From assembly GCA_964431835.1 (NCBI GenBank), contig CAYSKO010000004.1, positions 7,519-71,518 of the forward strand: 64,000 nucleotides of DNA, read 5' to 3'. Shown here piece after piece: positions 1-64,000 of the stretch. Both the position numbers and the translations under genes were made by a program. This DNA comes from an uncultured Planctomycetia bacterium. GTDB lineage: Bacteria; Omnitrophota; Gorgyraeia; 2-02-FULL-51-18. Numbering within the stretch: the first letter of the stretch is position 1; every line of letters begins with the position of its first letter. The notes under the pieces are model-generated. The model did no database searches. It was given only the letters and a program-made list of their open reading frames with translations, and was not told the origin of the DNA.

Positions 1-458
1 CCGCGCGGTGCGATTTCGCGCGGCGAAGACCCATCTCCAGAGGCAGGTCGAAGAAGAGCGTGAGCTTCGGCACGACGCCGCGAGTCGCGCGGCGGCCGAG
101 CTCCTTGATCCACTTCACGTCCGCTCCGGCGCCGTATCCCTGGTAAGCTACGGTAGCGTCGAGCCAGCGGTCGCAAAGGACGACGACCCCCTCCTTCAGC
201 TTTCCCGCGATCACCTCGTCTACCAGTTGGGCGCGGCTGGCCATATAAAGGAGCACTTCGCACTCGCGCGTCATCCCTTCGTGGCGGTTGTCGAGGAGAA
301 CGACACGAAGCGCGTCGCCGATCCTTGTGCCGCCGGGCTCGCGCGTCAGGAAAACTTTCTTTCCCGCGCGCTCGAGCGCGTCGTGAAGGAGCCGGATTTG
401 GGTGCTCTTTCCGCTGCCGTCGTTGCCTTCGAATGTGACGAGCGTGCCGCGCTTCAAA
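1..458 (-). CDS. tmk: thymidylate kinase (partial; C-terminus lies beyond the window start)
   Basis: Minus-strand translation from TTG at 456-458 (preceded by GGAGG) reads LKRGTLVTFEGNDGSGKSTQIRLLHDALERAG, carrying the Tmk P-loop GxDGxGKST. Absent from the ORF track because the frame runs off the window. Plus-strand ORF 8..514 is its antisense shadow. Confidence 0.8.
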
Positions 459-1890
459 CCTTGAGCCTCCCGATGGTGCGGCCGCCCAAAAGATCGATCA
501 GCTCGACGCCGTGATCGCGGAGAACTCCCTCGCGGATGCCGTCGGCGGCACCGAAGTCCTTCGCGGCCTTCGCGGCGGCGCGGCAGCGGATCGCGTCCTC
601 GATCACGCCCTGGATAGCACGGTTCGATTCCTCCTCCTTGCGGACGATCGCGTCGAAATCGGAGAAAAGATTGAACGCCTTGCCTGCGAGCTCGCGGAGC
701 TTCGCGGCGGCAGCGACGATCTTCGCCGGATCGTTGGTCTTCCGAGCCTGCTTCATGAGCGTCTGCATCGCGGTGATCGCCTCCGGCGTGTTGAAATCGT
801 TGTCCATGCAATTGCGGAAAGGTTCGTCGAAGCCGGCAACCGAAGCGGTGTCGGGCGCGACGCCGGCTTTGGCGAGATCGTGCGCTTCCTGGAAAAAATG
901 GAAGAACCGGCGCCACACCGCGCGCTCCATCGCGAGCTTCTCTTCGGTGAAATCAAGCGCGGCCTCGTAGTGAGTCGAGAGGAACACGAGTTTGAGGACG
1001 TCCGTGACGGATTCGGACGCAGGGATCCGCTTGCCGAACTCCGCGAGCGTGACGAAATTCTTGAGCGACTTCGACATCTTCACCTGGTCGACCGTGATGA
1101 GGCCGTGGTGGATCCAGTAGCGCGCGAGCGGCTTCCCCGAAAGTCCTTCGGACTGCGCGGTTTCGTTCTCGTGGTGCGGAAAAATGAGGTCCCGCCCGCC
1201 GCCGTGGATGTCGAACGATTCCGCGAGGTGCTTCTTCGACATCGCGGAGCATTCGATGTGCCAGCCCGGCCGGCCGTCTCCCCACGGGCTGGGCCACGAG
1301 GGCTCGCCGGGCTTCGCAGATTTCCAAAGAGCGAAATCGAGCGTATCGCGTTTCTTTTCGTTCTTTTCGAGACGCACGTTCTCGATGATCGACTCGATGT
1401 CCTGATGAGAAAGCTGTCCGTAGGAGGAGAACTTGCGGACCTCGAAATAAACGTCCCCGCCGGACGGGTAGGCCAGGCCCTTCAAGATGAGGCCCTCGAT
1501 GATCGCGATCATCTCGCCGATGTGCTCGGTGGCGCGCGGCTCGACGTCGGGCGCGAGGATCCCAAGGCGGTCGAGATCGTTCCGGTACATGTCGTAGTAG
1601 CGGGCGGAGACCTCGCGCGTCTCGGCCACCAGGTCCGCGGGCTTCGATTTCGCGGCCTTCTCGATGATCTTGTCGTCGACGTCGGTCACGTTCCGGACGA
1701 ACCGCACCGCGTAGCCCGAGAACGAGAACCAGCGGCGGATCACGTCGAAGACGTACGCCGAGCGCAGATGTCCCAAATGGGGTTCGTCGTAAACCGTCGG
1801 GCCGCAGACGTACATGCCGACACGGCCCGGCTCGAGCGGTTCGAACGGTTGTTTTTGTTTTTTGAGGGAATTGTAGAATCGGAGCGGCAT
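454..1890 (-). CDS. cysS: cysteine--tRNA ligase
   Basis: 478 aa; class I aaRS motifs HLGH and KMSKS; CysRS-like throughout. Confidence 0.93.
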   Translation of the reverse strand: MPLRFYNSLKKQKQPFEPLEPGRVGMYVCGPTVYDEPHLGHLRSAYVFDVIRRWFSFSGYAVRFVRNVTDVDDKIIEKAAKSKPADLVAETREVSARYYDMYRNDLDRLGILAPDVEPRATEHIGEMIAIIEGLILKGLAYPSGGDVYFEVRKFSSYGQLSHQDIESIIENVRLEKNEKKRDTLDFALWKSAKPGEPSWPSPWGDGRPGWHIECSAMSKKHLAESFDIHGGGRDLIFPHHENETAQSEGLSGKPLARYWIHHGLITVDQVKMSKSLKNFVTLAEFGKRIPASESVTDVLKLVFLSTHYEAALDFTEEKLAMERAVWRRFFHFFQEAHDLAKAGVAPDTASVAGFDEPFRNCMDNDFNTPEAITAMQTLMKQARKTNDPAKIVAAAAKLRELAGKAFNLFSDFDAIVRKEEESNRAIQGVIEDAIRCRAAAKAAKDFGAADGIREGVLRDHGVELIDLLGGRTIGRLKV

Positions 1891-1895
1891 AAGCC

Positions 1896-2615
1896 TTACT
1901 TGGAGGAACCTTTATCCCTCTCGAAATCCTTGAGTTCTTTTTCGATCTCCGCGATCTCGCGGTGGAGCTTGTCGAGGGCCTGCGTGAGAGGATCCGGCAG
2001 GCTCGTGTAATCCAGATTGGTGCCGCTGACGCGTTTACCCTCGCGGCGCGCGACGCGGCCGGGAACGCCGACAACGGTCGAATTCGGCGGCACGTCCTTC
2101 AGGACCACGGCGTTCGCGCCGACCGAAACGTTGTCTCCGATCGTGATGTTGCCGAGCACTTTCGCGCCTGCGCCGATGACGACGTTGTTTCCGATCGTCG
2201 GATGGCGCTTTCCCTTTTCCTTGCCGGTGCCGCCCAGCGTCGCGCCCTGGAAGATCGTCACGTTGTCGCCGACCACGGAAGTCTCTCCAATCACGACTCC
2301 CATTCCGTGGTCGATGAAAAAGCCCTTCCCGATCGTCGCGCCGGGATGGATCTCGATGCCGGTAAAGAAGCGTCCGATCTGCGAGATCGTGCGGGCGAAA
2401 AACGGCATGTTCGAGCGGTGAAAGAAATTACCGAGCCGGTGATAGAAGAGCGCGTGGATGCCCGGGTAGCTCAGGATGATCGTAAGACTGCCCGTGGCCG
2501 CGGGGTCCCGCTCCAAGGTCGCCTTGATCTCGTCCGCGAAAAAAAGGCGGTAAACGAGGATCTTGAACACGCCGAACGCCAAAAGGATGCAAAGCAGGTT
2601 GAGCACGAATTCCAT
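1896..2615 (-). CDS. cysE: serine O-acetyltransferase
   Basis: Internal ATG at 2613-2615 overlaps the ispDF stop (TGATG). C-terminal 220 aa closely resemble short Bacillus-type CysE (hexapeptide repeats, DPAA...YPG...HR). The ORF-track entry 1896..3008 over-extends upstream. An alternative GTG start about 15 codons downstream is possible. Confidence 0.85.
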
Positions 2616-3778
2616 CAGACTCTCCCGTTCTTCGGCGCGAGCGTCACGACCGCGTGGCAGGCGATCGCTTCGCCGCGGCCGAGCTCTCCGAAACCTTCGT
2701 TCGTTTTGCCCTTCACGGAGACGCTGGAAATCGGCAAGCCGAACACGGCCGCGACGTTCCGGCGCATCGCCGTCTTGTACGGACCCAGCTTCGGCGCTTC
2801 CGCGATGACGACCGAATCCACGTGCGCGACCCGGAATCCGCGTTTCAGGAGGAGCTTCGAGACGCCGACCGCGAAACGGTCGCCGGAGACGCCCTTCGTG
2901 CGGGCTTCCCCTGGCGGAAAATGATCGCCGATGTCGCCCTCGCCGAGGGCGCCTAGAGCGGCGTCGACGATCGCGTGCCAGAGCGCGTCCCCGTCCGAAT
3001 GACCCCACAGACCTTTCGGGTAAGGGATTGTGACGCCGCCCAACACCAGTGGACGGCCTTCCTTAAGCGGATGAATGTCGTACCCGATACCGACTCGCAC
3101 GGACGTCTCCTCTTCCGAGAGACGGCCGAACTGCGCGGCGTCCTCGGGTGTCGTGATCTTCACGTTGCCAGACTCGCCCGGCACCACGGCGACGCGGACG
3201 TTGGAGCCGTCAAAGAGAGCCGCCTCGTCGGTGGCCGCGCCGGCGCGCTTTCCGAGCGCGCGGTATCTCGAAACCAAAAGATCTTTCCGGAAGACCTGCG
3301 GCGTCTGCGCGAGCCAGAGCGATTCGCGGTCCTCGGTGCCGGTGACGCGGCCCGCGCGCGAGACGCGCTTCACGGTCGCAGTAGCGGGAACGGCGGCCAG
3401 TGCGGCTCCGGTTTCCTTCGCTTTGGCGATCACGCGGCGGACGAGCGGAACACTCGCGAACGGCCGAGCCGCGTCGTGCACGAGCACCCAATCCGCACCG
3501 GCCGCCTCGAACACGGCGTTTCGAACCGATTCTGCCCGCGTACGGCCGCCGGGCACGACACGCGCCGCGATTCCGGCTTCGGCGAGCAATTTTTCCGTTT
3601 CCGCGACACGCTCACGCTCGACAGCGACGAGCGTTTCCGTGAAACGGTGCGCGGCCGAGAGACGCTCGAGCGTATGGACGAGGAGGGCTTTTCCGGCGAA
3701 TCGGACGAACGCTTTGGGAATTTTGGATCCGAACCGCGTGCCCTTCCCCGCGGCCGGGACGACCGCGGTGATCTTCAT
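2615..3778 (-). CDS. ispDF: bifunctional 2-C-methyl-D-erythritol 4-phosphate cytidylyltransferase / 2-C-methyl-D-erythritol 2,4-cyclodiphosphate synthase
   Basis: 387 aa; N-terminal IspD fold ([17 protein letters not shown]) fused to a C-terminal IspF (GIGYDIHPL...GHSDGD). Confidence 0.9.
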
Positions 3779-4779
3779 TCCGCGGCCGGTCGCGGCGTTT
3801 CGATCTTGCCGAAGATCATACGGCCCGCCGCGGTCTGGAGCACCGAGGTCACGACGATCCGCTGCACGCTTCCAAGAAGACGTTTGGCGGAGTCGACGAC
3901 GACCATCGTTCCGTCCTCGAGATAACCGATCGCCTGGTCGCGCTCCTTGCCTTCCTTCACGAGGCGCACTTCGAGTTCCTCGCCTGGAAGCACGACCGGA
4001 CGCAGCGCGTTGGCGAGCTCGTTGATGTTAAGAATGGTAACGCCCTGCAGCTCCGCGATCTTGTTCAAATTATAGTCGTTCGTGAGTACCTTGGCGCCGA
4101 GGACCTTCCCCATCTTCACGAGCTTCTCGTCGACCGTGCCGATCTCCGGGAAATCCTCCTCATCGATCTTCACGTTCACGATCTTGTTCATCTTATTGAG
4201 GACGTCGAGGCCGCGGCGGCCGCGCGTGCGCTTGAGCGAGTCCTGCGAGTCGGCCACCTGCTGCAGCTCCTTCAGGACGAAGCGCGGCACCACGAAACGG
4301 CCTTCGATGAAACGTGTCTGGCACAGATCCAGAATACGGCCGTCGATGATCACGCTCGTGTCGAGAAGGAGCACTGCGTCTTTCTGATCCTGGCGGTCGA
4401 ATTTCACGTACGGGATGATCAGATTGAACTCGTCCCGGCCGCGCATCGTGAAGATGACGCCGACGTACGAGAAAATGATCACGAGAACGAGCTTGAGAGC
4501 CGAGGCCACAGCCTGATCGAGCTCCGGAATCAGGTCGATCGCGCCGGCCAGGAAACGGGACATAATGAAAGCGAGGATGAGGCCGAAGACGGCAGCCGAA
4601 AGACCGCGAAGGGACACTTTGCCGAGGGCGTGTTCGAAAAAGATGACCGTGACGGAAACCGCAAGACCGACGCCCGTACCGATCAGCGAGCCCTCGACGC
4701 CCTTGAACGCGAGCCCGAGCTGGTAACCGATGACGATACAGAGAAGGATGAAAAGTGCGCGAAAAAAACCGAAAGGCAT
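3775..4779 (-). CDS. PIN/TRAM domain membrane protein (YacL-like)
   Basis: N-terminal transmembrane helices, PIN-like core (LLLDTSVIIDGRILDL) and C-terminal TRAM-like beta region. Sits beside ispD as in the Bacillus yacL-ispD arrangement. Confidence 0.7.
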   Translation of the reverse strand: MPFGFFRALFILLCIVIGYQLGLAFKGVEGSLIGTGVGLAVSVTVIFFEHALGKVSLRGLSAAVFGLILAFIMSRFLAGAIDLIPELDQAVASALKLVLVIIFSYVGVIFTMRGRDEFNLIIPYVKFDRQDQKDAVLLLDTSVIIDGRILDLCQTRFIEGRFVVPRFVLKELQQVADSQDSLKRTRGRRGLDVLNKMNKIVNVKIDEEDFPEIGTVDEKLVKMGKVLGAKVLTNDYNLNKIAELQGVTILNINELANALRPVVLPGEELEVRLVKEGKERDQAIGYLEDGTMVVVDSAKRLLGSVQRIVVTSVLQTAAGRMIFGKIETPRPAAE

Positions 4780-4782
4780 CCG

Positions 4783-5538
4783 CTATTTCCTCTTGAGGAG
4801 CTTCCAGGGGTGGGCCTTGATGTCCTTCACGAAGGCCTCGAGATCGCGCGCGATAGTGTCGTCCTTAAGAAGGCGCCCGACCGTCCCTTCGCCGTCGCGC
4901 AGGCGCGCGGTGACGACGCGGAGCGATTCGGCCGCTTCTTTCAGATCCGCGCTCGCTTCGTGCAGGTCCTTGAGCACCGCGTCCGCGCTTCCGAAAGCGC
5001 CCTCGGCTTTGCCGAACGTGCCGCGCACGGTGTTCTGGAACGTCGGATCGGCGACGACGTGATTCACGTTGTCGACCGTGTACTCGATTTTTTGGACCAG
5101 GCGGTTGCCCGACTCGGTAAGCTTTTCCATGTTAACCGGCTCGCGGCCGACGAGCGTTCCACCGTCCGATAAAACGCGCTTGCCGGCCGTGCCCGGGGTG
5201 ATTTCGACGTATTTCTCGCCGAGAAGCCCGAGACTCGATATCCGGATCTCGGCGTCGTCCTCGACGTACGCGCCTTGGGCTATCCAGGCGCCGATCTCGA
5301 CCTGCGTCTCGCCGTCGCGGCTGCGGATGACCTTGATATCCTTCACTTCGCCGACCGGGACGCCGGCCAGGCGCACGGGAGAACCGTTCTCGATCCCGCT
5401 CACGGAATCGAACATGAAACGGACGGTGTAGCCGGGTTTCAGACTGAAATCGCCCGCTTTGACGACGAGCCACGCAAGGGCGACAAGAGACGCAAGCACG
5501 AACACCCCGACCTTAAATTCAAGGTTGGACTTCTTCAT
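4783..5538 (-). CDS. mlaD: MCE-domain protein MlaD (phospholipid ABC transport, periplasmic substrate-binding component)
   Basis: 251 aa, N-terminal TM anchor plus a single MCE domain; follows the mlaF/mlaE genes. Confidence 0.8.
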   Translation of the reverse strand: MKKSNLEFKVGVFVLASLVALAWLVVKAGDFSLKPGYTVRFMFDSVSGIENGSPVRLAGVPVGEVKDIKVIRSRDGETQVEIGAWIAQGAYVEDDAEIRISSLGLLGEKYVEITPGTAGKRVLSDGGTLVGREPVNMEKLTESGNRLVQKIEYTVDNVNHVVADPTFQNTVRGTFGKAEGAFGSADAVLKDLHEASADLKEAAESLRVVTARLRDGEGTVGRLLKDDTIARDLEAFVKDIKAHPWKLLKRK

Positions 5539-5620
5539 CCGACTTGTCCTTTCCTCCTGTTTCCCATAGGGTTACAACACGGTCCTATTGTGCCCGAAAA
5601 GTAGGGCGAAGCAAAGCCCT

Positions 5621-6421
5621 TTAAGCGCCGGGCTCCGGCACGGGACGACCTTCGACCGATTCGAGACTCTTGAACTGGATGTCCGAGATCGGCCCAGTGG
5701 CCGAACCCGTTATAAATTGGCGGACGATGGGGTCGTCCGTGTTCCGGATCTCTTCCGGCTTACCCAAACGGATGATCCGGCCTTGGTACATCATGGCGAT
5801 GCGGGTTCCGATCTTGTAGGCGCTGGTCATGTCGTGGGTGACCGCCACTGACGTGACGTGAAGCTTGTCGTGGAGAGAGACGATGAGGTCGTTGATCGCG
5901 TCCGCCATGATGGGGTCGAGGCCCGTGGTGGGCTCGTCGTAAAGAAGGAACTCGGGGCGCATGCAGATCGCGCGCGCAAGCGCGACGCGCTTTTTCATGC
6001 CACCCGAGAGCTCCGACGGCTTGAGTTCGTGGATACCCTTAAGGCCGACGAGCTCGAGCGATTCCTCGACGCGTTCGCGGATGGCTCGGGAGGAAAGCGT
6101 CGTGTGCTCGAGGAGCCCGAAACCCACATTCTCCCCCACCGTCATCGAATCAAAGAGTGCGGAGAACTGAAAAAGCATACCAAACCGCATGCGAAGCTGG
6201 TTCCACTGCTTGCCGGAATAATGGGTAGTCGACTGGCCGTCGACAAGGATTTCCCCGTCGTCCGGCTTGAGAAGGCCGATCATATGTTTGAGGAGAACAC
6301 TCTTGCCGCAGCCCGAGCGGCCGATGATCACGAGCGTCTCTCCTTTTTCGACCTTGAGGTCGATCTTGTTCAGGATTTGTTTGCCGCGGAACGACTTGGA
6401 AACCTTCCGGACGTCGATCAT
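5621..6421 (-). CDS. mlaF: ABC transporter ATP-binding protein MlaF
   Basis: Walker A GRSGCGKS, ABC signature LSGGMKKRVALAR, Walker B LLYDEPT. Confidence 0.85.
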   Translation of the reverse strand: MIDVRKVSKSFRGKQILNKIDLKVEKGETLVIIGRSGCGKSVLLKHMIGLLKPDDGEILVDGQSTTHYSGKQWNQLRMRFGMLFQFSALFDSMTVGENVGFGLLEHTTLSSRAIRERVEESLELVGLKGIHELKPSELSGGMKKRVALARAICMRPEFLLYDEPTTGLDPIMADAINDLIVSLHDKLHVTSVAVTHDMTSAYKIGTRIAMMYQGRIIRLGKPEEIRNTDDPIVRQFITGSATGPISDIQFKSLESVEGRPVPEPGA

Positions 6422-7191
6422 AGGAAGTAGAACATGATCGTGAAGACCGCGTCCGAAACGATGATGAGGATGAACGACGTCACGACCGCGCGCGTGGTGG
6501 CCTGCCCGACCCCTTCGGCGCCGCCCTCGACGCGCATGCCCTCATAGCAGGCGACCGTGCAGATGATGGAAGCGAAAATAAGCGTCTTGAAGAGCCCAGA
6601 GAAAATGTCCTTCAGGACGAGCGGGAGGAAGGTCATCTTCATGTACATGGTGTGAGAGAGCCCGAGCTTGTAAACCCCGACGAGGTAACCGCCGCAGATG
6701 CCGACGAAGTCCGCGTAGATGGTGAGAAGCGGCAGCATGGTGAAAAGCGCGATGAAGCGCGGCGCAACCAGATACTTGATCGGGTTCGTCGCGAGAGTCT
6801 CGAGCGCGTCGATCTGCTCGGTCACCTTCATGGAGCCGAGTTCCGCCGCGATGGACGCGCCGACGCGGCCGGCGACGACGAGTGCAGTCAGGATCGGCCC
6901 GATCTCGCGCGTCATGGAGATGGCGACCAGGCTCGGAATGTACATTTCGGCATTCACCTTCTGCATCTGGTAGGCGCTTTGAAACGCGATGACGACGCCG
7001 ATGAAGAAAGCCGTGAGGGTCGAGATAAGGAAGGAGTCCACGCCGATCTTCACCATCTGCTCGACCAGCTGACGAGAGCGGAACGGAGGCATGGCGATCC
7101 AGAAAAGGGTCTTTAAGAGGAGCGTGAAAACGCCACCGGCGTACTCGACCGCGTCGACGGCGCGGCGCCCCACTGAAACGACGGCGCGCAT
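6418..7191 (-). CDS. mlaE: ABC transporter permease MlaE
   Basis: 257 aa polytopic permease of the MlaE/YrbE family; 4-nt overlap with mlaF. Confidence 0.82.
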   Translation of the reverse strand: MRAVVSVGRRAVDAVEYAGGVFTLLLKTLFWIAMPPFRSRQLVEQMVKIGVDSFLISTLTAFFIGVVIAFQSAYQMQKVNAEMYIPSLVAISMTREIGPILTALVVAGRVGASIAAELGSMKVTEQIDALETLATNPIKYLVAPRFIALFTMLPLLTIYADFVGICGGYLVGVYKLGLSHTMYMKMTFLPLVLKDIFSGLFKTLIFASIICTVACYEGMRVEGGAEGVGQATTRAVVTSFILIIVSDAVFTIMFYFL

Positions 7192-8629
7192 CAGAATTTC
7201 AACTTTCGTTCCACACCCACGAATTCCTCCCCTTCACGGACCTCGAACTTGAGCGCGTCGCGCGACTGGAGCCTGTACTCGAAACCGACCCCGACCCCCC
7301 GGCGCTCGTCGGAACGGAGGCCGTCCGCCCGCGGCACGTCGTCCTCTACGTTAGTACGGCGAAGCTGAAGCCGCGCATTATCCCCAAACGACCTCTGCAT
7401 GAGAAGGTCCGAACGGTCGCCCTTGCCTTTGGAGCGCGTGAGCTCCCAATCTCCCCAGACAACCGAATCCTGCTGGGCTTCGGACACGAGCGTGCGGTAC
7501 GTGCGCTCCCGGAACACGTCCGAGGCCTCGAACGTGCGGTCGGCGAAACGCATCGCGGTGCCGTCCTTGAGAAGAAGCCTCGAATCGTACAGTCGGAGGG
7601 TCGGGTACACGCCCTCGAAGGAAAGATCCATGGCCTCGAACGGGCGGCGCGATATCCAGCCGTTCCGGATGCGGGCGCGGCCGTCGTAGGACGGGTTGAG
7701 CGGGTCGCCCCACACGCGCAGGTCGAACGTCACGGAACCCGGCACGGAAAGACCTTTCGAGAGATTGAAAAGCGGGTCCAAGTTCGCGAGGCTGTATTCG
7801 TCCGCCGCGACGGCCCAGCGCACCTCGTCGTCGTCAAGGCGGTATTCGGCCGCAAAATCGATCCCGCCGAAAAGGTCCTCGGAGCGCACGTTGAAAAGAT
7901 GGCGGGAAAGCTCGAATTCGAAACGCGTCTCGTACGGAAGCGGGCGCCAATTGACCACCGTCCCTTCCGTCATGACCGTTCCCGTGAGCGAATCGTCGCG
8001 CGCGTCGGCGGCGGCGAGGAAGCGGGCTTCGACGACGACCTCGGTCGAGACGTCGAACGCGGCCATCTCGAAATGGTGGACCGCCATTTCCGCCCGGAGC
8101 CGTCCACCCTCAAAGCGGAGGTCTATCGGTCCGAAACGGCGGGCGCCGAATTCGAATTCCGCTCCCTCCGCGTGAATGACGACGTCCCGACCGCGAGTCA
8201 CGGCGGCACGGCGCATCCAGGTGAGGATCGGAAGGTCTCGGCGGAGCACGCGGAAGCGGGGTTCCCAGCGCAGGCGCGGCGAACGAAGCTCGATTTGAAC
8301 CTTGGCCACCGGGTCTTTCGAAATGAGATCGAGGAGGCGGTAGCGTAGGAGGATTTCTCTGCACTCGAAAAGGACGATGCGTCCGCCGGCCGAAGGCTCG
8401 CTAATTTCGAGGTCCTCGATCCTGACGAGGCCCGGGAAGCGTCCGCTCACGCGGCCGAAGCGCACGTCAAGGCCGGTCCCGCGGGCGATGGTGGTTTCGA
8501 TGCGGGAGACAAAGGCTTCGAAGACCGCCTCCTTCCTCAGGTGGAGAAAGGCCGCGGCGGCCGCGAACGCGGCCAGCGCCAAGAGCCAGCGCGCGGCCTT
8601 GCGTTTACGCTTGCCGGCGAGAGCCGATT

Positions 8630-8633
<4 letters not shown>
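7191..8633 (-). CDS. hypothetical membrane-anchored protein, co-operonic with mlaE/mlaF/mlaD
   Basis: 480 aa; N-terminal K/R-rich segment plus TM helix (LLALAAFAAAAAFL); Arg/Glu-rich body; C-terminus ends ...ERKLKF. Stop overlaps the mlaE start and start overlaps the clpC stop. No family recognised by eye. Confidence 0.5.
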
Positions 8634-11116
<2,483 letters not shown>

Positions 11117-11140
11117 GGGATGGGGTCTCCGTTACAAATG

Positions 11141-11146
11141 ATTATA
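11141..11146 (-). promoter_or_regulatory. possible -10 element (TATAAT on minus strand) in the 68-nt mcsB-clpC gap
   Basis: Exact TATAAT hexamer 25 nt upstream of the clpC ATG. No convincing -35 and no CtsR-like direct repeat seen. Confidence 0.25.
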
Positions 11147-11184
11147 AAGGAACAGCCCAAAGAAAGCTAGATTCTTGCCTTTTT

Positions 11185-12237
11185 TTAGCGTCCCTCGAGG
11201 CGGCGGCGGATCAGATTGGCCCGCTTCACGTCCCTTTGGGCGGAGCTTAAGATCCGCCCTTCGATCTTCTGGAGGTGGGCCGGCTGGGTCAGGATAAAGA
11301 GCTCGTTCACGGCCCGGCGGTCGATTTCGGCGAGAATTCCCATGTCCACGCCCAGGCGAACCATGGAAAGGAGGCCCAGGGTTTCCTTGGTGTTGATGAT
11401 GTGGGCGCTCTTCAGCGTCCCGTTCGAGCGCCAGATTTTGTCCTGCAGCATCTCGCGGTTCTGCTTCATGATCGTCTTTCGCGCGTTCTCCTCGTGTCCG
11501 ATCACCTGCCGGATGATGCGCTCCAGGTTGTCGATGATGTCCTCTTCGGAAGAGCCGAGCGTGACCTGGTTCGAGATTTGGAAGAAATTTCCCTCGGCCT
11601 CCGTGCCCTCGCCATAAAGGCCGCGCGCGGTCATGCCGAGCTTCGTGATCGCCTGTAGGACGCGGCTGATCTGTTTGGTCATGACGAGCGACGGTAAATG
11701 AAGCATTACGGAGGCGCGCAGGCCGGTGCCGGTGTTCGTTGGGCACGCGGTGAGGTAGCCCCAATCAGGATGAAACGCGAACTGCGCGCGCTTATGGAGC
11801 GCGTCGTCGACGCGGTTGGCGATGCGCCAGCATTCCTGCAGATTGAAGCCGGACTGCATGACCTGGATCCGGAGGTGGTCCTCCTCGTTGATCATGATGT
11901 TGACCACTTCCTTGTCGCCGATCACCACCGACTTGAACTCGGGGTGCACGATATGCTCGCGGCTGATAAGGTGCCGCTCGAGCAGGAACTGCTTGTCGAC
12001 GTCGTCGATCTCGGCCATGCGGACCGCCAAGCCGTTTTTCATGTACTCGGTGGAAAGAACCCCTTCCTCGAGCCGCTCGAGCGTCTCCTTCTCCTGCTTC
12101 TTGGTCGCCCAGTGCGAGAAGGGATACTTGTCGAGGTTGCGCGCGAGCCGGACCCGCGAGCTCATCACGATGTCGGAATTGGGGCCGGTGCCGCGAAGCC
12201 ATTCGCACGTCTGGCGGATCAGGTGGTCTACTTTCAT
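11185..12237 (-). CDS. mcsB: protein arginine kinase McsB (ATP:guanido phosphotransferase)
   Basis: 350 aa; guanido-kinase signature around LTACPTNTGTGLRASV. Confidence 0.85.
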   Translation of the reverse strand: MKVDHLIRQTCEWLRGTGPNSDIVMSSRVRLARNLDKYPFSHWATKKQEKETLERLEEGVLSTEYMKNGLAVRMAEIDDVDKQFLLERHLISREHIVHPEFKSVVIGDKEVVNIMINEEDHLRIQVMQSGFNLQECWRIANRVDDALHKRAQFAFHPDWGYLTACPTNTGTGLRASVMLHLPSLVMTKQISRVLQAITKLGMTARGLYGEGTEAEGNFFQISNQVTLGSSEEDIIDNLERIIRQVIGHEENARKTIMKQNREMLQDKIWRSNGTLKSAHIINTKETLGLLSMVRLGVDMGILAEIDRRAVNELFILTQPAHLQKIEGRILSSAQRDVKRANLIRRRLEGR

Positions 12238-12785
12238 GCGACTCCGCCTTTCTCGCCGGTCTTCTGCTGTTCCTTGATCTTTTTCTCGAGGAACTTGATC
12301 TTGTCGCGCAGCGTCGCCGCTTCTTCGAACTCCTCTTTCTTGACGGCTTTCAAGAGGTCTTGTTTGGCGGCGTCGAGCTCCTCGGCGAGCTTCACCGAGA
12401 GCTTCACTTCCTTCATCGCGACGGGGCTCGGCGACTTCCCGCCGTGCTGGTTCGAGCCGTGGATTCGTTTTAAAAGCGGCAGGAGGCTGACTTTAAACGC
12501 GCCATAGCACTCGCCGCAGCCGAGGCGGCCGATCTTCTTGAAGTCTTCGTAGGTGAGGCCGCACTGCGGGCATTTGTTCTTGGGAGGGGCGGCTCCGGGA
12601 ACGGCCGGCTCCTGCTCGACGTCCGAGAGCGCAGCCAGAAGGTCGGCGATGCCGAAGTGCTGCTCGACATCGGAGCCCTTCTGCTTGGCGCAGCCCTCGC
12701 AGAGATTGAGCTTCGTGATCTGCTCGTTGATGATCTCGGTCAGGTGGACCGTCGCCTTGTTTTTACCGCACTCGTCGCAGAGCAT
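12234..12785 (-). CDS. mcsA: McsA, activator of protein arginine kinase (4x CxxC zinc fingers + UVR-like motif)
   Basis: Internal ATG at 12783-12785 gives a 183-aa protein with CDEC...CEGC...CPQC...CGEC and a C-terminal UVR-like coiled coil. The track ORF 12234..13145 over-extends. Confidence 0.78.
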   Translation of the reverse strand: MLCDECGKNKATVHLTEIINEQITKLNLCEGCAKQKGSDVEQHFGIADLLAALSDVEQEPAVPGAAPPKNKCPQCGLTYEDFKKIGRLGCGECYGAFKVSLLPLLKRIHGSNQHGGKSPSPVAMKEVKLSVKLAEELDAAKQDLLKAVKKEEFEEAATLRDKIKFLEKKIKEQQKTGEKGGVA

Positions 12786-12793
12786 CGATTCCT

Positions 12794-13711
12794 TCAAGCG
12801 CGTTGTCCGGCCGGATCCTTCAGATCGTAGCGGGTCCCTTCGACGGCGGTCACTTTGCGGAATTCCTGCATGATGCGCCCGGTGGACGGGCCGGGGCGGC
12901 CCTCCCCGATGATACGGTTGTCGATTTTCACGACGGGAACGATCTCGGCGCCGGTTCCGGTGAGAAAAACTTCGTCGGCGGTGTAAAGATCGTGGCGCGT
13001 AAAGACTTCCTCCGAGACGCGAAGTCCGAGCTTCGTGCCGAGCGCCATGACGACGTCTCGCGTGATGCCCTTCAAGATGCCCACGTACGGAGGAGGCGTC
13101 ACGAGCGCGCCACCCTTCACGTAGAAGATGTTCTCGCCGGTGCATTCAGTGACGTAGCCTTGCGCGTTAAGCATGAGCGCTTCGCTCACGCCCGCGTTCG
13201 TGGCTTCGATCCGCGCGAGGATGTTGTTGAGATAGTTGAGCGTCTTGAGCTGAGGGTTCACGGCCTCGACGTGGTTGCGCACCGTCGCGGCAGTCACGAT
13301 CGCGATCCCCTTCTCGTACAGCTCCTTCGAGTACATCGCGATCTTGTCGGCGATGATGAAGAGAGTGGCCTTCGCGCATTTGCGGGGGTCGAGCCCGAGG
13401 TCGCCAGGCCCGCGGGTGACGACGAGGCGGATGTACGCGTCGCGCAGCGAGTTCGCCTGAAGTGTTTCGATGACGGCGCGCTCGAGCGCGTCCTTCGGGA
13501 GCGGAACTTCGAGCATGAGCGTGTGTGCGGATTCGTAAAGGCGATCCAGGTGCTCGGAGAGCTTGAACACGACGCCGTCGTACGAGCGAATTCCCTCGAA
13601 CACCCCGTCGCCGTACAAGAGGCCGTGGTCGAACACGCTCACGACCGCCTTCTCGCGGTCCACGAGACGGCCGTCCAGCCAGATTTTCAGGTTCCCCTTC
13701 GCGTCGCTCAC
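12794..13711 (-). CDS. ilvE: branched-chain amino acid aminotransferase
   Basis: GTG at 13709-13711 preceded by GGGAGG; product starts (M)SDAKGNLKIWLDGRLV, the typical IlvE N-terminus. GTGA overlap with the lolD stop. The track ORF 12794..14275 over-extends into lolD. Confidence 0.85.
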   Translation of the reverse strand: MSDAKGNLKIWLDGRLVDREKAVVSVFDHGLLYGDGVFEGIRSYDGVVFKLSEHLDRLYESAHTLMLEVPLPKDALERAVIETLQANSLRDAYIRLVVTRGPGDLGLDPRKCAKATLFIIADKIAMYSKELYEKGIAIVTAATVRNHVEAVNPQLKTLNYLNNILARIEATNAGVSEALMLNAQGYVTECTGENIFYVKGGALVTPPPYVGILKGITRDVVMALGTKLGLRVSEEVFTRHDLYTADEVFLTGTGAEIVPVVKIDNRIIGEGRPGPSTGRIMQEFRKVTAVEGTRYDLKDPAGQRA

Positions 13712-14406
13712 CGTTCCTCCCAATCCCGTTTCTCGATGTTCCAAACCCGGTCCGTCATCTTCGCGATCCGCTCGTCGTGCGTGACGAGAACCACCGTACA
13801 CTTTTCCTTCCGGAAAACGTCCGACAAAAGCTCCGCGACGTCGCGGCCGGTCGCCGCGTCCAGATTCCCCGTCGGCTCGTCGCAGAAAAGGATTTCGGGG
13901 TCGTTGATGAGCGCCCGCGCGATCGCCACGCGCTGCTGCTCGCCGCCCGAAAGCTCGCTTGGGAAATGCGTCGCGCGGTCCTTGAGACCCACGCGCTCGA
14001 GGAGCCCCGCCGCGCGGTCGTGCGCCCGGTCGCGCTCCGACTTCTCTTTTCGAAGAAGAAGAGGCAGCATCACGTTCTCGAGCGCCGTGAATTCCGGCAA
14101 AAGATGGTAGAACTGAAAAACGAAACCGATCTTCCTGTTCCGGAAAGCGGCTTTTTCGTTCTCGCCGAGGGCGTGGACGTCGACGCCGGACAAGAGCACT
14201 TTGCCGGAATCGGCCCGGTCGAGGCCAGAAAGCACGTTCAAAAGCGTCGTCTTTCCGGAACCCGAAGGACCCCAAATCGCGACGCCCTGTCCCTTCGGAA
14301 CCTTCAAATTTATCCCCGAAAACACCTCGAGGCGGCGACTGCCGTCCCAGTATACCCTGCTCAGACCGGAGGCTTCAATACTTGTTGTTTCGACCGCATC
14401 ACTCAT
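13708..14406 (-). CDS. lolD: lipoprotein-releasing system ATP-binding protein LolD
   Basis: 232 aa ABC ATPase (GPSGSGKTT, LSGGEQQRVAIARAL), adjacent to a LolC/E-type permease. Confidence 0.85.
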   Translation of the reverse strand: MSDAVETTSIEASGLSRVYWDGSRRLEVFSGINLKVPKGQGVAIWGPSGSGKTTLLNVLSGLDRADSGKVLLSGVDVHALGENEKAAFRNRKIGFVFQFYHLLPEFTALENVMLPLLLRKEKSERDRAHDRAAGLLERVGLKDRATHFPSELSGGEQQRVAIARALINDPEILFCDEPTGNLDAATGRDVAELLSDVFRKEKCTVVLVTHDERIAKMTDRVWNIEKRDWEER

Positions 14407-15577
14407 AGCGAAGAGCCCGTACAGGGTCCAAGCGGCCGGCCATCCACGCGGGATAGAACGCCGAAACGAGGCTGAGGACGATGGCGGTCGCGACGACCAG
14501 GAACGTATCCTGGAGGTCCATCCGCACCGGAATGCGGTTCACGTAATAAATCTCCTTGGGCAGCTCGAGCAGCGGGTAGCGGTCAAGCGCCCAGCAGAGC
14601 GTTGAACCGACCGCGAGCCCCGCAGCCGCTCCGGCGACGCCGATAAAGAGGCCGTCGTACACGAAAATCCGCACGAGCGCACCCGGCGACGCGCCCAGCG
14701 CCTTCAACACGCCCATGTCCTTCGTCTTGTCCATGACGAGAATCGTGAGGCTGCCGGCGATATTGAGACACGCGACGAGGATGATGAGCGCGAGGATCAG
14801 GAACATCACCACCTTCTCGAGCTTGAGCGCCGCGAAAAGCATGCGGTTCATGTCCATCCAGGTCCGCACGCGGAATCCTGAGAGTTTGGGAGCGAGGGAT
14901 TTTTTGAACGCGTCCGCGCGGTCGGGGTCATCGAGCGCGACAGAGACACCGGTCACCGCCTCCCCCATTCCGTAAAGACTCTGCGCGTTGGCGAGGTTGA
15001 GGAAAAGGAGGTTCGCGTCGTACTCGTACATGCCGGACGAAAAAATTCCCTCCACGCGGAACGTGCGCGGCTTGTCCTGCTTCTGCGTGAGGATCTTGAA
15101 TTCGGAACCCATGACGAGCCCGGCGCGCTTGGCGAGTTCGAGGCCGAGCACCGCGCCGTCGGGGGCGTCGGTGAGCGCACCGCGCGAGACATGGCGCCCG
15201 AACCGGGAGACTTTCTCTTCGGCCTTCGGGTCGAGGCCGCGCACAAGGACACCGGTTCCCCAGTCGCCGCTTTGGAGGAGCGCCTGGCCCTCGACGTACG
15301 GCGCGGCGCCGACCGCGCCCGGTAAGGCGGCGAGCTTCGCGGTGAGCGCGGCGTGCCCCGTGAGCAACGGATCCTTTTCGACGGAGACGTGCGCGTGCAG
15401 GCCAATGATTCGTTCCTTCAAGTCCGAATCGAAGCCGTTCATCACGGCGAGGGTGGTGATGAGGGCAGCGACACCGACGGCGATGCCGAGAATGGAGATA
15501 GTTCCGATGATTCCGACGAAGGGGTGGCGCCGTTTGGAGAAGATATAGCGCCTCGCGATCAGGCGCTCCGCGCTCAT
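14399..15577 (-). CDS. lolC: lipoprotein-releasing system permease (LolC/LolE family, FtsX-like)
   Basis: 392 aa; N-terminal TM, large periplasmic loop, C-terminal FtsX-like 3-TM bundle. A single permease gene next to lolD. Confidence 0.8.
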   Translation of the reverse strand: MSAERLIARRYIFSKRRHPFVGIIGTISILGIAVGVAALITTLAVMNGFDSDLKERIIGLHAHVSVEKDPLLTGHAALTAKLAALPGAVGAAPYVEGQALLQSGDWGTGVLVRGLDPKAEEKVSRFGRHVSRGALTDAPDGAVLGLELAKRAGLVMGSEFKILTQKQDKPRTFRVEGIFSSGMYEYDANLLFLNLANAQSLYGMGEAVTGVSVALDDPDRADAFKKSLAPKLSGFRVRTWMDMNRMLFAALKLEKVVMFLILALIILVACLNIAGSLTILVMDKTKDMGVLKALGASPGALVRIFVYDGLFIGVAGAAAGLAVGSTLCWALDRYPLLELPKEIYYVNRIPVRMDLQDTFLVVATAIVLSLVSAFYPAWMAGRLDPVRALRYE

Positions 15578-17046
15578 GCGCCTTTCTCGGGCTTCATCTG
15601 CGGGAAAAGAATGACTTCGCGAATCGAGGGCTGGGTAACGAGAAGCATCGTGAGGCGGTCGATCCCGATTCCCAGACCGCCGGCGGGCGGCATGCCGTGC
15701 TCGAGCGCGTAGAGGAAGTCCTCGTCGAGCGCCTGCTCTGGTTTTTTGCCCGCTTCTTTCAATTCTTCCATAAAGCGCTCGCGCTGCTCGATCGGGTCGT
15801 TCTGCTCCGAATAGCCGTTGGCGACTTCCATTCCGCCCACGTACAACTCGAAGCGGTCGGCCAGGTGCGGGTTCTTTTTGTTCTTGCGCGCAAGCGGCGA
15901 GATTTCAGCGAAGTATTCGGTGACGAAGAAGGGCTCGAGCACGGAGGCGTCGCCGGAAGGATTCACCGGCAGAAGGTCGCCGACGATGTTGATGATCTGC
16001 GTGCGCGAGACGTTCTGGCCCTTCACGTCGACGCCCTTCTCCTTCAGCTTCACGATCCACGAGGCGAGCTCGTCCTCGGGCACGATGCCGAAATGCTCTT
16101 TCATGAGACCCGCGAAAGACAGGCGGTGCCACTTCGAAAGGTCAAGCGTCTTGCCCTCGCCGGCAGGGATCTGCAGCTTACCGAACGCAGCGAGCGCCGC
16201 GTTCTTCACGATCTCTTCGCAGAGATCCATCACGTTATTCACGTCGTGGTACGCCGTGTAGACCTCGAGCATCGTGAACTCGGGGTTGTGGCGCGTCGAG
16301 ATGCCTTCGTTACGGAAACTTTTGTTCACCTCGTAGACCTTCTCGTACCCGCCGACGAGAAGCTTCTTGAGATAAAGTTCGGGAGCGACGCGCAGGAAAA
16401 GCGGAATGTCGAGCGCCTCGTGGTGAGTCGCGAACGGCTTGCCGGCCGCGCCGCCGGGGATCGGATGCATCATCGGGGTCTCAACTTCGAGATAGCCTTT
16501 GTCGTCCAGGGTCTTTCGGATCGAACGCACGATCTGCGACCTCTTCTTGAAAATCTCTCGCGATTCCTCGTTCGCGATGAGGTCGAGGTACCGGTGGCGA
16601 TAACGCTTCTCGACGTCCTTCAAACCGTGCCATTTCTCGGGCATCGGGCGAAGGCTCTTCGAAAGGAGGTGGATGCGGGACGCGCGGATCGATATCTCCC
16701 CCGTCTTCGTCGTGAAGAGCTCGCCTTCGACGCCGATCCAGTCGCCGAGATCGAGAAGGTCGAACACCGCGCGGTCGGTTTCGGGGAGCTCCTCTTTCTT
16801 CACGAAAAGCTGCACGCGGCCGGAGTCATCGCGCAGGTCGCAGAAGACGGTCTTTCCCATGAACCGCATCGCCGAAAGGCGGCCGGCCGAAACGACGGAT
16901 TTCTTGTCGGCGAAGCCCGCGACCGTGGCCGCGATCGGCTCGGTTTTGGGGAACGCGCCGCCGAACGGATCGATCCCGAGCGCCTTTAAGGCCTCGAGTT
17001 TCCGGTAACGTTCCTTCAGGAGATCGTTCGTCTGGAGATCGCTCAT
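15574..17046 (-). CDS. lysS: lysine--tRNA ligase (class II)
   Basis: 490 aa; N-terminal OB anticodon-binding fold and class II catalytic core; ATG at 17044-17046. Confidence 0.92.
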   Translation of the reverse strand: MSDLQTNDLLKERYRKLEALKALGIDPFGGAFPKTEPIAATVAGFADKKSVVSAGRLSAMRFMGKTVFCDLRDDSGRVQLFVKKEELPETDRAVFDLLDLGDWIGVEGELFTTKTGEISIRASRIHLLSKSLRPMPEKWHGLKDVEKRYRHRYLDLIANEESREIFKKRSQIVRSIRKTLDDKGYLEVETPMMHPIPGGAAGKPFATHHEALDIPLFLRVAPELYLKKLLVGGYEKVYEVNKSFRNEGISTRHNPEFTMLEVYTAYHDVNNVMDLCEEIVKNAALAAFGKLQIPAGEGKTLDLSKWHRLSFAGLMKEHFGIVPEDELASWIVKLKEKGVDVKGQNVSRTQIINIVGDLLPVNPSGDASVLEPFFVTEYFAEISPLARKNKKNPHLADRFELYVGGMEVANGYSEQNDPIEQRERFMEELKEAGKKPEQALDEDFLYALEHGMPPAGGLGIGIDRLTMLLVTQPSIREVILFPQMKPEKGA

Positions 17047-17087
17047 AAGCGCCTTATTCTATTCGACAATCGCCCCGGATGCAACAC

Positions 17088-17306
17088 GGGGAAGTTTGTG
17101 TCTTTTTCTTCTCCGGGACCACAAAGCGTTCAATTCGGCGAAAACCGTAAGCGTGGCTCCCTACGAAGAAAAAGACACAAACTTCCCCCGTAGCGGCCCC
17201 GCGAGGCGATCCGCGTCTTTCCTTCGTAGGGATCCACGCTTACGGTTCTGGTCGAATTTAGGCCTTTGTGGTCCCGTAGAAGGAAAGTCGCGGATCAGCT
17301 CGCGGG
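17088..17306. repeat. composite element of three interleaved inverted repeats (IR1 perfect 24 bp; IR2 about 56 bp imperfect; IR3 25 bp with 3 mismatches)
   Basis: IR1 17088-17111 = reverse complement of 17165-17188 (24/24). IR2 17113-17168 vs 17222-17277, core ccgtaagcgtggctccctacgaag 23/24, about 48/56 overall. IR3 17198-17222 vs 17282-17306 (22/25). Spacers 53, 53 and 59 nt. Arm order is 1L, 2L, 1R, 3L, 2R, 3R. Locally AT-richer than the flanks; no T-tracts follow any stem. Confidence 0.85.
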
Positions 17307-17309
17307 AAC

Positions 17310-18932
17310 CTATACGCGCGAGTAGGCGTGGTGCTTCGAGTGGTCGAAGTAGGCGAAGGCCGCCACGCCCCAAAGGAGGACGATGAAAAGTTCGCCGAAG
17401 CGGGTGTAGAGCGAGGTGACTCGTCGAAGCGTGATGTCCTGCGCCCGGTAGCCGGTCACGAAGATCTCTTCGCCGTTGTCCTCAACGCTTGAGAGCGTGC
17501 GGCCCGTCGCGTCGATGAAAGCCGACCAGCCCGTATTCGCCGCGCGGACCACTGGTACGCGGTTTTCGACCGCACGGAACGTCGACGCCTGTCCGTGCTG
17601 GTACGGGGCGGACGTCTTCCCGAACCAGGCGTCGTTGGTCACGTTCACGAGAAAGTTTGCGCCGTGGCGGACGAAATCGCGCGTTAGCGACGGAAACATG
17701 TCTTCGTAGCAGATGAGCGTCGCGAACTTCGCCCGGACCGCGGTCTTCCGGTGACGCGATCTCGCCTCGAAGATCGTGAATTCCTCACCTGGGGAAAAGT
17801 CACCGATCGGCGGCGAGACGGCGCGGATAAATCCGAGCAGTGGCTCCAAGGGCAGGTACTCGCCGAACGGCACGAGATGCATCTTGGAATAACGCCGGCG
17901 CTCTTCCCCGTCGGGGCCGAAGTGGATCGCGCTGTTGTAGAAACGAACACCCCGGTCGGTGACGTCGCCGATGGTCGGCGCACCGATGAGCGCCTCGGCC
18001 CGCGAATGGCGAACGAGGCTCCGGAGGTGAGCGGACATGAGCGGTTCGTCCTCGAGAAATCCCGGGAACGACGTCTCGGGCCAAACGATAAGATCGGACT
18101 TCTCAACCGCGCACATGAACGAAAGCCGCTTGTACTTCTCGAAAATGATGTTCTTGATGCGGCGGTCCCATTTCTCTTCCTGCGGCACGTTGCCCTGCAC
18201 CACCGAGACCCGGAGCACGGCCTTCGGCGCCGGCGAACGGTAAAACGTGTCCCATTCGATGAGTCGCCACGCCCCGTAGCCGAGCGCGAGCGCCCACGAC
18301 GCCGTAAAGATCGCAGCGAGGAGCGTGAGATAGCGCCGGCGGGAACCGCGTGAGAGCGCGTCCTCGGCGCGCCGGGAACCTGAGGCTTCCTTGAGCAGCT
18401 TGAAGAGCGCCGCATTCGAGAAAAGGACGAACCACGAAACGCCCCACACGCCGAAGGTGTCCGCGCACTGGATGAGCTGGACGTTCTTCCACTGCGCATG
18501 ACCGATGATCCCCAGCGGCAGGCCGCTGAAGAGGTTCGAGCGCACCCATTCGGCCAGCGTCCAGATCGACGGAATAAAAAAAACGCCACGCAGGCTGCGA
18601 CGGAACACGGTGCCGTCGAGCTCCGCGGAAGGATCGATCCACGGACGGAACGCCGCCGCGGCTGCGGCCGGATAAAGCGCGAGGTAAGCGGAGGAAAGCA
18701 CCCAGCCGGGAACCGTGACGAGCGCCATCGGATAAGAGACGGAAAGAAAAAAAGCGAAACCGAAAAGGTACGCTGTTTTCAGCGCGTCTCCGGTCGAGGG
18801 GGAGATTCCGAGGGCCGCGAAGAGAGGGACGAAAGCGACGAACTGGAGCGGCGCCCAGCGCGGATCGTGAAAACCCGCTGCCGCCGCGAGAGCCGCGAGA
18901 AGGACGACGAGCGCGTCCCTAAATCGCCTCAT
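17310..18932 (-). CDS. lnt: apolipoprotein N-acyltransferase
   Basis: 540 aa; N-terminal multi-TM domain and C-terminal CN-hydrolase (nitrilase-like) domain. Confidence 0.9.
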   Translation of the reverse strand: MRRFRDALVVLLAALAAAAGFHDPRWAPLQFVAFVPLFAALGISPSTGDALKTAYLFGFAFFLSVSYPMALVTVPGWVLSSAYLALYPAAAAAAFRPWIDPSAELDGTVFRRSLRGVFFIPSIWTLAEWVRSNLFSGLPLGIIGHAQWKNVQLIQCADTFGVWGVSWFVLFSNAALFKLLKEASGSRRAEDALSRGSRRRYLTLLAAIFTASWALALGYGAWRLIEWDTFYRSPAPKAVLRVSVVQGNVPQEEKWDRRIKNIIFEKYKRLSFMCAVEKSDLIVWPETSFPGFLEDEPLMSAHLRSLVRHSRAEALIGAPTIGDVTDRGVRFYNSAIHFGPDGEERRRYSKMHLVPFGEYLPLEPLLGFIRAVSPPIGDFSPGEEFTIFEARSRHRKTAVRAKFATLICYEDMFPSLTRDFVRHGANFLVNVTNDAWFGKTSAPYQHGQASTFRAVENRVPVVRAANTGWSAFIDATGRTLSSVEDNGEEIFVTGYRAQDITLRRVTSLYTRFGELFIVLLWGVAAFAYFDHSKHHAYSRV

Positions 18933-18935
18933 CCC

Positions 18936-21512
18936 TTAGGCGGCGCCGTGACATTTTTTGAACTTTTTTCCGCTCCCGCAGTGGCAAGGCTCGTTGCGGC
19001 CGACCTTGTCATCGGGAGCCTGGGCGGCGGCATGCGGGGCGGCCTTTGCCGGCGCGGGGATGTCTAATTGGTCCGCCTGCTGCGCGGGCCCACCGGACGG
19101 AGCGGTCATCGGCCCCGCCTCGGGATGCAGGAACTGGAGCGGCATGCGGCGCGGCGCGGGCTCGGGACGCGGCTCGCGCGAGGCGGGTTGGACGCGGAAG
19201 ATGAACGCGATCGCGTCTTCCTTGATGGACTGGATCATTTCTTGGAAGGCGTCGTACGCCTCGCGCTTGTACTCGACGAGCGGGTCCTTGTGGCCGTACG
19301 CGCGCAGGCCGATGCCCTCGCGGAGGTTGTCCATGCCGCGCAGATGGTCTTTCCACTTGGAGTCGACGACGTCGAGAAGGATCATGCGCTCGAGGCCCCG
19401 CATGAACTCCGGTCTGATCTCCTTTTCCTTCGCCTCGTAAGCAGCTTTCGCGCGCTCGATGAGCCGTTCGGTGAGCGCTTCCCCCGGCATCCCCTCAAGG
19501 TCGGCGATCGAGACGGTGGGGAAAATCTTGCGGACCGCCTCCGCGAGCGCGGCAAACGCTTCCTCGGCCTCGGGAGCGCCTTGGGAGGCAATCGCGTCAG
19601 CGACCTCCTCGATCATGCCCAGATAGTGCTCGCGCAAATCGACGCCCTCGAGCACCCTGCGGCGTTCCGTGTAGATCACTTCGCGCTGATGGTTCATGAC
19701 GTTGTCGTAATCCAGGAGGTGCTTGCGGATTTCGAAGTTGCGGCCTTCGACGCGCTTCTGGGCCGTGGCGATGGCGCGGTTGATGAGCGGGTGCTCGATC
19801 TCCTGCCCTTCCTCCATCCCGAGCTTTTGCATGAAACCCGAGATGCGGTCGGATCCGAAGATGCGCATGAGATCGTCTTCGAGCGAGAGGTAGAAACGGG
19901 ACGCGCCCGGGTCGCCTTGACGGCCAGAGCGTCCGCGCAGCTGGTTGTCGATGCGGCGCGCTTCGTGGCGTTCGGTGCCGAGCACGAAAAGACCGCCGAG
20001 GTCCTTCACGCCTTCTCCGAGAAGGATGTCGGTGCCACGTCCGGCCATATTGGTCGCGATCGTGACCGTGCTTTTTTGGCCGGCGGTCTTGATGATTTCG
20101 GCTTCCTGCTCGTGGTACTTCGCGTTGAGGACGTTGTGGATCACGTGGGTCTTCCGGAGCATGTTGGAGAGAAGCTCGGATTTCTCGATGGAGACCGTTC
20201 CTACGAGCACCGGCTGGCCTTTGGCGTGTAGCTCCACGACTTCGCTCACGACCGCGGTGAACTTCTCGCGTTCGGTGCGGTAGACGCGGTCGCCCAGATC
20301 CTTGCGGATCAGTGGGCGGTTGGAAGGCACCACGACGACGTCGAGTTTATAGATCGTGTGGAATTCCTGGGCTTCGGTCTGCGCGGTGCCCGTCATGCCG
20401 GCGAGCTTCCCGTACATGCGGAAGAAGTTCTGGAACGTGACGGTCGCGAGCGTCTGATTCTCTTCCTCGACCGTGACCCCTTCTTTCGCCTCGAGCGCTT
20501 GGTGCAGGCCGTCCGAATAACGGCGTCCGGGCATGAGGCGTCCCGTGAATTCGTCGACGATCACGACCTCCCCTTCGGCGCTCACGACGTAATCGACGTC
20601 CTTCCGGAAGAGCGTGTGCGCGCGGAGCGCCTGGTTCACGTGATGAACGAGCTCGACGTTCGAAGGATCGTAAAGATTCTCGACGGCAAGAAGCGCCTCG
20701 ACTTTCTTCACGCCCTTGTCCGTAAGAGCAACGGTCTTGGTCTTTTCCTCGATCTGGTAATCCTCCTCCTTGTGGAGGCCGGGGATGATCTTGTTGATCG
20801 CGTAATACTTGTCCGTCGATTCCTCGCTGGGGCCCGAGATGATGAGCGGCGTGCGGGCTTCGTCGATGAGGATCGAATCGACTTCGTCGACGATCGCATA
20901 GTGAAGCGGGCGCTGGACGCGTTGGGAGAGGTGGCGCACCATATTGTCGCGCAGGTAGTCGAAGCCGTATTCGTTGTTCGTTCCGAATGTGATGTCCGAA
21001 CCGTAAGCGGCCTGGCGCTCGGCCTGGGAGGAGCCATGCTGGATGACTCCCACCGTGAGTCCGAGAAATTCGTACACGGGACCCATCCATCCGCGGTCGC
21101 GGCGGGCGAGGTAGTCGTTCACTGTCACGACGTGAACGCCCTTACCCACGAGCGCGTTGAGATAAACAGGCAGGGTTCCTACAAGAGTCTTGCCTTCGCC
21201 GGTGCCCATCTCCGCGATCTTCCCGGAATGAAGGACCATGCCGCCAATCATCTGGGTATCGAAATGGCGCATTTTGAGCACGCGCTTAGACGTCTCGCGG
21301 ACGACCGCGAACGCGTCATGGAGGATCGCGTCGGTCGTCTCCCCGTTCTTGAGGCGATCGCGGAAGGCGTCGGTCATGGCGCGCAGCTCCGCGTCGGTCA
21401 TCTTCTCGTAGTGCGCCTCGAGCGCGGTGATCTTTTTCACGCGCGGCCAAATCTTGCGCAGCAAACGGTCGTTCTGCGAACCAAACACCTTCGTGAGAGT
21501 CCAGCCGATCAT
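18936..21512 (-). CDS. secA: preprotein translocase ATPase SecA
   Basis: 858 aa; DEAD-like motor (GTGEGKT), preprotein cross-linking domain, C-terminal zinc finger [14 protein letters not shown]. Confidence 0.95.
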
Positions 21513-21515
21513 CTT

Positions 21516-22623
21516 TTATCCTTTCGAATCCGCGCCCAGTGAGCGCAGGTACGCCTCGAGAAATCCGTCGATATCGCCGTCCATGACCGCCTGCGAGTTC
21601 GAGGTTTCGAAATCCGTCCGGTGATCCTTCACCATACGGTACGGGTAGAGAACGTAGGAGCGTATCTGGCTGCCCCAAGCGATCTCCTGCTTTTCGCCGT
21701 ACGACTTCTGTTGTTCCGCATTGCGCTTGGCCATCTCACGCTCGTAGAGACGGCTTTTCAGCACCTTGAGCGCGGTGGCGCGATTCTTGATCTGAGAGCG
21801 TTCGTTTTGGCACTGCACGACCAGGCCCGAGGCCATATGCGTGATACGGACCGCCGAATCGGTGGTGTTGACGCCCTGACCGCCTTTGCCGCCCGAGCGG
21901 AACACGTCCACGCGGATGTCCACGTCCTTCACTTCGATCTTGATATCGTCCTCGACCTCGGGGATCACTTCGACGGAGGCGAACGAGGTGTGGCGTCGTT
22001 TGTTGGAGTCGAACGGCGAGATGCGGACGAGTCGGTGAACGCCGTTTTCCGATTTCATATACCCGTAGACGAAGGAACCTTCGACGAGCATCGTCACGTT
22101 CTTCACGCCGGCTTCTTCGCCGGGGAGCAGGTCGATGATGTCGATCTTATGGCCATGCTGCTCCGCCCAGCGCGTGTACATGCGAAGCAGCATCGATGCC
22201 CAATCGCAGGCCTCGGTGCCGCCGGCGCCCGCGTTGATGGCGACGATCGCGCTATTCTTGTCGGCGGGACCGGAAAGAAGCTTCTGGAATTCGAGCGCTC
22301 CGACACCTTTCACGAAAGCGGAAAGCTCCGCGTCCAGGTGTTTGAGGGATTCGGCGTCGCCGTCTTCGGTGATTTCGAGCAGGCCGTCGAGTTCGGCGCC
22401 TTCTTCCCGAAGCCGGACGTAAGAGCCGGTGCTCGCCTTCAGCGCTTTCAGCTCCTGGATCACGGCATTCTGGCCGCCGCCGGACGTCCAAAAATCGGAC
22501 TCGGCTATCTTGCTCTCTAGCTCGTCGACTCGGCTCCTGAGTTTATCGACGTCAAAGATACCTCCCCAGGGCGTCGAGCTTCTCGCGCGCGGCCTTGAGT
22601 TTTTCCTGCAGATCCTTTTTCAA
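21516..22623 (-). CDS. prfB: peptide chain release factor 2, translated via programmed +1 frameshift (join 22623..22555 and 22553..21516, minus strand)
   Basis: Frame 0: TTG at 22621-22623 gives (M)KKDLQEKLKAAREKLDALGRYL, then in-frame TGA at 22552-22554. The +1 frame continues DVDKLRSRVDELESKIAESDFW... into ORF 21516..22463, which carries the RF2 SPF motif and GGQ. Total 368 aa. Confidence 0.9.
22551..22566 (-). other. RF2 autoregulatory +1 frameshift site: SD-like GGGAGG, then UAU CUU UGA C
   Basis: Minus strand reads GGGAGG TAT CTT TGA C: the canonical CUU UGA C slippery/stop context with an upstream Shine-Dalgarno-like element 3 nt before CUU. Confidence 0.85.
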
Positions 22624-23168
22624 CGGCGTCCCTTCGATTTCCCGAAGGCGCGGATGACGAATTGCTTGGCCATGTCGGAATTGATCAGAGAAAGACTTTC
22701 CTTTTCGGACATCTTCGCCTTTGTGACGGTGGCGCTGAGCGCCTCGTTCCAGAGTTTGCGGCCCGACTTCGCGTCCTTGACGAGAAACGTGACGTTCATG
22801 CGCGCGTAGCATTCGACCTTCGCCGCGTCGAGCGCGGCGGCGCCAATGCCGACGATCATGTCGACGGGATCGTGATCGGTCCACGAAAAGCCGGTGACGC
22901 GCGATTCGACGACCACGTCGGCTTCGGATTCGGACGGCACGACCGCGAAACGGACGCTTTTGCGGGCCGCGAGAGCTTCTTCGATACTCTTCTTGAACTC
23001 GGCGATCAGAATCTGGTCTTTTCCGGTCGCATCGACCGGAGGCGCCACATGAATCTTCACCGTTCCCCTGCGGGAGAAATCGGAGTAGAGGGTGTCTGCG
23101 TGCGCGAGCGCCGGAAAGGCCGTCGCGGCGAGGGCTAAGACGAGAGCGGGTATGACGTTCTTAATCAT
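22620..23168 (-). CDS. hypothetical secreted protein (signal peptide)
   Basis: ATG at 23166-23168 preceded by AGGAGA; product MIKNVIPALVLALAATAFPALAHA|DT... (182 aa). TTGA stop/start overlap with prfB. The track ORF 22620..23507 over-extends. Confidence 0.55.
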   Translation of the reverse strand: MIKNVIPALVLALAATAFPALAHADTLYSDFSRRGTVKIHVAPPVDATGKDQILIAEFKKSIEEALAARKSVRFAVVPSESEADVVVESRVTGFSWTDHDPVDMIVGIGAAALDAAKVECYARMNVTFLVKDAKSGRKLWNEALSATVTKAKMSEKESLSLINSDMAKQFVIRAFGKSKGRR

Positions 23169-23223
23169 CGGGTCTCCTAGGTTTAGGACGAAGGACGCAT
23201 CATAACACAGAGCCCGCGGACCA

Positions 23224-24441
23224 TCAATCGCCGAGAGGCAGCGAGATCGTAAAGGTCGCGCCCTTCCCTTCCTCCGAGCGCACGCCGATGTATCCTTCGT
23301 GGCGCCGGACGATGCCGTAGGAAACCGACAAGCCGAGGCCGGTACCGGGAGTCCGGTCGCTGCCGCCGCCGAGCACGCCTTTGGTGGTGACGAACGGCTC
23401 GAAGATCTTGTCGCGGAGAACGCGGGAGACGCCGTGACCGGTATCCGAGATCGAAAGAGACGCGCACCCCCGCCCTGAAGGCCTTTGGCCGAGCGGATCG
23501 GCGCCACAGACGTCCGCTTCCGCGCACCCGCAGCGGACGAGAGCGACGCTGAGCGTCTTCTCCTGGGCCCCTTCCATCGCTTCCACGGCGTTGCGGACGA
23601 GATGGACGATCACTTGCGAGAGTTGCCCCGGATACCCGCGGAAAACTGGAACGGGCGAAAGCCGCGTCTCGACGCGCACCCCCGCGTCCGAAATGCCCTT
23701 GGCGAGGAGTTTGAGCGTCTGGTTTACGACCTCTTCGAGCCGAACTTCTTCTTTTTTTTGAAGTTCTTCGCGGCGCGAGAAATCCATGAGCGCCTTGGCA
23801 ATGCGACCTCCGCGCCGCGTGCATTCGACGATTGTTTCGGCCATTTTCTTCGAGTCTTCCGCGTCCGCCCCCGCGGTCAGGAGTTCCGCGGCCGCGCCGA
23901 TAATCTGGAGAACGTTGTTGAATTCATGCGCGACCCCGTTGGCCAGCGTACCCACCGCAGACATTTTCGTCGAGTCCAGGAGCGCGGACTGGGTGCGCCG
24001 GAGCTCTGCATTCAGTTCCTTCTGCCGGTCTTGAAAGGATTTCAATCGGAGAAGCCCCTCGACGCGCGCGATCGTTTCTTCGGCGTGCGGCGGTTTCACG
24101 ATGTAGTCGCTCGCGCCGGATTTGAAGACGCGGACGCGGTGCTCGGGGTTGTCGAGCGAAGTGATGATAAGGAGCGGAAGGTCCTTGAAGCGCTCGTCGG
24201 CCTTCATGAGCACGCAAAGATCGAAGCCCTCGTTGTCCGGCATGAGCACGTCGAGGAAGACGAGGTCGGGCGTCCGGTCGCGCAGGACGTCCATCGCGCC
24301 GGCGGTGTCGGCGGCGAACTGGACCTCGTACTCGGGATGAGCGCCGATGAGGAGGGATTTCAGTCTTTCGCGGCCCGCTTCGTCCTGGTCGACGACGAGG
24401 ATGCGGCGCGCGCGTTTTTCGGGACTCCGGGAAAGCTCCAT
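23224..24441 (-). CDS. hybrid sensor protein: N-terminal receiver (REC) domain fused to HisKA + HATPase_c histidine kinase
   Basis: REC with phospho-acceptor Asp (VFLDVLMPD); HisKA H-box (VAHEFNN); G1/G2 boxes (DTGHGV, GTGLGLS). Confidence 0.8.
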   Translation of the reverse strand: MELSRSPEKRARRILVVDQDEAGRERLKSLLIGAHPEYEVQFAADTAGAMDVLRDRTPDLVFLDVLMPDNEGFDLCVLMKADERFKDLPLLIITSLDNPEHRVRVFKSGASDYIVKPPHAEETIARVEGLLRLKSFQDRQKELNAELRRTQSALLDSTKMSAVGTLANGVAHEFNNVLQIIGAAAELLTAGADAEDSKKMAETIVECTRRGGRIAKALMDFSRREELQKKEEVRLEEVVNQTLKLLAKGISDAGVRVETRLSPVPVFRGYPGQLSQVIVHLVRNAVEAMEGAQEKTLSVALVRCGCAEADVCGADPLGQRPSGRGCASLSISDTGHGVSRVLRDKIFEPFVTTKGVLGGGSDRTPGTGLGLSVSYGIVRRHEGYIGVRSEEGKGATFTISLPLGD

Positions 24442-24488
24442 CGAAGAATTGTAACGTCCGTCCAGGGGACTGTCAATTCGCCCCGCGA

Positions 24489-25499
24489 TTAGCCTGGAAC
24501 GACGCGGGGGTCGGAAAGAACGTGGGCGATCAGATCTTTCTCGGCGACGCCTTCGGCCGCGAGAGCGCGTCCGGCGGCGTTATTGGCCAGGTCCATCCGG
24601 CTGTCTTCGGCCGATCCGGGAGCTCCGTCTTCGTGTGCCGCGGTTGCTCGCTCGGAGAATTCGGGGTCGAACGCCCGGACGAGCAGCCAGCTCCAAAGAA
24701 CGTGACGGTAGGCGTCCTTCGGAAATGCGGGATCGGTCCGAACCGCCGTCTCGGAGGCGGTTACGGCACGGTCGCGGATCCGAAGGAGCTCGGGCGCCTG
24801 CAAGGGATGGCGGCGGACGAACTCGATCTCCGCGTCCGTGAGCGGCTCGCGGAGCGACGACGAGATCCGCTTCATGTCCGTCCGGTCGATGGCGAGGAAA
24901 TAACGTCCGTTTTCGGAGTACGAACTCAAGCGGCCCTCGAGTTGGACCGCCTTCGAGAGGCGGAACACGCAGCGTCCGTCGAAGCCGAAAGGCACGGAGG
25001 TCGACCCCGAGCGCACGAGATCGCCGAGACCGCGGAACACGCGCCCCGCTTCGACCGCCGCCTCGCGCGGACGGAGCGGATTCATCGGTAGGACGAAACG
25101 CATCGACCGGCCGACGATCCGGTCGTCCGGACGAAGGGGATCGGCGGGCCAAATGCGGATTCCCTGGAGGCGGAGCTCGAAGACAGGCCCCTTGAAGCTC
25201 TCAAGCGCCAGCGTGGCCCGCTCGACTCCAATTAGGTACTCGAGCCCGAATGATTCGGTCCCCTCGCGCGCGAACCGTACGCGGGCGGAAAAATTCTCCC
25301 AGTGTACCGCGTCAGGAGAATCCAGGCGAACCGCCGTGAAACGGGCAGCCTGCATCCGGAATCCGAGCCGCTCGGAATTCGCCACGACAGAACCGAGCGC
25401 GCGGCGCGATGCCGCATCGAGCGAATAAGCGACGAGGAAATAAAGCCCCAGCACCAGCGCGCAGCACGCGAAGACGACGACCGGAAAAAGACGCCTCAC
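24489..25499 (-). CDS. hypothetical membrane-anchored protein
   Basis: 336 aa; N-terminal TM/signal anchor (VVVFACCALVLGLYFLVAY); no recognisable family. Lies between uvrC and the REC-HK gene on the same strand. Confidence 0.5.
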   Translation of the reverse strand: MRRLFPVVVFACCALVLGLYFLVAYSLDAASRRALGSVVANSERLGFRMQAARFTAVRLDSPDAVHWENFSARVRFAREGTESFGLEYLIGVERATLALESFKGPVFELRLQGIRIWPADPLRPDDRIVGRSMRFVLPMNPLRPREAAVEAGRVFRGLGDLVRSGSTSVPFGFDGRCVFRLSKAVQLEGRLSSYSENGRYFLAIDRTDMKRISSSLREPLTDAEIEFVRRHPLQAPELLRIRDRAVTASETAVRTDPAFPKDAYRHVLWSWLLVRAFDPEFSERATAAHEDGAPGSAEDSRMDLANNAAGRALAAEGVAEKDLIAHVLSDPRVVPG

Positions 25500-26941
25500 G
25501 CCGCGTCTTTCCGGGGACCGAGCGCCCGCAGGATCTCCTCGGCGGTTTTCTCGCCGATGCCCGCGCGCTCCGCGATCTCGCTCGCGGGCAGCGAGCGGAT
25601 CTTCCGGACCGAACCGATGCGCTTGAGAAGCCTGTCCTTCGTGACCGGACCTACTCCGGGAATCTCATCGAGCGCGGAGACCATCGCTTCTTTCTTGTGC
25701 AGCCGCCTGTGGTACTGGATGGCGAACCGGTGCGCCTCGTCCCGCAGATGGCGCACCACTTGGAGCGCCTGCGACGTGGGCGGCAGGACGTAGGGGCCTT
25801 CCCGGTCGGGCTTGAAAAGGTGTTCGTGCTGCTTTGCAATGGAAATGACGGACAAATCCTGGAATCCGCCGGCGTCGAGCTCCGCTTTCGCGGCCGCCAG
25901 ATGGCCCCTGCCCCCGTCGATCACCACGAGATCGGGCATCGGCCACCCTTCGGCGTGCACGCGCGAATAGCGGCGGCCGACCACCTCTCTCATCATTTTA
26001 TAGTCGTCGATGCCGGTCACGGTCTTGATGCGGAAGCGGCGGTACTCCGAACGCGCGGGCTTGCCGTCGACGAACACGACCATCGATCCGACGGCCTCTT
26101 TCCCGTGAATGTTCGAAATGTCGAAGCACTCGATGCGACGCGGCACCTCTTTCAGCTCGATCGCCGCCCTTAGTTCCTCCAGGACGATATTGCCCGAGGG
26201 ACGCAAGGACGGCGTCGGCACCGCCGAAAGCGCCTGGATCTCGACGAAAAGCGCCTGCGCTTTCTCGTACTCCCGGTTTTTCGAGTGCTCCTTCATGCGC
26301 CGCGCGAGATTCCGCACGAGCGCGTCGCGGCGGCCCAGAAGGAAGGCCTCGAGCTCCTTCACGGTGTCATTGTAGCTGTCGCCCGTCTGCTTGGCTTCGC
26401 ACGGCCCGCCGCACTGGTTCAGGTGGTACATGAGGCAGAGGCGTTTCGGAAGGGTCCGGCAGATGCGGAGCGGAAACTGGAGCCGGAGCATGCGGACAGC
26501 CTGGCGCAGAAGCTTCGCGTTCGTGTACGGACCGAAATATTTCGCGCCGTCCGCCTTGCGGCCCCGGGCGACCAAGAGCCGCGGGTATTCCTCGTTCGTG
26601 ATCTTGAGGTAAGGGAAGCTCTTGTCGTCCTTGAGCTCCTGGTTGTACTTCGGCATCGCCTCCTTCACGAGGCTCGCTTCGAGGAGGAGCGCTTCGGCTT
26701 CGGTCGGCGTCTCGATGAAATCGACGCGCGAAACCTGCGAGAGCATCACACCCTCCTTGCCGAAGCCTTCCCCGTAGAAACGGAAATGGCCCATCACCCT
26801 CTTCCGGATGGAGAGCGCCTTGCCGATGTAGACGGGCTTCTTGTTGTGGTCGCGAAAAATGTACACCCCGGGCCCGCCGGGGAGTTCCCGGATTCGGTTC
26901 TTCAGGTATTCAGGGATGAGCTTTTCCGTCGCCATGACCAA
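25496..26941 (-). CDS. uvrC: excinuclease ABC subunit C
   Basis: 481 aa; GIY-YIG (GVYIFRD...VYIGKA), UvrB-interacting UVR region, C-terminal endonuclease and HhH (IPGVGPVTKDRLL). Compact form. Confidence 0.85.
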   Translation of the reverse strand: MVMATEKLIPEYLKNRIRELPGGPGVYIFRDHNKKPVYIGKALSIRKRVMGHFRFYGEGFGKEGVMLSQVSRVDFIETPTEAEALLLEASLVKEAMPKYNQELKDDKSFPYLKITNEEYPRLLVARGRKADGAKYFGPYTNAKLLRQAVRMLRLQFPLRICRTLPKRLCLMYHLNQCGGPCEAKQTGDSYNDTVKELEAFLLGRRDALVRNLARRMKEHSKNREYEKAQALFVEIQALSAVPTPSLRPSGNIVLEELRAAIELKEVPRRIECFDISNIHGKEAVGSMVVFVDGKPARSEYRRFRIKTVTGIDDYKMMREVVGRRYSRVHAEGWPMPDLVVIDGGRGHLAAAKAELDAGGFQDLSVISIAKQHEHLFKPDREGPYVLPPTSQALQVVRHLRDEAHRFAIQYHRRLHKKEAMVSALDEIPGVGPVTKDRLLKRIGSVRKIRSLPASEIAERAGIGEKTAEEILRALGPRKDAA

Positions 26942-28476
26942 ATCTTCCTCGCTTCCTCTATTCTAAACCAAAAACAGGCCGCGAAGTAGACACCGACGCA
27001 CGCGGCGATGCCCAGAGCCAGGAGCGCGCCCTCGAGCGCCGCGCCGTGGAACGCCCGCGGCTCGAGCACCCAGCGGTCGTAAGCGAACGCGAGCCCGCCC
27101 ATAAGCGCAGCGGATGCTCCCATGGGCGCCGCCGCGGCCAGCACGCGGCGGCCTCCCAGCGAGCCAAGCCGGCGGCGGAGCGCCGCGTACAGGAGCGCCA
27201 TGTTCACGGTGGCCGAGATACTGGAAGCGAGCGTAAGGCCCCCGATTCCCATCGTGCGCATGAAGACGAGCGAGAGCGCGACGTTGAGCCCCACGGAAAA
27301 AAGCATCGTCTTCACCGGAGTGCGCGTGTCCTGCATCGCGTAGAAGGAGTTCACGAGGATCTTGATGTAACAGCAGGACAAAAGCCCGAACGCGTAGAAA
27401 AAAAGCGCGGACGAGGTGATCGAAGTCGAATACGCGTCGAACTTCCCTCTCTCGAAGATGATGCGCACGATCGGCCGGGACAGAGCCACGAGCCCGGCGG
27501 TTGCCGGAAGCGCGACGAACGCGAGCGTGCGGAGCGCCGTCTCGAGCGTCGCCTTGAACTCCTTCAGGTTCCCTTTCACCATCTGGAGAGAAAAAGTCGG
27601 GAGGATCGCCTGAGCGAGCGCGATGCCGAAGATCGCAAGCGGAAGCTGGAAGAGGCGGTTGGCGTAATAAAGCGCGGACTGGCCGCCCGCGCCTACGATC
27701 GATTCGAACGACGCGAGGATCGAGTCGACGAAGACGTTGATCTGGTAAAGCGCCGAGCCCAACGCACGTGGTAAGAGGAGCTTGCCTATCTTTTTCGCCG
27801 AATCGTCGAACGCGGGACGCGCAAAGCGGAAACCGCTCTTCACGAGCGGCGGGATCTGGCAGCCGAGCTGGAGCACCCCGCCCGCGAGAACGCCGAAGAC
27901 GAGCGCCATCGGGCCGTAACGCCCCTCGAAGAAGAAGCCCGCGGTGATCATCGCGAGATTGAGGAGGATCGGCCCCAGCGCCGAACTTGCGAACTCCTTC
28001 ATGGAATTGAGAACGCCCATCGCGAGGGCCGAGAGCCCGATCAGGAAGACGTACGGGAACATCACGCGCGTCAAACGTACGGTGAGCGGAAATTTATCGG
28101 GATCCGCCGATTCGGCGAACCCGGGAGCGAGCAGGGCCACGATGTTGGGAGCGAACACGACGCCGAGCACGGCCAGCGTCGCGAGTACCACGGTCATCGC
28201 CAGGAAAAGCGCCGTCACGAGGTTCCAGAAGGATTCCGGCTGCTTCTCACGACGTTCCGTCAGCACCGGAACGAAAGCGGAGTTGGCCGCCCCCTCGCCC
28301 ACGAGATCCCGGAGGAGGTTCGGCAGCTTGAAACTGACGACGAACGCCTCCGCCGCCATGCCGGTTCCGAACGCTGTCGCGATGACAAGGTCCCGGACGA
28401 AACCCAGGATCCGGGAGACGCCCGTCAAGGAGCCTATGATTCCGGCCGAACGGGCCAATTTTCGATGGGTTGACAC
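26902..28476 (-). CDS. murJ: lipid II flippase MurJ (MviN)
   Basis: GTG at 28474-28476 preceded by GGGGAG; product starts (M)STHRKLARSAGIIGSLTGVSRILGFVRD, a typical MurJ N-terminus; 524 aa polytopic. The track ORF extends 84 codons further upstream into the rpsT promoter region. Confidence 0.82.
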   Translation of the reverse strand: MSTHRKLARSAGIIGSLTGVSRILGFVRDLVIATAFGTGMAAEAFVVSFKLPNLLRDLVGEGAANSAFVPVLTERREKQPESFWNLVTALFLAMTVVLATLAVLGVVFAPNIVALLAPGFAESADPDKFPLTVRLTRVMFPYVFLIGLSALAMGVLNSMKEFASSALGPILLNLAMITAGFFFEGRYGPMALVFGVLAGGVLQLGCQIPPLVKSGFRFARPAFDDSAKKIGKLLLPRALGSALYQINVFVDSILASFESIVGAGGQSALYYANRLFQLPLAIFGIALAQAILPTFSLQMVKGNLKEFKATLETALRTLAFVALPATAGLVALSRPIVRIIFERGKFDAYSTSITSSALFFYAFGLLSCCYIKILVNSFYAMQDTRTPVKTMLFSVGLNVALSLVFMRTMGIGGLTLASSISATVNMALLYAALRRRLGSLGGRRVLAAAAPMGASAALMGGLAFAYDRWVLEPRAFHGAALEGALLALGIAACVGVYFAACFWFRIEEARKIWSWRRKSSSLNT

Positions 28477-28524
28477 GCCGCTCCCCTTTCCCGTAAAATA
28501 GCCCCTCCAAAACGAAAGGGGCTT

Positions 28525-28803
28525 ATGGCACATCGCAGACAATCGATCAAGAAGATCCGTATCGACAAGCGCCGCAGAGAGCACAACATCCGGGTCATCT
28601 CGGAACTCAAGACCGTCACGCGGAAACTTCAGGGTTTCGTGGCCGGCAAGAACTACGACGAAGCGGTGAAGCAGTCCCGCGTGTTCTTCTCGAAGCTTGA
28701 TAAAGCGGTCAAGAAGGGCATCCTGCACAAGAACCGCGCTTCCCGTCGCAAGTCGCGCGTCACGCTCCGGCTGAACGCTCTGAAAGGCGCTAAAACCGTC
28801 TAA
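28525..28803 (+). CDS. rpsT: 30S ribosomal protein S20
   Basis: 92 aa, highly basic, MAHRRQSIKKIRIDKRRREHN...; RBS AAAGGGG. Confidence 0.9.
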   Translation: MAHRRQSIKKIRIDKRRREHNIRVISELKTVTRKLQGFVAGKNYDEAVKQSRVFFSKLDKAVKKGILHKNRASRRKSRVTLRLNALKGAKTV

Positions 28804-28830
28804 CTCCGAGCAACGCGTTTTTTAAAGAGC

Positions 28831-28864
28831 CGCCCGTCCGGTCTCCGGACGGGCGTTTTTTTTC
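28831..28864 (+). terminator. rho-independent terminator after rpsT (GC stem 28831-28855 followed by T9)
   Basis: cgcccgtccgg tct ccggacgggcg then ttttttttt; also lies just past the holA stop on the opposite strand. Confidence 0.8.
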
Positions 28865-28865
28865 G

Positions 28866-29828
28866 TTAAGCGCAGAGCTCGAGGATGGCTTTCTCGAACG
28901 CGAGCCGCTCGCCCAGCCGGCCGGTCTTGATCGCCTCGTCGCACTCGAGGAGCGATGCCGCGAGCTTGGTCGCCTTCCCTCCGCGCGCCTGCTCCGCCTG
29001 CCTCACGAACTTGTCGACGAAATAAGGGTGCACTTTAAGCTCCCGGCCGATTTCGGCCGGAGACGCGCCCCGCTCCACCAGCGCCGCGCCGCGCCGGAGG
29101 CGCTCCACCTGCCCCGCGAGCACCGCCACGATCTCGAACGGGCGCGTGCCCTCCGAGAGGAGCGACGAGGCCATCGCGAGCGCGAGGGCCGGTTTTTTAT
29201 CAAGCACGGCGTCGACGAGCTTGAAGACGTCAGTCTGAAGCGAGCGTCCGACGAGCTGCTCGGCGTCCTTTTCCTCGACGCGTTTGCGCGGCGAAACGAA
29301 CACCGCCAGCTGCTCGATCGACTGGCACATTCCCGCCAGATCCTTTCCCGAACGCTCGAGAAGCACGCGAACCGCGCCGCGCTCGAGCTGGACGCCGGCC
29401 TTCTTCGCGCGGGCGTCGAGCCACGCAGGCATCTCGTTGTCGTACGGCGGGCGGCAGGAGACCATCTCGGCGCCTTCGGCGAGCTTCTTCAAGAAAGCGT
29501 CCTTGCGGACGTCCCCCTCGCCCGCCACGAGGACGAGCGCTGCCCACGACGGAAGCCCTTCCAGCGCGGCGACGAGCGCATCCCGGTCGTCGTCCTCGAG
29601 CTCTTCGACCTCGAACAAGACGGCCATGCGCTTGGGACTGAGAAAAGGGGCCGTCCGGACGAAATCAAGCGCGGTGCGGGCCGGCTGGGAAGAAGCGGAA
29701 AATTCTTGGTAATCGGAAGCGTCGGAAGCGGCGGGCAGGTTCTTCTTGCGGAGTTCGGAGAGCGTTTCTTTTTTGAGGAAGTCGTCTTTGCCGATGAGGA
29801 GCCAGGCGCTCCCGGCGGCCTTCACCAT
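28866..29828 (-). CDS. holA: DNA polymerase III subunit delta
   Basis: 320 aa; HolA-like; conserved lptE-holA gene order. Confidence 0.75.
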   Translation of the reverse strand: MVKAAGSAWLLIGKDDFLKKETLSELRKKNLPAASDASDYQEFSASSQPARTALDFVRTAPFLSPKRMAVLFEVEELEDDDRDALVAALEGLPSWAALVLVAGEGDVRKDAFLKKLAEGAEMVSCRPPYDNEMPAWLDARAKKAGVQLERGAVRVLLERSGKDLAGMCQSIEQLAVFVSPRKRVEEKDAEQLVGRSLQTDVFKLVDAVLDKKPALALAMASSLLSEGTRPFEIVAVLAGQVERLRRGAALVERGASPAEIGRELKVHPYFVDKFVRQAEQARGGKATKLAASLLECDEAIKTGRLGERLAFEKAILELCA

Positions 29829-30364
29829 ATCTCGACAGTGTTCTCGACCACACGGCGCGCGAGATCCTCGACCGCACGCGTCACGGCCTCGTCTTCGCTC
29901 ACCGCGCGCGAACCGGAAAGGAAGAAGGTCGTGTCGCCGGTGAGGTTGTTTTGTTCCCAGAGCGGCTTTCCGGTCCCCTTCAACGTCACTTTACAGCTCA
30001 CAACCACGTTCAGGCGGTACTCCTGAATGTCATCGTCCTCGCTGTAACGGAGCGCGTCCCGGCGGTAGTCGACGAGCTTCGCCTCCACTATCGCGTCCGC
30101 GGTCTCGGGGCCCGTCACGTTCAGGTGTCCGTCGAAGATGAAGCGGTTGATGATGGCGTTCGTCACGTCCACCTCGACCCCGGGGCGGTACGTCCGGAAG
30201 CGTTCGTCGGTGCTGACCTCCGCGGAGAGATCGATCGCATTCTTGACCGGCGCGACGTGGATGTTCTTCACGGTGTCGGGAAGATTCGATTTCGTCGTGT
30301 AACCGCAGCCCGCCGCGAAAAGGAAGGCCGCCGCGGACGCCGCCGCGAGGAAGCGCTTTACCAC
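29822..30364 (-). CDS. lptE: LPS-assembly lipoprotein LptE
   Basis: 180 aa; lipobox LFAAGC; LptE-like fold; immediately upstream of holA as in the E. coli leuS-lptE-holA operon. Confidence 0.7.
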   Translation of the reverse strand: MVKRFLAAASAAAFLFAAGCGYTTKSNLPDTVKNIHVAPVKNAIDLSAEVSTDERFRTYRPGVEVDVTNAIINRFIFDGHLNVTGPETADAIVEAKLVDYRRDALRYSEDDDIQEYRLNVVVSCKVTLKGTGKPLWEQNNLTGDTTFFLSGSRAVSEDEAVTRAVEDLARRVVENTVEIW

Positions 30365-31386
30365 GGCTTATACCACTTCTTCCCGGACTTGCCGGAGCCG
30401 CCGGACTTGTCCGCTTTCGGCTCACCCGTTTCATTCGCGACGATCTCGTCCAAACGCTTGCGCGAAGGCTGCGCGAAGGAGGTCTCCGGATACTTGGTGA
30501 CGATTTCCTGGTAATAGAGTTTCGCGCTCGAGGTTTTCCCGCGCTTGTCGTAGAACCCGGCGGTCTCGAAACTCGTCTCAGCCTTTTTCCGCCGGAGCAC
30601 TTTAATTGCCTCGTCGGCCTCCGCGTTCTGAGTGTTCTCCGGGAAGTCTTTCTTGAACCCCTCGAACTCCTCGATCGCGCGCTCGGCCGAGTTCTCGTTG
30701 TACTGATCCGAATCGGACGCCTGCATCGAGCAGTACGCGACCTGGTACTTCGCCTGCGCGATGAGCTCCGACTGTGGATATTCGTCGAGCACCTGCTGGA
30801 ACGCGCGCTGCGCTTCGTCGTACGCCCCCTGCATTTTATAGACTTCGCCCAGTTTGAACTGGGCCTGATCGCCGTAGGTTCCGAACGGCGCGTTCTTGAC
30901 GATGTGTTTGTAGAGTTCAATCGCCTTCTCCTGCCCCGAAAGCACCGGCACGCCGAGAACCTTCATGCGGGTGCCCGAAGCGAATTGGCCGGCGATGTCG
31001 TACTCGCGTTTCACGCCGTCCTTGATCCGGTCGCTGTAGGGATATTTGTCGATGAGTTTCTGGTATGCGTCCGCGGCTTTGGCGATATCATTCTTCTCTT
31101 CCCAGGCGAGGCCCGCGTGGTAAGCGGCTTCGGCGGCCAGGCGCGAATTCGGGAACGTGTTCATCAGCTTCTCGAACTCGGCGATCGCGCGGTCCCACTC
31201 GTTGCGGTTGAAGAATTCGAGAGCCCACGAGAATTGCTCTTCGGGCGTGTCTTTGGCTGCGCTCTTGGGGTTGATCCACTTGCCGATATCGGGGCTCCAG
31301 ACCCAGCCGGCGGAGGCCTGGGAGAGCGGCATAAAAAGGGCGATCAGGGCGATCGGAAAGGCACGGAAATAAGCGGTTTTCTTCAT
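30358..31386 (-). CDS. TPR-repeat envelope protein, BamD/YfiO-like (signal peptide, no lipobox Cys)
   Basis: Internal ATG at 31384-31386 gives MKKTAYFRAFPIALIALFMPLSQASAGW..., followed by several TPR repeats (about 342 aa). Confidence 0.5.
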   Translation of the reverse strand: MKKTAYFRAFPIALIALFMPLSQASAGWVWSPDIGKWINPKSAAKDTPEEQFSWALEFFNRNEWDRAIAEFEKLMNTFPNSRLAAEAAYHAGLAWEEKNDIAKAADAYQKLIDKYPYSDRIKDGVKREYDIAGQFASGTRMKVLGVPVLSGQEKAIELYKHIVKNAPFGTYGDQAQFKLGEVYKMQGAYDEAQRAFQQVLDEYPQSELIAQAKYQVAYCSMQASDSDQYNENSAERAIEEFEGFKKDFPENTQNAEADEAIKVLRRKKAETSFETAGFYDKRGKTSSAKLYYQEIVTKYPETSFAQPSRKRLDEIVANETGEPKADKSGGSGKSGKKWYKPW

Positions 31387-31436
31387 TTTTGATCCTTTTT
31401 CAAAGGCTCTAGCATACCCGCGGCAGCTTCGAGTTG

Positions 31437-32009
31437 TCAACGAATCCGATTCAACACGAGCTTAGCGAGCACATCGGCCTCGAGATTGACGCGTGTGCCA
31501 GGTTTAAGGCCCCCCAGCGACGTGACCTTGAGCGTGTGCGGAACGAGGTGGATCCAAAATCCGGGCTTCGAGACCTTGCCGAGCGTGAGACTCACGCCGT
31601 CGACCGTCACCGATCCCTTTTCCACGAGAAAACGCCGGATCGGAGCCGGAAACGACACAAGAGCGCTCATTCCCTTCTTTTCGGGAGTCAAACGCTTCAC
31701 GCGGCCGACGCCGTCCACGTGGCCCAGCACGAAATGTCCGTCCAGGCGGCTCGAAACTTTGAGCGGGCGCTCCAAATTCACGCGGTCCCCGTGTTTTAAA
31801 ATGCCGAGCGCCGTCCGTCGCCGCGTCTCCGCGACAACGTCGAAGCGGAGCGTGCCGGCCGAACGGCCGGCGACCGTAAGGCACGTGCCGTTGACCGCGA
31901 GGCTCGCGCCTTTTTTCAAACGCGCAAGGTTCCGCGGCACTTCGATCTCGAGCCGAGCGCCAGAGAACCCGCGGACTCGACCTGCCGCCTCGACGATGCC
32001 CGTGAACAT
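31437..32009 (-). CDS. ribE: riboflavin synthase subunit alpha
   Basis: 190 aa starting MFTGIVE...; ATG overlaps the ribD stop (TGATG). Confidence 0.88.
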   Translation of the reverse strand: MFTGIVEAAGRVRGFSGARLEIEVPRNLARLKKGASLAVNGTCLTVAGRSAGTLRFDVVAETRRRTALGILKHGDRVNLERPLKVSSRLDGHFVLGHVDGVGRVKRLTPEKKGMSALVSFPAPIRRFLVEKGSVTVDGVSLTLGKVSKPGFWIHLVPHTLKVTSLGGLKPGTRVNLEADVLAKLVLNRIR

Positions 32010-33100
32010 CAGAACTCTCCCCAAACCAGGAGATCCGGACCGAGGGGCCGGATGGTCCACCGGCGGAAACGAACTGCGGATGAAAGTTTCGCTGGGCCGT
32101 CGCCTCCGACGGAACCGACCGCCGCGCGGCCGCCGACGAGAATCGGAGCGACGATGAAGCAAGCTTCGCGGGCGAAACCGCGCGCAAGAACCTCGGCGGT
32201 GACCTCCCCACCGCCTTCGACCAGCGCCCGCACGACCCCGAGTGCGCCGAGTGCACCGAAAAGCTTCGCGACGTCGACGCGGCCGCGGCGGCCGCCCACC
32301 GCCATGATCTCCGCCTTGCCGCGGTAGCGCCGGGCGACCGATGGCGACGGCTTCTTTACAGTCGCGAGGATAACCATTCCCGGAGAGGAAAAAATCTTTG
32401 CGCGTGGGGGCGTGCGGAGCGAGGAATCGAGAATCACTTTGAGCGCCGGGCGGCCCTTCTTCACGCCGCGCGCGTCGAGGCCGGGATCGTCGCGGAGCAC
32501 CGTGTTCACCCCGACAATCACGGCGTCGGAGCCGGCCCGGAGACCGTGCGCGAAGCGCCGCGCTTCGTCGCCGCTGATCCATTTGGACTCGCCGGTGCGG
32601 GTGGCGATCTTTCCGTCCAGGCTCTGCGCGGCCTTGAGCACGACGTAAGGGGTTTTGGTGCGAACCCAGTGGAAGAAGTCGCGGTTCATCGCTTCGCAGT
32701 CGGTGGCGAGCACGCCCGTATCGACGCGAATACCCGCCTTGCGCAAACGCGCGAAACCTTTGCCGGACACGAGCGGATTAGGGTCCTTGCAACCGGCGAC
32801 GACGCGCCATATCCCCGCGGCTTCGAGCAGGTCGGCGCAGGGCGGCGTCTTGCCGTGGTGGGCGCAGGGCTCCAGAGAGACGTAGATCGTGGCGCCCTTC
32901 GAGCGCACGCCGGCGGCGCGAAGCGCCTCAACTTCCGCGTGCGGCCCGCCGTATGCGCGGTGCCAGCCTTCACCGACGATGCGGCCGCCTTTCACGACGA
33001 CCGCGCCGACCATCGGGTTGGGATGCACGAGGCCCAAGCCCCGGCGCGCGAGCTCGAGCGCCCGGCGCATGAAGCGTTCGTCGTGCGCGGAGGGCTTCAT
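32009..33100 (-). CDS. ribD: bifunctional diaminohydroxyphosphoribosylaminopyrimidine deaminase / 5-amino-6-(5-phosphoribosylamino)uracil reductase
   Basis: ATG at 33098-33100; deaminase zinc motifs HAEVEAL and PCAHHGKTPPC; C-terminal reductase domain; 363 aa. Confidence 0.88.
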   Translation of the reverse strand: MKPSAHDERFMRRALELARRGLGLVHPNPMVGAVVVKGGRIVGEGWHRAYGGPHAEVEALRAAGVRSKGATIYVSLEPCAHHGKTPPCADLLEAAGIWRVVAGCKDPNPLVSGKGFARLRKAGIRVDTGVLATDCEAMNRDFFHWVRTKTPYVVLKAAQSLDGKIATRTGESKWISGDEARRFAHGLRAGSDAVIVGVNTVLRDDPGLDARGVKKGRPALKVILDSSLRTPPRAKIFSSPGMVILATVKKPSPSVARRYRGKAEIMAVGGRRGRVDVAKLFGALGALGVVRALVEGGGEVTAEVLARGFAREACFIVAPILVGGRAAVGSVGGDGPAKLSSAVRFRRWTIRPLGPDLLVWGEF

Positions 33101-33107
33101 CGCGAGG

Positions 33108-33557
33108 TTAATCGTTCTTCGCGATCTTGTCGAGGATGCCGTTGACGAACTTGGAGGAATCGGGCTCGCCGTAGCGTTTGGCGAGCTCAACAGCTTCGTT
33201 GATGGCGACCTTCACCGGAAGACCGTCGGTGAAACGCATCTCGAAAGTGGACAGTCTGAGAATATTCCGGTCAACGTACGCCATCCGGCGGATCTCCCAA
33301 TTTTCGGCGAACCGCTCGATTGTCTTGTCGATCTCGTCGAGCTTCTCGAGCGTTCCCCGTACGAGGAGTTCTGTGTACGAACGGACATCCTCGTCGTTTT
33401 TTTCGTGTTCGATCGCGTCGCGCTCGGTTTCGGAGAGCGTGAGCTCTCCCCGGTCCTTCCAAAAATCCATGAGCGCCTCTTCGGCGGTCGAGCGGCTCAC
33501 GTCGACCTGGTAGAGCACCTGCAGGGCGAATTCGCGGCTTCTTGTGCGCTTTCTCAA
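33108..33557 (-). CDS. nusB: transcription antitermination factor NusB
   Basis: Likely TTG at 33555-33557 overlapping the ribH stop (TTGA); product (M)[16 protein letters not shown]..., 149 aa. The track ORF starts 24 codons earlier, inside ribH. Confidence 0.75.
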   Translation of the reverse strand: MRKRTRSREFALQVLYQVDVSRSTAEEALMDFWKDRGELTLSETERDAIEHEKNDEDVRSYTELLVRGTLEKLDEIDKTIERFAENWEIRRMAYVDRNILRLSTFEMRFTDGLPVKVAINEAVELAKRYGEPDSSKFVNGILDKIAKND

Positions 33558-34075
33558 CGCTTTCCCTTCCGGCCGCGCGGTTCGAGGCCGCGGCAGAGAT
33601 TCGCCGTCTCGATCGCGGCGAGCGCCCACTCGCGGCCCTTGTTGGTGTGCTTCACGCCGACGCGGTCGATCGCCTGCTTCACGTTCTCCGCGGGGATCAT
33701 TCCGAGGATCACCGGAATCCCCGCTTCTTTGGAAAGATTCACGAGGCCCGCCGTCGCACCGTTCACGACCTGGTCGAAATGCTTCGTCTCGCCGCGGATC
33801 ACGATCGCGAGCGCGATCACCGCGTCTGGCTTCCCCGAAGCGATGAGCTTGCGTGCCACGAGCGGAATCTCGAACGCCCCGGGCACGTAGGCGACGCGGA
33901 CGTCTTTCTCGCGCGCGCCACTGCGTACGAGCGTGTCGAGAGCGCCGTCCAGGAGCTGGTTCGTCAGGTATTCGTTGAACTGGGACACGACGATCGCTAT
34001 TTTTAAGCCCCGCGCGTCGTACGAACCCTTGAGCCGGCGAACACCGGGAAATTTCTTTTTGCGTGCGTCAGGCAT
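33554..34075 (-). CDS. ribH: 6,7-dimethyl-8-ribityllumazine synthase
   Basis: ATG at 34073-34075; 173 aa; lumazine synthase core ([10 protein letters not shown]...GAFEIP). Confidence 0.88.
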
Positions 34076-35270
34076 GCTCGAGGAGGTGTCCCATCTTCTT
34101 TTTCTTCGTACGCAGGTATTTGCGGTTGTGCTCACCGGGCGTCACTTGAATCGGCACGCGTTCGACGACTTCGAGGCCGTAGCCCTCGAGACCGACGATT
34201 TTCTTGGGATTATTAGTCATGAGCTTGATCTTCTTGATGCCGAGGTCCGCGAGAATCTGGGCGCCCACACCGTAATGGCGCAGGTCCGCGGGGAAACCGA
34301 GGCGCTCGTTCGCCTGGACGGTGTCGAGACCCTCGTCTTGAAGTTGATAAGCCTTGAGCTTGTTGAGGAGGCCGATACCGCGGCCCTCCTGGCGCATGTA
34401 GAGGAGAACGCCCGAGCCCTCCTTCTGGATGTGTTCGAGCGCGCGGTCGAGCTGTTCACCACAGTCGCAGCGCTTCGACCCCAGCGCGTCGCCGGTCAGG
34501 CACTCCGAATGCACCCGAACGAGCGCCGGTTTTTTACCGCCCACATTCCCCTTCACAAGCGCGATGTGGTAATCCTTGTCGACCGTCGACTCGTACGCGA
34601 CGAGCTTGAAATCGCCGTAGCGGTTCGTAAGGCGTGTCTCGACGGCCTTGAAGACGAGCTTGTCTTTTTTTCGGCGGTATTCGATGAGGTCGCGGATCGT
34701 GCAGGTCTTGAGCTTGTGGCGGCGCGCGAACTTCGCGAGCTCGGGCATCCGGGCCATCGTCCCGTCGTCGTTCATGATTTCGCAGATGGCTCCGGCGGTC
34801 TTGAGTCCGGCTAGACGCATCAGGTCCACGCAGGCTTCGGTATGGCCGGCGCGCACAAGGACGCCGCCTTCACGCGCGCGAAGCGGAAAGATGTGGCCGG
34901 GGCGCACGAAGTCGCTTTTCGAGGATTTGGGATCAATTAACGAGCGGATCGTTTTCGACCGGTCGTAGGCCGAGATTCCCGTCGTCACCCCTTTTTTCGC
35001 GTCGATAGAGACGGTCCAGGCGGTCTTGAACTCGTCGCCGTCGCCCTGCACCATCAGGTCGATGCCTAGTTTCGCCAGGCGCTCGGACTCCATCGGCACG
35101 CAAACGATTCCGCGGCCGTGCTTCACCATGAAATTCACGTTCTCCGGCGTCGCGTGCTCGGCGGCGACGACGAGGTCGCCCTCGTTTTCGCGGTCCGCGT
35201 CGTCGACGACGATGACGACGCGTCCTTTTTTTAGGTCTGCCAGGATTTCGGGGATCGAGTGCGGTTTCAC
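34068..35270 (-). CDS. ribBA: bifunctional 3,4-dihydroxy-2-butanone-4-phosphate synthase / GTP cyclohydrolase II
   Basis: 400 aa; RibB half ([14 protein letters not shown]) and RibA half (CDCG zinc site, [10 protein letters not shown]). Confidence 0.9.
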
Positions 35271-35280
35271 GGTCTTCCTT

Positions 35281-36309
35281 TTAGAAATACTCGTTCAGAA
35301 ACTCGGCGGCCTTGCGGCGCGTCGCAGACAAAAGACCTTTTTGCGGACGGAGAGCCGTCCGTGAGTGCAGGCGGTCGGCCGCGAGCAAGAGCCCGGCGAC
35401 AGGAGCCTGCGACGCTTGCGAAAGCCCCTCAACGCCCTGGGGATACGCGCGGCGCGTCGCGATGCCGGAGGAAGCGAACGCTTCGAGTGTGGCCTCATCC
35501 TCGGCGAGGTCCCCGGTCAGGAGAAGCTCCTCGGCGCCGCCCGCTTCGGCGGCGGCTTCGGAGACGGCGGCCGCAAGACGGGCGGCCGTCCCGGTCCGCT
35601 CGCACGCTGCGAACGTGCGGTACGCGGAGACGACGGGCCCCGAGCACGCGAAAACGGTCACGACGTCCCGGCCCACGTCGGCCACCACACGGGTCCCCTT
35701 CGCGCCTTCGGGAAGGACGGCCGTGGCGATCGAGAGGGCCGTCGGGTGCGCGATCGCGGTTCCCACGAGCGCCCGGCGGAGGACGGACTGCCAGGCTTCC
35801 CAGTGCTCGGCCCGGGCCAGAAGAACGTGAAGTGTCACGTCAAGCTTCCGGCCGAATGCCCCGACCGGGTCCGGAACAGCATCCCTATCGTCGATTAGAT
35901 AAGCCACCGGGCGGGAGTAGACGATCCGCCGGTCGAACTCTTCGGCCATGCGCTCGGCCGAACGGCACGCGTCGGCGACATCGGAAGCCGCAATCTCCCC
36001 TTCGCCGGCGAGAACTTTCGACCCCGCGATCTTCACCGAGCGCATGCCGGGATCGTCGAAATTATAATGGATCTCATCCACGGTGAAGCCCGCTTGACGC
36101 TCGGCCGCGGCCAGTGCCTCGGCCACGGATTCGGCGGCGTCGCCCACGTGCACAACTTCTCCGCCGCGAACACCGCTCGAATCCGCCCGCCCCGTGGCTG
36201 CCACGCGCAAACCCGCCTCGGTCTTCTCGGCCAGAACAACCGTCACTGCCTCGGCGCCGAAATCCAGCGCCGCGACCGCGTTTCCGCGGATGTTTTTCGG
36301 AAGCTTCAT
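35281..36309 (-). CDS. ftsA: cell division protein FtsA (actin-like ATPase, short form)
   Basis: 342 aa; aligns by eye to FtsA through the 1A/1C/2A subdomains; ends in an amphipathic ...[12 protein letters not shown] tail; sits immediately after ftsQ. Confidence 0.65.
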
Positions 36310-37115
36310 CGGGGCCCGATGACGACGTCGTCGAAGCGCAGGTCGATGTATTTGATCTTGGCGCGGTCGAGGCCCACAGTTTTGAGTGTCTGGTCCAGGA
36401 TCTTGAGGCGTTCAATGAAATGGCCGCCGCCGATCCGGATCTCGACGTCGCCGTCAACGATGAGGGAAACGTTGTTCGGGTCGCGCACGTCGATCTTGTT
36501 GAGCGAGTGCCCTTTCAGCACGTCCGAGCTCTTGAGAATCTCCGAGAGTTTGACCGCTTTCTTCGCGTTCGGGTCCGACACGGTGACGCCGACGAAAAGG
36601 CCGGGCTTCGGGGTCTTTACGCCTTCGATGACGGTGAGATTCTTGAACGGTGACGCGGACGACCCCGGTAAAAGCACCATGTCCTTGTCGATCTGGACGA
36701 AACGGCCGAAGTCGACTTGGGCTGAGGGAGTCCTTCGCTTCAGCACCACCTCGACGCGGTTGGGCAGTACACGCTTCACGCGGACTTCCTTGAACTCGGG
36801 GTGCTTGCGCTTGATGACCTGCTGGACGTTCACGAGGTCGAGGTTGATCAGATTCTCGCCAGGGCGAAGCTCACAGAATTCGAACGCTTGGCGGTTCGTG
36901 AGGGTGCCGGCGTTCAGGACCCGCACTTCTTCGAGCCCGAAGGTGGGGGAATTCACCGCGTAGGCGAAGACGCCGCCGAAGAGGAGCACGACGAACGCCA
37001 GCGAGAGGAGAAACTGAAAGGAGCCACGGACGAGGCTCCACAGCGCGGCCGCGACCTTCACGGAAACGGCGGCTCCGTTTTTTCTCTTCACTCGCGTTTT
37101 CAAAGGTTTAACCAT
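36306..37115 (-). CDS. ftsQ: cell division protein FtsQ/DivIB
   Basis: 269 aa; N-terminal TM, POTRA and beta domains. Confidence 0.75.
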   Translation of the reverse strand: MVKPLKTRVKRKNGAAVSVKVAAALWSLVRGSFQFLLSLAFVVLLFGGVFAYAVNSPTFGLEEVRVLNAGTLTNRQAFEFCELRPGENLINLDLVNVQQVIKRKHPEFKEVRVKRVLPNRVEVVLKRRTPSAQVDFGRFVQIDKDMVLLPGSSASPFKNLTVIEGVKTPKPGLFVGVTVSDPNAKKAVKLSEILKSSDVLKGHSLNKIDVRDPNNVSLIVDGDVEIRIGGGHFIERLKILDQTLKTVGLDRAKIKYIDLRFDDVVIGPR

Positions 37116-38034
37116 CGACCCCCACCCTCGCCCGGTTCAAAGACAGTTCCAAGATTTTAACACAAAGCGCGGGAAAGTCGATTCCCGCCGCCTTGGCCGC
37201 TTTGGGGAGCAGGCTCTTGCCCGTGAGGCCGGGAATGGTGTTGATCTCGAGCACGTACGGCTCCCGGTCGTCTTCCGACAGGATCACGTCGACGCGGCCC
37301 ATGACCTCGCAGCCGATCGCGCGGTAAGCCGTGAGCGCCGCGGACCCGACGCGGGCGGCTTCGTCGGCCGAAAGACGCGCCGGCGCCTCGTAGCGCGTGC
37401 CCGACTCTCCGTACTTCGCCTCGTAATCGTAAAATTTACGGCCAGGGATCACCTCCACCACCGGCAGCGCCTCGTCGCCCAAAATGCCGACCGTCAGCTC
37501 GCGGCCCTTCACGAAGCGATCCACCACCGCGTGGTCTGAGAAACGGAACGCCTCCTCGAGCGCCGCCTGAAAACCCGACGGGTCGCGCACGATCGTCACG
37601 CCACAGCTCGACCCGGACGTCGCGGGCTTCACGACGAACGGCGCGCCGAACGGCGCGCGGCCGGGAACAGCGTCTTTAGCGATGACGCGGAAATCGGGAA
37701 CGCGGATGCCCGCCTCCTTAAAAATGGCTTGGGCGCGCGACTTGTCGAAAGAGCGCTCGCTCGCAGCGGCCCCCGCCCCCGTGTAACGGATGCCCTCCGC
37801 CTCGAGGAGGCGTTGGATCTGCCCGTCCTCGCCGAAGGTTCCGTGAAGCGCGATGAACGCGGCCTTGGCTCCCGAGGCGCGAAGCTCCGAAAGGAAATCC
37901 CCAACGGGATCGACCACGACGACTTCGAATCCGGCGGAACGCAGCGCTTCGGCCACGGCCTTTCCGGACACGAGCGAGACTTCGCGTTCGCACGACGGGC
38001 CGCCCGCGAGGACGGCGATTTTTTTGGGAATCAC
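37108..38034 (-). CDS. ddl: D-alanine--D-alanine ligase
   Basis: GTG at 38032-38034 overlapping the murC-murB stop (GTGA); product (M)IPKKIAVLAGGPS...; ATP-grasp; 309 aa. The track ORF 37108..38238 over-extends. Confidence 0.85.
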   Translation of the reverse strand: MIPKKIAVLAGGPSCEREVSLVSGKAVAEALRSAGFEVVVVDPVGDFLSELRASGAKAAFIALHGTFGEDGQIQRLLEAEGIRYTGAGAAASERSFDKSRAQAIFKEAGIRVPDFRVIAKDAVPGRAPFGAPFVVKPATSGSSCGVTIVRDPSGFQAALEEAFRFSDHAVVDRFVKGRELTVGILGDEALPVVEVIPGRKFYDYEAKYGESGTRYEAPARLSADEAARVGSAALTAYRAIGCEVMGRVDVILSEDDREPYVLEINTIPGLTGKSLLPKAAKAAGIDFPALCVKILELSLNRARVGVDG

Positions 38035-40316
38035 AGGATCTTCACCTCGGTTTCGAGATCGACGTCGAATTTTTTCTTCACTTCCTCCTGCACCTCGCGG
38101 ATGAGCCGCACCACGTCCTCGGAAGACGCGCCGCCCAGATTCACGATGAAATTGGCGTGACGCGCGGATACCTGCGCGCGCCCGACGGTCCGCCCCTTCA
38201 GACCCGCATCGTCGATAAGCTTCCCGGCGCTCGCGCACTGCGCGTTGTCCGGGTTCTTGAACATGCAGCCCGCGCTCGGATGCTGGAGATCCTGGGTTTT
38301 GAAGCGGTAGTCGCGGTATTCCTCCAGGCGCTTCAACGTCTCGGCTTTTTCGGCTGCAGGCAGGCGGAACGCCGCTTCCGCGATCACGACGTCCGTGAGT
38401 CCAGAAGCCCGGTAACGGAACGGGATTTCCTCGCGCTTCATCGCGAACGGCCGGCCGTCGAAACGCACCCCGGCCACTCTCTCGACGCGCGCGTCGATTG
38501 ATTGCTTATGGCTTCCCGCGTTCATCGCGACGGAACCGCCGACGTTCCCCGGGATGCCCGCGAGGAATTCGCAGCCACCTAAGCTCCGCTCCACAGCGAA
38601 CTGGATGAACACGGTGTTCGGTACGCCCGCGCGCGCGACCACGAGGCCGTCCGTCTCCACGCGGATCTCCTTCCAATACGGCCCAGCGAGATGGATCACC
38701 GCGCCGTCCACCCCGTCGTCGGGCGCGACGAGATTGGACCCCGCGCCGATCACCTGGACGGAGATGCCGCTCCGGCGGCAGAAGTCGAGGGCGCGTGCCA
38801 AGTCGTCGACATCCTCCGGTTCGAGCCAGTACTCGGCCGGCCCACCGACCTTCAGCATCGTATGCTTGGAGAGAGGCTCCTCCCGGAGCGTCTTGCCCCG
38901 GAATCCTGGAAAAAGAGGCGCGCGGTCGGGCGACGGCGCGCGGCGCTCGGCAAGCCATTCGGCCGCCTTGTGCGCGATCTGATAAACGTCGCCGGCGCCG
39001 AGCGCGAGAAAAAGATCGCCGGGCTTAAGCTCGGCGAGCACCGCCTCTTCGAGCTTCGCGCGTTCCACGTAGCGCGCGTCGGCGTGGCCGGTCGCCGTGA
39101 CCGCCGCGGCGAGGCGCTCCCCGCTCACGCCCTCGATCGGCGTCTCGCTTGCGGCGTAGACGTCTGTCACGAAAAGCTTATCCACGTCGCCGAAGCTCAC
39201 GGCGAACCCTTCGAGAAAGTCGCGCGTGCGCGTATAGCGGTGCGGCTGGAACGCGGCGAAAAGGCGACGGGGCTTAAGGGCGCGTGCGGCGGCCAGCGTC
39301 TTCTGAAGCTCGGTGGGATGGTGAGCGTAATCGTCAACGATCGTGAATTCGGCGTCTTCGAAACGCACGTCGAAGCGGCGGCCGGCGCCGAGGTATTTCC
39401 CGAGGGCGCGCGAGATCGTCTCGAAGGGAATCCCGATTTTAAGTCCCACGCCGATCGCCGCGAGCGAATTGAGCACGTTGTGCTTACCGATGATGCGAAG
39501 ATGCACGATCCCGAGGCACAGGCCGTCCTTCCAGGCCCGGTACGAGACACCCCGTTTTCCTCCGGGACATTCGACGACGTCGGTCGCGTAGATGCCGGCT
39601 TTGCGGGGCTCGAGCCCGTAGAGGGTCGCGCGGCGCAGGCGCTCACCCGCGAGCTTGGCCACGCGCGGATCGTCGCCGCAGCCAAACCACTCGCCCTCGC
39701 GCGGAAGGCGCTCGATGAACGCGCGGAATGCGTCCTCGACACGCTCCACCGTGCCGAAATGGTCCAGGTGCTCGGCTTCCACGTTTGTGACGACCGCAAG
39801 GTGGGGGGCGAAGCGCAGGAACGACGAGTCGCTCTCGTCGGCCTCGATGACGATCTCGGGGCCGCTGCCCACGACGGCGTTCCCGCCGAACGAGATCACG
39901 AGCCCGCCGACGACGATCGACGGATCGCGGCCCGCCTCCTGCAATACGGTGCCGACGAGCGCGGTGGTCGTGGTCTTTCCGTGCGTGCCAGCGATCGCGA
40001 TGGTGCGCTTGTCGCGGCAGATGTCGGCGAGCGCCTCGGCGCGGTGCATGATCTGGAGTCCCCTCTCGCGCGCCGCGCGGCGCTCGGGATGATCCTCAGG
40101 GATCGAAGAGGAATAAACGACCACGTCCGCGCCGTTGATATGCGAGGCGTCGTGTCCGATCATGATCCGCATGCCGGAGCGCTCCATCGACGTCAGAAGT
40201 TCGGTCTTCTTCACGTCGCTGCCCTGCACGTTCCAGCCGCGCGACTGGTAGATTCGCGCGATGCCGCTCATGCCGATGCCGCCGATACCGATCAGATGCA
40301 CCCGTTTGGCGTTCAT
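38031..40316 (-). CDS. murC: fused UDP-N-acetylmuramate--L-alanine ligase / UDP-N-acetylenolpyruvoylglucosamine reductase (MurC-MurB fusion)
   Basis: 761 aa; residues 1-470 are MurC (GIGGIGMSG, GTHGKTTTT); residues 480-761 are MurB (FAD-binding, GAGSNL). Confidence 0.85.
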   Translation of the reverse strand: MNAKRVHLIGIGGIGMSGIARIYQSRGWNVQGSDVKKTELLTSMERSGMRIMIGHDASHINGADVVVYSSSIPEDHPERRAARERGLQIMHRAEALADICRDKRTIAIAGTHGKTTTTALVGTVLQEAGRDPSIVVGGLVISFGGNAVVGSGPEIVIEADESDSSFLRFAPHLAVVTNVEAEHLDHFGTVERVEDAFRAFIERLPREGEWFGCGDDPRVAKLAGERLRRATLYGLEPRKAGIYATDVVECPGGKRGVSYRAWKDGLCLGIVHLRIIGKHNVLNSLAAIGVGLKIGIPFETISRALGKYLGAGRRFDVRFEDAEFTIVDDYAHHPTELQKTLAAARALKPRRLFAAFQPHRYTRTRDFLEGFAVSFGDVDKLFVTDVYAASETPIEGVSGERLAAAVTATGHADARYVERAKLEEAVLAELKPGDLFLALGAGDVYQIAHKAAEWLAERRAPSPDRAPLFPGFRGKTLREEPLSKHTMLKVGGPAEYWLEPEDVDDLARALDFCRRSGISVQVIGAGSNLVAPDDGVDGAVIHLAGPYWKEIRVETDGLVVARAGVPNTVFIQFAVERSLGGCEFLAGIPGNVGGSVAMNAGSHKQSIDARVERVAGVRFDGRPFAMKREEIPFRYRASGLTDVVIAEAAFRLPAAEKAETLKRLEEYRDYRFKTQDLQHPSAGCMFKNPDNAQCASAGKLIDDAGLKGRTVGRAQVSARHANFIVNLGGASSEDVVRLIREVQEEVKKKFDVDLETEVKIL

Positions 40317-41416
40317 CGGGCCGCATTCTCCAAGATGAAATCGGCCAACCGCACGCGTGCCTGGGCGGCGGGGGCGGTTTCGGGAAACGGGGGGCCGGGA
40401 GCGTCCAGATAACGGCCGACGAGCGATGCGAGCGTCGCCGGCGTCAGCGTCTCCTGCTCGACCACGACCGCGTCGCGGCCGCGGGCGTAGGCGCGCGCGT
40501 TGTGGCGCTGGTGGCCGTCGCCGAAAGGATACGGAATCAGGATGGTGGGGATGCGTTTCACCGCGACTTCCGCTAGAAAAGTCGCGCCCGCGCGGCCCAC
40601 CGCGACGTCGGCCGCGCCGTAAGCCAGGTCCATCCGATCAAAGAAGGAATAAGCTTTCGAGCGCAGGCCCATCGCCGCGTAGCGCCGCTCCGCCTCTTCG
40701 GGTTTCATGCGCCCGCAAAGATGAAGCACCTGCGTTCGCTCCTTGAGCGCCGGGACCCACGTCTCGGCCGCCGCGAGAAAAAGAACGTTGATCGATTCCG
40801 CTCCCTGGCTCCCGCCCAGAACGAGCACGGTACGGCGGTCCGGCGCGAAACCGAAGAACTCCAGAGCTTCGCGCCTGCAGTCGCGCTCAATCGACGAACG
40901 GATTGGGTTGCCCGTCACGCGAACGCGGGGCCCCCGACCGAGGCGGCCGCCGGTTTCCTCGTAGGAGAGCGCCACTCCGCGCGCCACGCGCGCGAGAACG
41001 CGGTTGGCGAATCCAGGCGCGACGTTCTGCTCGTGAATCAGCGTCGGGATCCCCATGAACCGCGCAGCGACAACCGCCGGAAACGAGACGTAGCCGCCGA
41101 AACCGACCACCACGTGCGGTTTCTCCTCGCGCAGGAACTCCGCGCAGCGGCGGAAACCCGACGCCAGGCTCTTCAGGAAGGACGGTCGTAAAAGAGATTT
41201 AAGGCCCGCGAACGGGGCCGAGTCGATCGGGCGCGCCGCGCCGTGCGGCGCGTTCTTCAAGATCGCGCTTTCGATGTCCTTTTTTCCGCAAACGTACGTG
41301 ATGCGGGCGTCGGGACGGCGCCTGAGAATCTCCTCCGCCACGGCGATCGCGGGAAAGATGTGGCCGCCGGTCCCGCCGCAGGCGAAAACCACTCGGAGCG
41401 GAGAAGATGGCTGCAT
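40313..41416 (-). CDS. murG: undecaprenyldiphospho-muramoylpentapeptide beta-N-acetylglucosaminyltransferase
   Basis: Internal ATG at 41414-41416 gives MQPSSPLRVVFACGGTGGHIFPA..., 367 aa. The track ORF over-extends into ftsW. Confidence 0.85.
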   Translation of the reverse strand: MQPSSPLRVVFACGGTGGHIFPAIAVAEEILRRRPDARITYVCGKKDIESAILKNAPHGAARPIDSAPFAGLKSLLRPSFLKSLASGFRRCAEFLREEKPHVVVGFGGYVSFPAVVAARFMGIPTLIHEQNVAPGFANRVLARVARGVALSYEETGGRLGRGPRVRVTGNPIRSSIERDCRREALEFFGFAPDRRTVLVLGGSQGAESINVLFLAAAETWVPALKERTQVLHLCGRMKPEEAERRYAAMGLRSKAYSFFDRMDLAYGAADVAVGRAGATFLAEVAVKRIPTILIPYPFGDGHQRHNARAYARGRDAVVVEQETLTPATLASLVGRYLDAPGPPFPETAPAAQARVRLADFILENAAR

Positions 41417-41432
41417 GATGAGCCCGATTGTA

Positions 41433-42563
41433 CTACGGAATCGAGGAGGCGGCCACCGGCTTTTCCCCTCGAAGCGCCTCGTCGGCGAGATTGAGGAGAA
41501 GTCCGACAGCCGCGAGGTTCGCCAGGAGCGCAGAACCACCGTAGCTGATGAACGGGAGTGAAAGGCCCTTTGTCGGTAGCGCACCGGTCGACACGCCGAT
41601 GTTGATCGCCGCCTGGAGCCCGATGAGTGTTACGAGGCCGAGCCCGACGAGCTGACTGAAGCGGTCCTTCGCCCGAAACACGATCACCATCCCCGCAAAG
41701 AGGAACACGATGAAGAGGACAACGACGGAGCTCGTTCCGAGGAATCCCAGCTCCTCCCCGATGATCGAGAAGATGAAATCCGTGTGCGACTCGGGTAGAT
41801 AGAAGAGCTTCTGCTGGGAGCGGCCGAGCCCGACGCCGATAAGCCCGCCCGAACCCAGCGCCAGGAACGACTGCACGATCTGGAACCCCGCGCCCTTCGG
41901 GTCTTCCCAGGGATTGAAGAACGCTAGAAGACGCTTGCGGCGGTAGGGTTTGGCGAGCATCGCGAACGCCAGGAGCGGCACGGCCGAGAAAACGATCGCC
42001 GAAAGATGCGCGATGCGGAAACCCGCGACGAAGAACATCACGAAGCAGACGAAAGACACCGTGACCGCGGTGCCGAGATCCGGCTGCAAGAAAACGAGTC
42101 CCGCGCAGAACCCGAGCGTCGCCAGCGCCGGAGCGACCGTGTATTTCAAGTCGTGCAGCGTCGCCTGCTTGCGCTCGAGGAAATCGGCCATGTAAAAGAT
42201 GATCGCGATCTTGAGAAACTCGGAGGGCTGGAAGCTGAAGCCGAGGAACTTGAACCAGCGGCGCGCGCCGCCGGCGGCCGCTCCGATTCCGGGGATAAGG
42301 ACAAGAACAAGAAGGACGATAGCCACTCCCAGGAGCGGCTTCGCGCGCCGGCGGACGGCGGCGAGGTCCATGCGCGCTAAGAGACGCGCGAGCAGAGCGC
42401 CCAGGACCAGATACACGAGATGGCGTTTCAAAAAATACGCGCTGTCCTTCATTTTCTCGTGCGCATAGATCGCGCTCGCGCTGTAGATCATGACGATCCC
42501 GATCGCGACAAGCGTCATCGCCGCCCCGATGAGAAGGGTCTTCGCCCTCCGGAGAGCGTCCAT
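41433..42563 (-). CDS. ftsW: peptidoglycan glycosyltransferase FtsW (SEDS family)
   Basis: 376 aa polytopic SEDS protein between murD and murG. Confidence 0.85.
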   Translation of the reverse strand: MDALRRAKTLLIGAAMTLVAIGIVMIYSASAIYAHEKMKDSAYFLKRHLVYLVLGALLARLLARMDLAAVRRRAKPLLGVAIVLLVLVLIPGIGAAAGGARRWFKFLGFSFQPSEFLKIAIIFYMADFLERKQATLHDLKYTVAPALATLGFCAGLVFLQPDLGTAVTVSFVCFVMFFVAGFRIAHLSAIVFSAVPLLAFAMLAKPYRRKRLLAFFNPWEDPKGAGFQIVQSFLALGSGGLIGVGLGRSQQKLFYLPESHTDFIFSIIGEELGFLGTSSVVVLFIVFLFAGMVIVFRAKDRFSQLVGLGLVTLIGLQAAINIGVSTGALPTKGLSLPFISYGGSALLANLAAVGLLLNLADEALRGEKPVAASSIP

Positions 42564-43915
42564 CAGCCGCCCGCCAGCTCGCGGAAAACCTTTTTAAAGG
42601 CTTCCCCTCTTTGCTCGAACGAACTGAACTGGTCGAAGCTCGTGCACATCGGGGACAGGAGCAGCGTGTCTCCGGGAGCGGCGGCCTCGAACGCCGCGCG
42701 CACCGCGTCGGCGAAAACGTGTTCTTGGCGGACCTTTCGGAAACGCCGCCACGACGCGGCCATCTTCTGGCGTGCCTCGCCGTACAGCACCGCCGTCTTC
42801 ACTTTTTTCTCGAGCAGCGTCTCAATGGCCTCGAACGAAACTCCCTTGTCCCGGCCTCCAGCGACGAGAACGACCGACCCCTGGACCGCCTCGATCGCCG
42901 CGCGCGTGGAATCGATGGTCGTCGACTTCGAATCGTTAACGAAACGCACCCCGCGGACCTCCCCGAGAGGCTCGATGCGGTGCTCGAGCGTCCGGAACGA
43001 GCCGGCGGTCTTGTCGAGAGATTCGGGCGTCGCGCCGTAGCGGAGGGCGAGTGCGGAAGCGGCCATCAGGTTTTCCAAGTTGTGTTCCCCTTCAAGTGGC
43101 GAGCGGTCGCGCCGAAAAAGTGGGCGCTCCTTCCCCTTTTCAGAAACCACCACGTATCCGGCTTTGACGAAGACGCCCTCCTTGAGGGGAAGTTTCGAGA
43201 AATAGACGACCTTCGGCGCCACGCGGCGCGCCATGCGGCAGACGACGCGGTCGTCGTGATTGAGAACCAAAAGATCCGCGCCGCGCTGATTGGCGAAGAT
43301 GCGCTTCTTCGCGCGTACGTAATTCTCGAAAGTCTTGTGACGGTCGAGGTGGTTCGGGCTAACGTTCAAGACTGCGGCGGCGTCGGGGCGGAGAGTCGGG
43401 GAGTCTTCAAGCTGAAACGAACTCAGTTCAAGTACGACGACGGTCTTTGCGTCCACGTCACCGAGCGCCGAGAGAAACGAGAAACCGACGTTCCCGCAGA
43501 GCACGCTCTTTTTACCCGCGTCGGCCAGCATCCGGTGAAGAAGGTGGCTCGTCGTGGTTTTGCCGTTCGAGCCCGTGATGGCCGCAATGCGCCCGGGGCA
43601 GAAATTGGCGGCCAGTTCGATCTCGCTGATGACGGGGATGCCCTTCGCGCGCGCGGTGGCCAGCGGCAGGCTCTCCCTCGGCACGCCCGGGCTCGTCACG
43701 ACGAGATCGCTGCCCAGGACAAAACCCTCGGTGTGCCGACCGGTTTCGGCGGCTACCCCGAGACTACGGAGATAACCCGCGTTCTCGAGCACCTCCTTCT
43801 TCTCCGAACCGTCGGTCGCGGACACGTGGGCCTTTCGATCGGCGAGAAACTTCGCCGCGGCGAAGCCGCTGCGGCCTAGGCCGACGACCGTGACTTTCTT
43901 CCCTTCGAGCTTCAT
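42563..43915 (-). CDS. murD: UDP-N-acetylmuramoylalanine--D-glutamate ligase
   Basis: ATG at 43913-43915 overlaps the mraY stop (ATGA); MKLEGKKVTVVGLGRSG..., 450 aa. The track ORF 42563..44527 over-extends. Confidence 0.88.
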   Translation of the reverse strand: MKLEGKKVTVVGLGRSGFAAAKFLADRKAHVSATDGSEKKEVLENAGYLRSLGVAAETGRHTEGFVLGSDLVVTSPGVPRESLPLATARAKGIPVISEIELAANFCPGRIAAITGSNGKTTTSHLLHRMLADAGKKSVLCGNVGFSFLSALGDVDAKTVVVLELSSFQLEDSPTLRPDAAAVLNVSPNHLDRHKTFENYVRAKKRIFANQRGADLLVLNHDDRVVCRMARRVAPKVVYFSKLPLKEGVFVKAGYVVVSEKGKERPLFRRDRSPLEGEHNLENLMAASALALRYGATPESLDKTAGSFRTLEHRIEPLGEVRGVRFVNDSKSTTIDSTRAAIEAVQGSVVLVAGGRDKGVSFEAIETLLEKKVKTAVLYGEARQKMAASWRRFRKVRQEHVFADAVRAAFEAAAPGDTLLLSPMCTSFDQFSSFEQRGEAFKKVFRELAGG

Positions 43916-45000
43916 TGGAGCTTGAGCGTCGCCAGGCCGAACAAAGAAAGGATGATCGAGACGATCCAAAAGCGGATCACGACTTTCGTTTCCGTGAGGC
44001 CCTTCAGCTGAAAATGATGGTGGATCGGCGCCATGAGAAAGATGCGCTTTTTGCGGGTCTTGTAACTGCCAACCTGCAGGATCACCGAGAGCGCTTCCAT
44101 CACGAAAATACCGCCGACGATGGGGAGTGCGAATTCTTTCTTCGTGAAGATCGCTACCGACCCGAGCGCGCCGCCGAGTGCGAGAGACCCGACGTCCCCC
44201 ATGAACACGGTCGCCGGGTGGGAGTTGAACCAGAGGAAACCCATTCCCGCCCCCGCGAGCGCGGCGCAGAAGACGGTCAGCTCCCCGGCTCCGGGAATGA
44301 ACGGGATTTGCAAGTAGTCGCTGAAGATCGCGTTGCCGGCGACGTAAGCGAACACCGAGTAGGTGAGCGTGATCATGATCGTGCAGCCGATGGCCAAACC
44401 GTCCAGACCGTCGGTGAGGTTCACGGCGTTGGACGCGCCCATGATGACAATCGCGACGAAGGGCACATACAGCGCCCCCATGAGCCATGTCCAGTCCTTC
44501 ACAAACGGAATCGCGACGTTGGACCAAGTAGGGTCCTCGAGATAAAGGAAAAGACCGATTGCGAGGCCGATGACCCCCTGCCCCAGGAGCTTGAGCCGCC
44601 CTGCGAGGCCTTTGGAGTTTTTTTTCGTGAGCTTCAAGTAATCGTCGAGAAAGCCGACGCCGCCGAGCCAGAGCGTCGTGAAAAGACAGATCATGACGTA
44701 ACGGTTCGTGAGATCGACCCAGAGGAGCGTGGAGGCGGTCACCGCTCCCAGGATCAAAAGCCCGCCCATTGTCGGCGTCTTGTCCTTCCCCTTATGGGCC
44801 TCGTAAAGCTGGGAGAATCCCTCGCGCTTGATTGTCTGTTTGAGGTCGAGGTCGGAGAGCCACCGTATCACCTTCGGTCCGATCACGAGACTGATCACGA
44901 ACGCGGTGATCGCCGCCGCGGCGGCGCGGAAAGTGATGTACCGCACGACGTTAAAACCGAAGAACCAGTCTCTTAGCGGGTAGAGGAGGTGGTAAAACAC
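43912..45000 (-). CDS. mraY: phospho-N-acetylmuramoyl-pentapeptide transferase
   Basis: 362 aa polytopic; MraY motifs (DDxxD-like, HHHFQ). Confidence 0.9.
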   Translation of the reverse strand: MFYHLLYPLRDWFFGFNVVRYITFRAAAAAITAFVISLVIGPKVIRWLSDLDLKQTIKREGFSQLYEAHKGKDKTPTMGGLLILGAVTASTLLWVDLTNRYVMICLFTTLWLGGVGFLDDYLKLTKKNSKGLAGRLKLLGQGVIGLAIGLFLYLEDPTWSNVAIPFVKDWTWLMGALYVPFVAIVIMGASNAVNLTDGLDGLAIGCTIMITLTYSVFAYVAGNAIFSDYLQIPFIPGAGELTVFCAALAGAGMGFLWFNSHPATVFMGDVGSLALGGALGSVAIFTKKEFALPIVGGIFVMEALSVILQVGSYKTRKKRIFLMAPIHHHFQLKGLTETKVVIRFWIVSIILSLFGLATLKLQ

Positions 45001-46355
45001 TCGAACACCTTTTCCATCTGCATGCCGCGCGAGCCCTTCACGAGGACCCGGTCGCCGGCCTGAACGGTTTCTTTGAGGAATTTCCCGGCCTCGGCGCTCG
45101 ACTTCGCGTGACGGATGCGCTGGGGGTCGAAGCCGTGTTTGAGTGCCTCGTCGACGAGGTGTGCCGAAAGAGGTCCGGTCGCGATGACGTAATCGAAGAG
45201 AAGCTCAGCGATGAGCGCGCCGAGCTGGCGGTGAAGCTCCTCGGAATGAGAGCCGAGCTCAAGCATGTCGCCGCAGACGACGCCTTTCCTCTCGCGGATC
45301 TTAAGTTCCCGGAGCGTTTCGAGCGCGGCGCGGAAGGATGCTGGGTTCGAGTTGTACGAATCATCGATGAAGTAGATTCCGGCCAGGGTCTTTGGCGAGA
45401 GGCGACCGGGCACGGGCTTGAATGTGGAGAGTGCCTTTTTCACGGAGTCATCGTCGACGCCTAGCGCGGCGGCGATCGCGATGGCGAACTGGCAGTTCTG
45501 CACGTTGTGCCGCCCCACGAGAGGCGTCTCGTAAAGAACGGCTCCGATATGGAAGGAAGTCCCCTTTTCGTGGCACCAGACCTGCTCTGCAATCACGTCA
45601 CAGCCTTCCTTCGACAGACCGACCCGGACCACGCGGTGCACACCGCTCTTTACACCGGAGAGATTGGGATCGTGCCCGTTCAAAATGATCACGCCGCCCC
45701 GGTCGATGGCTTTAAGGAGGGAAAGTTTTTCCTCGCGGACACCGTCGACCGACTTCAAGCCCTCGAGATGGGACGGCGCGACGAGCGTGATCGCGCCGAT
45801 CTGCGGCGAGGCGATCGAAGCCAGCCGCTCGATCTCGCCCGGGAGGTTCGTCCCCAGCTCGAGGATGACCGCCTCGTGCGAGGCGTCGAGTTGGAGAAGC
45901 GTTTTGGGCACGCCGATGAGATTGTTCTCGGTGCCGCGGTTCTTCAAAACTTTGAGCTTCTGCGAAAGGACGTGCGCGACGAGCTCTTTCACAGTCGTCT
46001 TGCCGGAGCTTCCAGTGATCCCTACGACCGGAACGCGGAAGCGCAGGCGCCAGGCCTTCGCCAGGTCGCCGTAAGCCGCGAGCGTGTCCTTCACTTCGAC
46101 AAACTCGGCGGTCTTCTTGAGTTCCGCGGTGACACGCTTCGTGTCCGAGACAACGCAGGTACGCGCGCCCTTTTCGATGGCCTCCTTCAGGAAGTCGTGG
46201 CCGTCGAAGGACGGCCCTTTGAGGGCGAAGAAGACGTCGTCCTTCTCGATGGTGCGCGTGTCGGTGGAGACGCGATTCACGGGGCGGGCGTCGTCGATCG
46301 CGCCGAGCGGTTTCCCGTTCACGGCACGGACGATCTCCGAGAGTTTAATTTCCAC
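44973..46355 (-). CDS. murF: UDP-N-acetylmuramoyl-tripeptide--D-alanyl-D-alanine ligase
   Basis: Probable GTG at 46353-46355 (RBS GAGAGGG), overlapping the end of murE; Mur ligase P-loop GSSGKTT. The track ORF start at 46427 lies inside murE. Confidence 0.8.
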   Translation of the reverse strand: MEIKLSEIVRAVNGKPLGAIDDARPVNRVSTDTRTIEKDDVFFALKGPSFDGHDFLKEAIEKGARTCVVSDTKRVTAELKKTAEFVEVKDTLAAYGDLAKAWRLRFRVPVVGITGSSGKTTVKELVAHVLSQKLKVLKNRGTENNLIGVPKTLLQLDASHEAVILELGTNLPGEIERLASIASPQIGAITLVAPSHLEGLKSVDGVREEKLSLLKAIDRGGVIILNGHDPNLSGVKSGVHRVVRVGLSKEGCDVIAEQVWCHEKGTSFHIGAVLYETPLVGRHNVQNCQFAIAIAAALGVDDDSVKKALSTFKPVPGRLSPKTLAGIYFIDDSYNSNPASFRAALETLRELKIRERKGVVCGDMLELGSHSEELHRQLGALIAELLFDYVIATGPLSAHLVDEALKHGFDPQRIRHAKSSAEAGKFLKETVQAGDRVLVKGSRGMQMEKVFECFTTSSTR

Positions 46356-47805
46356 GCAGGACCCTCTCGGCTTCCTCGCGGTCGGAAAAAGGAAGCATCT
46401 CCGCGCCGACAATCTGCGTGCGTTCATGGCCTTTGCCGGCCAAGATTACGATGTCGCCCGCGCGGGCGGCCAAGAGTGCCTGGCGAATCGCTTTGCGCCG
46501 GTCGAGCACGACCGCGTGCGGGAACGCGTGCGGGAAACCGGCGACGATCTCGTCGGCGATCGCGCGGGGGTTTTCGGAGCGAGGGTTGTCCGACGTCACA
46601 ATCACCGAGTCCGCGAGCGCTGCCGCGACGGCGGCCATCCGGGGACGTTTGGTGCGGTCGCGGTCTCCGCCGCAGCCGAAGACGAGGATGAGCTTGCCGC
46701 GTTTGTAGGGTTGAAGGCTTCTCAAGACGTTCTCCAAGCCGTCCGGCGTGTGCGCGAAATCGACGTACACGCCGAATTCCTGTCCGCCGTCGATGGACTC
46801 GAGCCGGCCGGGCACGCCCGAAAACGTGCCAAGCGCTTTCGCGGCGGCGTGCGGGTCGAACCCGAGCGCGGCCGCCGCCCCGACGGCCGCGAGCGCATTC
46901 AAAACGTTGTGGCTCCCGATCAGCGGAAGATCCACCGCCGTGCGGCCGCTTCTATAAAGGAAGTCGAACGTCGTGCCGCCCGTTCCCGGCCGGACGTTCG
47001 CGGCGGCGAGATCCGAGCCGGCCGAAACGCCGTAGGTCAGCACTTTCGAGCGCGTCATGCCGCAGAGACGTTTTCCGTGTGCGTCGTCGGCGTTCAGCAC
47101 GGCGGTCTGGCGTGCGCCCAGCGAAAGAAAAAGGCGGGCCTTTGCCTCGAAATACTTCTCGAGCGTCCCGTGGTAGTCGAGATGGTCCTGGGTGAGGTTG
47201 GTGAACACCGCCGCGTCGAAGTCGATGCCTGCGGTGCGCCGCTGGTCGAGGGCGTGCGATGAAGTTTCCATGACCGCGTGCCCGCAGCCGGCAGCGACCA
47301 TTTCGGCTAGCATCTCCTGGAGTCGCAGCGGGCCCGGGGTCGTTTCGACGGCCGGGATGTCCTTCCCCGCGTAGCGGTAGCTGACGGTCCCGATGACGCC
47401 GCACGGCTTGCCGGCCGCCTTGAGGATGTGTTCGAAAAGATAACTCGTCGTGGTCTTCCCGTTCGTGCCGGTAACAGCCACCGTCTTCATTTTCTTGGCG
47501 GGATACCCGTAAAACACGGCGGCCAGTCTAGCGGCGGCCAGGCGGCCGTCTCCGACCGTGAGAAACGGCACCCCGACAGGAACGTCCACACGCGCGCCGT
47601 CCCCGATCACCGCGACCGCGCCGCGTTCGAGCGCCTCGCGCACGAACTGCGCGCCATCGGCCTTCACGCCCCGGATCGCCACGAAAACGAAGTCACGTCC
47701 CACTTTCCGGGAATCGCACTCGAGCCCGAGAATGGGACGGTCCGGCAGCGCCGAGACGCCCAGCTCCGGACACGCCTCCTGGACGAGCTTCTTGAGTGAA
47801 ATCAT
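46345..47805 (-). CDS. murE: UDP-N-acetylmuramoyl-L-alanyl-D-glutamate--2,6-diaminopimelate ligase
   Basis: 486 aa; GTNGKTT P-loop; DAP-type DNPR motif (SDNPRSE); ATGA overlap with ftsI. Confidence 0.88.
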   Translation of the reverse strand: MISLKKLVQEACPELGVSALPDRPILGLECDSRKVGRDFVFVAIRGVKADGAQFVREALERGAVAVIGDGARVDVPVGVPFLTVGDGRLAAARLAAVFYGYPAKKMKTVAVTGTNGKTTTSYLFEHILKAAGKPCGVIGTVSYRYAGKDIPAVETTPGPLRLQEMLAEMVAAGCGHAVMETSSHALDQRRTAGIDFDAAVFTNLTQDHLDYHGTLEKYFEAKARLFLSLGARQTAVLNADDAHGKRLCGMTRSKVLTYGVSAGSDLAAANVRPGTGGTTFDFLYRSGRTAVDLPLIGSHNVLNALAAVGAAAALGFDPHAAAKALGTFSGVPGRLESIDGGQEFGVYVDFAHTPDGLENVLRSLQPYKRGKLILVFGCGGDRDRTKRPRMAAVAAALADSVIVTSDNPRSENPRAIADEIVAGFPHAFPHAVVLDRRKAIRQALLAARAGDIVILAGKGHERTQIVGAEMLPFSDREEAERVLRGN

Positions 47806-49577
47806 CGGGCCGTCGCCGCCGCGGCCGGCGCGTTTTGGGGCTTCTTATACAAAGGTTTCCTGAGGGTGGAGTTTTTGACGACTTCGGACGGAATCTCGGT
47901 CCGTGAGACTCCCCAGTACGAGAGAATTCCCGAGGCGACGCGGGAGAACGCGGGAGCCGCAACCTCGCCGCCAAAAATAACCGGGTGCGGTTCGTCGATG
48001 GAAACCACCATCACGAGCTTCGGTTCGTCGTATGGAACGAAACCGGTGAACGACGCCACGAAATGGTCGTGCGAATAGCCGCCCTCGGGGAGAATTTTCT
48101 GCGCGGTCCCGGTTTTACCCGCCGCCTTAAAGCCGGGGACGGCGGCTTTCTTGCCCGTTCCGCGCGCGACGACGCCCTCGAGCACCGAACGCACCTGGAG
48201 GGACGTTTCTTTCGAAATGACGCGGCGCACCGCCTCGGGCTCGTAGCTTTGCACGACCCGACCGTCTTGATCCTCGATGCGCAGAAGAATACGCGGCTTC
48301 ATGAGTACGCCGTCGTTGGCGAGCGCGCCCATCGCGCAGACCATCTGGATCGGCGTGACGGCGACGCCTTGCCCGATCGGGATATTGATGATGGAGCTCC
48401 TCGACCAGTTGCGCGGATGCGGGACGATGCCGCCCACTTCGCCGGCGAGTGCGATGCCCGTACGGTCGCCGAACCCGAAATCGCGGATAGTCTTGTGGAG
48501 CTTCGTCGCGCCCAAACGCATCGCGCCCTTCACGGTGCCGATGTTCGATGATTTCTCGATAACCTCCCGGAACGTGAGGACTCCCGACCCGTGGTGATCG
48601 TGCAACACGCGCCCGGCGACGCGCCAGGACCCGCGTTCGCAGTCGAACTTCTCTTCCAGTCCGATGGTCTTGTTCTCGAGGATCGAAGCGAGCGTGATAC
48701 CCTTGAAGATGGAACCGGGTTCGTAAATGTCGGTAATCGCACGGTTGCGGCGGTCGGATGTTTTTGATTTACGTGCGTTGTTCGGATCATAAATCGGCCA
48801 GGTGGACATCGCCAGAACGTCGCCCGTTCGTGGTTCGAGCACAATGATCGAGCCGCCGATCGCGTTGTGCTTTTTGCAGGTTTCTTCGAGCTCCTTGTCC
48901 GCGATCGACTGGATCACTTCGTCGATCGTCAGATGGATATTGTAGCCGTGGACCGGCGGAACGAGCTCGATCTCCTTCGAAATCAGCTCCCGCTGCTTGG
49001 CGTCCCTCTGGGCGAGACGCCAGCCCGGCACGCCTTTCAGGAAACTATTGTACTGGAGCTCGATGCCTTCCAAACCGTTGTTGTCGATGTCCGTGAATCC
49101 GACCAAGTGGCACGCCGTCTCGCCCTTCGGATACACGCGCATGGACTCCTTCTCGAAACCGATGCCCTCGAGCTTCATTTTCTTGATGGCCTCTACTTTC
49201 GAGACCGGCAGCTTACGCGCAATCCAGACGAACAGCTTGTCGCGCGATATCTTTTCCAATAGGACGCCCCGGTCGAGGCCAAGCGTGCGAGAGAGGGCGT
49301 CGGCGACCTTCGCCTTGTCCTTGATCTCGCGGGCGACGACGTAGAGCGAGTCGAGGCGAACGTCGAGTGCGAATTCGCGGCCGGCGCGGTCCATAATGCG
49401 ACCGCGGGCAGGCTGCATTTCGATCGTCGAGCGCGACTGCCCGCGCTGGAGCGTCGTGAATTTGGAGGATTTTAGGATTTGGAGGAAGCCGAGACGAACG
49501 AGGAGCCCGAAGAGGGCTAGGATGAAAAAGGAGAAGATGAGGAATAAGCGCGCTTTAGGAAGCCTTGTCTCGGCCAA
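47802..49577 (-). CDS. ftsI: peptidoglycan D,D-transpeptidase FtsI (PBP3)
   Basis: 591 aa; N-terminal TM, PBP dimerisation domain, transpeptidase motifs (KSGT). Confidence 0.88.
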   Translation of the reverse strand: MAETRLPKARLFLIFSFFILALFGLLVRLGFLQILKSSKFTTLQRGQSRSTIEMQPARGRIMDRAGREFALDVRLDSLYVVAREIKDKAKVADALSRTLGLDRGVLLEKISRDKLFVWIARKLPVSKVEAIKKMKLEGIGFEKESMRVYPKGETACHLVGFTDIDNNGLEGIELQYNSFLKGVPGWRLAQRDAKQRELISKEIELVPPVHGYNIHLTIDEVIQSIADKELEETCKKHNAIGGSIIVLEPRTGDVLAMSTWPIYDPNNARKSKTSDRRNRAITDIYEPGSIFKGITLASILENKTIGLEEKFDCERGSWRVAGRVLHDHHGSGVLTFREVIEKSSNIGTVKGAMRLGATKLHKTIRDFGFGDRTGIALAGEVGGIVPHPRNWSRSSIINIPIGQGVAVTPIQMVCAMGALANDGVLMKPRILLRIEDQDGRVVQSYEPEAVRRVISKETSLQVRSVLEGVVARGTGKKAAVPGFKAAGKTGTAQKILPEGGYSHDHFVASFTGFVPYDEPKLVMVVSIDEPHPVIFGGEVAAPAFSRVASGILSYWGVSRTEIPSEVVKNSTLRKPLYKKPQNAPAAAATAR

Positions 49578-49665
49578 AATGATAAAAGTGCGATCGCTCG
49601 CACCCCTGTAGTTTTCGGTCGTTTACGACGCCGCGCCGCCGATGCCGGACAATGAATCTTTGGAG

Positions 49666-50019
49666 CTACCGCGAACTTTCCTTGGCCTCGGCTCTCGCCG
49701 TGCCCATGAACAGTTTGCCGAACACCTGCGGGCGCGCAACCGCGGCGTGCGACTTGCGCACTCCCGGCATCACCAGCGTCTGCCACTGCTTCGGCGACTC
49801 GAGCTGGATCCGCTGAGCCTGCAAACGCCGCTCGAGAGTATGCGGCGCTTTCAGTCGAGCGATATTGTACTTGAGGGCTCTACCGCGGTCAAGCGCCTGG
49901 AGCTTCGTTTCCTCGATTTTTCGGATGTCGTAGCCGATCTTAACCGCTTCCACCTCGGCGTAGACATAAAAGAGAGAGGCGAGCGTCGCCAGAGCCAGTC
50001 CGAACCCGAAACGCTTCAT
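49666..50019 (-). CDS. ftsL: cell division protein FtsL
   Basis: 117 aa bitopic coiled-coil protein between rsmH and ftsI. Confidence 0.7.
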   Translation of the reverse strand: MKRFGFGLALATLASLFYVYAEVEAVKIGYDIRKIEETKLQALDRGRALKYNIARLKAPHTLERRLQAQRIQLESPKQWQTLVMPGVRKSHAAVARPQVFGKLFMGTARAEAKESSR

Positions 50020-50918
50020 CGCGCGTCCTCCGCGGCTTTACGAAACGCCCGGAGTTTCGCGCTGCGGGAGCGCGGATTCGAGGCCGTTTCGACGTCGGAG
50101 GCGGTCACCGGCTTCTTCGTGAGGATCTCCCCTTTACCGCCGTCCTGGAACGAGCGGAACGCGCGCTTGACGATGCGGTCCTCGAGAGAATGAAACGAGA
50201 TGATCGTGAGCCTTCCGCCCGGCGCCAGAATGTCGAGCGCGGACTCGAGGAAAGTGGAAAGAGATTCGAGTTCGTGGTTCACGGCGATACGGAGCGCTTG
50301 AAACGTGCGCGTCGCCGGATGGATGCGGCCGTAGCGGTAAGGCGCAGGAACCGCGGAGCGCACGAGCTCAGCGAGCTCGGCCGTCGTCTTGAGCGGAGCT
50401 GATGCGCGGGCCATCGCGATGCGGCCGGCGATACGGCGAGCGTAGCGCTCTTCCCCGTATTCGCGGATGATGCGTTCGATCTCGTGCTCCGGAAGCCGGT
50501 TCACGAGATCCGCGGCGGTCGGTCCGGTGCCGGGGTTCATTCGCATGTCGAGCGGGCCTTCCTGCGAGAACGAGAAGCCGCGAGCCGGCTCATCCACCTG
50601 AGGTGAGGAGACGCCCAGATCCAAAAGCAGGGAGTCCACGCGGCCGACTCCGGCGTCGCGCAGCCTGTTTACCATGTTTTTGAAATCGTCGTTCATGATC
50701 ATGACTTTATCCCCGTGTGCCCTTAGTCTCTCGCCCGCCGCCCGAACCGCGCTCGGATCCTTGTCGAATCCGATCAGCCGGCCGTCAGGCCCTAGTTTTT
50801 CTAGAATGCGTTCGGCATGCCCACCGTAGCCAACCGTGCCGTCCACGGCCGTCTCGCCCGGCCGAGGCGCGAGAAAGTGCAATGTTTCCTCTAAAAGAAC
50901 GCTTGTATGCGGACCCAT
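50016..50918 (-). CDS. rsmH: 16S rRNA (cytosine1402-N4)-methyltransferase
   Basis: 300 aa MraW family (DGTVGYGGH, SAM-binding). Confidence 0.9.
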   Translation of the reverse strand: MGPHTSVLLEETLHFLAPRPGETAVDGTVGYGGHAERILEKLGPDGRLIGFDKDPSAVRAAGERLRAHGDKVMIMNDDFKNMVNRLRDAGVGRVDSLLLDLGVSSPQVDEPARGFSFSQEGPLDMRMNPGTGPTAADLVNRLPEHEIERIIREYGEERYARRIAGRIAMARASAPLKTTAELAELVRSAVPAPYRYGRIHPATRTFQALRIAVNHELESLSTFLESALDILAPGGRLTIISFHSLEDRIVKRAFRSFQDGGKGEILTKKPVTASDVETASNPRSRSAKLRAFRKAAEDAR

Positions 50919-50943
50919 GCCCCCTCAGCACGACGGCGGCCCG

Positions 50944-51129
50944 TCAGCGCGTACGCGCCTTTGCCTTCGTGATGAACACGAATTCCCGGATTTTCTTCAC
51001 GCTGAGAAGACGGTCGAAGAACACGCGCGAATCGCCGTCCAGTCCGGAAAACGGCGGCAGCGCGTTACGGCGCTTGTCGTTTTCGACGGAGTCGAGCCCG
51101 TGAAGGTAGAGCCGGTTCTTCTTCATCAT
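50944..51129 (-). CDS. hypothetical small protein (61 aa) between mraZ and rsmH
   Basis: ATGATG at 51124-51129, 5 nt downstream of AAGGGGGA and immediately after the mraZ stop; high GC3 codon usage; product MMKKNRLYLHGLDSVENDKRRNALPPFSGLDGDSRVFFDRLLSVKKIREFVFITKAKARTR. No family recognised. Confidence 0.45.
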   Translation of the reverse strand: MMKKNRLYLHGLDSVENDKRRNALPPFSGLDGDSRVFFDRLLSVKKIREFVFITKAKARTR

Positions 51130-51145
51130 GGCGTCCCCCTTTTGT

Positions 51146-51607
51146 TCAAGGCGTCTGTGGATTCTCAAGCGTACCACCGTACAACTTCTCCGCGATCTTC
51201 TCGAACGAGTCCTTCGTGTTCGCGAAGTACTGCTGCCAGCCTTCCTTCGCCCAGATTTCCATGCGGTTCGACACGCCCACGATCATCACGTCGCGCTTGA
51301 TCTGGGCGAAATCCTTCAGGTAATCCGGTATTAGAACCCGACCCTGCTTATCGCAGGTGACTTCGCACGCGCCCGAGAAGTAGAGGCGGTTGAATTGCCG
51401 CGCCTCGCTAGAAGTGAAAGGTAGGGCCTTGAAGCGGGCCTCCTGCTTTCGCCATTCCTCCTCGGTGAAGACGAAGAGACATGTATCCAAACCCCGAGTG
51501 ACAAAAAATCGTTCCACATAATTTTCTTTGAATACCTCCCGGAATTTCGACGGGATAATGAGCCGCCCTTTGCGATCGATGCTGTGCTCATGCTCACCGT
51601 AGAACAT
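51146..51607 (-). CDS. mraZ: transcriptional regulator MraZ
   Basis: ATG at 51605-51607 gives MFYGEHEHSIDRKGRLIIP... with two MraZ repeats (DxxxR), 153 aa. The track ORF begins 16 codons earlier, inside the promoter. Confidence 0.85.
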   Translation of the reverse strand: MFYGEHEHSIDRKGRLIIPSKFREVFKENYVERFFVTRGLDTCLFVFTEEEWRKQEARFKALPFTSSEARQFNRLYFSGACEVTCDKQGRVLIPDYLKDFAQIKRDVMIVGVSNRMEIWAKEGWQQYFANTKDSFEKIAEKLYGGTLENPQTP

Positions 51608-51654
51608 TCTGCGTATCCCCCACTTTTCACCACTTTGTGGCCCGTCCTGCCACA

Positions 51655-51683
51655 ACTATACCCCAGGGGATGTACACTGTCAA
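51655..51683 (-). promoter_or_regulatory. Pmra promoter: -35 TTGACA (51678-51683), 17-nt spacer, -10 TATAGT (51655-51660), minus strand
   Basis: Consensus -35 and near-consensus -10 with optimal spacing about 47 nt upstream of the mraZ ATG. Between promoter and ATG lie GTGG-containing repeats (GTGGC, GTGGT, GTGGG), the last two 10 nt apart, possibly MraZ boxes. Confidence 0.7.
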
Positions 51684-51845
51684 TAGTATTTTTGTTAGTT
51701 CTTTGTAAATATTGCTTAAACCGGCTCAGGGAAACTCCTCTGTGAGGGTAGTTAGTCGACAAAACATGATGGTTAGCCGGGAGGGCGGTGGAGGCAAATC
51801 CCAAAAAGCGAGGAAATAAGAGGGCCATCCGGGGCGAATTCGTCT

Positions 51846-52355
51846 TCAGCGCTCCCCACCCTCCGCTTTCGAAGCTTTTTCCTTTTCGCGCAGTTTGCGC
51901 GCAGTCTCATTGATGACATCGGCCAGCTCGCGCAGTTCGTCCCCTTTGCGTAGAACGAGTTTCACGTCGAAGCGGCCCTCACCCAAATTACGGAGCGCGG
52001 CATAGATCTTCGGCAACGGGCCGGCCACGCGGTGCGAGAAACGGATCGACATCCACACGACGAACGGCACTACCACGATAAGACTGATGAAAGCCGTCGC
52101 GTACACGGAGCGGAATATTTCGACCAGGCGTCCCTGCGGGTACACCGCCGCGAGCCTCTCCCCCATCAGCATGAACGTCGAGAAGAACGTCGCTAAGGAC
52201 GTCATCGCGCACGAGAAAAGGACGAACTTGAGGACGAAGCGCGTGAAGCGGAACTGAAGCCCGCGGTCGACGAGATACTTTTTACGCTTGAAAGGCTTCG
52301 GCGGAGCCGGAGAAACAGGCGCGGACGCGGGAACGGGGTCGACCGGTTCGGGCAT
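51846..52355 (-). CDS. small membrane protein with HAMP-like domain
   Basis: 169 aa; Pro/Ala-rich N-terminus, two TM helices, then HAMP-like GPLPKIYAALRNLGEGRFDVKL. Confidence 0.5.
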   Translation of the reverse strand: MPEPVDPVPASAPVSPAPPKPFKRKKYLVDRGLQFRFTRFVLKFVLFSCAMTSLATFFSTFMLMGERLAAVYPQGRLVEIFRSVYATAFISLIVVVPFVVWMSIRFSHRVAGPLPKIYAALRNLGEGRFDVKLVLRKGDELRELADVINETARKLREKEKASKAEGGER

Positions 52356-52357
52356 TT

Positions 52358-53344
52358 TTATTTCCTCGTCAAAAGCGCCGGGCGGCGCACGGTGAGAGCG
52401 ATCTTTTGTTTCTCCGAGTGCCGCACGAGCTCATTCGCCTTCTTGAGCGGCATATAACGCGTGGGCTTTCCGTCGATGTGCGTTAGAAGATCTTTCTCCC
52501 GGACACCCACGGCGTCGGCGGCGCCGTCCTTCTTCACCGATTCAACGACGACACCCTGGTATTCGAGCTTCACTTTCACGCCTAGGCCCTTCACGTCCTT
52601 CGCCGCGCCGCGCTCGACGAAACAGTCGCGGTCGTACTCGAGCGTGAAGTTCGAAAACCGAGGCTCCGTCATCGCGCGCACGACCACGTCCAGACTGAGA
52701 TAGCGGAGGGATTCGCCGTCGATCGAGACCAGGCGGTCGCCCTTTCTCATGCCAACGAGACCCGCATCCTTCTTTGCGTCCACGAACGTGACCCGCGTCC
52801 AGTCCCCTTTTTTCTCGAGCGAAAGACCGACGTTGTCCTTCAAAGTTTGGCGCAGGTTCTGCACGCGTGCGCCGGCGGCCTCGGGGGAACGCGTGTGCCG
52901 CGCGTCCTCGATCGCCTGCTGCTTCTCGACCTCGCCCGTGGGTCCCTGCGTCGAGACGGCCCAAAAACGGTTGCGCACGCCGAGCGCCGCTTTCTTAGCT
53001 TCCTCGAAATCCGGATTCGCTTCCACGGCCTTTTCGTAGTACGCGAGCGCTTCGCCGAGTTTGTTGTCGACCTCGCGCGCCTTACCGAGCTGAAAAAAAC
53101 TTTGCGCCGGGTCGTCGTATTCGACCTCGCGGATCGTGGAGATCATCACCGGCACCTCGCCTTTTTCGGTGCTCATGATCAGGCGATCGGCGTGCTGCTC
53201 CACCACAAGACCTTTCACTTCCTTGCCGTCCTTCAGGTGAATCGTGTCCGCGGCCGCGGTCGCGCAAAAGAGAAAAAGGGAGGGGTAGAGACACCCTCCC
53301 ATGCGGACGATCGCTTTTTCACGTGCGGATTTTTCTGCGCGCAT
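52358..53344 (-). CDS. periplasmic TPR + tandem PDZ domain protein
   Basis: Signal peptide (probable start at MGGCLYPSLFLFCATAAA, about 53302), TPR region (EALAYYEKAVEANPDFEEA), two PDZ-like segments. Confidence 0.55.
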   Translation of the reverse strand: MRAEKSAREKAIVRMGGCLYPSLFLFCATAAADTIHLKDGKEVKGLVVEQHADRLIMSTEKGEVPVMISTIREVEYDDPAQSFFQLGKAREVDNKLGEALAYYEKAVEANPDFEEAKKAALGVRNRFWAVSTQGPTGEVEKQQAIEDARHTRSPEAAGARVQNLRQTLKDNVGLSLEKKGDWTRVTFVDAKKDAGLVGMRKGDRLVSIDGESLRYLSLDVVVRAMTEPRFSNFTLEYDRDCFVERGAAKDVKGLGVKVKLEYQGVVVESVKKDGAADAVGVREKDLLTHIDGKPTRYMPLKKANELVRHSEKQKIALTVRRPALLTRK

Positions 53345-53432
53345 GACTCCAAAAATGGTTTAGACGGTCGTTTCGTATCCTTTGATCACTTCTTATCAGA
53401 ACTTACCGAAAATGTTAAAAAAAAGAAATACT

Positions 53433-53454
53433 ATTCGGTTCGATCGAACCGAAT
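53433..53454. repeat. perfect 22-bp palindrome attcggttcga|tcgaaccgaat inside an AT-rich intergenic island
   Basis: Exact dyad symmetry; about 80-110 nt upstream of the TPR/PDZ gene start on the minus strand; candidate operator for a dimeric DNA-binding protein. Confidence 0.6.
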
Positions 53455-53537
53455 TCGTCGGAAACGCTATATATAGTATGCTAGCAGAGCTCTCCCTACG
53501 ACGCAAGCCCTTAATGAAAAAGGGCCTTAAAAAAAGA

Positions 53538-53873
53538 TTAGTACTGGCCGTCGCGGGCGCGGTTGGACTCGCGACTGGAATCGCCGAGGAGGCCGGGTCG
53601 GAGATGACTGCTGGAGTGGTAAGCTTCGTCGGGGTCGGGGGCTAAAAAGCCGAGATCGATCTTGCCGGAAACGCGGTTCAGGCTCTCGCGCGCGCTATCG
53701 TCGTCGGTCTCGACCACGTACGCGCCTTCGCGGAGGCTACGCGACACGTTGAACGGGTCGTGGCGCTCCCCCTTCATCTTCGGGGAAGAAGCGGCGGTTT
53801 CCTCGGCCGCGGCGGAGGCAACGGTGACGAAAAGGATCATGAGACTGTTTAAGAACGCACGTTTGTAACGCAT
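53538..53873 (-). CDS. hypothetical small secreted protein (111 aa)
   Basis: ATG at 53871-53873 with AGGA RBS; signal peptide MRYKRAFLNSLMILFVTVASAAA; GC-rich third positions. The plus-strand ORF 53382..53645 is its antisense shadow. Confidence 0.4.
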   Translation of the reverse strand: MRYKRAFLNSLMILFVTVASAAAEETAASSPKMKGERHDPFNVSRSLREGAYVVETDDDSARESLNRVSGKIDLGFLAPDPDEAYHSSSHLRPGLLGDSSRESNRARDGQY

Positions 53874-53883
53874 TTTTCCTTTG

Positions 53884-53936
53884 AAGTAAAACGAATCCGC
53901 CCTCCGCCAAGCGATCGCTCGCTTCACGGAGGACGG
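53884..53936 (-). terminator. probable terminator hairpin immediately 3' of rnpB
   Basis: Imperfect long hairpin (ccgccctccg...cggaggacgg with inner agcgatcgct palindrome), followed on the minus strand by ATTCGTTTTACTT. Confidence 0.4.
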
Positions 53937-53939
53937 GGC

Positions 53940-54315
53940 TTTGCAGGCCTGTAAGCCGGGTTCTGTGGGAGCCACTTAAGGCCCCGACGATCATTTATCT
54001 AGTCCCACCGTCTCCGGCGGGATCGCCTCCGCCTTTCGGCAGATGTAGCGGTTAACCCGGGAATCTTGGCGAGAGAGAGTCTCGCGCGGGAGCCGCCTTT
54101 CGGCCGCCCCGTTTCTTCCCCTATTCAACCTTGCTCCGCGTGGAGATTGCCCGTTTCACCCTCTCGCCGAAGCGAGAGACTCGTCTCTGTTGCTCTAATC
54201 CTTCCGTCCCGTTTCCGGACGGAGGCGGGTGTTACCCGCCACGCTCTCTTCTGGGAGCCCGGACTTTCCTCGGCGGCCACCTTGCGGCGACCGACGCGAC
54301 CGTCCAGCCTGCAAA
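53940..54315 (-). ncRNA. rnpB: RNase P RNA, bacterial type A
   Basis: Minus strand carries P4 strands GAGGAAAGTCCGGGCTCC and ACAGAACCCGGCTTA, GGGTAACACCCGCC, GGAGCAAGGTTGAATAGGGG; P1 pairs TTTGCAGGC with GCCTGCAAA; about 376 nt. Track ORFs 54066..54347, 54131..54322, 54195..54515 and 54229..54423 are spurious. Confidence 0.9.
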
Positions 54316-54343
54316 ATTGTGAAAGAACAAAGTACGAAACTTT

Positions 54344-54781
54344 TTAAATCAGCGACGCTTCGTCGAGGGCACGATTGGCTTCTTTGTCCGCGAGTTTGTT
54401 CTCTTCGCGCGGCACGTGCGTGATCGAGACTTTCTTGAAGCCGCGCTTCAGGTGATCGACCAGCGTCCAGAGCACCTTGAGTGACGCGTCCTTCACCCGG
54501 TACTCGCCGCTGCACTGCTTCGCGACCAGCTCGCTGTCGGTGAACACCGCCACTTCCTGCGCTCCCATCATGAGCGCTTCCTGCAACGCATACACGAGGG
54601 CGAAATATTCTGCGACGTTGTTCGTCGCCACGCCGATCGTTTTGCCGACGGCCTTCACGGTCACGCCGGCCGGATCCTGGAACACGATCCCCGCGGCCGC
54701 TGGCCCCGGATTGCCGCGGGCCGCGCCGTCGACGTAGACCGTGACCTGCTTCACGGCGCCCAATAAAGGATGCGCGCGCAT
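54344..54781 (-). CDS. rnhA: ribonuclease HI
   Basis: About 145 aa; VYVDGAARGNPGPAAAGIVF...TNNVAEYFALVYALQEA, RNase H fold with catalytic D/E/D. Confidence 0.8.
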   Translation of the reverse strand: MRAHPLLGAVKQVTVYVDGAARGNPGPAAAGIVFQDPAGVTVKAVGKTIGVATNNVAEYFALVYALQEALMMGAQEVAVFTDSELVAKQCSGEYRVKDASLKVLWTLVDHLKRGFKKVSITHVPREENKLADKEANRALDEASLI

Positions 54782-55464
54782 TCCTCGCACATAATGAGCT
54801 TGTCGTTCATCTGCATTTCGTTAACGGTCTGCGGAGGAAGCGTGATCCGGCAGCCACCGCACGAATTTTTCTTCACGGGAACGATGCCGATGCCGTCCCG
54901 CTTCATGACGCGCTCGTACTGCGAGAGTATCTTCACGTCGATGTTCGGCGTATAGGCTTTGCGCTTGTCTTCGAGCTCGGCCACCTGCGCGGTGAGCTCG
55001 GCGGCGCGCTTCTTGAGCACGTCCACCTGCTCCTTGTAGTCCCTCTCCAGCACCGCGAGCGCTTCCTTTTCCTTGGCGACCTTGGCCTTCGATTCGTCGA
55101 CCGCGTCGATGAGGCGGAGGATATCCTCCTCGAGCAGCGAATCGTCCGCCTGGAGCCCCTTGATCTCGAGCTCCATCGCGCTGTATTCCTTGTTCGTCTT
55201 GAGCTGGTAGAGCTGGCCTTGCAGTTTCTTGACCTTTTCTTCTTTCTGCCCGAGCTCGCCTTCTTTTTCCTTCTGCTTGAGCTGGGTCGTCTTGAGATCC
55301 GCTTCGGCCGCCTTCAGGGACGCCTTCTTCTTCTCGAAATCGTCGGCCAGGCGCTTCTCTTCCGCGGGCTGGAGGGAGAGCTCCTTCTTCAGACCGTGGA
55401 CTTCGGCGTCGACCTTCTGGAGCTCGACGAGTATTTTTATCTGTTCCTGAAATGGCGTGGGCAT
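54751..55464 (-). CDS. zinc-ribbon coiled-coil protein (COG1579-like)
   Basis: ATG at 55462-55464 (RBS GAAAGGG); long coiled coil then C-terminal CGGC...CEEC zinc ribbon; 237 aa. Confidence 0.65.
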   Translation of the reverse strand: MPTPFQEQIKILVELQKVDAEVHGLKKELSLQPAEEKRLADDFEKKKASLKAAEADLKTTQLKQKEKEGELGQKEEKVKKLQGQLYQLKTNKEYSAMELEIKGLQADDSLLEEDILRLIDAVDESKAKVAKEKEALAVLERDYKEQVDVLKKRAAELTAQVAELEDKRKAYTPNIDVKILSQYERVMKRDGIGIVPVKKNSCGGCRITLPPQTVNEMQMNDKLIMCEECARILYWAP

Positions 55465-55490
55465 TTGCCCTTTCTCTAAGTTAGAAAAAG

Positions 55491-55567
<77 letters not shown>

Positions 55568-55586
55568 AGAAAAACCGCGTCAAACG

Positions 55587-55660
55587 TGGGCCCGCCTGGA
55601 CTTGAACCAGGGACCGGCTCATTATGAGTGAGCTGCTCTAACCGACTGAGCTACGGGCCC
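55587..55660 (-). tRNA. tRNA with CAT anticodon (elongator Met or, more likely, lysidine-modified Ile2); CCA not encoded
   Basis: GGGCCCGTAGCTCAGTCGGTTAGAGCAGCTCACTCATAATGAGCCGGTCCCTGGTTCAAGTCCAGGCGGGCCCA; G1:C72, C4:G69, C5:G68; T-arm CTGGTTCAAGTCCAG as in E. coli ileX. Confidence 0.85.
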
Positions 55661-55713
55661 GAAGCCTCGAAGCATAGGATTCTATCACGCGGCGGCTCGG
55701 AACGTAAAGCCCG

Positions 55714-55749
55714 CCAAAAGAAGGACCGCCGGAGAGTTTCCGGCGGTCC
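55714..55749 (-). terminator. rho-independent terminator downstream of rpoD
   Basis: Perfect 11-bp stem GGACCGCCGGA/TCCGGCGGTCC (55723-55749) followed on the minus strand by TTCTTTTGG. Confidence 0.75.
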
Positions 55750-55778
55750 CGTTTCGATGCCTATCCCGGTTTAGTGGG

Positions 55779-57512
55779 TTAGAAGTCGAGGTCTTCACCG
55801 CCCCCGAGCTCGAGGAACGTCTTGAGCTTGCGGGACCGTGTCGGGTGGCGCAGTTTGCGGAGCGCCTTGGCTTCGATCTGTCGCACGCGTTCGCGCGTGA
55901 CGTTGAAGATCGAACCGACCTCTTCAAGGGTACGCGGATAGCCGTCGTTCACGCCGAAGCGCAGTTTAAGCACCTTGCGTTCGCGCTCGGTGAGCGTCGC
56001 CAGGACGTCGTCCATCTGCTCCTTGAGCATCGCGTACGTGGTCGCCGAGCTCGGAGAGACAGCGCGCTTGTCCTCGATGAAGTCGCCGAAGTGCGTGTCG
56101 CCCTCGTCGCCGATGGGCGTCTGAAGCGAGATCGGCTCCTGCGCGATCTTGAGGATTTCACGGACCTTCTCGACTCCCATGCGCATACGCTGGCCAATTT
56201 CTTCCGGGGTCGGCTCCTTGCCGGTCTCTTGGACGAGCTGGCGCGACACGCGGATCAGCTTGTTGATCGTCTCGGTCATGTGCACCGGGATGCGGATCGT
56301 GCGGGCCTGGTCGGCGATCGAGCGCGTGACGGCCTGGCGGATCCACCAGGTGGCGTACGTGCTGAATTTATAGCCGCGGCGGTATTCGAACTTGTCGACC
56401 GCCTTCATCAGGCCGATGTTGCCCTCCTGAATGAGGTCGAGGAACGAGAGGCCGCGGTTGGTGTACTTTTTGGCGATCGAGACGACGAGGCGGAGATTGG
56501 CCTCGACGAGCTCCTTCTTCGCGCGCTGGTACTTGTTCTCTTTGCGGCGGATGATCTGGTAACGCTCGCGGAGCGCTTCCAGGTCCTTCTCGCCGAACTT
56601 GCGGAGAAGGTCGCGCTTCTCTTTGAGGAGCTTCGAGAGCGTGTTGCGGTCCTTCTTGCGGCGAGCGCGCTCGGATTCGCGTTCGATGCGCTCGACGCGC
56701 TCGACGCCGGTCCGGACCTCGACGAACATGTCGGCTACGACGCGCGGCGCGACACGGAACTCGAGTAGGATCTGCATCCACTTGTCCGGCGTCTTCGCCG
56801 ACCGGATGCGCGTGACGAGTATCTTCAAACGACGCAGAGTGCGCGGCGCGTTTTCGCGGTTCTTCGCCTCTTCGTCGATGTATTCCTCGATCACGTACTC
56901 TTTCTTGAGCACCTTGCCGGTGAAATCCATGATGTAGTTCCTGGAGAAAGACGTCTCGAAGAGCACCTTACGGAATTCGATCTCATCCGCTTCGATACGC
57001 TTGGCGAGCTCGAGCTCCTGATCGCGCGTGAGGAGCGAAATCTGGCCCATCTGGCGCAGGTACATGCGGACCGGATCGTCCATCTGCTCGAGACGTGAAG
57101 GCGCCTGCGGAAGCTCGCTCGGCTCTTCCTTCTTCTCGTCGTCGATGACGCCCGGCTCGTCGTCGTCATCGTCGTCCTTTTCGACCTTCGCGCCGGTTTC
57201 GCCTTCTTCGGCGTCCTGGACTTCGATGTTCTGGGCAGAGAGAGACGTGAGCACGTCCTCGATCTCGTCGGAGGCGGTCACGTGGGACGGCAGCATCTTG
57301 TTGATATCGTCGTACGTGAGGAAGCCTTTTTCCTTACCGAGCGCGATTAGCTGTTCGATTCCCTTAGCTTTCAGCTTCGCCTTCGCGGCGTCGGTCAGCT
57401 CGACCTCGGCGACCGCGGCACCGTTCTTGCGCGGCTCGGCGTCGGCGGACACCAGGGCGGCCGACTTGGCTTCGGGATTCGACTTGCCCTTCACGCTGTT
57501 ATTTTTTTTCAT
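55779..57512 (-). CDS. rpoD: RNA polymerase sigma factor RpoD (sigma-70)
   Basis: 577 aa; regions 1.1 to 4.2 recognisable ([41 protein letters not shown]). Confidence 0.95.
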
Positions 57513-59258
57513 TTATTTTTCTGTCCCTCTTGTTGAGTTCTTCCAGGTCGTACAGCAAACGGCTGATCCGATTTTTGTCACCTTCGCGCTCCGCGGCGAG
57601 CAGCGCGGCACTCAAACCTTCCCTCTCCGCGTCGAGACGCGACCGGCGCACACGGCGCAGGCAGTCCTCGAACGATTTCTTTTTCTCCGCCGGATTCTCG
57701 AGCTTATCGGTCTCGGCGAGCGCGTGGGAAATCAGCCGCACCGCCTCCGGGTCGTCCTTGTAATGGTTCATCCGCTTGGCGGCCGAAAGCGCTTCGGTGC
57801 CCGCCAGTACGTCCTTCACAATCGCCCGCGTTCCGGGATGCCGGAAATCGTCGGACGTAAGCTCCGTCTTGGCCTCGGCCGCGAACTCCGGGGATTCGAG
57901 CAGATGCCCGAGAAGCGTGATCTCGAGCATCGGCACGTTCTTCAGTGGCGTCTCCGCGGCGGCGGTGGCCTTATGCGGCTCCTCGCGCTTCTTCATCTCC
58001 GCGAAGAGCGACGCTTCGTTCAGCATAAGGCGTTTGGCCAATTCCTTCGTCCAGGCCGACTTCAGTATCTCGTTCGGCACCTTCGCGAAGAGCTGCACCA
58101 TTTCGTTGGCAATCTTCGCCTTCGTCTCGACGTTCGTCGAGGGGTGTTGGCGTTGGAGCGTTTCCAATTTGAATTCAAAGAGCGATTTTGCCTGCTCGAG
58201 CTCGGTGCGGAACATTTCGACGCCGAGATCACGCACGTACGAATCGGGATCGTACCCTTCGGGAAGCCGCACGATCCGGACGTCCATTTCCTCTTCCAGA
58301 AAGATCTCGAGGCCCCTTAAAGTCGCGGCCTCGCCGGCCTTGTCGGAGTCGTACAGGATAACGACGTTCCGCGAATTGCGTTTGATCAGCCTCGCCTGGT
58401 CCGGCGTGAGCGCGGTTCCCAGCGACGCGACGACGTTCTCGACTCCGGCTTGGTGGCACGCGATGAGATCCATGTACCCTTCGACCACGATCGCCTGGTC
58501 CAAGTCGCGGATTGCTTTCCTCGCCTGGAAGAGCCCGTACAGCTGCCGGCCCTTGATATAGATCTCGGTCTCGGGCGAATTGAGGTACTTCGGCACCGAA
58601 TCGTCCATCACGCGGCCGCCGAATGCGACGCACACGCCCTTGCCGTCCAAAATGGGAAAGATCACTCGGTTACGGAAGCGGTCGTAGTACCCTCCTTCCC
58701 TCTTCGCGACGAGGAGCCCTGCTTTTTCAAGGAGCGGCTCGGCGGAGACCTCTTTCAAGGCCCGGTGGAGCGCGTCCCACGACTCGGGAGCGAACCCCAC
58801 CCGAAAATCTGAAATCGTCTTTTCCTTTAACCCACGGCGGCGGAGGTAATCCCGCGCGGGCTCCGCTTCTTTCCGTTCGAGCAAAATTCTGTGATAGAAC
58901 TCCATCGCGGCCTGATTGGCCTTCACGAACTCCACGGCGCGCTTCGCGGCTGCGTCGTCGCGCGGCTTGTCCTTTGGAACCTCGACGCCGACCTTTTCGG
59001 CCAGCATCTCGACCACGTCCGGGAAATCCCGGCGCTCGATACGCATCACGAACCCGAATGCGTTTCCCCCGACGCCGCAACCGAAGCAATGGAACGTCTG
59101 GCGCTCCGTGTTCACGATGAACGACGGGGTCTTCTCGTTATGGAACGGGCAGCACGCCTTGAAACTGCGCCCCATGCGGCGGAGCGGCACGTATCCGTTT
59201 ACGAGCTCGACGATGTCGACACGCTCGAGGATTTGATTCAGCGTCGCTTCCGGGATCA
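57499..59258 (-). CDS. dnaG: DNA primase
   Basis: Probable TTG at 59256-59258 giving (M)[19 protein letters not shown]..., which aligns with the E. coli DnaG N-terminus; zinc ribbon [12 protein letters not shown]...CFGC; TOPRIM; 586 aa. The track ORF starts 67 codons earlier, inside cvpA. Confidence 0.85.
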
Positions 59259-59804
59259 AACTTTTTTGGCTTTCTTGGGCGTTTCTTCGTTCACCGCCAG
59301 CTGCGGCGAGAGACTCGAGAGGAATTGGAAGATCGTCGGCGCCACGGACGCGATCCGCGGACCGGACACCGAGCGTTCGCGGATGTCCGTCTTCAGCGTC
59401 GTCAGCGGCGAAAATTCGATGAGCATGAACGCGAGGCTCAGGATGATGAGCCAGCGGCACGCGCCGAGGAGGAGGCCGAGGAGTTTGTTGATCACCCCGC
59501 CGTCACCCATCTTCAGCAGTTTGAGAACGAGCATCTGTGCCAGTTTGCACAGGACGAACGTCACTAGCAAAAGTGCGCCGAAAGCGACGGCGTTGGCCGT
59601 GGCCGCGTTCAAGAAAGTGTTCAACGTCAACAGTTGGGCCAAGGCTTCGTGGAACCGAAGCGTGACGATGACCGTCACGAGGTAAGCCACGATCCTCAGG
59701 ATCTCAGGGAAAAGCCCTGCCTTATAGCCGACGTAGGCACCGCGAAGAACGGCGATCACCGCGAGGTAATCGACCCACGTCAACTTGGAGATCAATTCTT
59801 TCAA
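59256..59804 (-). CDS. cvpA: CvpA family membrane protein
   Basis: 182 aa, 4 TM helices; colicin V production protein family. Confidence 0.65.
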   Translation of the reverse strand: MKELISKLTWVDYLAVIAVLRGAYVGYKAGLFPEILRIVAYLVTVIVTLRFHEALAQLLTLNTFLNAATANAVAFGALLLVTFVLCKLAQMLVLKLLKMGDGGVINKLLGLLLGACRWLIILSLAFMLIEFSPLTTLKTDIRERSVSGPRIASVAPTIFQFLSSLSPQLAVNEETPKKAKKV

Positions 59805-59956
59805 AGGCTCTATGGCTTAATACCCCGGAAACGCTCTAACGCGCTGAAACGAGTAGAGGTAGAAAAACACCCCGATACAGGAAGCGGTGACTCGGGAAGT
59901 ATACCACCGGGTGGGTGGTTTGTCAAAATGGAGTTAATGCAAAAAATAACTAGATA

Positions 59957-60508
59957 TTATGGGGTCGTGGAGAAATCCGGGCGTCCGGATGACCCGTGAG
60001 GCGGGGGTTTGACGGTGCGCTCGAAACGGCCGTCAAAATCGTCGTCGTATTGTTTTTCCAGGAGGTGATGGGCGTCGTCTTCGAGCGATCGGAGGTCGGC
60101 TTTGCCGTCGAAATTACGGTCCCATTCACGGAGGTAAATTTGGCCGTTCTTCATGTAGACCCACGTATCGGGCTTGCCATCCTTGCGGCGGCGATCGCGC
60201 GCCACGCGCGTGGGGCGGCCGTTCGCGTCGTAATCCATCCAAGTATCCACGCGGCCGTCGAAGTTCAAGTCGCGCTCCCCTTTCAGAGGGTTACCGTCTT
60301 TGAAAAGAACCCAGGCGTCGGGGTTCTTGTCGGCGTTGCGGTCCATTTGGATCTTTTGGATTTGATTCTTCTCGTAGAAAACCTTACTTTCCTTGCGGCC
60401 GTCCCCGTCCAAGTCGCGGTCCACGCTTTTGGGCGCGGCGAACGCTGGAGCGGAAGCGAGAAGGAGCGCGAAGATGAGAAGTCCGGACGCGCGTCGGAAC
60501 GATGTCAT
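59957..60508 (-). CDS. secreted protein with repeated EF-hand-like Dx[DN]xDG calcium-binding loops
   Basis: Signal peptide MTSFRRASGLLIFALLLASAPAFA; at least six Asp-rich loops (DRDLDGDGRKE, DLNFDGRVDTW, DYDANGRP, DRNFDGKADL, DDDFDGRFE ...). Confidence 0.55.
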   Translation of the reverse strand: MTSFRRASGLLIFALLLASAPAFAAPKSVDRDLDGDGRKESKVFYEKNQIQKIQMDRNADKNPDAWVLFKDGNPLKGERDLNFDGRVDTWMDYDANGRPTRVARDRRRKDGKPDTWVYMKNGQIYLREWDRNFDGKADLRSLEDDAHHLLEKQYDDDFDGRFERTVKPPPHGSSGRPDFSTTP

Positions 60509-61245
60509 GCTCGAACCTCCCTGAAGAAGAATGCGATCGTCGAAAGCGCGTAGAGCGCCGCGGTCTCGCTGCGAAGAACGAGCGGTCCCAAGCTCACCGG
60601 CCGGGCGCCGCGAGAGACGGCCTCCGCCGCCTCGGTCGGAGAAAAATCCCCTTCCGGGCCGATCAAAACGAGCACGCGCTTCGCGGCCGAATCTTTCATC
60701 GTCTCGTAGAGCCCACGGCCCTTGGCCACGAGCGTTGGCAGAAGAATCATATCATATTCCGAGAAATTCCGGACGAAATCGTCGTAGCGCGCCACCGGCC
60801 GAACAGTCGGGTAATCCGACCGCCCGCATTGCTTGCAGGCCTCCGCCGCGATCTTTTGCCAGCGCTCGAGCTTCCCTTCGCGACGGTCCGCCGAAATACG
60901 CACCACGGTGCGCTCCGTGACGAGCGGCGCGATTTCCGCGGCGCCGAGCTCGGCGGCTTTCTGGATAAGGAGATCCATCGCGTCCGACTTCACGATCGCG
61001 GGCGCCAGCGTGATACGGACGGGCATCGTCTCGCGGACCGGCGAGGGGGCGTTGGGTTGAACACGAAGGCGTCCGCCCGCTTCCCCGAGGACGGTGCCGG
61101 AAAACGCGGCGCCCTTGCCGTCGAAAAGCTCGACTGCGTCGCCGGCCTTGAGACGAAGGACCGAGAGCGCGTGGCGGGACTCCTCCTTCGAAAGGAGGAC
61201 CGGCTCCGAACAGAGAACCTCGATCCGGAAACGCGGCGCCTTCAT
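60505..61245 (-). CDS. rsmE: 16S rRNA (uracil1498-N3)-methyltransferase
   Basis: 246 aa; PUA-like N-terminus and SPOUT C-terminus (LLIGPEGDFS). Confidence 0.8.
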   Translation of the reverse strand: MKAPRFRIEVLCSEPVLLSKEESRHALSVLRLKAGDAVELFDGKGAAFSGTVLGEAGGRLRVQPNAPSPVRETMPVRITLAPAIVKSDAMDLLIQKAAELGAAEIAPLVTERTVVRISADRREGKLERWQKIAAEACKQCGRSDYPTVRPVARYDDFVRNFSEYDMILLPTLVAKGRGLYETMKDSAAKRVLVLIGPEGDFSPTEAAEAVSRGARPVSLGPLVLRSETAALYALSTIAFFFREVRA

Positions 61246-62840
61246 GACTCCTTCGGGGCTTTCGAGGATTTGAGCTCCGCCGGCAGGATGCGTTTCACCG
61301 GCTCGCTTTTTTTCGGGGGCTTGAGGAAGTTTTCAATCTTCTGCCGGAACGGGTTCGCGCGCCGCGCCAGGTGCGGGTAAAGGGCGAAAAGGTAACGGTC
61401 GACCGGCGCGAAGGAGTCGGTCAGAACGTCGCTGGGCGCGATTTCCTTGAGCCACACGTTGAAGAGAAGCTCGTTCAGCTCCGCGTCCTTGCCGTACAGC
61501 TTCGGCTTCGCGGGGCTTTTCAGCGCCACGAGCATCACGTTCTGAATTCCCGCGGCGTCCTCGAGCCGGTCGGTCGGGTAAACCAGGACGTGCGGGAAGA
61601 CGGTCTTAAACGTCGCCACTTCGGCGCGGAGGAAACGGCCGTTCTCCCCTTCGATCGAAGAGATGAGGTTCAAGACCACGACCCCGTCGGAGGAAAGAGC
61701 CCCGTGCATCTTGCGTGCCGCCTCCACCGTAGTGAGCTGGAACGGCACCGAGCCCGATTTATACGCGTCGCCGAAGATGAGGTCGTATTCCTCCTTCGTG
61801 CGGTTCAGGTACGTGCGCGCGTCCTCGTGGATGATACGAAGGCGCGGGTCGTCGACCAGGCCGAAGTACTTGCGCGCGAGCTCGGTGATCTCGGGGTCGA
61901 TCTCGACGACGTCGATCGTGGCGGGCGCGTATTTCTTAAGATACTCCTTCGGATAAGAGTAACCCGCCCCGCCGATCATGAGCGCGTGCTTGAAGTCCGG
62001 CTTGAAATGGCGCCCCAGGTCGTAGAACTGGGTGTAGCGGTTTGCGAGCCGGTCGGTTGTCAAGTACATCGCCGAGTCGAAGCTCTCGTTGATCTGCATC
62101 ATGCGGTACGGAGAGCGGCCCTGCACGTCGTAAATCCACACGCGGTTGTAACGCGTGTTCACGTCGACGAACCCGGGGCCTTTCACGTACGCCGCGAACG
62201 AATCGGCCTGTGTGAAACCGGCGACGAGAAGCGCCGCGAGAACGAGCTTCACTCCGCGCCAGGAAAGCGGCGCCGCGAGGAAGGACGCCGCGAGGAGGAG
62301 AAAAGCCACAAAAAGGACGCACGCGACCGTGTTGAGGAACGAAAGGAGGAAAAAACCCGTGAAAAACGTGCCCGCGATGCTACCGAGCGTGGAAAGTGCC
62401 GAGAGACCGCCGACCGTCTCGCCCGAATGCTGGACCGTCGTCATTTTAAGGCGCACCGCGTACGGAAGCACCATGCCAAGGAGGACGCTCGGCACGCCGA
62501 AGAGGACGATCGTCGCCACGATCGTCCAGAGCTGCACTTGCGGTACGAAAATTTGGATCGTCACGATCGCGAATTCGTTCGTGAACGCGAGGGCTGCGGT
62601 CCACGCCGCCGCGAAAAGGATGATCCGCGAGAGAACCGCGGGTTCAGGCTTGTCGTCGGAGAGCCGTCCACCCCACCAGTAGCCGAGGCTGAGCGCGCCG
62701 AGGATGATTCCGATCAGGCTCGTCCACACGAAGATCGACGTTCCGAGATACGGCGCGAAAAGGCGGGAACCGATGAGCTCGAGGCACATCGTGGAAGCGC
62801 CGCAGATGAAGACGACGAGTTCGAGGAAGTGTTTTCTCAC
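61242..62840 (-). CDS. fused multi-TM domain / spermidine synthase-like aminopropyltransferase
   Basis: 532 aa; about 200-aa N-terminal polytopic domain followed by a SpeE-like Rossmann domain (MIGGAGYSYPKE...DVVEIDPE...DLIFGDAY). Confidence 0.7.
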   Translation of the reverse strand: MRKHFLELVVFICGASTMCLELIGSRLFAPYLGTSIFVWTSLIGIILGALSLGYWWGGRLSDDKPEPAVLSRIILFAAAWTAALAFTNEFAIVTIQIFVPQVQLWTIVATIVLFGVPSVLLGMVLPYAVRLKMTTVQHSGETVGGLSALSTLGSIAGTFFTGFFLLSFLNTVACVLFVAFLLLAASFLAAPLSWRGVKLVLAALLVAGFTQADSFAAYVKGPGFVDVNTRYNRVWIYDVQGRSPYRMMQINESFDSAMYLTTDRLANRYTQFYDLGRHFKPDFKHALMIGGAGYSYPKEYLKKYAPATIDVVEIDPEITELARKYFGLVDDPRLRIIHEDARTYLNRTKEEYDLIFGDAYKSGSVPFQLTTVEAARKMHGALSSDGVVVLNLISSIEGENGRFLRAEVATFKTVFPHVLVYPTDRLEDAAGIQNVMLVALKSPAKPKLYGKDAELNELLFNVWLKEIAPSDVLTDSFAPVDRYLFALYPHLARRANPFRQKIENFLKPPKKSEPVKRILPAELKSSKAPKES

Positions 62841-62869
62841 GTGCCTATTCTAGCAGGTATAATGCCCGC

Positions 62870-63271
62870 ATGGCCACTCCTACGGGAACGAACCGCCCCA
62901 TCGTTTACTTCGACGGCCTGTGCGGCCTTTGCGACCGTTTCGTCTCGGGGATGATCCGCCGCGATAAGAAAGCTGTTTTTCTTTTCGCTTCCTTCCAGGG
63001 AGAGACCGCCCGCGCAAAAGGCCTGCGGCCGGGTGGCGGTTCGATCGTCCTGGAAAAAGACGGACTCTTCTTCCGCCTCTCCGGCGCCTCGCTTCGCATC
63101 CTCGCGGGCGTCGGCGGGATCCATTCCCTTTGGCTCCTCTTCCTCGCCGTCCCCGCCCCGATCCGCGATTTCTTTTACGGGCTCGTCTCGAAGAACCGGT
63201 ACAAATGGTTCGGAAAACGCGAAACGTGCCGGGCGCCGAAGCCGGAGGAGCGGGAGAGATTCCTGCCTTAG
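62870..63271 (+). CDS. thiol-disulfide oxidoreductase DCC family protein (DUF393)
   Basis: 133 aa; N-terminal VYFDGLCGLCDRFV motif. Confidence 0.7.
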   Translation: MATPTGTNRPIVYFDGLCGLCDRFVSGMIRRDKKAVFLFASFQGETARAKGLRPGGGSIVLEKDGLFFRLSGASLRILAGVGGIHSLWLLFLAVPAPIRDFFYGLVSKNRYKWFGKRETCRAPKPEERERFLP

Positions 63272-63300
63272 ATTTTCTTCGAGACCGCTGAGCTCCACCG

Positions 63301-63339
63301 AAAAAAAACGCCGCCCGTTTAAAGGGCGGCGTTTCAACT
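63301..63339. terminator. bidirectional intrinsic terminator (A8, 9-bp GC stem, T-rich tail)
   Basis: aaaaaaaa-cgccgccc-gtttaaa-gggcggcg-tttcaactt; gives a U8 tail for the minus-strand tRNA-Ala transcript and a weaker tail for the plus-strand DCC gene. Confidence 0.7.
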
Positions 63340-63415
63340 TGGTGGACCTGAGCGGTCTCGAACCGCTGACCTCCTCGTTGCGAACGAGGCGCTCTACCAA
63401 CTGAGCTACAGGCCC
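63340..63415 (-). tRNA. tRNA-Ala (anticodon CGC), CCA encoded
   Basis: GGGCCTGTAGCTCAGTTGGTAGAGCGCCTCGTTCGCAACGAGGAGGTCAGCGGTTCGAGACCGCTCAGGTCCACCA; G3:U70 alanine identity pair present. Confidence 0.9.
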
Positions 63416-63449
63416 TTGAAATATCGGGGGCGCTCCGGAAAGAGCGTCT

Positions 63450-63458
63450 AATATACCA
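63450..63458 (-). promoter_or_regulatory. candidate extended -10 (TGGTATATT) for the tRNA-Ala gene
   Basis: Minus strand reads TTTGGTATATTAGACG about 30 nt upstream of the tRNA 5' end. Confidence 0.35.
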
Positions 63459-63493
63459 AACTTCGGGAAAGGTGGGAAGTTCGAAAGCGGGGC

Positions 63494-64000
63494 TTAAAGA
63501 CCGGACAGCCGGCGGATTTCTCCGGTGGAGGAAGCGGTCGGGTAGCCCTTTTCTTCCCAGGCCTGGAGACCCTCTTCCATCGCGCGGACGTTCGTGAAGC
63601 CCTGATTCTTCAGTTTAACCAGGAGCGCGGCGCTGGCTTTGCAGTCGCGGTTGCAGTAGGCGACCAGCGGGGTGTCCTTCGGTTTCCCGGCCATTGACTG
63701 CTCGAGCGCGCGGTCGGGGTTCGGGGGAGTCTGCAGGACCTTCTCTTTGGCGAGCGCGAGGTCGCTGTAAAACCACGCGGGAAGCGGAAGCTTCGCGCCT
63801 TCAATGTGGAGCTTGTCGTAGTCGGCTTTCCCGCGGGCGTCGTAGAGTTCTAGCTTGGGGTTCGCGAGCATTTCTTTACGGAGGTCGTCGGCGGTGATGA
63901 TCTCGTCAGGCGTGAGCTCCCGCCAGGACGCGCGGGTGACAGCGTCGACTTTGGGTGCGCCGGGATGAGCCGCCGTTTCGGCAGCCGGATGCTCGCCGGC
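63494..64000 (-). CDS. rhodanese-like domain protein (partial; N-terminus beyond window end)
   Basis: ORF continues with no stop to the window edge. The C-terminal 125 aa contain a rhodanese fold with active-site Cys (LVAYCNRDCKAS). Confidence 0.65.
   Translation of the reverse strand, partial: AGEHPAAETAAHPGAPKVDAVTRASWRELTPDEIITADDLRKEMLANPKLELYDARGKADYDKLHIEGAKLPLPAWFYSDLALAKEKVLQTPPNPDRALEQSMAGKPKDTPLVAYCNRDCKASAALLVKLKNQGFTNVRAMEEGLQAWEEKGYPTASSTGEIRRLSGL

Follow-up and report, generated by a model that had tools for sequence, protein, structure and literature searches.

A predicted McsA-McsB-ClpC protein-degradation module without adjacent ctsR in a housekeeping gene cluster of Candidatus Omnitrophota

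Introduction

The use of phosphorylated arginine to mark proteins for degradation is still presented as a trait of Gram-positive bacteria. A 64-kb stretch of a Candidatus Omnitrophota metagenome contig (hereafter the window) carries contiguous mcsA, mcsB and clpC genes among markers of a diderm cell envelope, raising the questions of whether these genes encode a genuine phosphoarginine (pArg) system, how they would be expressed without the repressor CtsR, and whether they are native to this lineage. We addressed these questions by comparing the locus with about 110 related loci, whose flanks were read over 10 kb on either side.

Organization of the gene cluster

Along the minus strand the gene order is lysS, lolC, lolD, ilvE, mcsA, mcsB, a 68-nt spacer and clpC (Table 1), and both the gene identities and the junctions are exactly as claimed in a previous sequence-only reading of this DNA. 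The lolC/E-type permease gene shares 4 nt with the end of lysS, lolD shares 8 nt with lolC, the GTG start of ilvE lies in a GTGA that overlaps the stop of lolD, and the mcsA stop and mcsB start share an ATGA overlap. Downstream of clpC, the gene for a 480-aa protein is part of the conserved cluster, as it overlaps both clpC and mlaE, and mlaEFD (4783-7191, minus strand) forms the downstream end. Diderm markers in the window include Lnt, a LolC-type permease with LolD, LptE, a BamD/YfiO-like lipoprotein and MlaE/F/D; the earlier list of such markers stands for Lnt, LptE, Mla and LolC/LolD, but its "LolCDE" was slightly overstated, given that the window has a single LolC/E-family permease gene.

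Table 1. Features of the cluster, in order of transcription (window coordinates)
Feature	Position	Strand	Evidence
Candidate sigma-70-like promoter, weak	17056-17084	-	TTGCAT-17-TAGAAT (8/12), ends 9 nt before lysS ATG
lysS (lysine-tRNA ligase), first gene of the chain	15574-17046	-	NF001756, 584 bits (cut-off 468); PF00152, PF01336
lolC/E-family lipoprotein-release permease	14399-15577	-	TIGR02212, E 2.9e-102, 342.7 bits (slightly below cut-off 362); MacB_PCD + FtsX
lolD-like ABC ATPase	13708-14406	-	top match TIGR02211 LolD, 261 bits (below cut-off 307.75)
ilvE (class IV branched-chain aminotransferase)	12794-13711	-	NF006185, 450 bits (cut-off 363)
mcsA (McsB activator, 183 aa)	12234-12785	-	two 4-Cys zinc domains, HxGK loop, UVR-type coiled coil
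mcsB (protein arginine kinase, 350 aa)	11185-12237	-	NEEDH 117-121, Cys165, R335/D336/R339
mcsB-clpC spacer (68 nt)	11117-11184	-	TATAAT 11146-11141; GGAG ribosome-binding site
clpC (AAA+ unfoldase, 828 aa)	8630-11116	-	GTEH x2, Walker A 222/559, UVR M-domain 431-466, IGF 685-687
480-aa protein, membrane-anchored, all-beta, Omnitrophota-restricted	7191-8633	-	start/stop overlaps with clpC and mlaE
mlaE	6418-7191	-	Pfam MlaE; synteny
mlaF	5621-6421	-	Pfam ABC_tran; synteny
mlaD	4783-5538	-	Pfam MlaD; synteny

The three module proteins

The assignment of McsB was borne out by HMM searches. The protein scored 458.7 bits against the NCBIfam model NF002194 'protein arginine kinase' (cut-off 385, residues 12-348) and 425 against the Bacilli-specific NF053707, under its cut-off of 500. 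PF00217 (E 3e-69) was the sole Pfam match found by domain search, and the precomputed domain matches comprise PF00217 and PF27454 (McsB_C, the C-terminal dimerization domain). Full-length alignment to the McsB structures of B. subtilis and G. stearothermophilus was obtained at E 3e-95, with residues 2-348 aligning to PDB 8WTB, 6TV6 and 6FH1. The catalytic NEEDH motif (N117-H121) and the cysteine C165 (within CPTN), equivalent to C167 of B. subtilis (PMC11046695), are kept, and in a set of 46 diverse McsBs they are invariant or nearly so, while R339 is invariant. R335 and D336 match by alignment R337/D338 of B. subtilis, the pArg receptor in the McsB dimerization domain (PMC8370763). From these conserved residues we infer that the protein is an active kinase.

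The phosphagen kinases of free arginine or creatine have the ATP:guanido phosphotransferase catalytic domain PF00217 in common with this McsB, but they also have an N-terminal substrate-specificity domain, which is missing here. The protein further differs from them in having McsB_C, and the PDB arginine kinases score 100 to 165 bits versus 320 for McsB. An identical McsB occurs on a metagenome contig from JGI, where the genes stand in the same order, homologs of 80-90% identity carry Omnitrophota names, and Omnitrophota proteins are already annotated as 'protein arginine kinase' by NCBI. Among close relatives, no protein of the cluster is better conserved than ClpC (86%) and McsB (84%); LysS is at 68% and LolC at 60%.

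In McsA, the four CxxC motifs (residues 3, 29, 72 and 90) and the UVR-like motif (140-174) noticed earlier were confirmed by a full-length alignment with B. subtilis McsA (PDB 8WTB_B, residues 1-175, E 2e-32), in which the eight zinc cysteines and the HxGK loop (HGGKSP) are aligned; the zinc domains Z1 and Z2, the L3 loop and the coiled coil of McsA have been described (PMC11046695). The score against NCBIfam NF053706 (158.8 bits, match 1-181 of 182) is below the cut-off of 210, as would be expected for a divergent phylum, since that model bears the name of the Bacilli. McsA and McsB occur in nature as fusion proteins, which suggests that the two proteins form a functional unit.

ClpC comprises two Clp_N repeats, two AAA+ modules (Walker A at 222 and 559, Walker B at 289 and 627), a UVR-type M-domain (PF02151, 431-466) and the ClpP-docking IGF loop (685-687). 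Its GTEH motifs at 29-32 and 105-108 keep both pArg-binding glutamates, Glu31 and Glu107 (the role of E32/E106 in pArg binding is described in PMC12583610), and a search with the N-domain recovered ClpC1/ClpC N-domains, 5HBN among them (E 1e-54 to 1e-52), so that pArg recognition is predicted. The protein is 58-61% identical to Paenibacillus ClpC; no NCBIfam ClpC model matched it, and the ClpB and ClpA models score under their cut-offs. Neither clpP nor the pArg phosphatase gene ywlE was found in the window or in the flanks (10 kb on each side) of 115 related loci.

Absence of CtsR control

The position that ctsR occupies in Bacillota is taken here by ilvE, whose stop lies 8 nt from the mcsA start, as had been proposed, and the window contains no CtsR-like ORF (best tblastn E 33). 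A search of the 64 kb for the CtsR operator, the direct repeat RGTCAAANANRGTCAAA, returned no matches with up to three mismatches, where 1.95 are expected by chance; the earlier failure to see such a repeat was thus upheld, and the 68-nt clpC leader, in which a CtsR box would have spoken against that reading, contains none. No CIRCE element was found in the window either. Across the compared flanks, ctsR lies upstream of mcsA in all 11 Bacillota loci versus none of the 97 loci from diderm phyla. Lacking both a heading ctsR and an operator in the window, this module does not appear to be a CtsR-controlled class III heat-shock operon.

Conservation of the cluster

In all 31 scorable Omnitrophota loci mcsA, mcsB and clpC are adjacent, with clpC directly after mcsB; ilvE and lolD lie upstream in 27 of 28 and mlaE downstream in 22 of 23, and the whole order from lysS to mla recurs in this phylum. 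Verrucomicrobiota share the order ilvE-mcsA-mcsB-clpC, and a cluster lolC-lolD-(ilvE)-mcsA-mcsB-clpC-(membrane beta-protein)-mlaEFD is conserved across both phyla, its lolCD-mcsAB-clpC core being present also in Eisenbacteria-type loci. Linkage of mcsB to clpC is tight and near-universal in Omnitrophota, Verrucomicrobiota and anammox bacteria. The upstream neighbours in diderm loci are ilvE, an HPS-RraA fusion gene, truA or lnt.

The comparison shows that an McsA-McsB-ClpC module without an adjacent ctsR is the normal, inherited state in Omnitrophota and neighbouring diderm phyla. The unusualness implied for this diderm genome is therefore not sustained: this is the standard arrangement among Omnitrophota and Verrucomicrobiota, and McsAB and ClpC of diderms have already been published.

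Transcription of the cluster

A match of at least 10/12 to TTGACA-17-TATAAT is found upstream of lysS, at the same position, in 19 of 26 Omnitrophota loci, whereas only zero to three such matches precede each of lolC, lolD, ilvE, mcsA, mcsB, clpC and mlaE. This pattern strengthens the proposal that the module shares one transcription unit with lysS-lolCD-ilvE. In the genome studied here the weak promoter listed first in Table 1 is the likely start of the unit; as it matches at 8/12 only and a palindromic insertion adjoins it, the actual start is uncertain. This insertion, of about 200 nt, lies just upstream of the degenerate lysS promoter.

It is possible, but we consider it the less probable case, that clpC is transcribed alone from its 68-nt leader, in which case mcsAB and clpC would be two units and the module a mere neighbourhood. 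The leader does contain the lone TATAAT noted earlier, a perfect -10 element preceded, after a 17-nt spacer, by a weak -35 (TAGCTT; 8/12 in total) and located 24 nt before the ATG, and TATAAT-like strings occur in the corresponding spacers of six other loci (L012, L092, L095, L096, L103 and L108). However, the leader sequence, TATAAT included, is not conserved among relatives, where the mcsB-clpC spacer ranges from 0 to 150 nt and mostly holds a ribosome-binding site only; in most loci it measures 0-40 nt, too short for a promoter, and a match of at least 10/12 precedes clpC in just 2 of 41 loci. The spacer of this genome contains no terminator and no stable fold (z -0.18), and an internal promoter would supplement read-through from upstream rather than substitute for it. 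The TATAAT would thus amount at most to a weak internal promoter specific to this lineage, and we favour co-transcription of the three genes from upstream.

Proposed function

Taken together, these data suggest that the locus probably encodes a functional, vertically inherited McsA-McsB-ClpC module for pArg-directed protein degradation. Judging from the conserved residues and from Bacillus and Chlamydia biochemistry, McsA would bind and activate McsB via its second zinc domain and loop, and unfolded or aberrant proteins would be phosphorylated by McsB on their arginines. This tag would then be recognized by the two pArg pockets in the N-domain of ClpC and would also switch ClpC on, after which ClpC would thread the substrate into a ClpP presumably encoded elsewhere in the genome. 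The module genes would be internal members of a long housekeeping unit, lysS-lolC-lolD-ilvE-mcsA-mcsB-clpC-(480-aa gene)-mlaEFD, driven in most Omnitrophota by the consensus sigma-70 promoter upstream of lysS. Because neither a CtsR gene nor its operator is present in the window and the unit is of a housekeeping type with a sigma-70 promoter, expression is probably constitutive, with control exerted post-translationally, through McsA and through McsB autophosphorylation or feedback by pArg, and not by relief of CtsR repression.

McsAB could instead be mainly a regulatory kinase that switches off some other transcription factor, such as HrcA or an unknown repressor, and not a general degradation tagger. 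Phosphorylation by McsB inactivates CtsR in Bacillus (Fuhrmann 2009, as cited in PMC10128030), and the stress induction of mcsB and the adjacent clp gene in Methylacidiphilum (PMC8024496) implies some regulator in PVC-type bacteria. We nevertheless regard this explanation as unlikely, given that none of the 97 diderm loci has a regulator gene beside the module and the window has no CIRCE element, while the near-universal linkage to clpC and the intact pArg pockets of ClpC point to a degradation route. Slightly more doubtful is the idea that McsB targets a ClpC which works largely independently of ClpP, in the role of a disaggregase or chaperone: chlamydial and Bacillus ClpC are chaperone-like in vitro (PMC10128030) and clpP is missing from the window, but the ClpP-docking loop is intact and chlamydial ClpC with ClpP1P2 is an active protease on pArg-casein (PMC10128030).

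Conservation of the cluster might also reflect, beyond inherited gene order, a functional coupling of pArg-directed ClpC proteolysis with outer-membrane lipoprotein and lipid trafficking, for which McsB tagging of envelope precursors that fail export may serve as an example; we hold such coupling to be improbable.

Descent of the module

A McsB phylogeny, which had been suggested as a test for horizontal transfer, was computed by neighbour joining with midpoint rooting, without bootstrap and with Chlamydiota left out. Bacillota, Verrucomicrobiota, Planctomycetota and Omnitrophota form separate clades, with the Omnitrophota proteins beside Planctomycetota and outside Bacillota. Since the tree follows the phyla, it argues for vertical descent over recent transfer. 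GC3 is about 0.8-0.86 for clpC and mcsB (mcsA being read from neighbouring frames) and matches that of the neighbouring genes; no mobile-element genes flank the module.

A recent acquisition from Bacillota, with the module a "Gram-positive island" whose ctsR was lost when it inserted, is very improbable: the gene order is identical in Bacillota, ClpC is as similar to the Paenibacillus protein as given above, and the Chlamydia literature speculates on transfer because tRNAs flank mcsAB in that genus (PMC10128030), but against these stand the phylum-wise tree, the ordinary GC3 without accompanying mobile elements, and an 11-gene synteny that is kept across Omnitrophota lineages whose McsBs are down to about 50% identical and is partly common to Verrucomicrobiota.

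Comparison with known systems

Judged by the window and its approximately 110 relatives, the complete McsA-McsB-ClpC set is an ancient part of the core gene content of Omnitrophota, Verrucomicrobiota and Planctomycetota and is strongly conserved there; an adjacent ctsR is always missing in the loci compared from these phyla, and in two of them the module forms part of a housekeeping lysS-lol...mla cluster. This is no new kind of system; we regard the finding as solid but fairly ordinary. It provides context for the work on Chlamydia and, with Chlamydiota left out of the sample, speaks against recent transfer to the PVC group, and it offers free-living diderm lineages for the study of CtsR-independent kinase control.

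Compared with the ctsR-mcsA-mcsB-clpC operon of Bacillota (B. subtilis, G. stearothermophilus and S. aureus), the three proteins, their order and their domain architecture are the same, including NEEDH, the catalytic cysteine, the pArg receptor, the eight zinc cysteines of McsA, the two pArg pockets of ClpC and the IGF loop. The differences are the lack of a ctsR gene or operator in the window, the diderm host and the housekeeping lysS-lolCD-ilvE...mla unit.

McsAB and ClpC in diderms are already known from Chlamydia trachomatis (PMC10128030, PMC11708050) and Methylacidiphilum (PMC8024496). C. trachomatis, which is also a diderm and belongs to the wider PVC group, has McsAB (CT676/CT675) and ClpC without CtsR, and its ClpC was shown experimentally to require the pArg tag for degradation by ClpP, pArg-casein being degraded with ClpP1P2 (PMC10128030). 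In Chlamydia, however, mcsAB forms a separate tRNA-flanked operon unlinked to clpC, whereas here the trio is contiguous within a conserved 11-gene cluster.

The arrangement in Verrucomicrobiota (loci L023-L082) is closer, with ilvE upstream in 18 of 20, clpC downstream in 17 of 20, lolD upstream in 10 of 19 and no ctsR, an example being Minf_0242/0241 of Methylacidiphilum in an ilvE-mcsA-mcsB-clpC cluster (PMC8024496). In that phylum mla lies close downstream less often (2 of 11) and McsB is only 45-50% identical to the protein described here. The Methylacidiphilum genes are reported to be stress-induced (PMC8024496), while in the Omnitrophota unit only a promoter of constitutive type is seen.

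Organization of the cluster and identity of its products

The mcsA, mcsB and clpC genes lie in a minus-strand chain that starts with lysS, and the ORF map and junction sequences agree throughout with the gene order and junctions described in the sequence-only reading. A 263-nt gap separates lysS from lnt, secA and prfB on its upstream side. The window also contains cysS, ispDF, mla, uvrC, murJ, holA, lptE, rpoD, dnaG, rib genes, a dcw cluster, a BamD-like lipoprotein gene and RNase P RNA (RF00010, 170 bits), and is core genome as judged by gene content. The diderm markers that had been noted are real, with just one LolC/E-family permease gene in the window.

Features of the window discussed in the text
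Feature	Position	Strand	Remark
lysS	15574-17046	-	First in chain
lolC/E-type permease	14399-15577	-	Overlaps lysS by 4 nt
lolD	13708-14406	-	Overlaps permease gene by 8 nt
ilvE	12794-13711	-	GTG start within GTGA overlap with lolD
mcsA	12234-12785	-	8-nt gap after ilvE
mcsB	11185-12237	-	ATGA overlap with mcsA
mcsB-clpC spacer	11117-11184	-	68 nt; TATAAT at 11146-11141
clpC	8630-11116	-	Directly after spacer
480-aa gene	7191-8633	-	Start and stop overlap clpC and mlaE
mlaE, mlaF, mlaD		-	Follow 480-aa gene, tightly packed
lnt-lysS gap	17047-17309		Inverted repeats at 17088-17306
murC-murB-like ORF	38031-40316	-	761 aa
CT398-like protein and RNase H/RNase P RNA region	54751-55500; 53936-54315	-	
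tRNA-Val and tRNA-Met	55491-55660		
tRNA-Ala	63340-63415		

The 350-aa product is assigned to McsB: it passed the NCBIfam equivalog NF002194 (458.7 bits, cut-off 385), its domains are the catalytic PF00217 alone plus the McsB-specific C-terminal PF27454, and the B. subtilis and G. stearothermophilus McsB structures align with it end to end (E ~1e-95). The NEEDH motif (117-121) and Cys165 are present, both invariant or nearly so in a diverse alignment of 46 McsB sequences, and R335/D336 occupy the positions of R337/D338, the phosphoarginine (pArg) receptor residues that were mutated in PMC8370763. Phosphagen kinases scored 100-165 bits against this protein, and a generic guanidino kinase is excluded by NF002194, PF27454, the structure alignments and the motifs. 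The 183-aa product is likewise identified by sequence as McsA, since B. subtilis McsA (8WTB_B, E 2e-32) matches it from end to end and the UVR-type coiled coil, HxGK loop and all eight zinc cysteines fall in register (domain definitions from PMC11046695); its score of 158.8 bits with a Bacilli-specific NCBIfam model falls below the cut-off of 210, which we attribute to divergence. The 828-aa product is assigned to ClpC, with a double Clp_N matching ClpC1/ClpC N-domains (E 1e-54), two AAA+ modules, a short UVR M-domain and an IGF ClpP-docking loop. Both GTEH glutamates are retained: E31 and E107 correspond to E32/E106, the residues central to pArg binding (PMC12583610).

Natural McsA-McsB fusion proteins were encountered in metagenomes. 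Two of them (P0151, 502 aa; P0210, 544 aa) match the window McsA over their first 100-180 residues (E 1e-16 and 3e-26) and are McsB towards the C-terminus, whereas three others (P0224, P0247, P0263) are fusion-like by length pattern only. Such fusions lend Rosetta-stone support to an McsA-McsB unit.

Absence of ctsR from mcsB loci of diderm phyla

The absence of ctsR at the module was borne out both within the 64-kb window and at the loci of relatives, and that of its operator within the window. Searching the window by tblastn with G. stearothermophilus CtsR (PDB 3H0D) returned no CtsR-like ORF, CtsR boxes with up to three mismatches numbered 0 against 1.95 expected by chance, and no CIRCE element was matched. 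A sigma-32-type site (one 11/13 match) falls within the mcsB coding sequence and was judged a chance occurrence.

The window proteins and CtsR were mapped onto two sets of loci: 80 from a one-genome-per-GTDB-species scan seeded with a diverse McsB alignment, drawn from more than 600 matching stretches, and 31 close relatives from metagenomes.

Gene neighbourhood of mcsB in the two locus sets
Group	mcsA directly upstream	clpC directly downstream	ilvE upstream	lolD upstream	mlaE downstream	ctsR
Omnitrophota	35/35	31/31	27/28	27/28	22/23	0/45
Verrucomicrobiota	23/23	17/20	18/20	10/19	2/11	0/24
Planctomycetota, anammox	3/3	3/3	0/3	0/3	0/3	0/3
Planctomycetota, other	17/20	0/18	0/20	0/19	0/13	0/21
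Eisenbacteria-type (L078, L066, L047)	3/3	3/3	0/3	2/2	0/2	0/3
Bacillota	11/11	11/11	0/9	0/8	0/10	11/11

ctsR was found at none of 97 diderm loci (the diderm clades tabulated plus one Aerophobetes locus), and it lies directly upstream of mcsA in every Bacillota locus. Therefore McsAB(-ClpC) without ctsR, judged at the loci, is the norm in the sampled diderm phyla, and the unusualness implied by the sequence-only reading is not supported. No regulator gene was seen upstream of mcsA in the Planctomycetota and Aerophobetes loci, where only metabolic or housekeeping genes occur, and tblastn with B. subtilis YwlE, the pArg phosphatase (query verified against 1ZGG), gave no match in the window or in 115 loci.

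The Eisenbacteria-type loci read lysS-lolC-lolD-mcsA-mcsB-clpC. A planctomycete form of the module, seen at four loci (L037, L054, L055, L056; Isosphaeraceae, Singulisphaera, Gemmataceae), has a tandem pair of mcsA-like genes ahead of mcsB and no adjacent clpC. Gemmatimonadales MAGs, too, include proteins named McsB. One metagenome contig (L113, Ga0137405_1381062) carries two partial McsB matches head to head (1313-1966 minus, 1989-2585 plus), probably an assembly chimera or inverted duplication. Several ENA 'binchicken' MAGs (L005, L007, L011-L013, L043, L065) have record titles naming Planctomycetales or Bifidobacteriaceae, yet by full synteny and McsB sequence they group with Omnitrophota or Verrucomicrobiota, so the record taxonomy looks unreliable.

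Promoters of the probable transcription unit

In 19 of 26 Omnitrophota loci the 160 nt preceding lysS contain a match to TTGACA-17-TATAAT at 10/12 positions or better, mostly 11-12/12; before each of lolC, lolD, ilvE, mcsA, mcsB, clpC and mlaE, matches of this quality occur in just 0-3 loci. The transcription unit most likely starts at lysS from a housekeeping-type promoter. The corresponding site of the window is a degenerate one, TTGCAT-17-TAGAAT (8/12), whose end lies 9 nt from the ATG. The lnt-lysS gap there holds three overlapping inverted-repeat pairs (arms of 69, 35 and 31 nt), a nest single-copy in the window that folds at -130 kcal/mol (z -10.3). A lysS attenuator was rejected because the nest is missing from relatives, whose gaps measure 74-125 nt. 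The nest has the look of a MITE- or REP-like palindrome inserted in this lineage, displacing or degrading the lysS promoter.

As for the clpC leader, the TATAAT reported in the 68-nt spacer is present, but the leader is not conserved among relatives, in which the spacer spans 0-150 nt, mostly 10-40 nt with a ribosome-binding site only. A search of the leader for a conserved operator or RNA showed no conservation, no stable fold (z -0.18) and no Rfam family; no terminator was found in the spacer either. The TATAAT recurs in a handful of relatives, and TAGCTT-17-TATAAT would be at most a weak internal promoter.

Other genes of the window

The 480-aa protein encoded between clpC and mlaE has 58 homologs, in Omnitrophota only, and no Pfam domain. 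In its AF2 model (pLDDT 79.5) a helix at the N-terminus leads into a long body that is entirely beta, and neither Pfam nor Foldseek of the model against PDB gave a significant match; a precomputed PF13116 match exists for one homolog. A role in the envelope or in lipid transport is possible. Within the dcw cluster, a single ORF encodes MurC-like Mur ligase domains together with the FAD-binding and C-terminal domains of MurB; this looks like a murC-murB fusion. A CT398-like coiled-coil/zinc-ribbon protein, whose family takes its name from a protein of Chlamydia, is encoded beside the RNase H and RNase P RNA genes.

Origin of the module

The window McsB occurs unchanged, in identical gene order, on JGI metagenome contig Ga0163151_10000538. 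Its best 120 homologs show 80-100% identity, the named ones being almost all Candidatus Omnitrophota/Omnitrophica, and Omnitrophota homologs already carry the annotation 'protein arginine kinase'. In a midpoint-rooted neighbour-joining tree of 107 McsB sequences, built without bootstrap or Chlamydia McsB, clades track phyla (Bacillota, Verrucomicrobiota, Planctomycetota including anammox, and Omnitrophota beside Planctomycetota). GC3 of mcsB and clpC resembles that of neighbouring genes, synteny is kept in Omnitrophota lineages down to ~50% McsB identity, and ClpC and McsB are the cluster's most conserved proteins among close relatives (mean identity 86% and 84%), ahead of LysS (68%), LolC (60%) and the fast-evolving 480-aa protein (38%). 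Taken together, tree, GC3, synteny and identities argue for old, vertically inherited mcsA-mcsB-clpC genes under strong constraint; a recent Firmicute island is disfavoured by the phylum-tracking tree, the neighbour-like GC3 and the persistent synteny.

Proposed function and comparison with known systems

We consider it likely that these genes form a working module of pArg tagging and ClpC(P) degradation, which would operate without CtsR, be co-expressed with housekeeping genes and be controlled mainly at the protein level. Activity is suggested by residue conservation viewed through the Bacillus structures (PMC8370763, PMC11046695, PMC12583610), and by Chlamydia ClpC-ClpP1P2, which needs the pArg tag (PMC10128030). 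That the linkage to Lol and Mla genes is functional, coupling proteolysis to envelope biogenesis, seems improbable.

Chlamydia trachomatis is a diderm with published McsAB and ClpC, whose mcsAB genes are suspected of having been transferred (PMC10128030, PMC11708050) and are unlinked to clpC, whereas in the window the three genes are contiguous. In the verrucomicrobium Methylacidiphilum, mcsB and clp were reported to be adjacent and stress-induced (PMC8024496), and Gram-negative homologs are mentioned in PMC11046695, where their activity was not established. In our literature search, no publication dealt with Omnitrophota McsB or with the lol-mcs-clpC-mla linkage; what is modestly new here is the phylum-wide and cross-phylum synteny, together with the promoter pattern.

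Follow-up and report, generated by a model that had tools for sequence, protein, structure and literature searches.

The lnt-lysS junction and its inverted repeats

We examined the 263-nt gap between lnt and lysS within the 64-kb stretch of DNA that was analysed (the window). The element under study starts 3 nt past the lnt stop codon and ends 41 nt ahead of the lysS ATG in the mRNA sense, which is the position that the initial annotation of this DNA had given it. That annotation had also described the element as richer in AT than its surroundings, and the composition confirmed this, with a GC content of 0.52-0.55 in the element against 0.60-0.65 in the flanks. The coordinates of the genes, the hairpins and their parts are collected in Table 1.

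Three interleaved inverted repeats had been proposed for this gap: an exact 24-bp repeat (IR1), a repeat of about 56 bp (IR2) and a third, imperfect repeat (IR3). All three were recovered where they had been placed, and each proved to be longer than described. IR1, which includes the exact 24/24 stem, extends to 17088-17118/17158-17188 with arms of 31 nt matching at 90%; IR2 extends to 17104-17172/17218-17286 with arms of 69 nt matching at 84%; and IR3 extends to 17198-17232/17272-17306 with arms of 35 nt matching at 83%. The repeats are real (fold z about -9), but they are not independent of one another. The left arm of IR2 corresponds to the inner stem plus loop of one hairpin, H1, and the right arm to those of another, H3, so that the element consists of two adjacent hairpins rather than three separate repeats. 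In its simplest form, the anatomy is that of two neighbouring hairpins of about 100 bases each, H1 and H3, which have one core in common and carry it in opposite orientation.

Table 1. Positions of the genes, hairpins and core copies at the lnt-lysS junction of the window, and of the lysS promoter regions in three loci of relatives
Feature	Position	Strand	Remarks
lysS (class II lysine--tRNA ligase), downstream gene	15574-17046	-	NCBIfam NF001756, 2e-175
Spacer remainder before the lysS ATG	17047-17087	-	41 nt; outside both hairpins
Hairpin H1	17088-17188		101 nt; second hairpin in the mRNA sense
H1 outer stem	17088-17111/17165-17188		24 bp, perfect
H1 internal loop, 3x3	17112-17114/17162-17164		TCC/TAC
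H1 inner stem, 8 bp	17115-17122/17153-17161		one-base bulge at 17157
H1 asymmetric loop	17123-17152		30 nt
Core copy 1	17098-17178	+	81 nt; 107 bits in +, 36.6 bits in - (two-copy covariance model)
Linker CGTAGCGGC between H1 and H3	17189-17197		9 nt; centre of the compound palindrome
Hairpin H3	17198-17306		109 nt; first hairpin in the mRNA sense; begins 3 nt after the lnt stop
Core copy 2	17213-17291	-	79 nt; 100.4 bits in -, 27.3 bits in + (two-copy covariance model)
Long IR2 cross-pairing of the inverted cores	17104-17286		alternative long-hairpin fold
lnt (apolipoprotein N-acyltransferase), upstream gene	17310-18932	-	NCBIfam TIGR00546, 1e-93
lysS promoter region of a relative	L002 5654-5739
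lysS promoter region of a relative	L010 2321-2391
lysS promoter region of a relative	L013 1704-1792

Both hairpins have an inner stem of 8 bp (GGGACCAC/GTGG-N-TCCC) with a one-base bulge, followed by an asymmetric loop of 30 nt. H3 shares with H1 the inner stem and a 3x3 internal loop (TAC/TAC in H3), and its asymmetric loop runs in the opposite orientation. Outside the core the outer stems are unlike, reading GGGGAAGTTT... in H1 and CCCGCGAGCTGATCC... in H3, where the stem is GC-rich. Each outer stem is nevertheless self-complementary, that of H1 perfectly and that of H3 with 3 mismatches. The two core copies showed 88% column identity, and this only once one of them is reverse-complemented, compared with about 40% identity between the outer stems. 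The inverted arrangement of the cores follows from the covariance-model scores of 107 and 100 bits for opposite orientations against 37 and 27 bits for the same orientation.

Because the stems are symmetric, the opposite orientation of H1 and H3 is defined by the loop and the bulge only, and the pair could equally be explained by direct duplication and a later flip of one loop. Over 15 aligned positions, the outer stems of H1 and H3 showed 6 identities, 6 transitions and 3 transversions. Homology of the outer stems is suggestive from this alignment, with p about 0.02-0.05 before allowing for alignment choice, and is not significant.

Folding and strand symmetry

Folding of both strands, which had been proposed as a check, gave about -131 kcal/mol on either strand, far beyond the -82 to -85 kcal/mol of dinucleotide shuffles. 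The z scores of the two strands were -9.3 and -9.45, and none of 200 shuffles folded as well. The stems of the predicted fold consisted of Watson-Crick pairs almost throughout; of about 60 pairs, no more than one was G-U. Fold energies of the single hairpins were -55.5 (+) and -59.1 (-) for H1 and -71.3 (+) and -63.6 (-) for H3, with no consistent strand preference. As modelled, Watson-Crick stems and the lack of a consistent strand preference would fit palindromy at the level of DNA rather than selection for an RNA on a single strand.

On the mRNA-sense strand, the two-hairpin form was predicted at -138.6 kcal/mol and the long-hairpin form at -141.8 kcal/mol, about 3 apart, and on the opposite strand the two forms were predicted at -144.6 and -144.1 kcal/mol, respectively. 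The long-hairpin form had a 12-bp extension with 5 G-U pairs on the mRNA-sense strand only. The region around the lysS AAGG/AUG was unpaired with either predicted fold, and the stems stopped short of the ribosome-binding region.

The mutual exclusion of IR2 with the other two repeats had been taken as the architecture of a two-state switch. Alternative folds of nearly equal energy do exist, but the switch found no support. Cross-pairing over stem, loop and stem is always open to two hairpins whose stems are the same and whose loops are inverted, and near-isoenergetic folds are thus expected from the geometry and are no evidence of design. IR2 and the two-state fold are by-products of two hairpins with a shared inverted core. 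More generally, duplicating a hairpin with its loop inverted is enough to generate interleaved inverted repeats together with near-isoenergetic folds, and neither should be mistaken for a riboswitch-like design.

Coding capacity, transcription signals and known families

The six frames of the element, concatenated, were searched against 5.8 billion protein clusters, a search that was aimed at spurious ORFs called on other copies of the element. Nothing was found at E<=10, and on this search the element is non-coding, as had been expected of it. No terminator-like site was found at the element by the scanner or by direct reading, and no U-tract follows the hairpins. An intrinsic terminator, which the initial annotation had also discounted, was rejected for want of a GC-rich hairpin followed by a U-tract. 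No promoter was found within or after the element at the threshold of the scanner. Below that threshold, a weak promoter-like pair in the 41-nt remainder (TTGCAT, 17084-17079; 17 nt; TAGAAT, 17061-17056) would make an almost leaderless mRNA.

An Rfam search of 16800-17600 at E<=10 returned only miRNA and CRISPR-repeat noise, with no T-box or lysine-riboswitch signal. The best match was a miRNA model with 28.5 bits against a gathering score of 71. At the gathering threshold, Rfam returned only RNase P RNA and three tRNAs in the whole window. A T-box likeness of GUGGUCCCGG was without Rfam support. A riboswitch, T-box or known leader was rejected on the lack of a curated-family match, of conservation in relatives, and of a terminator or sequestration of the RBS, which agrees with the initial annotation, where the element was not recognised as any known riboswitch, T-box or ncRNA family.

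Two classes of DNA element were likewise rejected. The R''/R' core sites of integron attC (RYYYAAC / GTTRRRY) were absent from both strands, and the IHF consensus was absent from the element. Tn3-type ends consist of a GGGG tip and an inner ACGYTAAG; a GGGG start was present in H1 only, and the ACGCTTACG motif sits in the asymmetric loop.

The junction in relatives

The best matches to Lnt were labelled Candidatus Omnitrophica. Since the closest Lnt outside the source population was only 58% identical, the lineage is one without a close sequenced relative. The gene order RF-secA-lnt-lysS-lolCE-lolD-ilvE was kept in relatives, and the lnt-lysS gaps of the four nearest syntenic relatives measured 99, 86, 67 and 89 nt, compared with 263 nt here. 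The element was missing at the lnt-lysS junction of all four, which retain secA-lnt-lysS-lolCE synteny. No long inverted repeat or hairpin was present in the three relative spacers that could be read, and the core covariance model had no match on six loci of relatives. One distant relative (P0013) had an lnt-lysS gap of 354 nt. Because the element is absent from relatives with a conserved junction, it is lineage-specific, and absence of this kind had been named beforehand as favouring a recent insertion. On this comparison, the element is specific to the present Omnitrophota-like lineage and is not a conserved part of lysS control.

The three readable spacers each contained a sigma-70-type promoter (TTGACA, TTGACT or TTGACG, 17-18 nt, TATAAT) at or just past the lnt stop (Table 1). 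A leader of about 40 nt follows this promoter, and a shared motif, CCTAACAA...AAATGAATAAsTTATG or a variant of it, precedes lysS. In the window, AATAGAATAAGG in the 41-nt remainder resembles the leader motif of the relatives, AAATGAATAAG. The canonical promoter of the relatives is absent in the window, and the double hairpin occupies its position. An insertion at the site of the relatives' lysS promoter raises the small question of how lysS is transcribed in this lineage.

A separate observation concerns a distant relative (GCA_964447745.1) where lysS does not come next after lnt. There, 10 nt beyond the lnt stop, lies an unrelated element of 154 nt (L012 4130-4283) with perfect terminal inverted repeats of 15 bp. 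Its fold z was -5.1, and it had no Rfam match.

Three assemblies and a probable template-switch footprint

The 263-nt spacer was identical in the window, in the JGI contig Ga0163151_10000538 and in the Logan contig SRR6448207_399551. The JGI contig, which carries the same genes, is 66,250 bp long. By coordinates, the window (positions 1-800) reaches about 798 nt past its end and must therefore stem from a different, longer record of a near-identical population. The window and the JGI contig differed at two positions in 7.6 kb, and the window and the Logan contig also differed at two positions, other than those that separate it from the JGI contig. A spacer that is identical in three assemblies that differ by SNPs elsewhere is therefore not to be put down to an artefact.

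The differences between the window and the JGI contig are 5 nt apart, at 17552 and 17557 in lnt, and change Lnt by V459G and V461L. In the mRNA sense, this region reads CGCGTACCAGTGGTCCGCG in the window and CGCGGACCACTGGTCCGCG in the JGI contig. The two-base change perfects a 9-bp quasipalindrome, in which the single arm mismatch is corrected, and it also complements the central base. Template switching at quasipalindromes yields arm-correcting changes of this kind (PMC7202029). The change looks like the trace of one template-switch event at a quasipalindrome, polymorphic within the population, and, so read, it shows that template-switch events occur in this population.

Search for further copies

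No second locus of the core was found in the 64-kb window, whether up to 3 mismatches were allowed, blastn-short was used or the core covariance model was run with filters off. The scans of sequence collections, whose negatives are weak in that they used exact patterns of 19-21 bases and never returned the source contig, gave two matches in metagenome contigs (pattern ACCACAAAGN{14,22}CCGTAAGCGTGG), both in unrelated coding sequence; one chance match in genome contigs (pattern CCGTAAGCGTGGNTCCCTAC), in an archaeal gene; and chance matches or nothing in viral contigs (two patterns). The genome itself was covered over about 66 kb. A blastn search against plasmids and phages returned nothing.

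Transposase, RAYT, integrase and reverse transcriptase genes were all missing among the ORFs of the window with a Pfam or NCBIfam match; several further ORFs had no such match. The matched ORFs were all of housekeeping type, comprising the mla operon, clpC/mcsB, the dcw cluster, rib genes, rpoD, dnaG and others. No target-site duplication was found, and the flanks, in the order CAACAC, H1, CGTAGCGGC, H3 and AACCTA, were without a direct repeat.

Comparison with known systems

The closest architecture is that of BIMEs and REP doublets (REPINs). These are non-coding, proteobacterial and extragenic, often lying between cistrons; their units are imperfect palindromes, and neighbouring units stand in opposite orientation and can pair into a longer hairpin (PMC3116915, PMC3337134). 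The element is similar in that its units are imperfect palindromes in an extragenic, co-transcribed position, and in that adjacent units are opposite in orientation and fold singly or cross-pair. However, its units measure 101 and 109 nt and those of REP 20-40 nt, and the element has a conserved inner stem and loop with a varying stem base, whereas REPINs have conserved hairpin ends. REPINs also occur in tens to hundreds per genome together with a RAYT, while the element is known from one locus and no RAYT was present among the window ORFs scanned.

The element also resembles the Correia and ERIC MITEs in size and likely RNA behaviour. ERIC is a hairpin-forming MITE that is grouped with the Correia elements. 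Both are about 100-150 nt long and non-coding, with inverted-repeat ends and a core, and they lie in transcribed intergenic regions, form long RNA hairpins open to binding and cutting by RNase III, and can replace or create promoters beside genes. Correia repeat-enclosed elements bind RNase III and are either cleaved or protected by it (PMC2649163). Like MITEs, the element has terminal inverted repeats and no coding capacity. In contrast, Correia and ERIC MITEs have a target-site duplication (TA for CREE), conserved terminal repeats and many copies, and the element has no target-site duplication, variable ends and just two adjacent copies in the searched sequence.

A third comparison is with the products of template switching, which perfects imperfect inverted repeats and can invert the sequence between their arms (PMC7202029). 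The perfect 24-bp stem of the element, its Watson-Crick-only stems, and its shared stems with flipped loops all fit such products. However, documented template-switch events usually concern short palindromes of 10-30 nt, and a compound palindrome of 220 nt is an extrapolation from these. Template switching also leaves the origin of the core unexplained, as the rest of the window contains no source for it.

Origin of the element

With somewhat better than even confidence, we read the element as a lineage-specific, non-coding compound DNA palindrome that arose either by a BIME/REPIN- or MITE-like insertion or by duplication and template switching, and whose effects on RNA would be incidental. 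The element would be made of two diverged copies of one hairpin module of about 80-100 nt, which lie next to each other and whose asymmetric loops face opposite ways. It would have entered or arisen in the short lnt-lysS spacer, where relatives place the lysS promoter. It may have come as a palindromic repeat of the BIME/REPIN or MITE kind, or it may have formed through local duplication followed by template switching during replication. Template switching, through arm correction and loop inversion, could keep the arms of H1 and H3 complementary during drift and could flip a loop.

In a transcript reading through from secA-lnt, H3 would probably fold first and H1 next. Duplexes of 24 bp and about 30 bp are classic substrates of RNase III and barriers to 3' exonucleases. 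Those of the element, which are nearly perfect, may accordingly serve as a target for RNase III, block 3' exonucleases or terminate transcription leakily without a U-tract, and the hairpins would then uncouple the lnt and lysS mRNAs and not act as a ligand-sensing switch.

A DNA-level element like REP/BIME or MITE sequences, or a recent insertion, was among the suggestions of the initial annotation. The anatomy and the absence from relatives fit this suggestion, but dispersed copies, which such a family would have, were not found in the 64 kb or in the collections. Membership in a repeat family is unproven on this count, no second core locus having been found in the 64-kb window or by the exact-pattern scans of collections. 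The palindrome reading also has against it the missing target-site duplication, the lack of a transposase, RAYT or integrase among the Pfam-matched genes of the window, and a core that is conserved beside variable outer stems, the reverse of typical MITEs and REPINs. A core with 88% identity beside outer stems with about 40% identity that are fully paired all the same could reflect selection on the core and on pairing, that is, function. If the reading as a lineage-specific compound palindrome is right, the element is a routine, if handsome, case of junk or selfish DNA with palindromic structure in an uncultivated phylum.

Alternative explanations

A clearly less probable explanation is that of a selected intercistronic RNA element, whose stem-loops would fix the 3' end of the secA-lnt mRNA, govern its stability or attenuate read-through into lysS, by terminating without a U-tract, by being processed by RNase III or by blocking 3' exonucleases. 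The placement of the element is consistent with such a role, as only 3 nt separate it from the lnt stop on one side and from the weak -35-like hexamer on the other. Its predicted structures have very high stability, the two outer stems remain paired although they differ in sequence, and comparable effects are known for Correia elements with RNase III (PMC2649163). Three features argue in the other direction. There is no U-tract, the relatives do without the element, and its stems are Watson-Crick only with no strand asymmetry, a pattern other than that which selection at the level of RNA usually leaves.

We regard it as unlikely that the element is a recognition site at the level of DNA, that is, a hairpin or cruciform for a tyrosine or HUH transposase or another recombinase, or a core that inserts into the apices of palindromes. 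In both copies the core is kept, including the one-base bulge and the 3x3 internal loop, while the palindromic arms differ, and both strands fold equally well, which speaks for such a site. A core that moved as a unit and inserted at the apex of a palindrome would also explain why the flanks are unlike and yet self-complementary. However, no partner gene was found in the 64 kb, the window searches gave no other copies, and neither an attC nor an IHF consensus was present. For a core that targets palindromes, two loop-less palindromes lying side by side would have had to exist as prior targets, which is implausible.

The initial annotation had offered a structured lysS leader as another reading. 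In E. coli, the thrS operator has two similar stem-loops upstream of the gene for a homodimeric synthetase and serves autoregulation. By analogy, two mimic hairpins bound by the dimeric LysRS might be imagined upstream of lysS, or else a two-state RNA switch specific to this gene, and we consider either a poor prospect. The case for it consists of the near-isoenergetic folds predicted for the mRNA strand (-138.6 and -141.8 kcal/mol), the 12-bp extension of the long form with 5 G-U pairs that is possible on this strand only, and the presence of two similar hairpins upstream of a homodimeric-synthetase gene. The bistability, however, is accounted for by geometry alone. The leader is conserved in none of the relatives examined, the Rfam search at E<=10 showed neither a T-box nor a lysine riboswitch, no terminator is present, and neither fold reaches the AAGG/AUG, the stems missing the ribosome-binding region; the leader proposal was thus not sustained. 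Unlike the thrS operator, the element has no 7-nt loops resembling an anticodon arm and no overlap with the RBS, its loops are opposed, and it is absent in relatives. Because the loops are mutually inverted, the two hairpins present different sequences on one RNA strand, which also speaks against such a leader.

There is an equally slim chance that the pairing of a conserved core with outer stems that are unrelated and yet self-complementary is no accident and that the element represents a new kind, either a small mobile unit that targets the apices of palindromes or a functional RNA with a constant loop module on interchangeable long duplexes, including a strand-displacement switch from the two-hairpin to the long-hairpin form and back that sets lysS expression. 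The element would be significant only if further copies with different palindromic flanks appear, or if its RNA is shown to switch.

Finally, an assembly or amplification artefact is barely credible, for although palindromic chimeras such as a chimeric inverted duplication can arise in metagenome assemblies and MDA, the spacer recurs unchanged in the three assemblies with their SNPs elsewhere, its repeats are imperfect (83-90%), and the flanking synteny is intact.

Other features of the window

Several further features were recorded in the window. A tRNA-Ala(cgc) gene at 63340-63415 (-) is followed downstream by a hairpin that resembles a terminator and is flanked on either side by A/T runs, beyond which lies an inverted copy of the last 23 or so nt of the tRNA. 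Together these form an inverted repeat at 63278-63415 with 42-nt arms matching at 81%.

An ORF of 761 aa at 38031-40316 (-) combines Mur ligase domains (MurC-like) with MurB FAD-binding and C-terminal domains and appears, by these domain matches, to be a MurC-MurB fusion in the dcw cluster. The release-factor ORF upstream of secA (21516-22463, -) is only 315 aa long, and its PCRF match begins at position 28 of the profile. A different frame may encode the N-terminus, and this would point to a programmed +1 frameshift of the prfB type.

A bacterial RNase P RNA of class A was found at 53936-54315 (-) with 170 bits. It overlaps the mechanically listed ORFs 53538-53975 and 54066-54347, and this makes it probable that neither of them is a gene.

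Follow-up and report, generated by a model that had tools for sequence, protein, structure and literature searches.

It has long been asked how bacteria with a cell wall divide when FtsZ is lacking, and the work has centred on Chlamydiae and Planctomycetes. The locus described here raises this question directly: in the analysed 64-kb stretch of DNA (further called the window) the dcw cluster ends at ftsA, and a riboflavin operon stands where ftsZ is expected. Has ftsZ been relocated, or is the division machinery of this lineage atypical?

Organization of the dcw cluster

The genes and sites of the locus are as follows.

51167..51607, minus strand: mraZ, the first dcw gene (tblastn with E. coli MraZ, E 7e-20)
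50016..50918, minus strand: rsmH (mraW) (Pfam Methyltransf_5, 367 bits)
49666..50019, minus strand: tentative ftsL-like bitopic protein, 117 aa, with a TM segment and a coiled coil (ORF position)
47802..49577, minus strand: ftsI, PBP3-type transpeptidase (Pfam Transpeptidase, 250 bits, and PBP_dimer)
40313..47805, minus strand: murE, murF, mraY, murD, ftsW and murG (Pfam labels from the identical JGI contig L001)
38031..40316, minus strand: murC-murB fusion, 761 aa (Pfam Mur_ligase N, M and C, FAD_binding_4 and MurB_C in a single ORF)
37154..37181, minus strand: sigma-70-like hexamer pair just upstream of ftsQ (consensus match only, 9/12, with an extended -10 TG)
37108..38034, minus strand: ddl (Pfam Dala_Dala_lig_N and Dala_Dala_lig_C)
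36306..37115, minus strand: ftsQ (Pfam POTRA_1 and FtsQ_DivIB_C)
35281..36309, minus strand: short FtsA, 342 aa, ATG start, TAA stop at 35283-35281
35271..35280, minus strand: ftsA-ribBA spacer AAGGAAGACC, 10 nt, with a Shine-Dalgarno-like AAGGAAG
34068..35270, minus strand: ribBA, 400 aa, GTG start (Pfam and NCBIfam)
31437..34075, minus strand: ribH, nusB, ribD and ribE (Pfam DMRL_synthase, NusB, dCMP_cyt_deam_1 with RibD_C, and Lum_binding)

The textbook order from mraZ to ftsQ and ftsA, followed by ribBA, was described in an earlier note on this DNA and is confirmed by ORFs, Pfam and tblastn. Compared with the canonical order mraZ-...-ftsQ-ftsA-ftsZ, every position is occupied as expected except the last one, where ribBA takes the place of ftsZ. 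The Pfam labels of murF to murG (Mur_ligase, Glycos_transf_4, MurD-like_N, FTSW_RODA_SPOVE and Glyco_transf_28) belong to genes called on L001, while murE, unlike these neighbours, was called from the ORF list and similarity. A Pfam MraZ match was obtained for the same mraZ gene in locus L025. The ftsL-like ORF has no family match, its call resting on the expected position, and the murC-murB fusion is also present in relatives.

The ftsQ stop and the ftsA start share the sequence ATGA, and both this overlap and the position of the gene pair are kept in relatives. The N-terminal tail of FtsQ is basic and conserved (MV[KR]PxKTK; N-terminal peptide MVKPLKTRVKRK).

The junction of ftsA and the riboflavin genes

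RibBA is full-length, matching DHBP_synthase with 297 bits, GTP_cyclohydro2 with 259 bits and NF006803 with 643 bits (cut-off 569). The earlier note had argued that the 10-nt junction leaves no room for a riboswitch or a promoter, and the scans bear this out. No FMN riboswitch (RF00050) is found at the Rfam gathering score in the whole window, nor even at E<=10 in positions 34800-37300. Neither promoter-like nor terminator-like sites are found between ftsA and ribBA, the promoter consensus used being of the E. coli type, which says little for this lineage. Judging by the gene arrangement, transcripts of the division genes probably supply at least part of the rib expression, by read-through combined with translational coupling and without FMN-riboswitch control. 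Such joining of a rib operon to a division operon is a smaller curiosity of riboflavin regulation in this clade.

The same arrangement is observed in independent JGI and Logan assemblies, and diverged relatives with it are present in ENA and NCBI assemblies. In eight sequenced loci of diverged relatives (GC 41-65%) the gap from ftsA to ribBA is -1 to 19 nt. Moreover, synteny from murF to uvrC, including the junction, is kept in loci L004 and L006-L011 and in ENA contig gene tables. Since the junction recurs across relatives, it is a lineage trait rather than a one-off rearrangement.

The 342-aa protein is an FtsA homologue

That the window encodes a short FtsA of 342 aa, as previously proposed, is confirmed by the ORF at 35281-36309 of the minus strand, and of the FtsA, PilM and MreB profiles that the earlier note had suggested comparing, FtsA scores best. 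In Pfam, the protein matches only SHS2_FTSA (PF02491; 47.2 bits, cut-off 25.4), with no match to the FtsA domain PF14450. The NCBIfam profile TIGR01174 gives 99.7 bits, which is under its cut-off of 175.85, and covers profile positions 2-210 of 371, that is, the N-terminal half only. No profile match was obtained with PilM (PF11104, TIGR01175), MreB_Mbl (PF06723) or any MreB profile of NCBIfam. The AF2 model (pLDDT 87.8) leads to the same assignment: the best 19 Foldseek matches are all FtsA (TM 0.65-0.80; the best with E 2e-25 and TM 0.75-0.80), PilM matches are weaker (E 1e-17 to 1e-12, TM 0.55-0.66), and MreB is absent among the best 50. A PilM or MreB identity is therefore rejected: sequence, fold and gene position all mark the protein as a genuine FtsA homologue. 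With E. coli FtsA as the query, tblastn hardly picks it up (E 3.8), and thus profile methods are needed for this family.

The short-FtsA family comprises 60 full-length clusters at 50% identity among 1.84 billion representatives, canonical FtsAs matching with at most 160 bits and mostly in two stretches. Across these clusters the ORF is intact and the length is constant (318-361 aa), so that pseudogene status was rejected. Sixteen members, with 34-45% identity to the window protein, share 35 invariant columns. At the same time, no other gene of the dcw cluster evolves as fast as that of short FtsA: identity is 37-46% for FtsA, 61-68% for FtsQ and 77-82% for RibBA. This could also reflect relaxed constraint.

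Loss of subdomain 2B and altered nucleotide motifs

Short FtsA retains subdomains 1A, 1C and 2A and the C-terminal helix, while 2B is cut to a single helix. The corresponding segments of the window gene are the following.

35821..36042, minus strand: residues 90-163, SHS2 insert forming subdomain 1C, most conserved within the family (Pfam SHS2_FTSA)
35539..35604, minus strand: remnant of subdomain 2B, a single helix, residues 236-257 (alignment; model helix 238-255)
35284..35334, minus strand: C-terminal helix, residues 326-342, ...FLNEYF, candidate membrane-targeting helix (alignment and model)

The family profile aligns to E. coli FtsA only in positions 3-235 and 314-392, the region of approximately 236-313 being without a counterpart. 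Accordingly, the phosphate-2 and adenosine motifs are separated by 30-36 residues in short FtsA and by 78-103 in canonical FtsAs. Mean pairwise identity is 0.53 in 1C, 0.48 in the C-terminal tail and 0.16 in the 2B remnant.

The nucleotide motifs of the actin family are D-x-G-[ST]-x-K, D-x-G-G-G-T and T-G-G-[GA]. None of the 16 short FtsAs has these forms: phosphate-1 reads DFG[A/S][E/D], phosphate-2 DxGxD and the adenosine motif TG[D/E], and in 10 canonical FtsAs of the same alignment the canonical motifs are intact. D16, D211, G213 and G266 are retained, and therefore short FtsA may, by its sequence, still bind some nucleotide or metal. The substituted residues D215 and D267 are themselves invariant, which suggests a new constraint rather than drift.

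An amphipathic C-terminal tail had also been noted. Its helical part stands: the family tail ...KAxSFINEYF is placed like the FtsA membrane-targeting helix, and the AF2 model has a helix at 327-341 after a disordered linker. The amphipathic character is only moderately supported, because the hydrophobic moment (0.26-0.49, compared to 0.57 for the E. coli helix) is low and not significant against shuffles.

Absence of ftsZ from the searched loci

The earlier observation that no FtsZ- or tubulin-like ORF occurs in the 64 kb is borne out by three kinds of search. The best tblastn match of E. coli FtsZ in the window has E of only 0.5; the tubulin motif, searched as G[GA]GT[GA][ST]G or GGGTG, has zero occurrences in the six frames of the window; and no large ORF of the window matches Pfam Tubulin or FtsZ_C (for murF to murG precomputed Pfam labels were used). 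With flanks of about 17 kb, also devoid of an FtsZ or tubulin signal, the search extended over about 81 kb of this genome; for relatives, the flanks covered reached at most 10 kb per side. The canonical ftsZ slot is without ftsZ in every sequenced relative, and no FtsZ match was found across 18 short-FtsA loci of two subfamilies (224 kb, partly redundant). In the control loci with canonical FtsA, ftsZ is directly downstream in 10 of 10 (E<=1e-34).

Relatives were retrieved by a contig scan with an 8-sequence alignment; scans of genome contigs and metagenome contigs with a two-sequence alignment gave zero relatives. The second subfamily has yggS-proC-yggT after ftsA, again without ftsZ, and being away from the rib genes, it demonstrates that the rib linkage is no property of the short-FtsA family. 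Four relatives carry taxonomic labels with three phylum-level names: Omnitrophota (one relative), Planctomycetia and Eisenbacteria. For three of the four, the named phylum (Omnitrophota or Planctomycetia) is listed as FtsZ-lacking in published notes and tables. Searching the unannotated ORFs of the window for PVC markers with NCBIfam brought no useful match. Going by the one Omnitrophota label and by the FtsA-positive, FtsZ-negative profile, which agrees with published Omnitrophica tables, the window organism would be an uncultured PVC-type diderm, most probably of the Omnitrophota.

The FtsZ-negative, FtsA-positive profile of Omnitrophota is already known from published tables. Omnitrophota are described as lacking ftsZ in Supplementary Note 1 of PMC10066038, and the Supplementary Data of PMC8178401 have FtsZ as NA together with FtsA as present in three of five Omnitrophica genomes. 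In these supplementary parts of the two independent surveys, FtsZ of Omnitrophota is represented only by contaminants or by the outlier OLB16. Omnitrophota dcw genes are said to be highly conserved, and the phylum is grouped with other conserved-dcw lineages (PMC12283558). The literature search yielded only presence/absence tables on FtsA in Omnitrophota or on FtsA without 2B, and within the parts of these sources that it covered we found no prior description of the 2B-less FtsA, of its altered motifs or of its junctions with rib genes and with yggS.

Probable division without FtsZ

Between the two alternatives of the earlier note, a relocated ftsZ and an atypical division machinery, the latter is favoured by the conserved junction, the loss of 2B and the published FtsZ-lacking phyla. 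We suggest, with a probability of about 0.6 for the explanation as a whole, that the lineage has lost ftsZ and kept a remodelled ftsA, the short FtsA serving as an adaptor without a Z-ring. The slot of ftsZ is occupied by ribBA-ribH-nusB-ribD-ribE in one clade and by yggS-proC-yggT in the second. Subdomain 2B of FtsA is the binding place of the FtsZ C-terminal region (PMC8998562), and the longitudinal contact is formed between IIA and IIB (PMC7613929). As 2B thus both holds the C-terminal peptide of FtsZ and contributes one of the two faces of the longitudinal contact, short FtsA would no longer tether FtsZ. Canonical ATP binding and hydrolysis, as well as canonical polymerisation, are probably gone.

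What is left is most likely a membrane-attached cytoplasmic adaptor. In FtsA, the C-terminal amphipathic helix binds the membrane and the 1A-1C cleft binds FtsN (PMC7613929). The 1A-1C face of short FtsA would engage the late divisome, namely FtsQ, FtsW and FtsI, so that septal peptidoglycan synthesis would be organised without a Z-ring. FtsQ is a plausible partner, being translationally coupled to short FtsA and having a conserved basic cytoplasmic tail.

Relocation of ftsZ, with division remaining FtsZ-based and FtsZ served by short FtsA or by another tether (SepF, ZipA-like), seems unlikely. That the search reached about 81 kb of this genome speaks for it, as does the placement of Omnitrophota among the conserved-dcw lineages (PMC12283558). 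However, 2B with its site for the FtsZ tail is deleted in every member of the short-FtsA family, ftsZ is beside ftsA in 0 of the 18 short-FtsA loci against 10 of 10 canonical controls, and the supplementary parts of the two surveys contain no Omnitrophota FtsZ save contaminants and OLB16 (PMC10066038, PMC8178401). Still less would one expect the junction to be an artefact of assembly or binning that joined unrelated contigs: although the sequence is of metagenomic origin, the identical arrangement in JGI and Logan assemblies, and in diverged relatives from ENA and NCBI assemblies, effectively refutes this.

If ftsZ is indeed lost, short FtsA could be a decaying relic whose role is gone, as its fastest evolution in the cluster and degenerate nucleotide-binding motifs would suggest. 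This is very improbable, given the intact ORF of constant length in 60 clusters, the 35 columns invariant over 16 members, the conserved position and ATGA overlap with ftsQ, the confidently folded AF2 model, and the invariant substitutions D215 and D267 with the new constraint they suggest. Repurposing outside division, either as a PilM-like envelope platform or as a riboflavin-linked regulator, would agree with PilM being the next-best structural match and with the tight rib coupling conserved in one clade. We find it quite unlikely, as short ftsA always follows ftsQ within the dcw cluster, PilM and MreB profiles do not match, no pilNOPQ-type partners are seen in the flank gene tables and similarity maps, and the second subfamily is not beside rib genes.

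The adaptor explanation makes short FtsA a specific, clonable candidate through which the FtsZ-less division of some bacteria may be explained. It predicts no binding of FtsZ or ATP, membrane binding by the tail, and contact of 1C with FtsQ, FtsW or FtsI. Short FtsA may also be regarded as a natural separation-of-function allele, in which 1A, 1C, 2A and the tail have remained under selection after the loss of FtsZ tethering.

A further-reaching reading, which we put forward tentatively and hold to be doubtful, is that an FtsZ-independent peptidoglycan divisome in a phylum-level lineage (Omnitrophota or a neighbour) has the 2B-less and probably nucleotide-free FtsA as its main organiser in the cytoplasm. 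The C-terminal helix would anchor this FtsA to the membrane, and its 1C face would serve to recruit FtsQ(L) and FtsWI or to activate them, possibly with binding of the conserved basic N-terminal tail of FtsQ. If true, an actin-family adaptor would here have outlived the tubulin-family ring it formerly served, and would illustrate in nature how little septal wall synthesis needs on the cytoplasmic side.

Comparison with known systems

Canonical FtsAs (TIGR01174; PDB 7Q6D, 7Q6F, 4A2A, 3WQU) share with short FtsA the actin-like fold with the 1C (SHS2) insert, the place directly after ftsQ and the C-terminal helix behind a flexible linker; some of them likewise end in ...EYF. Unlike them, short FtsA is approximately 65-70 residues shorter, has a one-helix 2B and altered nucleotide motifs, and is not followed by ftsZ.

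PilM also has an FtsA-like fold with a 1C-type subdomain, and its 1A-1C cleft binds the short cytoplasmic N-terminal peptide of the bitopic PilN, which offers a possible parallel to the FtsQ tail and short FtsA. It differs in the weaker structural match, the lack of a profile match and the lack of pilN, pilO or pilP in the flanks inspected. The downstream genes resemble typical rib operons in the presence of ribBA, ribH, ribD and ribE and in the common ribH-nusB linkage. Unlike the rib operons with FMN riboswitches, the window operon has neither a riboswitch nor room for a leader, and starts 10 nt from a division gene.

Among FtsZ-lacking bacteria, Omnitrophota (OP3) share the absence of FtsZ and the presence of FtsA, according to the Supplementary Data of PMC8178401 and to Supplementary Note 1 and the annotation tables of PMC10066038; the passages and tables searched there record only presence or absence. 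Planctomycetota and Chlamydiota are likewise PVC-type bacteria with nearly complete dcw and peptidoglycan genes and no ftsZ (PMC12673574, PMC12283558). However, FtsA is reported missing as well in most planctomycetes and all chlamydiae, the latter using MreB and FtsK, whereas the window has kept a remodelled FtsA in an intact dcw cluster with the genes in their textbook order.

Junction of the dcw cluster with the riboflavin genes

All genes of interest in the window are on the minus strand. The dcw cluster is ordered mraZ, rsmH, a small ftsL-like ORF, ftsI, murE, murF, mraY, murD, ftsW, murG, a murC-murB fusion, ddl and ftsQ, the stop codon of the latter overlapping the start of the short FtsA gene (ATGA). 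The ribBA gene is followed by ribH, nusB, ribD and ribE.

38031-40316, minus strand: murC-murB fusion, single 761-aa ORF
35281-36309, minus strand: short FtsA, 342-aa ORF, ATG start, TAA stop
34068-35270, minus strand: ribBA, ORF, GTG start 10 bases after the 342-aa ORF

The ORF coordinates and the spacer, the Shine-Dalgarno-like AAGGAAGACC, agree with the earlier note, according to which the cluster ends at ftsA and ribBA begins 10 nt further on. RibBA is full-length and bifunctional (NF006803, 643 bits, cut-off 569).

The same note held that the 64 kb contain no FtsZ- or tubulin-like ORF and the junction no FMN riboswitch or promoter, and both statements stand. In particular, E. coli FtsZ has no match in the six-frame translation of the window (best E 0.5), the tubulin signature (G[GA]GT[GA][ST]G or GGGTG) is absent from all frames, and Pfam scans of the large ORFs yield neither Tubulin nor FtsZ_C. 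FtsZ is also absent from the flanks, about 10 kb past one window end and about 7 kb past the other. An Rfam scan of the window is negative for the FMN riboswitch, and close to the junction this holds with the threshold relaxed to E<=10. Between ftsA and ribBA the coding strand has no site resembling a promoter or a terminator.

Conservation of the junction in relatives

The string from murF through murC/B, ddl, ftsQ, short FtsA, ribBA, ribH, nusB and ribD to ribE is conserved in independent JGI and Logan assemblies, ENA gene tables and four GTDB species-representative genomes, the GC content of genomes and contigs with the string ranging from 41 to 65%. Longer contigs extend it with bamD, lptE, holA, murJ and uvrC. 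In each of the eight sequenced loci, -1 to 19 nt separate the stop of short FtsA from the start of ribBA; the ftsA-ribBA junction is characteristic of the lineage. Within the string, short FtsA evolves fastest (37-46% identity to the window protein), ahead of FtsQ (61-68%), MraY (72-78%) and RibBA (77-82%). FtsQ proteins of the relatives with this junction (the ribBA clade) have a conserved basic cytoplasmic N-terminal tail, MV[KR]PxKTK; the form MV[KR]P[VLI]KTK followed by a K/R run is seen in the window (37040-37115, minus strand) and at loci L004, L006-L009 and L011.

In a second subfamily the short FtsA is more divergent (343-349 aa, C-terminus SFVQEYF) and also follows ftsQ, but its 3' neighbours are yggS, proC and yggT instead of ribBA.

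3282-4325 of L027 (GCA_023247995.1, JAHFFK010000001): second-subfamily short FtsA
6207-7247 of L029: second-subfamily short FtsA

No ftsZ was found at these loci. In many bacteria yggS, proC and yggT follow ftsZ in dcw clusters. Overall, FtsZ matches occur in 0 of 18 short-FtsA loci (224 kb, partly redundant), whereas in the control from the same scan all ten canonical-FtsA loci (Alistipes, Rikenellaceae) have FtsZ directly after ftsA (E<=1e-34).

The murC-murB fusion is retained in all ribBA-clade relatives and in L029, while a separate murB (309 aa) is called in L027.

Short FtsA family and the loss of subdomain 2B

The FtsA assignment was weighed against PilM and MreB, and FtsA is the best match by both profile and structure. 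The only Pfam match of the 342-aa protein is the FtsA-specific SHS2 (1C) insert (47 bits, cut-off 25.4). The NCBIfam FtsA model TIGR01174 scores 99.7 bits, under its equivalog cut-off of 175.85, and is matched only at profile positions 2-210 of 371. Neither Pfam nor NCBIfam profiles of PilM or MreB match. The 19 top PDB matches to the AlphaFold2 model (pLDDT 87.8, pTM 0.84, 26-sequence alignment) are all FtsA (E 2e-25, query TM 0.65-0.80), with PilM ranking behind (E 1e-17 to 1e-12, TM 0.53-0.66); PDB 4A2A is among the structural matches. Thus, the protein is a derived form of FtsA, and PilM or MreB identity was rejected; the refuting case named in the earlier note, a higher score as PilM or MreB, did not arise.

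The protein is short, as had been noted, and so is its whole family (318-361 aa). Among 5.8 billion proteins, a word-indexed search yielded a single close relative; repeated with a two-sequence profile, it yielded 16 proteins of 331-352 aa (250-660 bits), clearly apart from canonical FtsAs (<=87 bits). The best 150 matches of an exhaustive HMM search of 1.84 billion representatives at 50% identity comprise 60 full-length short proteins of 318-361 aa with one aligned stretch (44 at >=280 bits, 16 at 143-220 bits), 17 fragments, and 73 canonical-length FtsAs (>=380 aa, <=160 bits), mostly with two aligned stretches.

Against PDB sequences, the short-FtsA profile covers residues 3-235 and 314-392 of E. 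coli FtsA, residues ~236-313 having no counterpart. In the joint alignment the distance from the phosphate-2 to the adenosine motif is 30-36 residues in every short member vs 78-103 in ten canonical FtsAs. The model folds this segment into one helix (residues 238-255), and conservation within the family is lowest here (pairwise identity 0.16). What is missing corresponds to subdomain 2B, and the well-known 2B residues R286 and R300 (E. coli FtsA numbering) lie within it. Moreover, the three actin-family nucleotide motifs are altered in 16 of 16 short members: D[IV]G[ST]xK to DFG[A/S..][E/D], D[IL]GGGxT to DxGxD, and TGG[GA] to TG[D/E], the substituted aspartates D215 and D267 being invariant or nearly so.

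Conservation is highest in 1C (0.53), the C-terminal helix (0.48) and 1A (0.44-0.46). The tail (...KAxSFINEYF) comes after a disordered linker, an arrangement shared with the membrane-targeting helix of canonical FtsA, and membrane binding by the tail is plausible. Of the amphipathic tail proposed earlier, the conserved terminal helix stands, and it may be weakly amphipathic: its hydrophobic moment is modest and, compared with shuffles, not significant.

Taxonomic position and published record

The names of the four labelled relatives disagree (Candidatus Omnitrophota, uncultured Planctomycetia twice, Candidatus Eisenbacteria); Omnitrophota is the most likely home of the window. PMC12283558 gives murB and murC of Verrucomicrobium spinosum under one locus tag. 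This species thus seems to have the murC-murB fusion too, and the apparently shared fusion points to the PVC group.

In the table of Pende et al., FtsA is present and FtsZ unlisted in three of five Omnitrophica genomes (PMC8178401). Seymour et al. 2023 report that ftsZ is missing from Omnitrophota with one archaeal contaminant excepted, and in the searched part of their annotation tables ftsA is represented (K03590, TIGR01174) but ftsZ (K03531, TIGR00065) is not (PMC10066038). FtsA with no FtsZ is therefore a profile already published for Omnitrophota, and the lack of ftsZ in the lineage is probably a trait already known. The literature is at odds here, since Henriques et al. 2025 place Omnitrophota among lineages with highly conserved dcw genes, ftsZ included (PMC12283558). 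For Planctomycetota, reviews (PMC12673574) describe ftsZ loss in all species and ftsA loss in most; according to reviews, alr was lost along with ftsZ, ftsB and ftsA in most of them. An alr gene (alanine racemase) is found at 14624-15760 of L022, about 10 kb past the window start.

Searches of the open-access literature gave no account of the 2B deletion, the altered motifs, the family size or the rib and yggS junctions. Within a known protein family, the remodelled FtsA seems to be a new variant.

Other features of the window

53936-54315, minus strand: RNase P RNA, bacterial class A (170 bits)
54751-55500, minus strand: CT398/CdsZ-like coiled-coil zinc-ribbon protein (Pfam CT398_CC, Zn_ribbon_9; NF047363 78 bits, below cut-off)
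55494-55567, 55587-55660 and 63343-63415, minus strand: three tRNA genes
61242-62840, minus strand: MFS/spermidine-synthase fused protein (NF037959, 272 bits)

The CT398/CdsZ-like gene adjoins rpoD-dnaG, and the NF047363 model is named after the chlamydial protein. The GTG start of the MFS/spermidine-synthase gene is probably wrong (515 aa according to the gene caller). The release factor 2 gene prfB (21516-22620, minus strand) has a classic programmed +1 frameshift site at ~22549-22566 (minus strand; GGGAGG TAT CTT TGA C), only the downstream frame (315 aa) being present in the ORF list. ClpC (828 aa), a McsB-type arginine kinase (350 aa) and a McsA-like activator (303 aa) are grouped at 8630-13145 (minus strand); the envelope genes of the organism are of diderm type (bamD, lptE, mlaDEF, lolCDE-like, lnt). 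Two minus-strand ORFs have no Pfam family: 7191-8633 (480 aa), with only a weak N-terminal GspN-like match, and 22620-23507 (295 aa), which overlaps the 3' part of a hybrid sensor kinase gene and may be spurious.

Interpretation

The observation of ftsA without ftsZ is real. The earlier note left two explanations, relocation of ftsZ and atypical division machinery; the latter is better supported, given the conserved junction and an FtsA without 2B. The rapid evolution of short FtsA could reflect relaxed constraint, but its constant length, invariant residues and conserved position across 60 clusters argue for a function. The rib genes most likely came to adjoin ftsA after ftsZ loss, and, as suggested by junction geometry only, are probably expressed at least partly via read-through and translational coupling. 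The remodelled FtsA offers a testable handle on FtsZ-independent division.

In canonical FtsA, conserved 2B residues bind the FtsZ C-terminal peptide (PMC8998562), filaments have their longitudinal interface at the IIA-IIB contact, the FtsN cytoplasmic tail is bound in the 1A-1C cleft, and a C-terminal amphipathic helix binds the membrane (PMC7613929). On the best reading, short FtsA no longer tethers FtsZ and has probably lost ATP-dependent polymerisation as well, while retaining a membrane-proximal adaptor role for late divisome proteins. FtsQ is translationally coupled to it, and the basic FtsQ tail is, speculatively, a candidate ligand of its 1A-1C cleft. Compared with canonical FtsA, 1A, 1C, 2A and the tail are kept while 2B and the phosphate-contacting residues are gone, a combination best read as an adaptor without FtsZ tethering.
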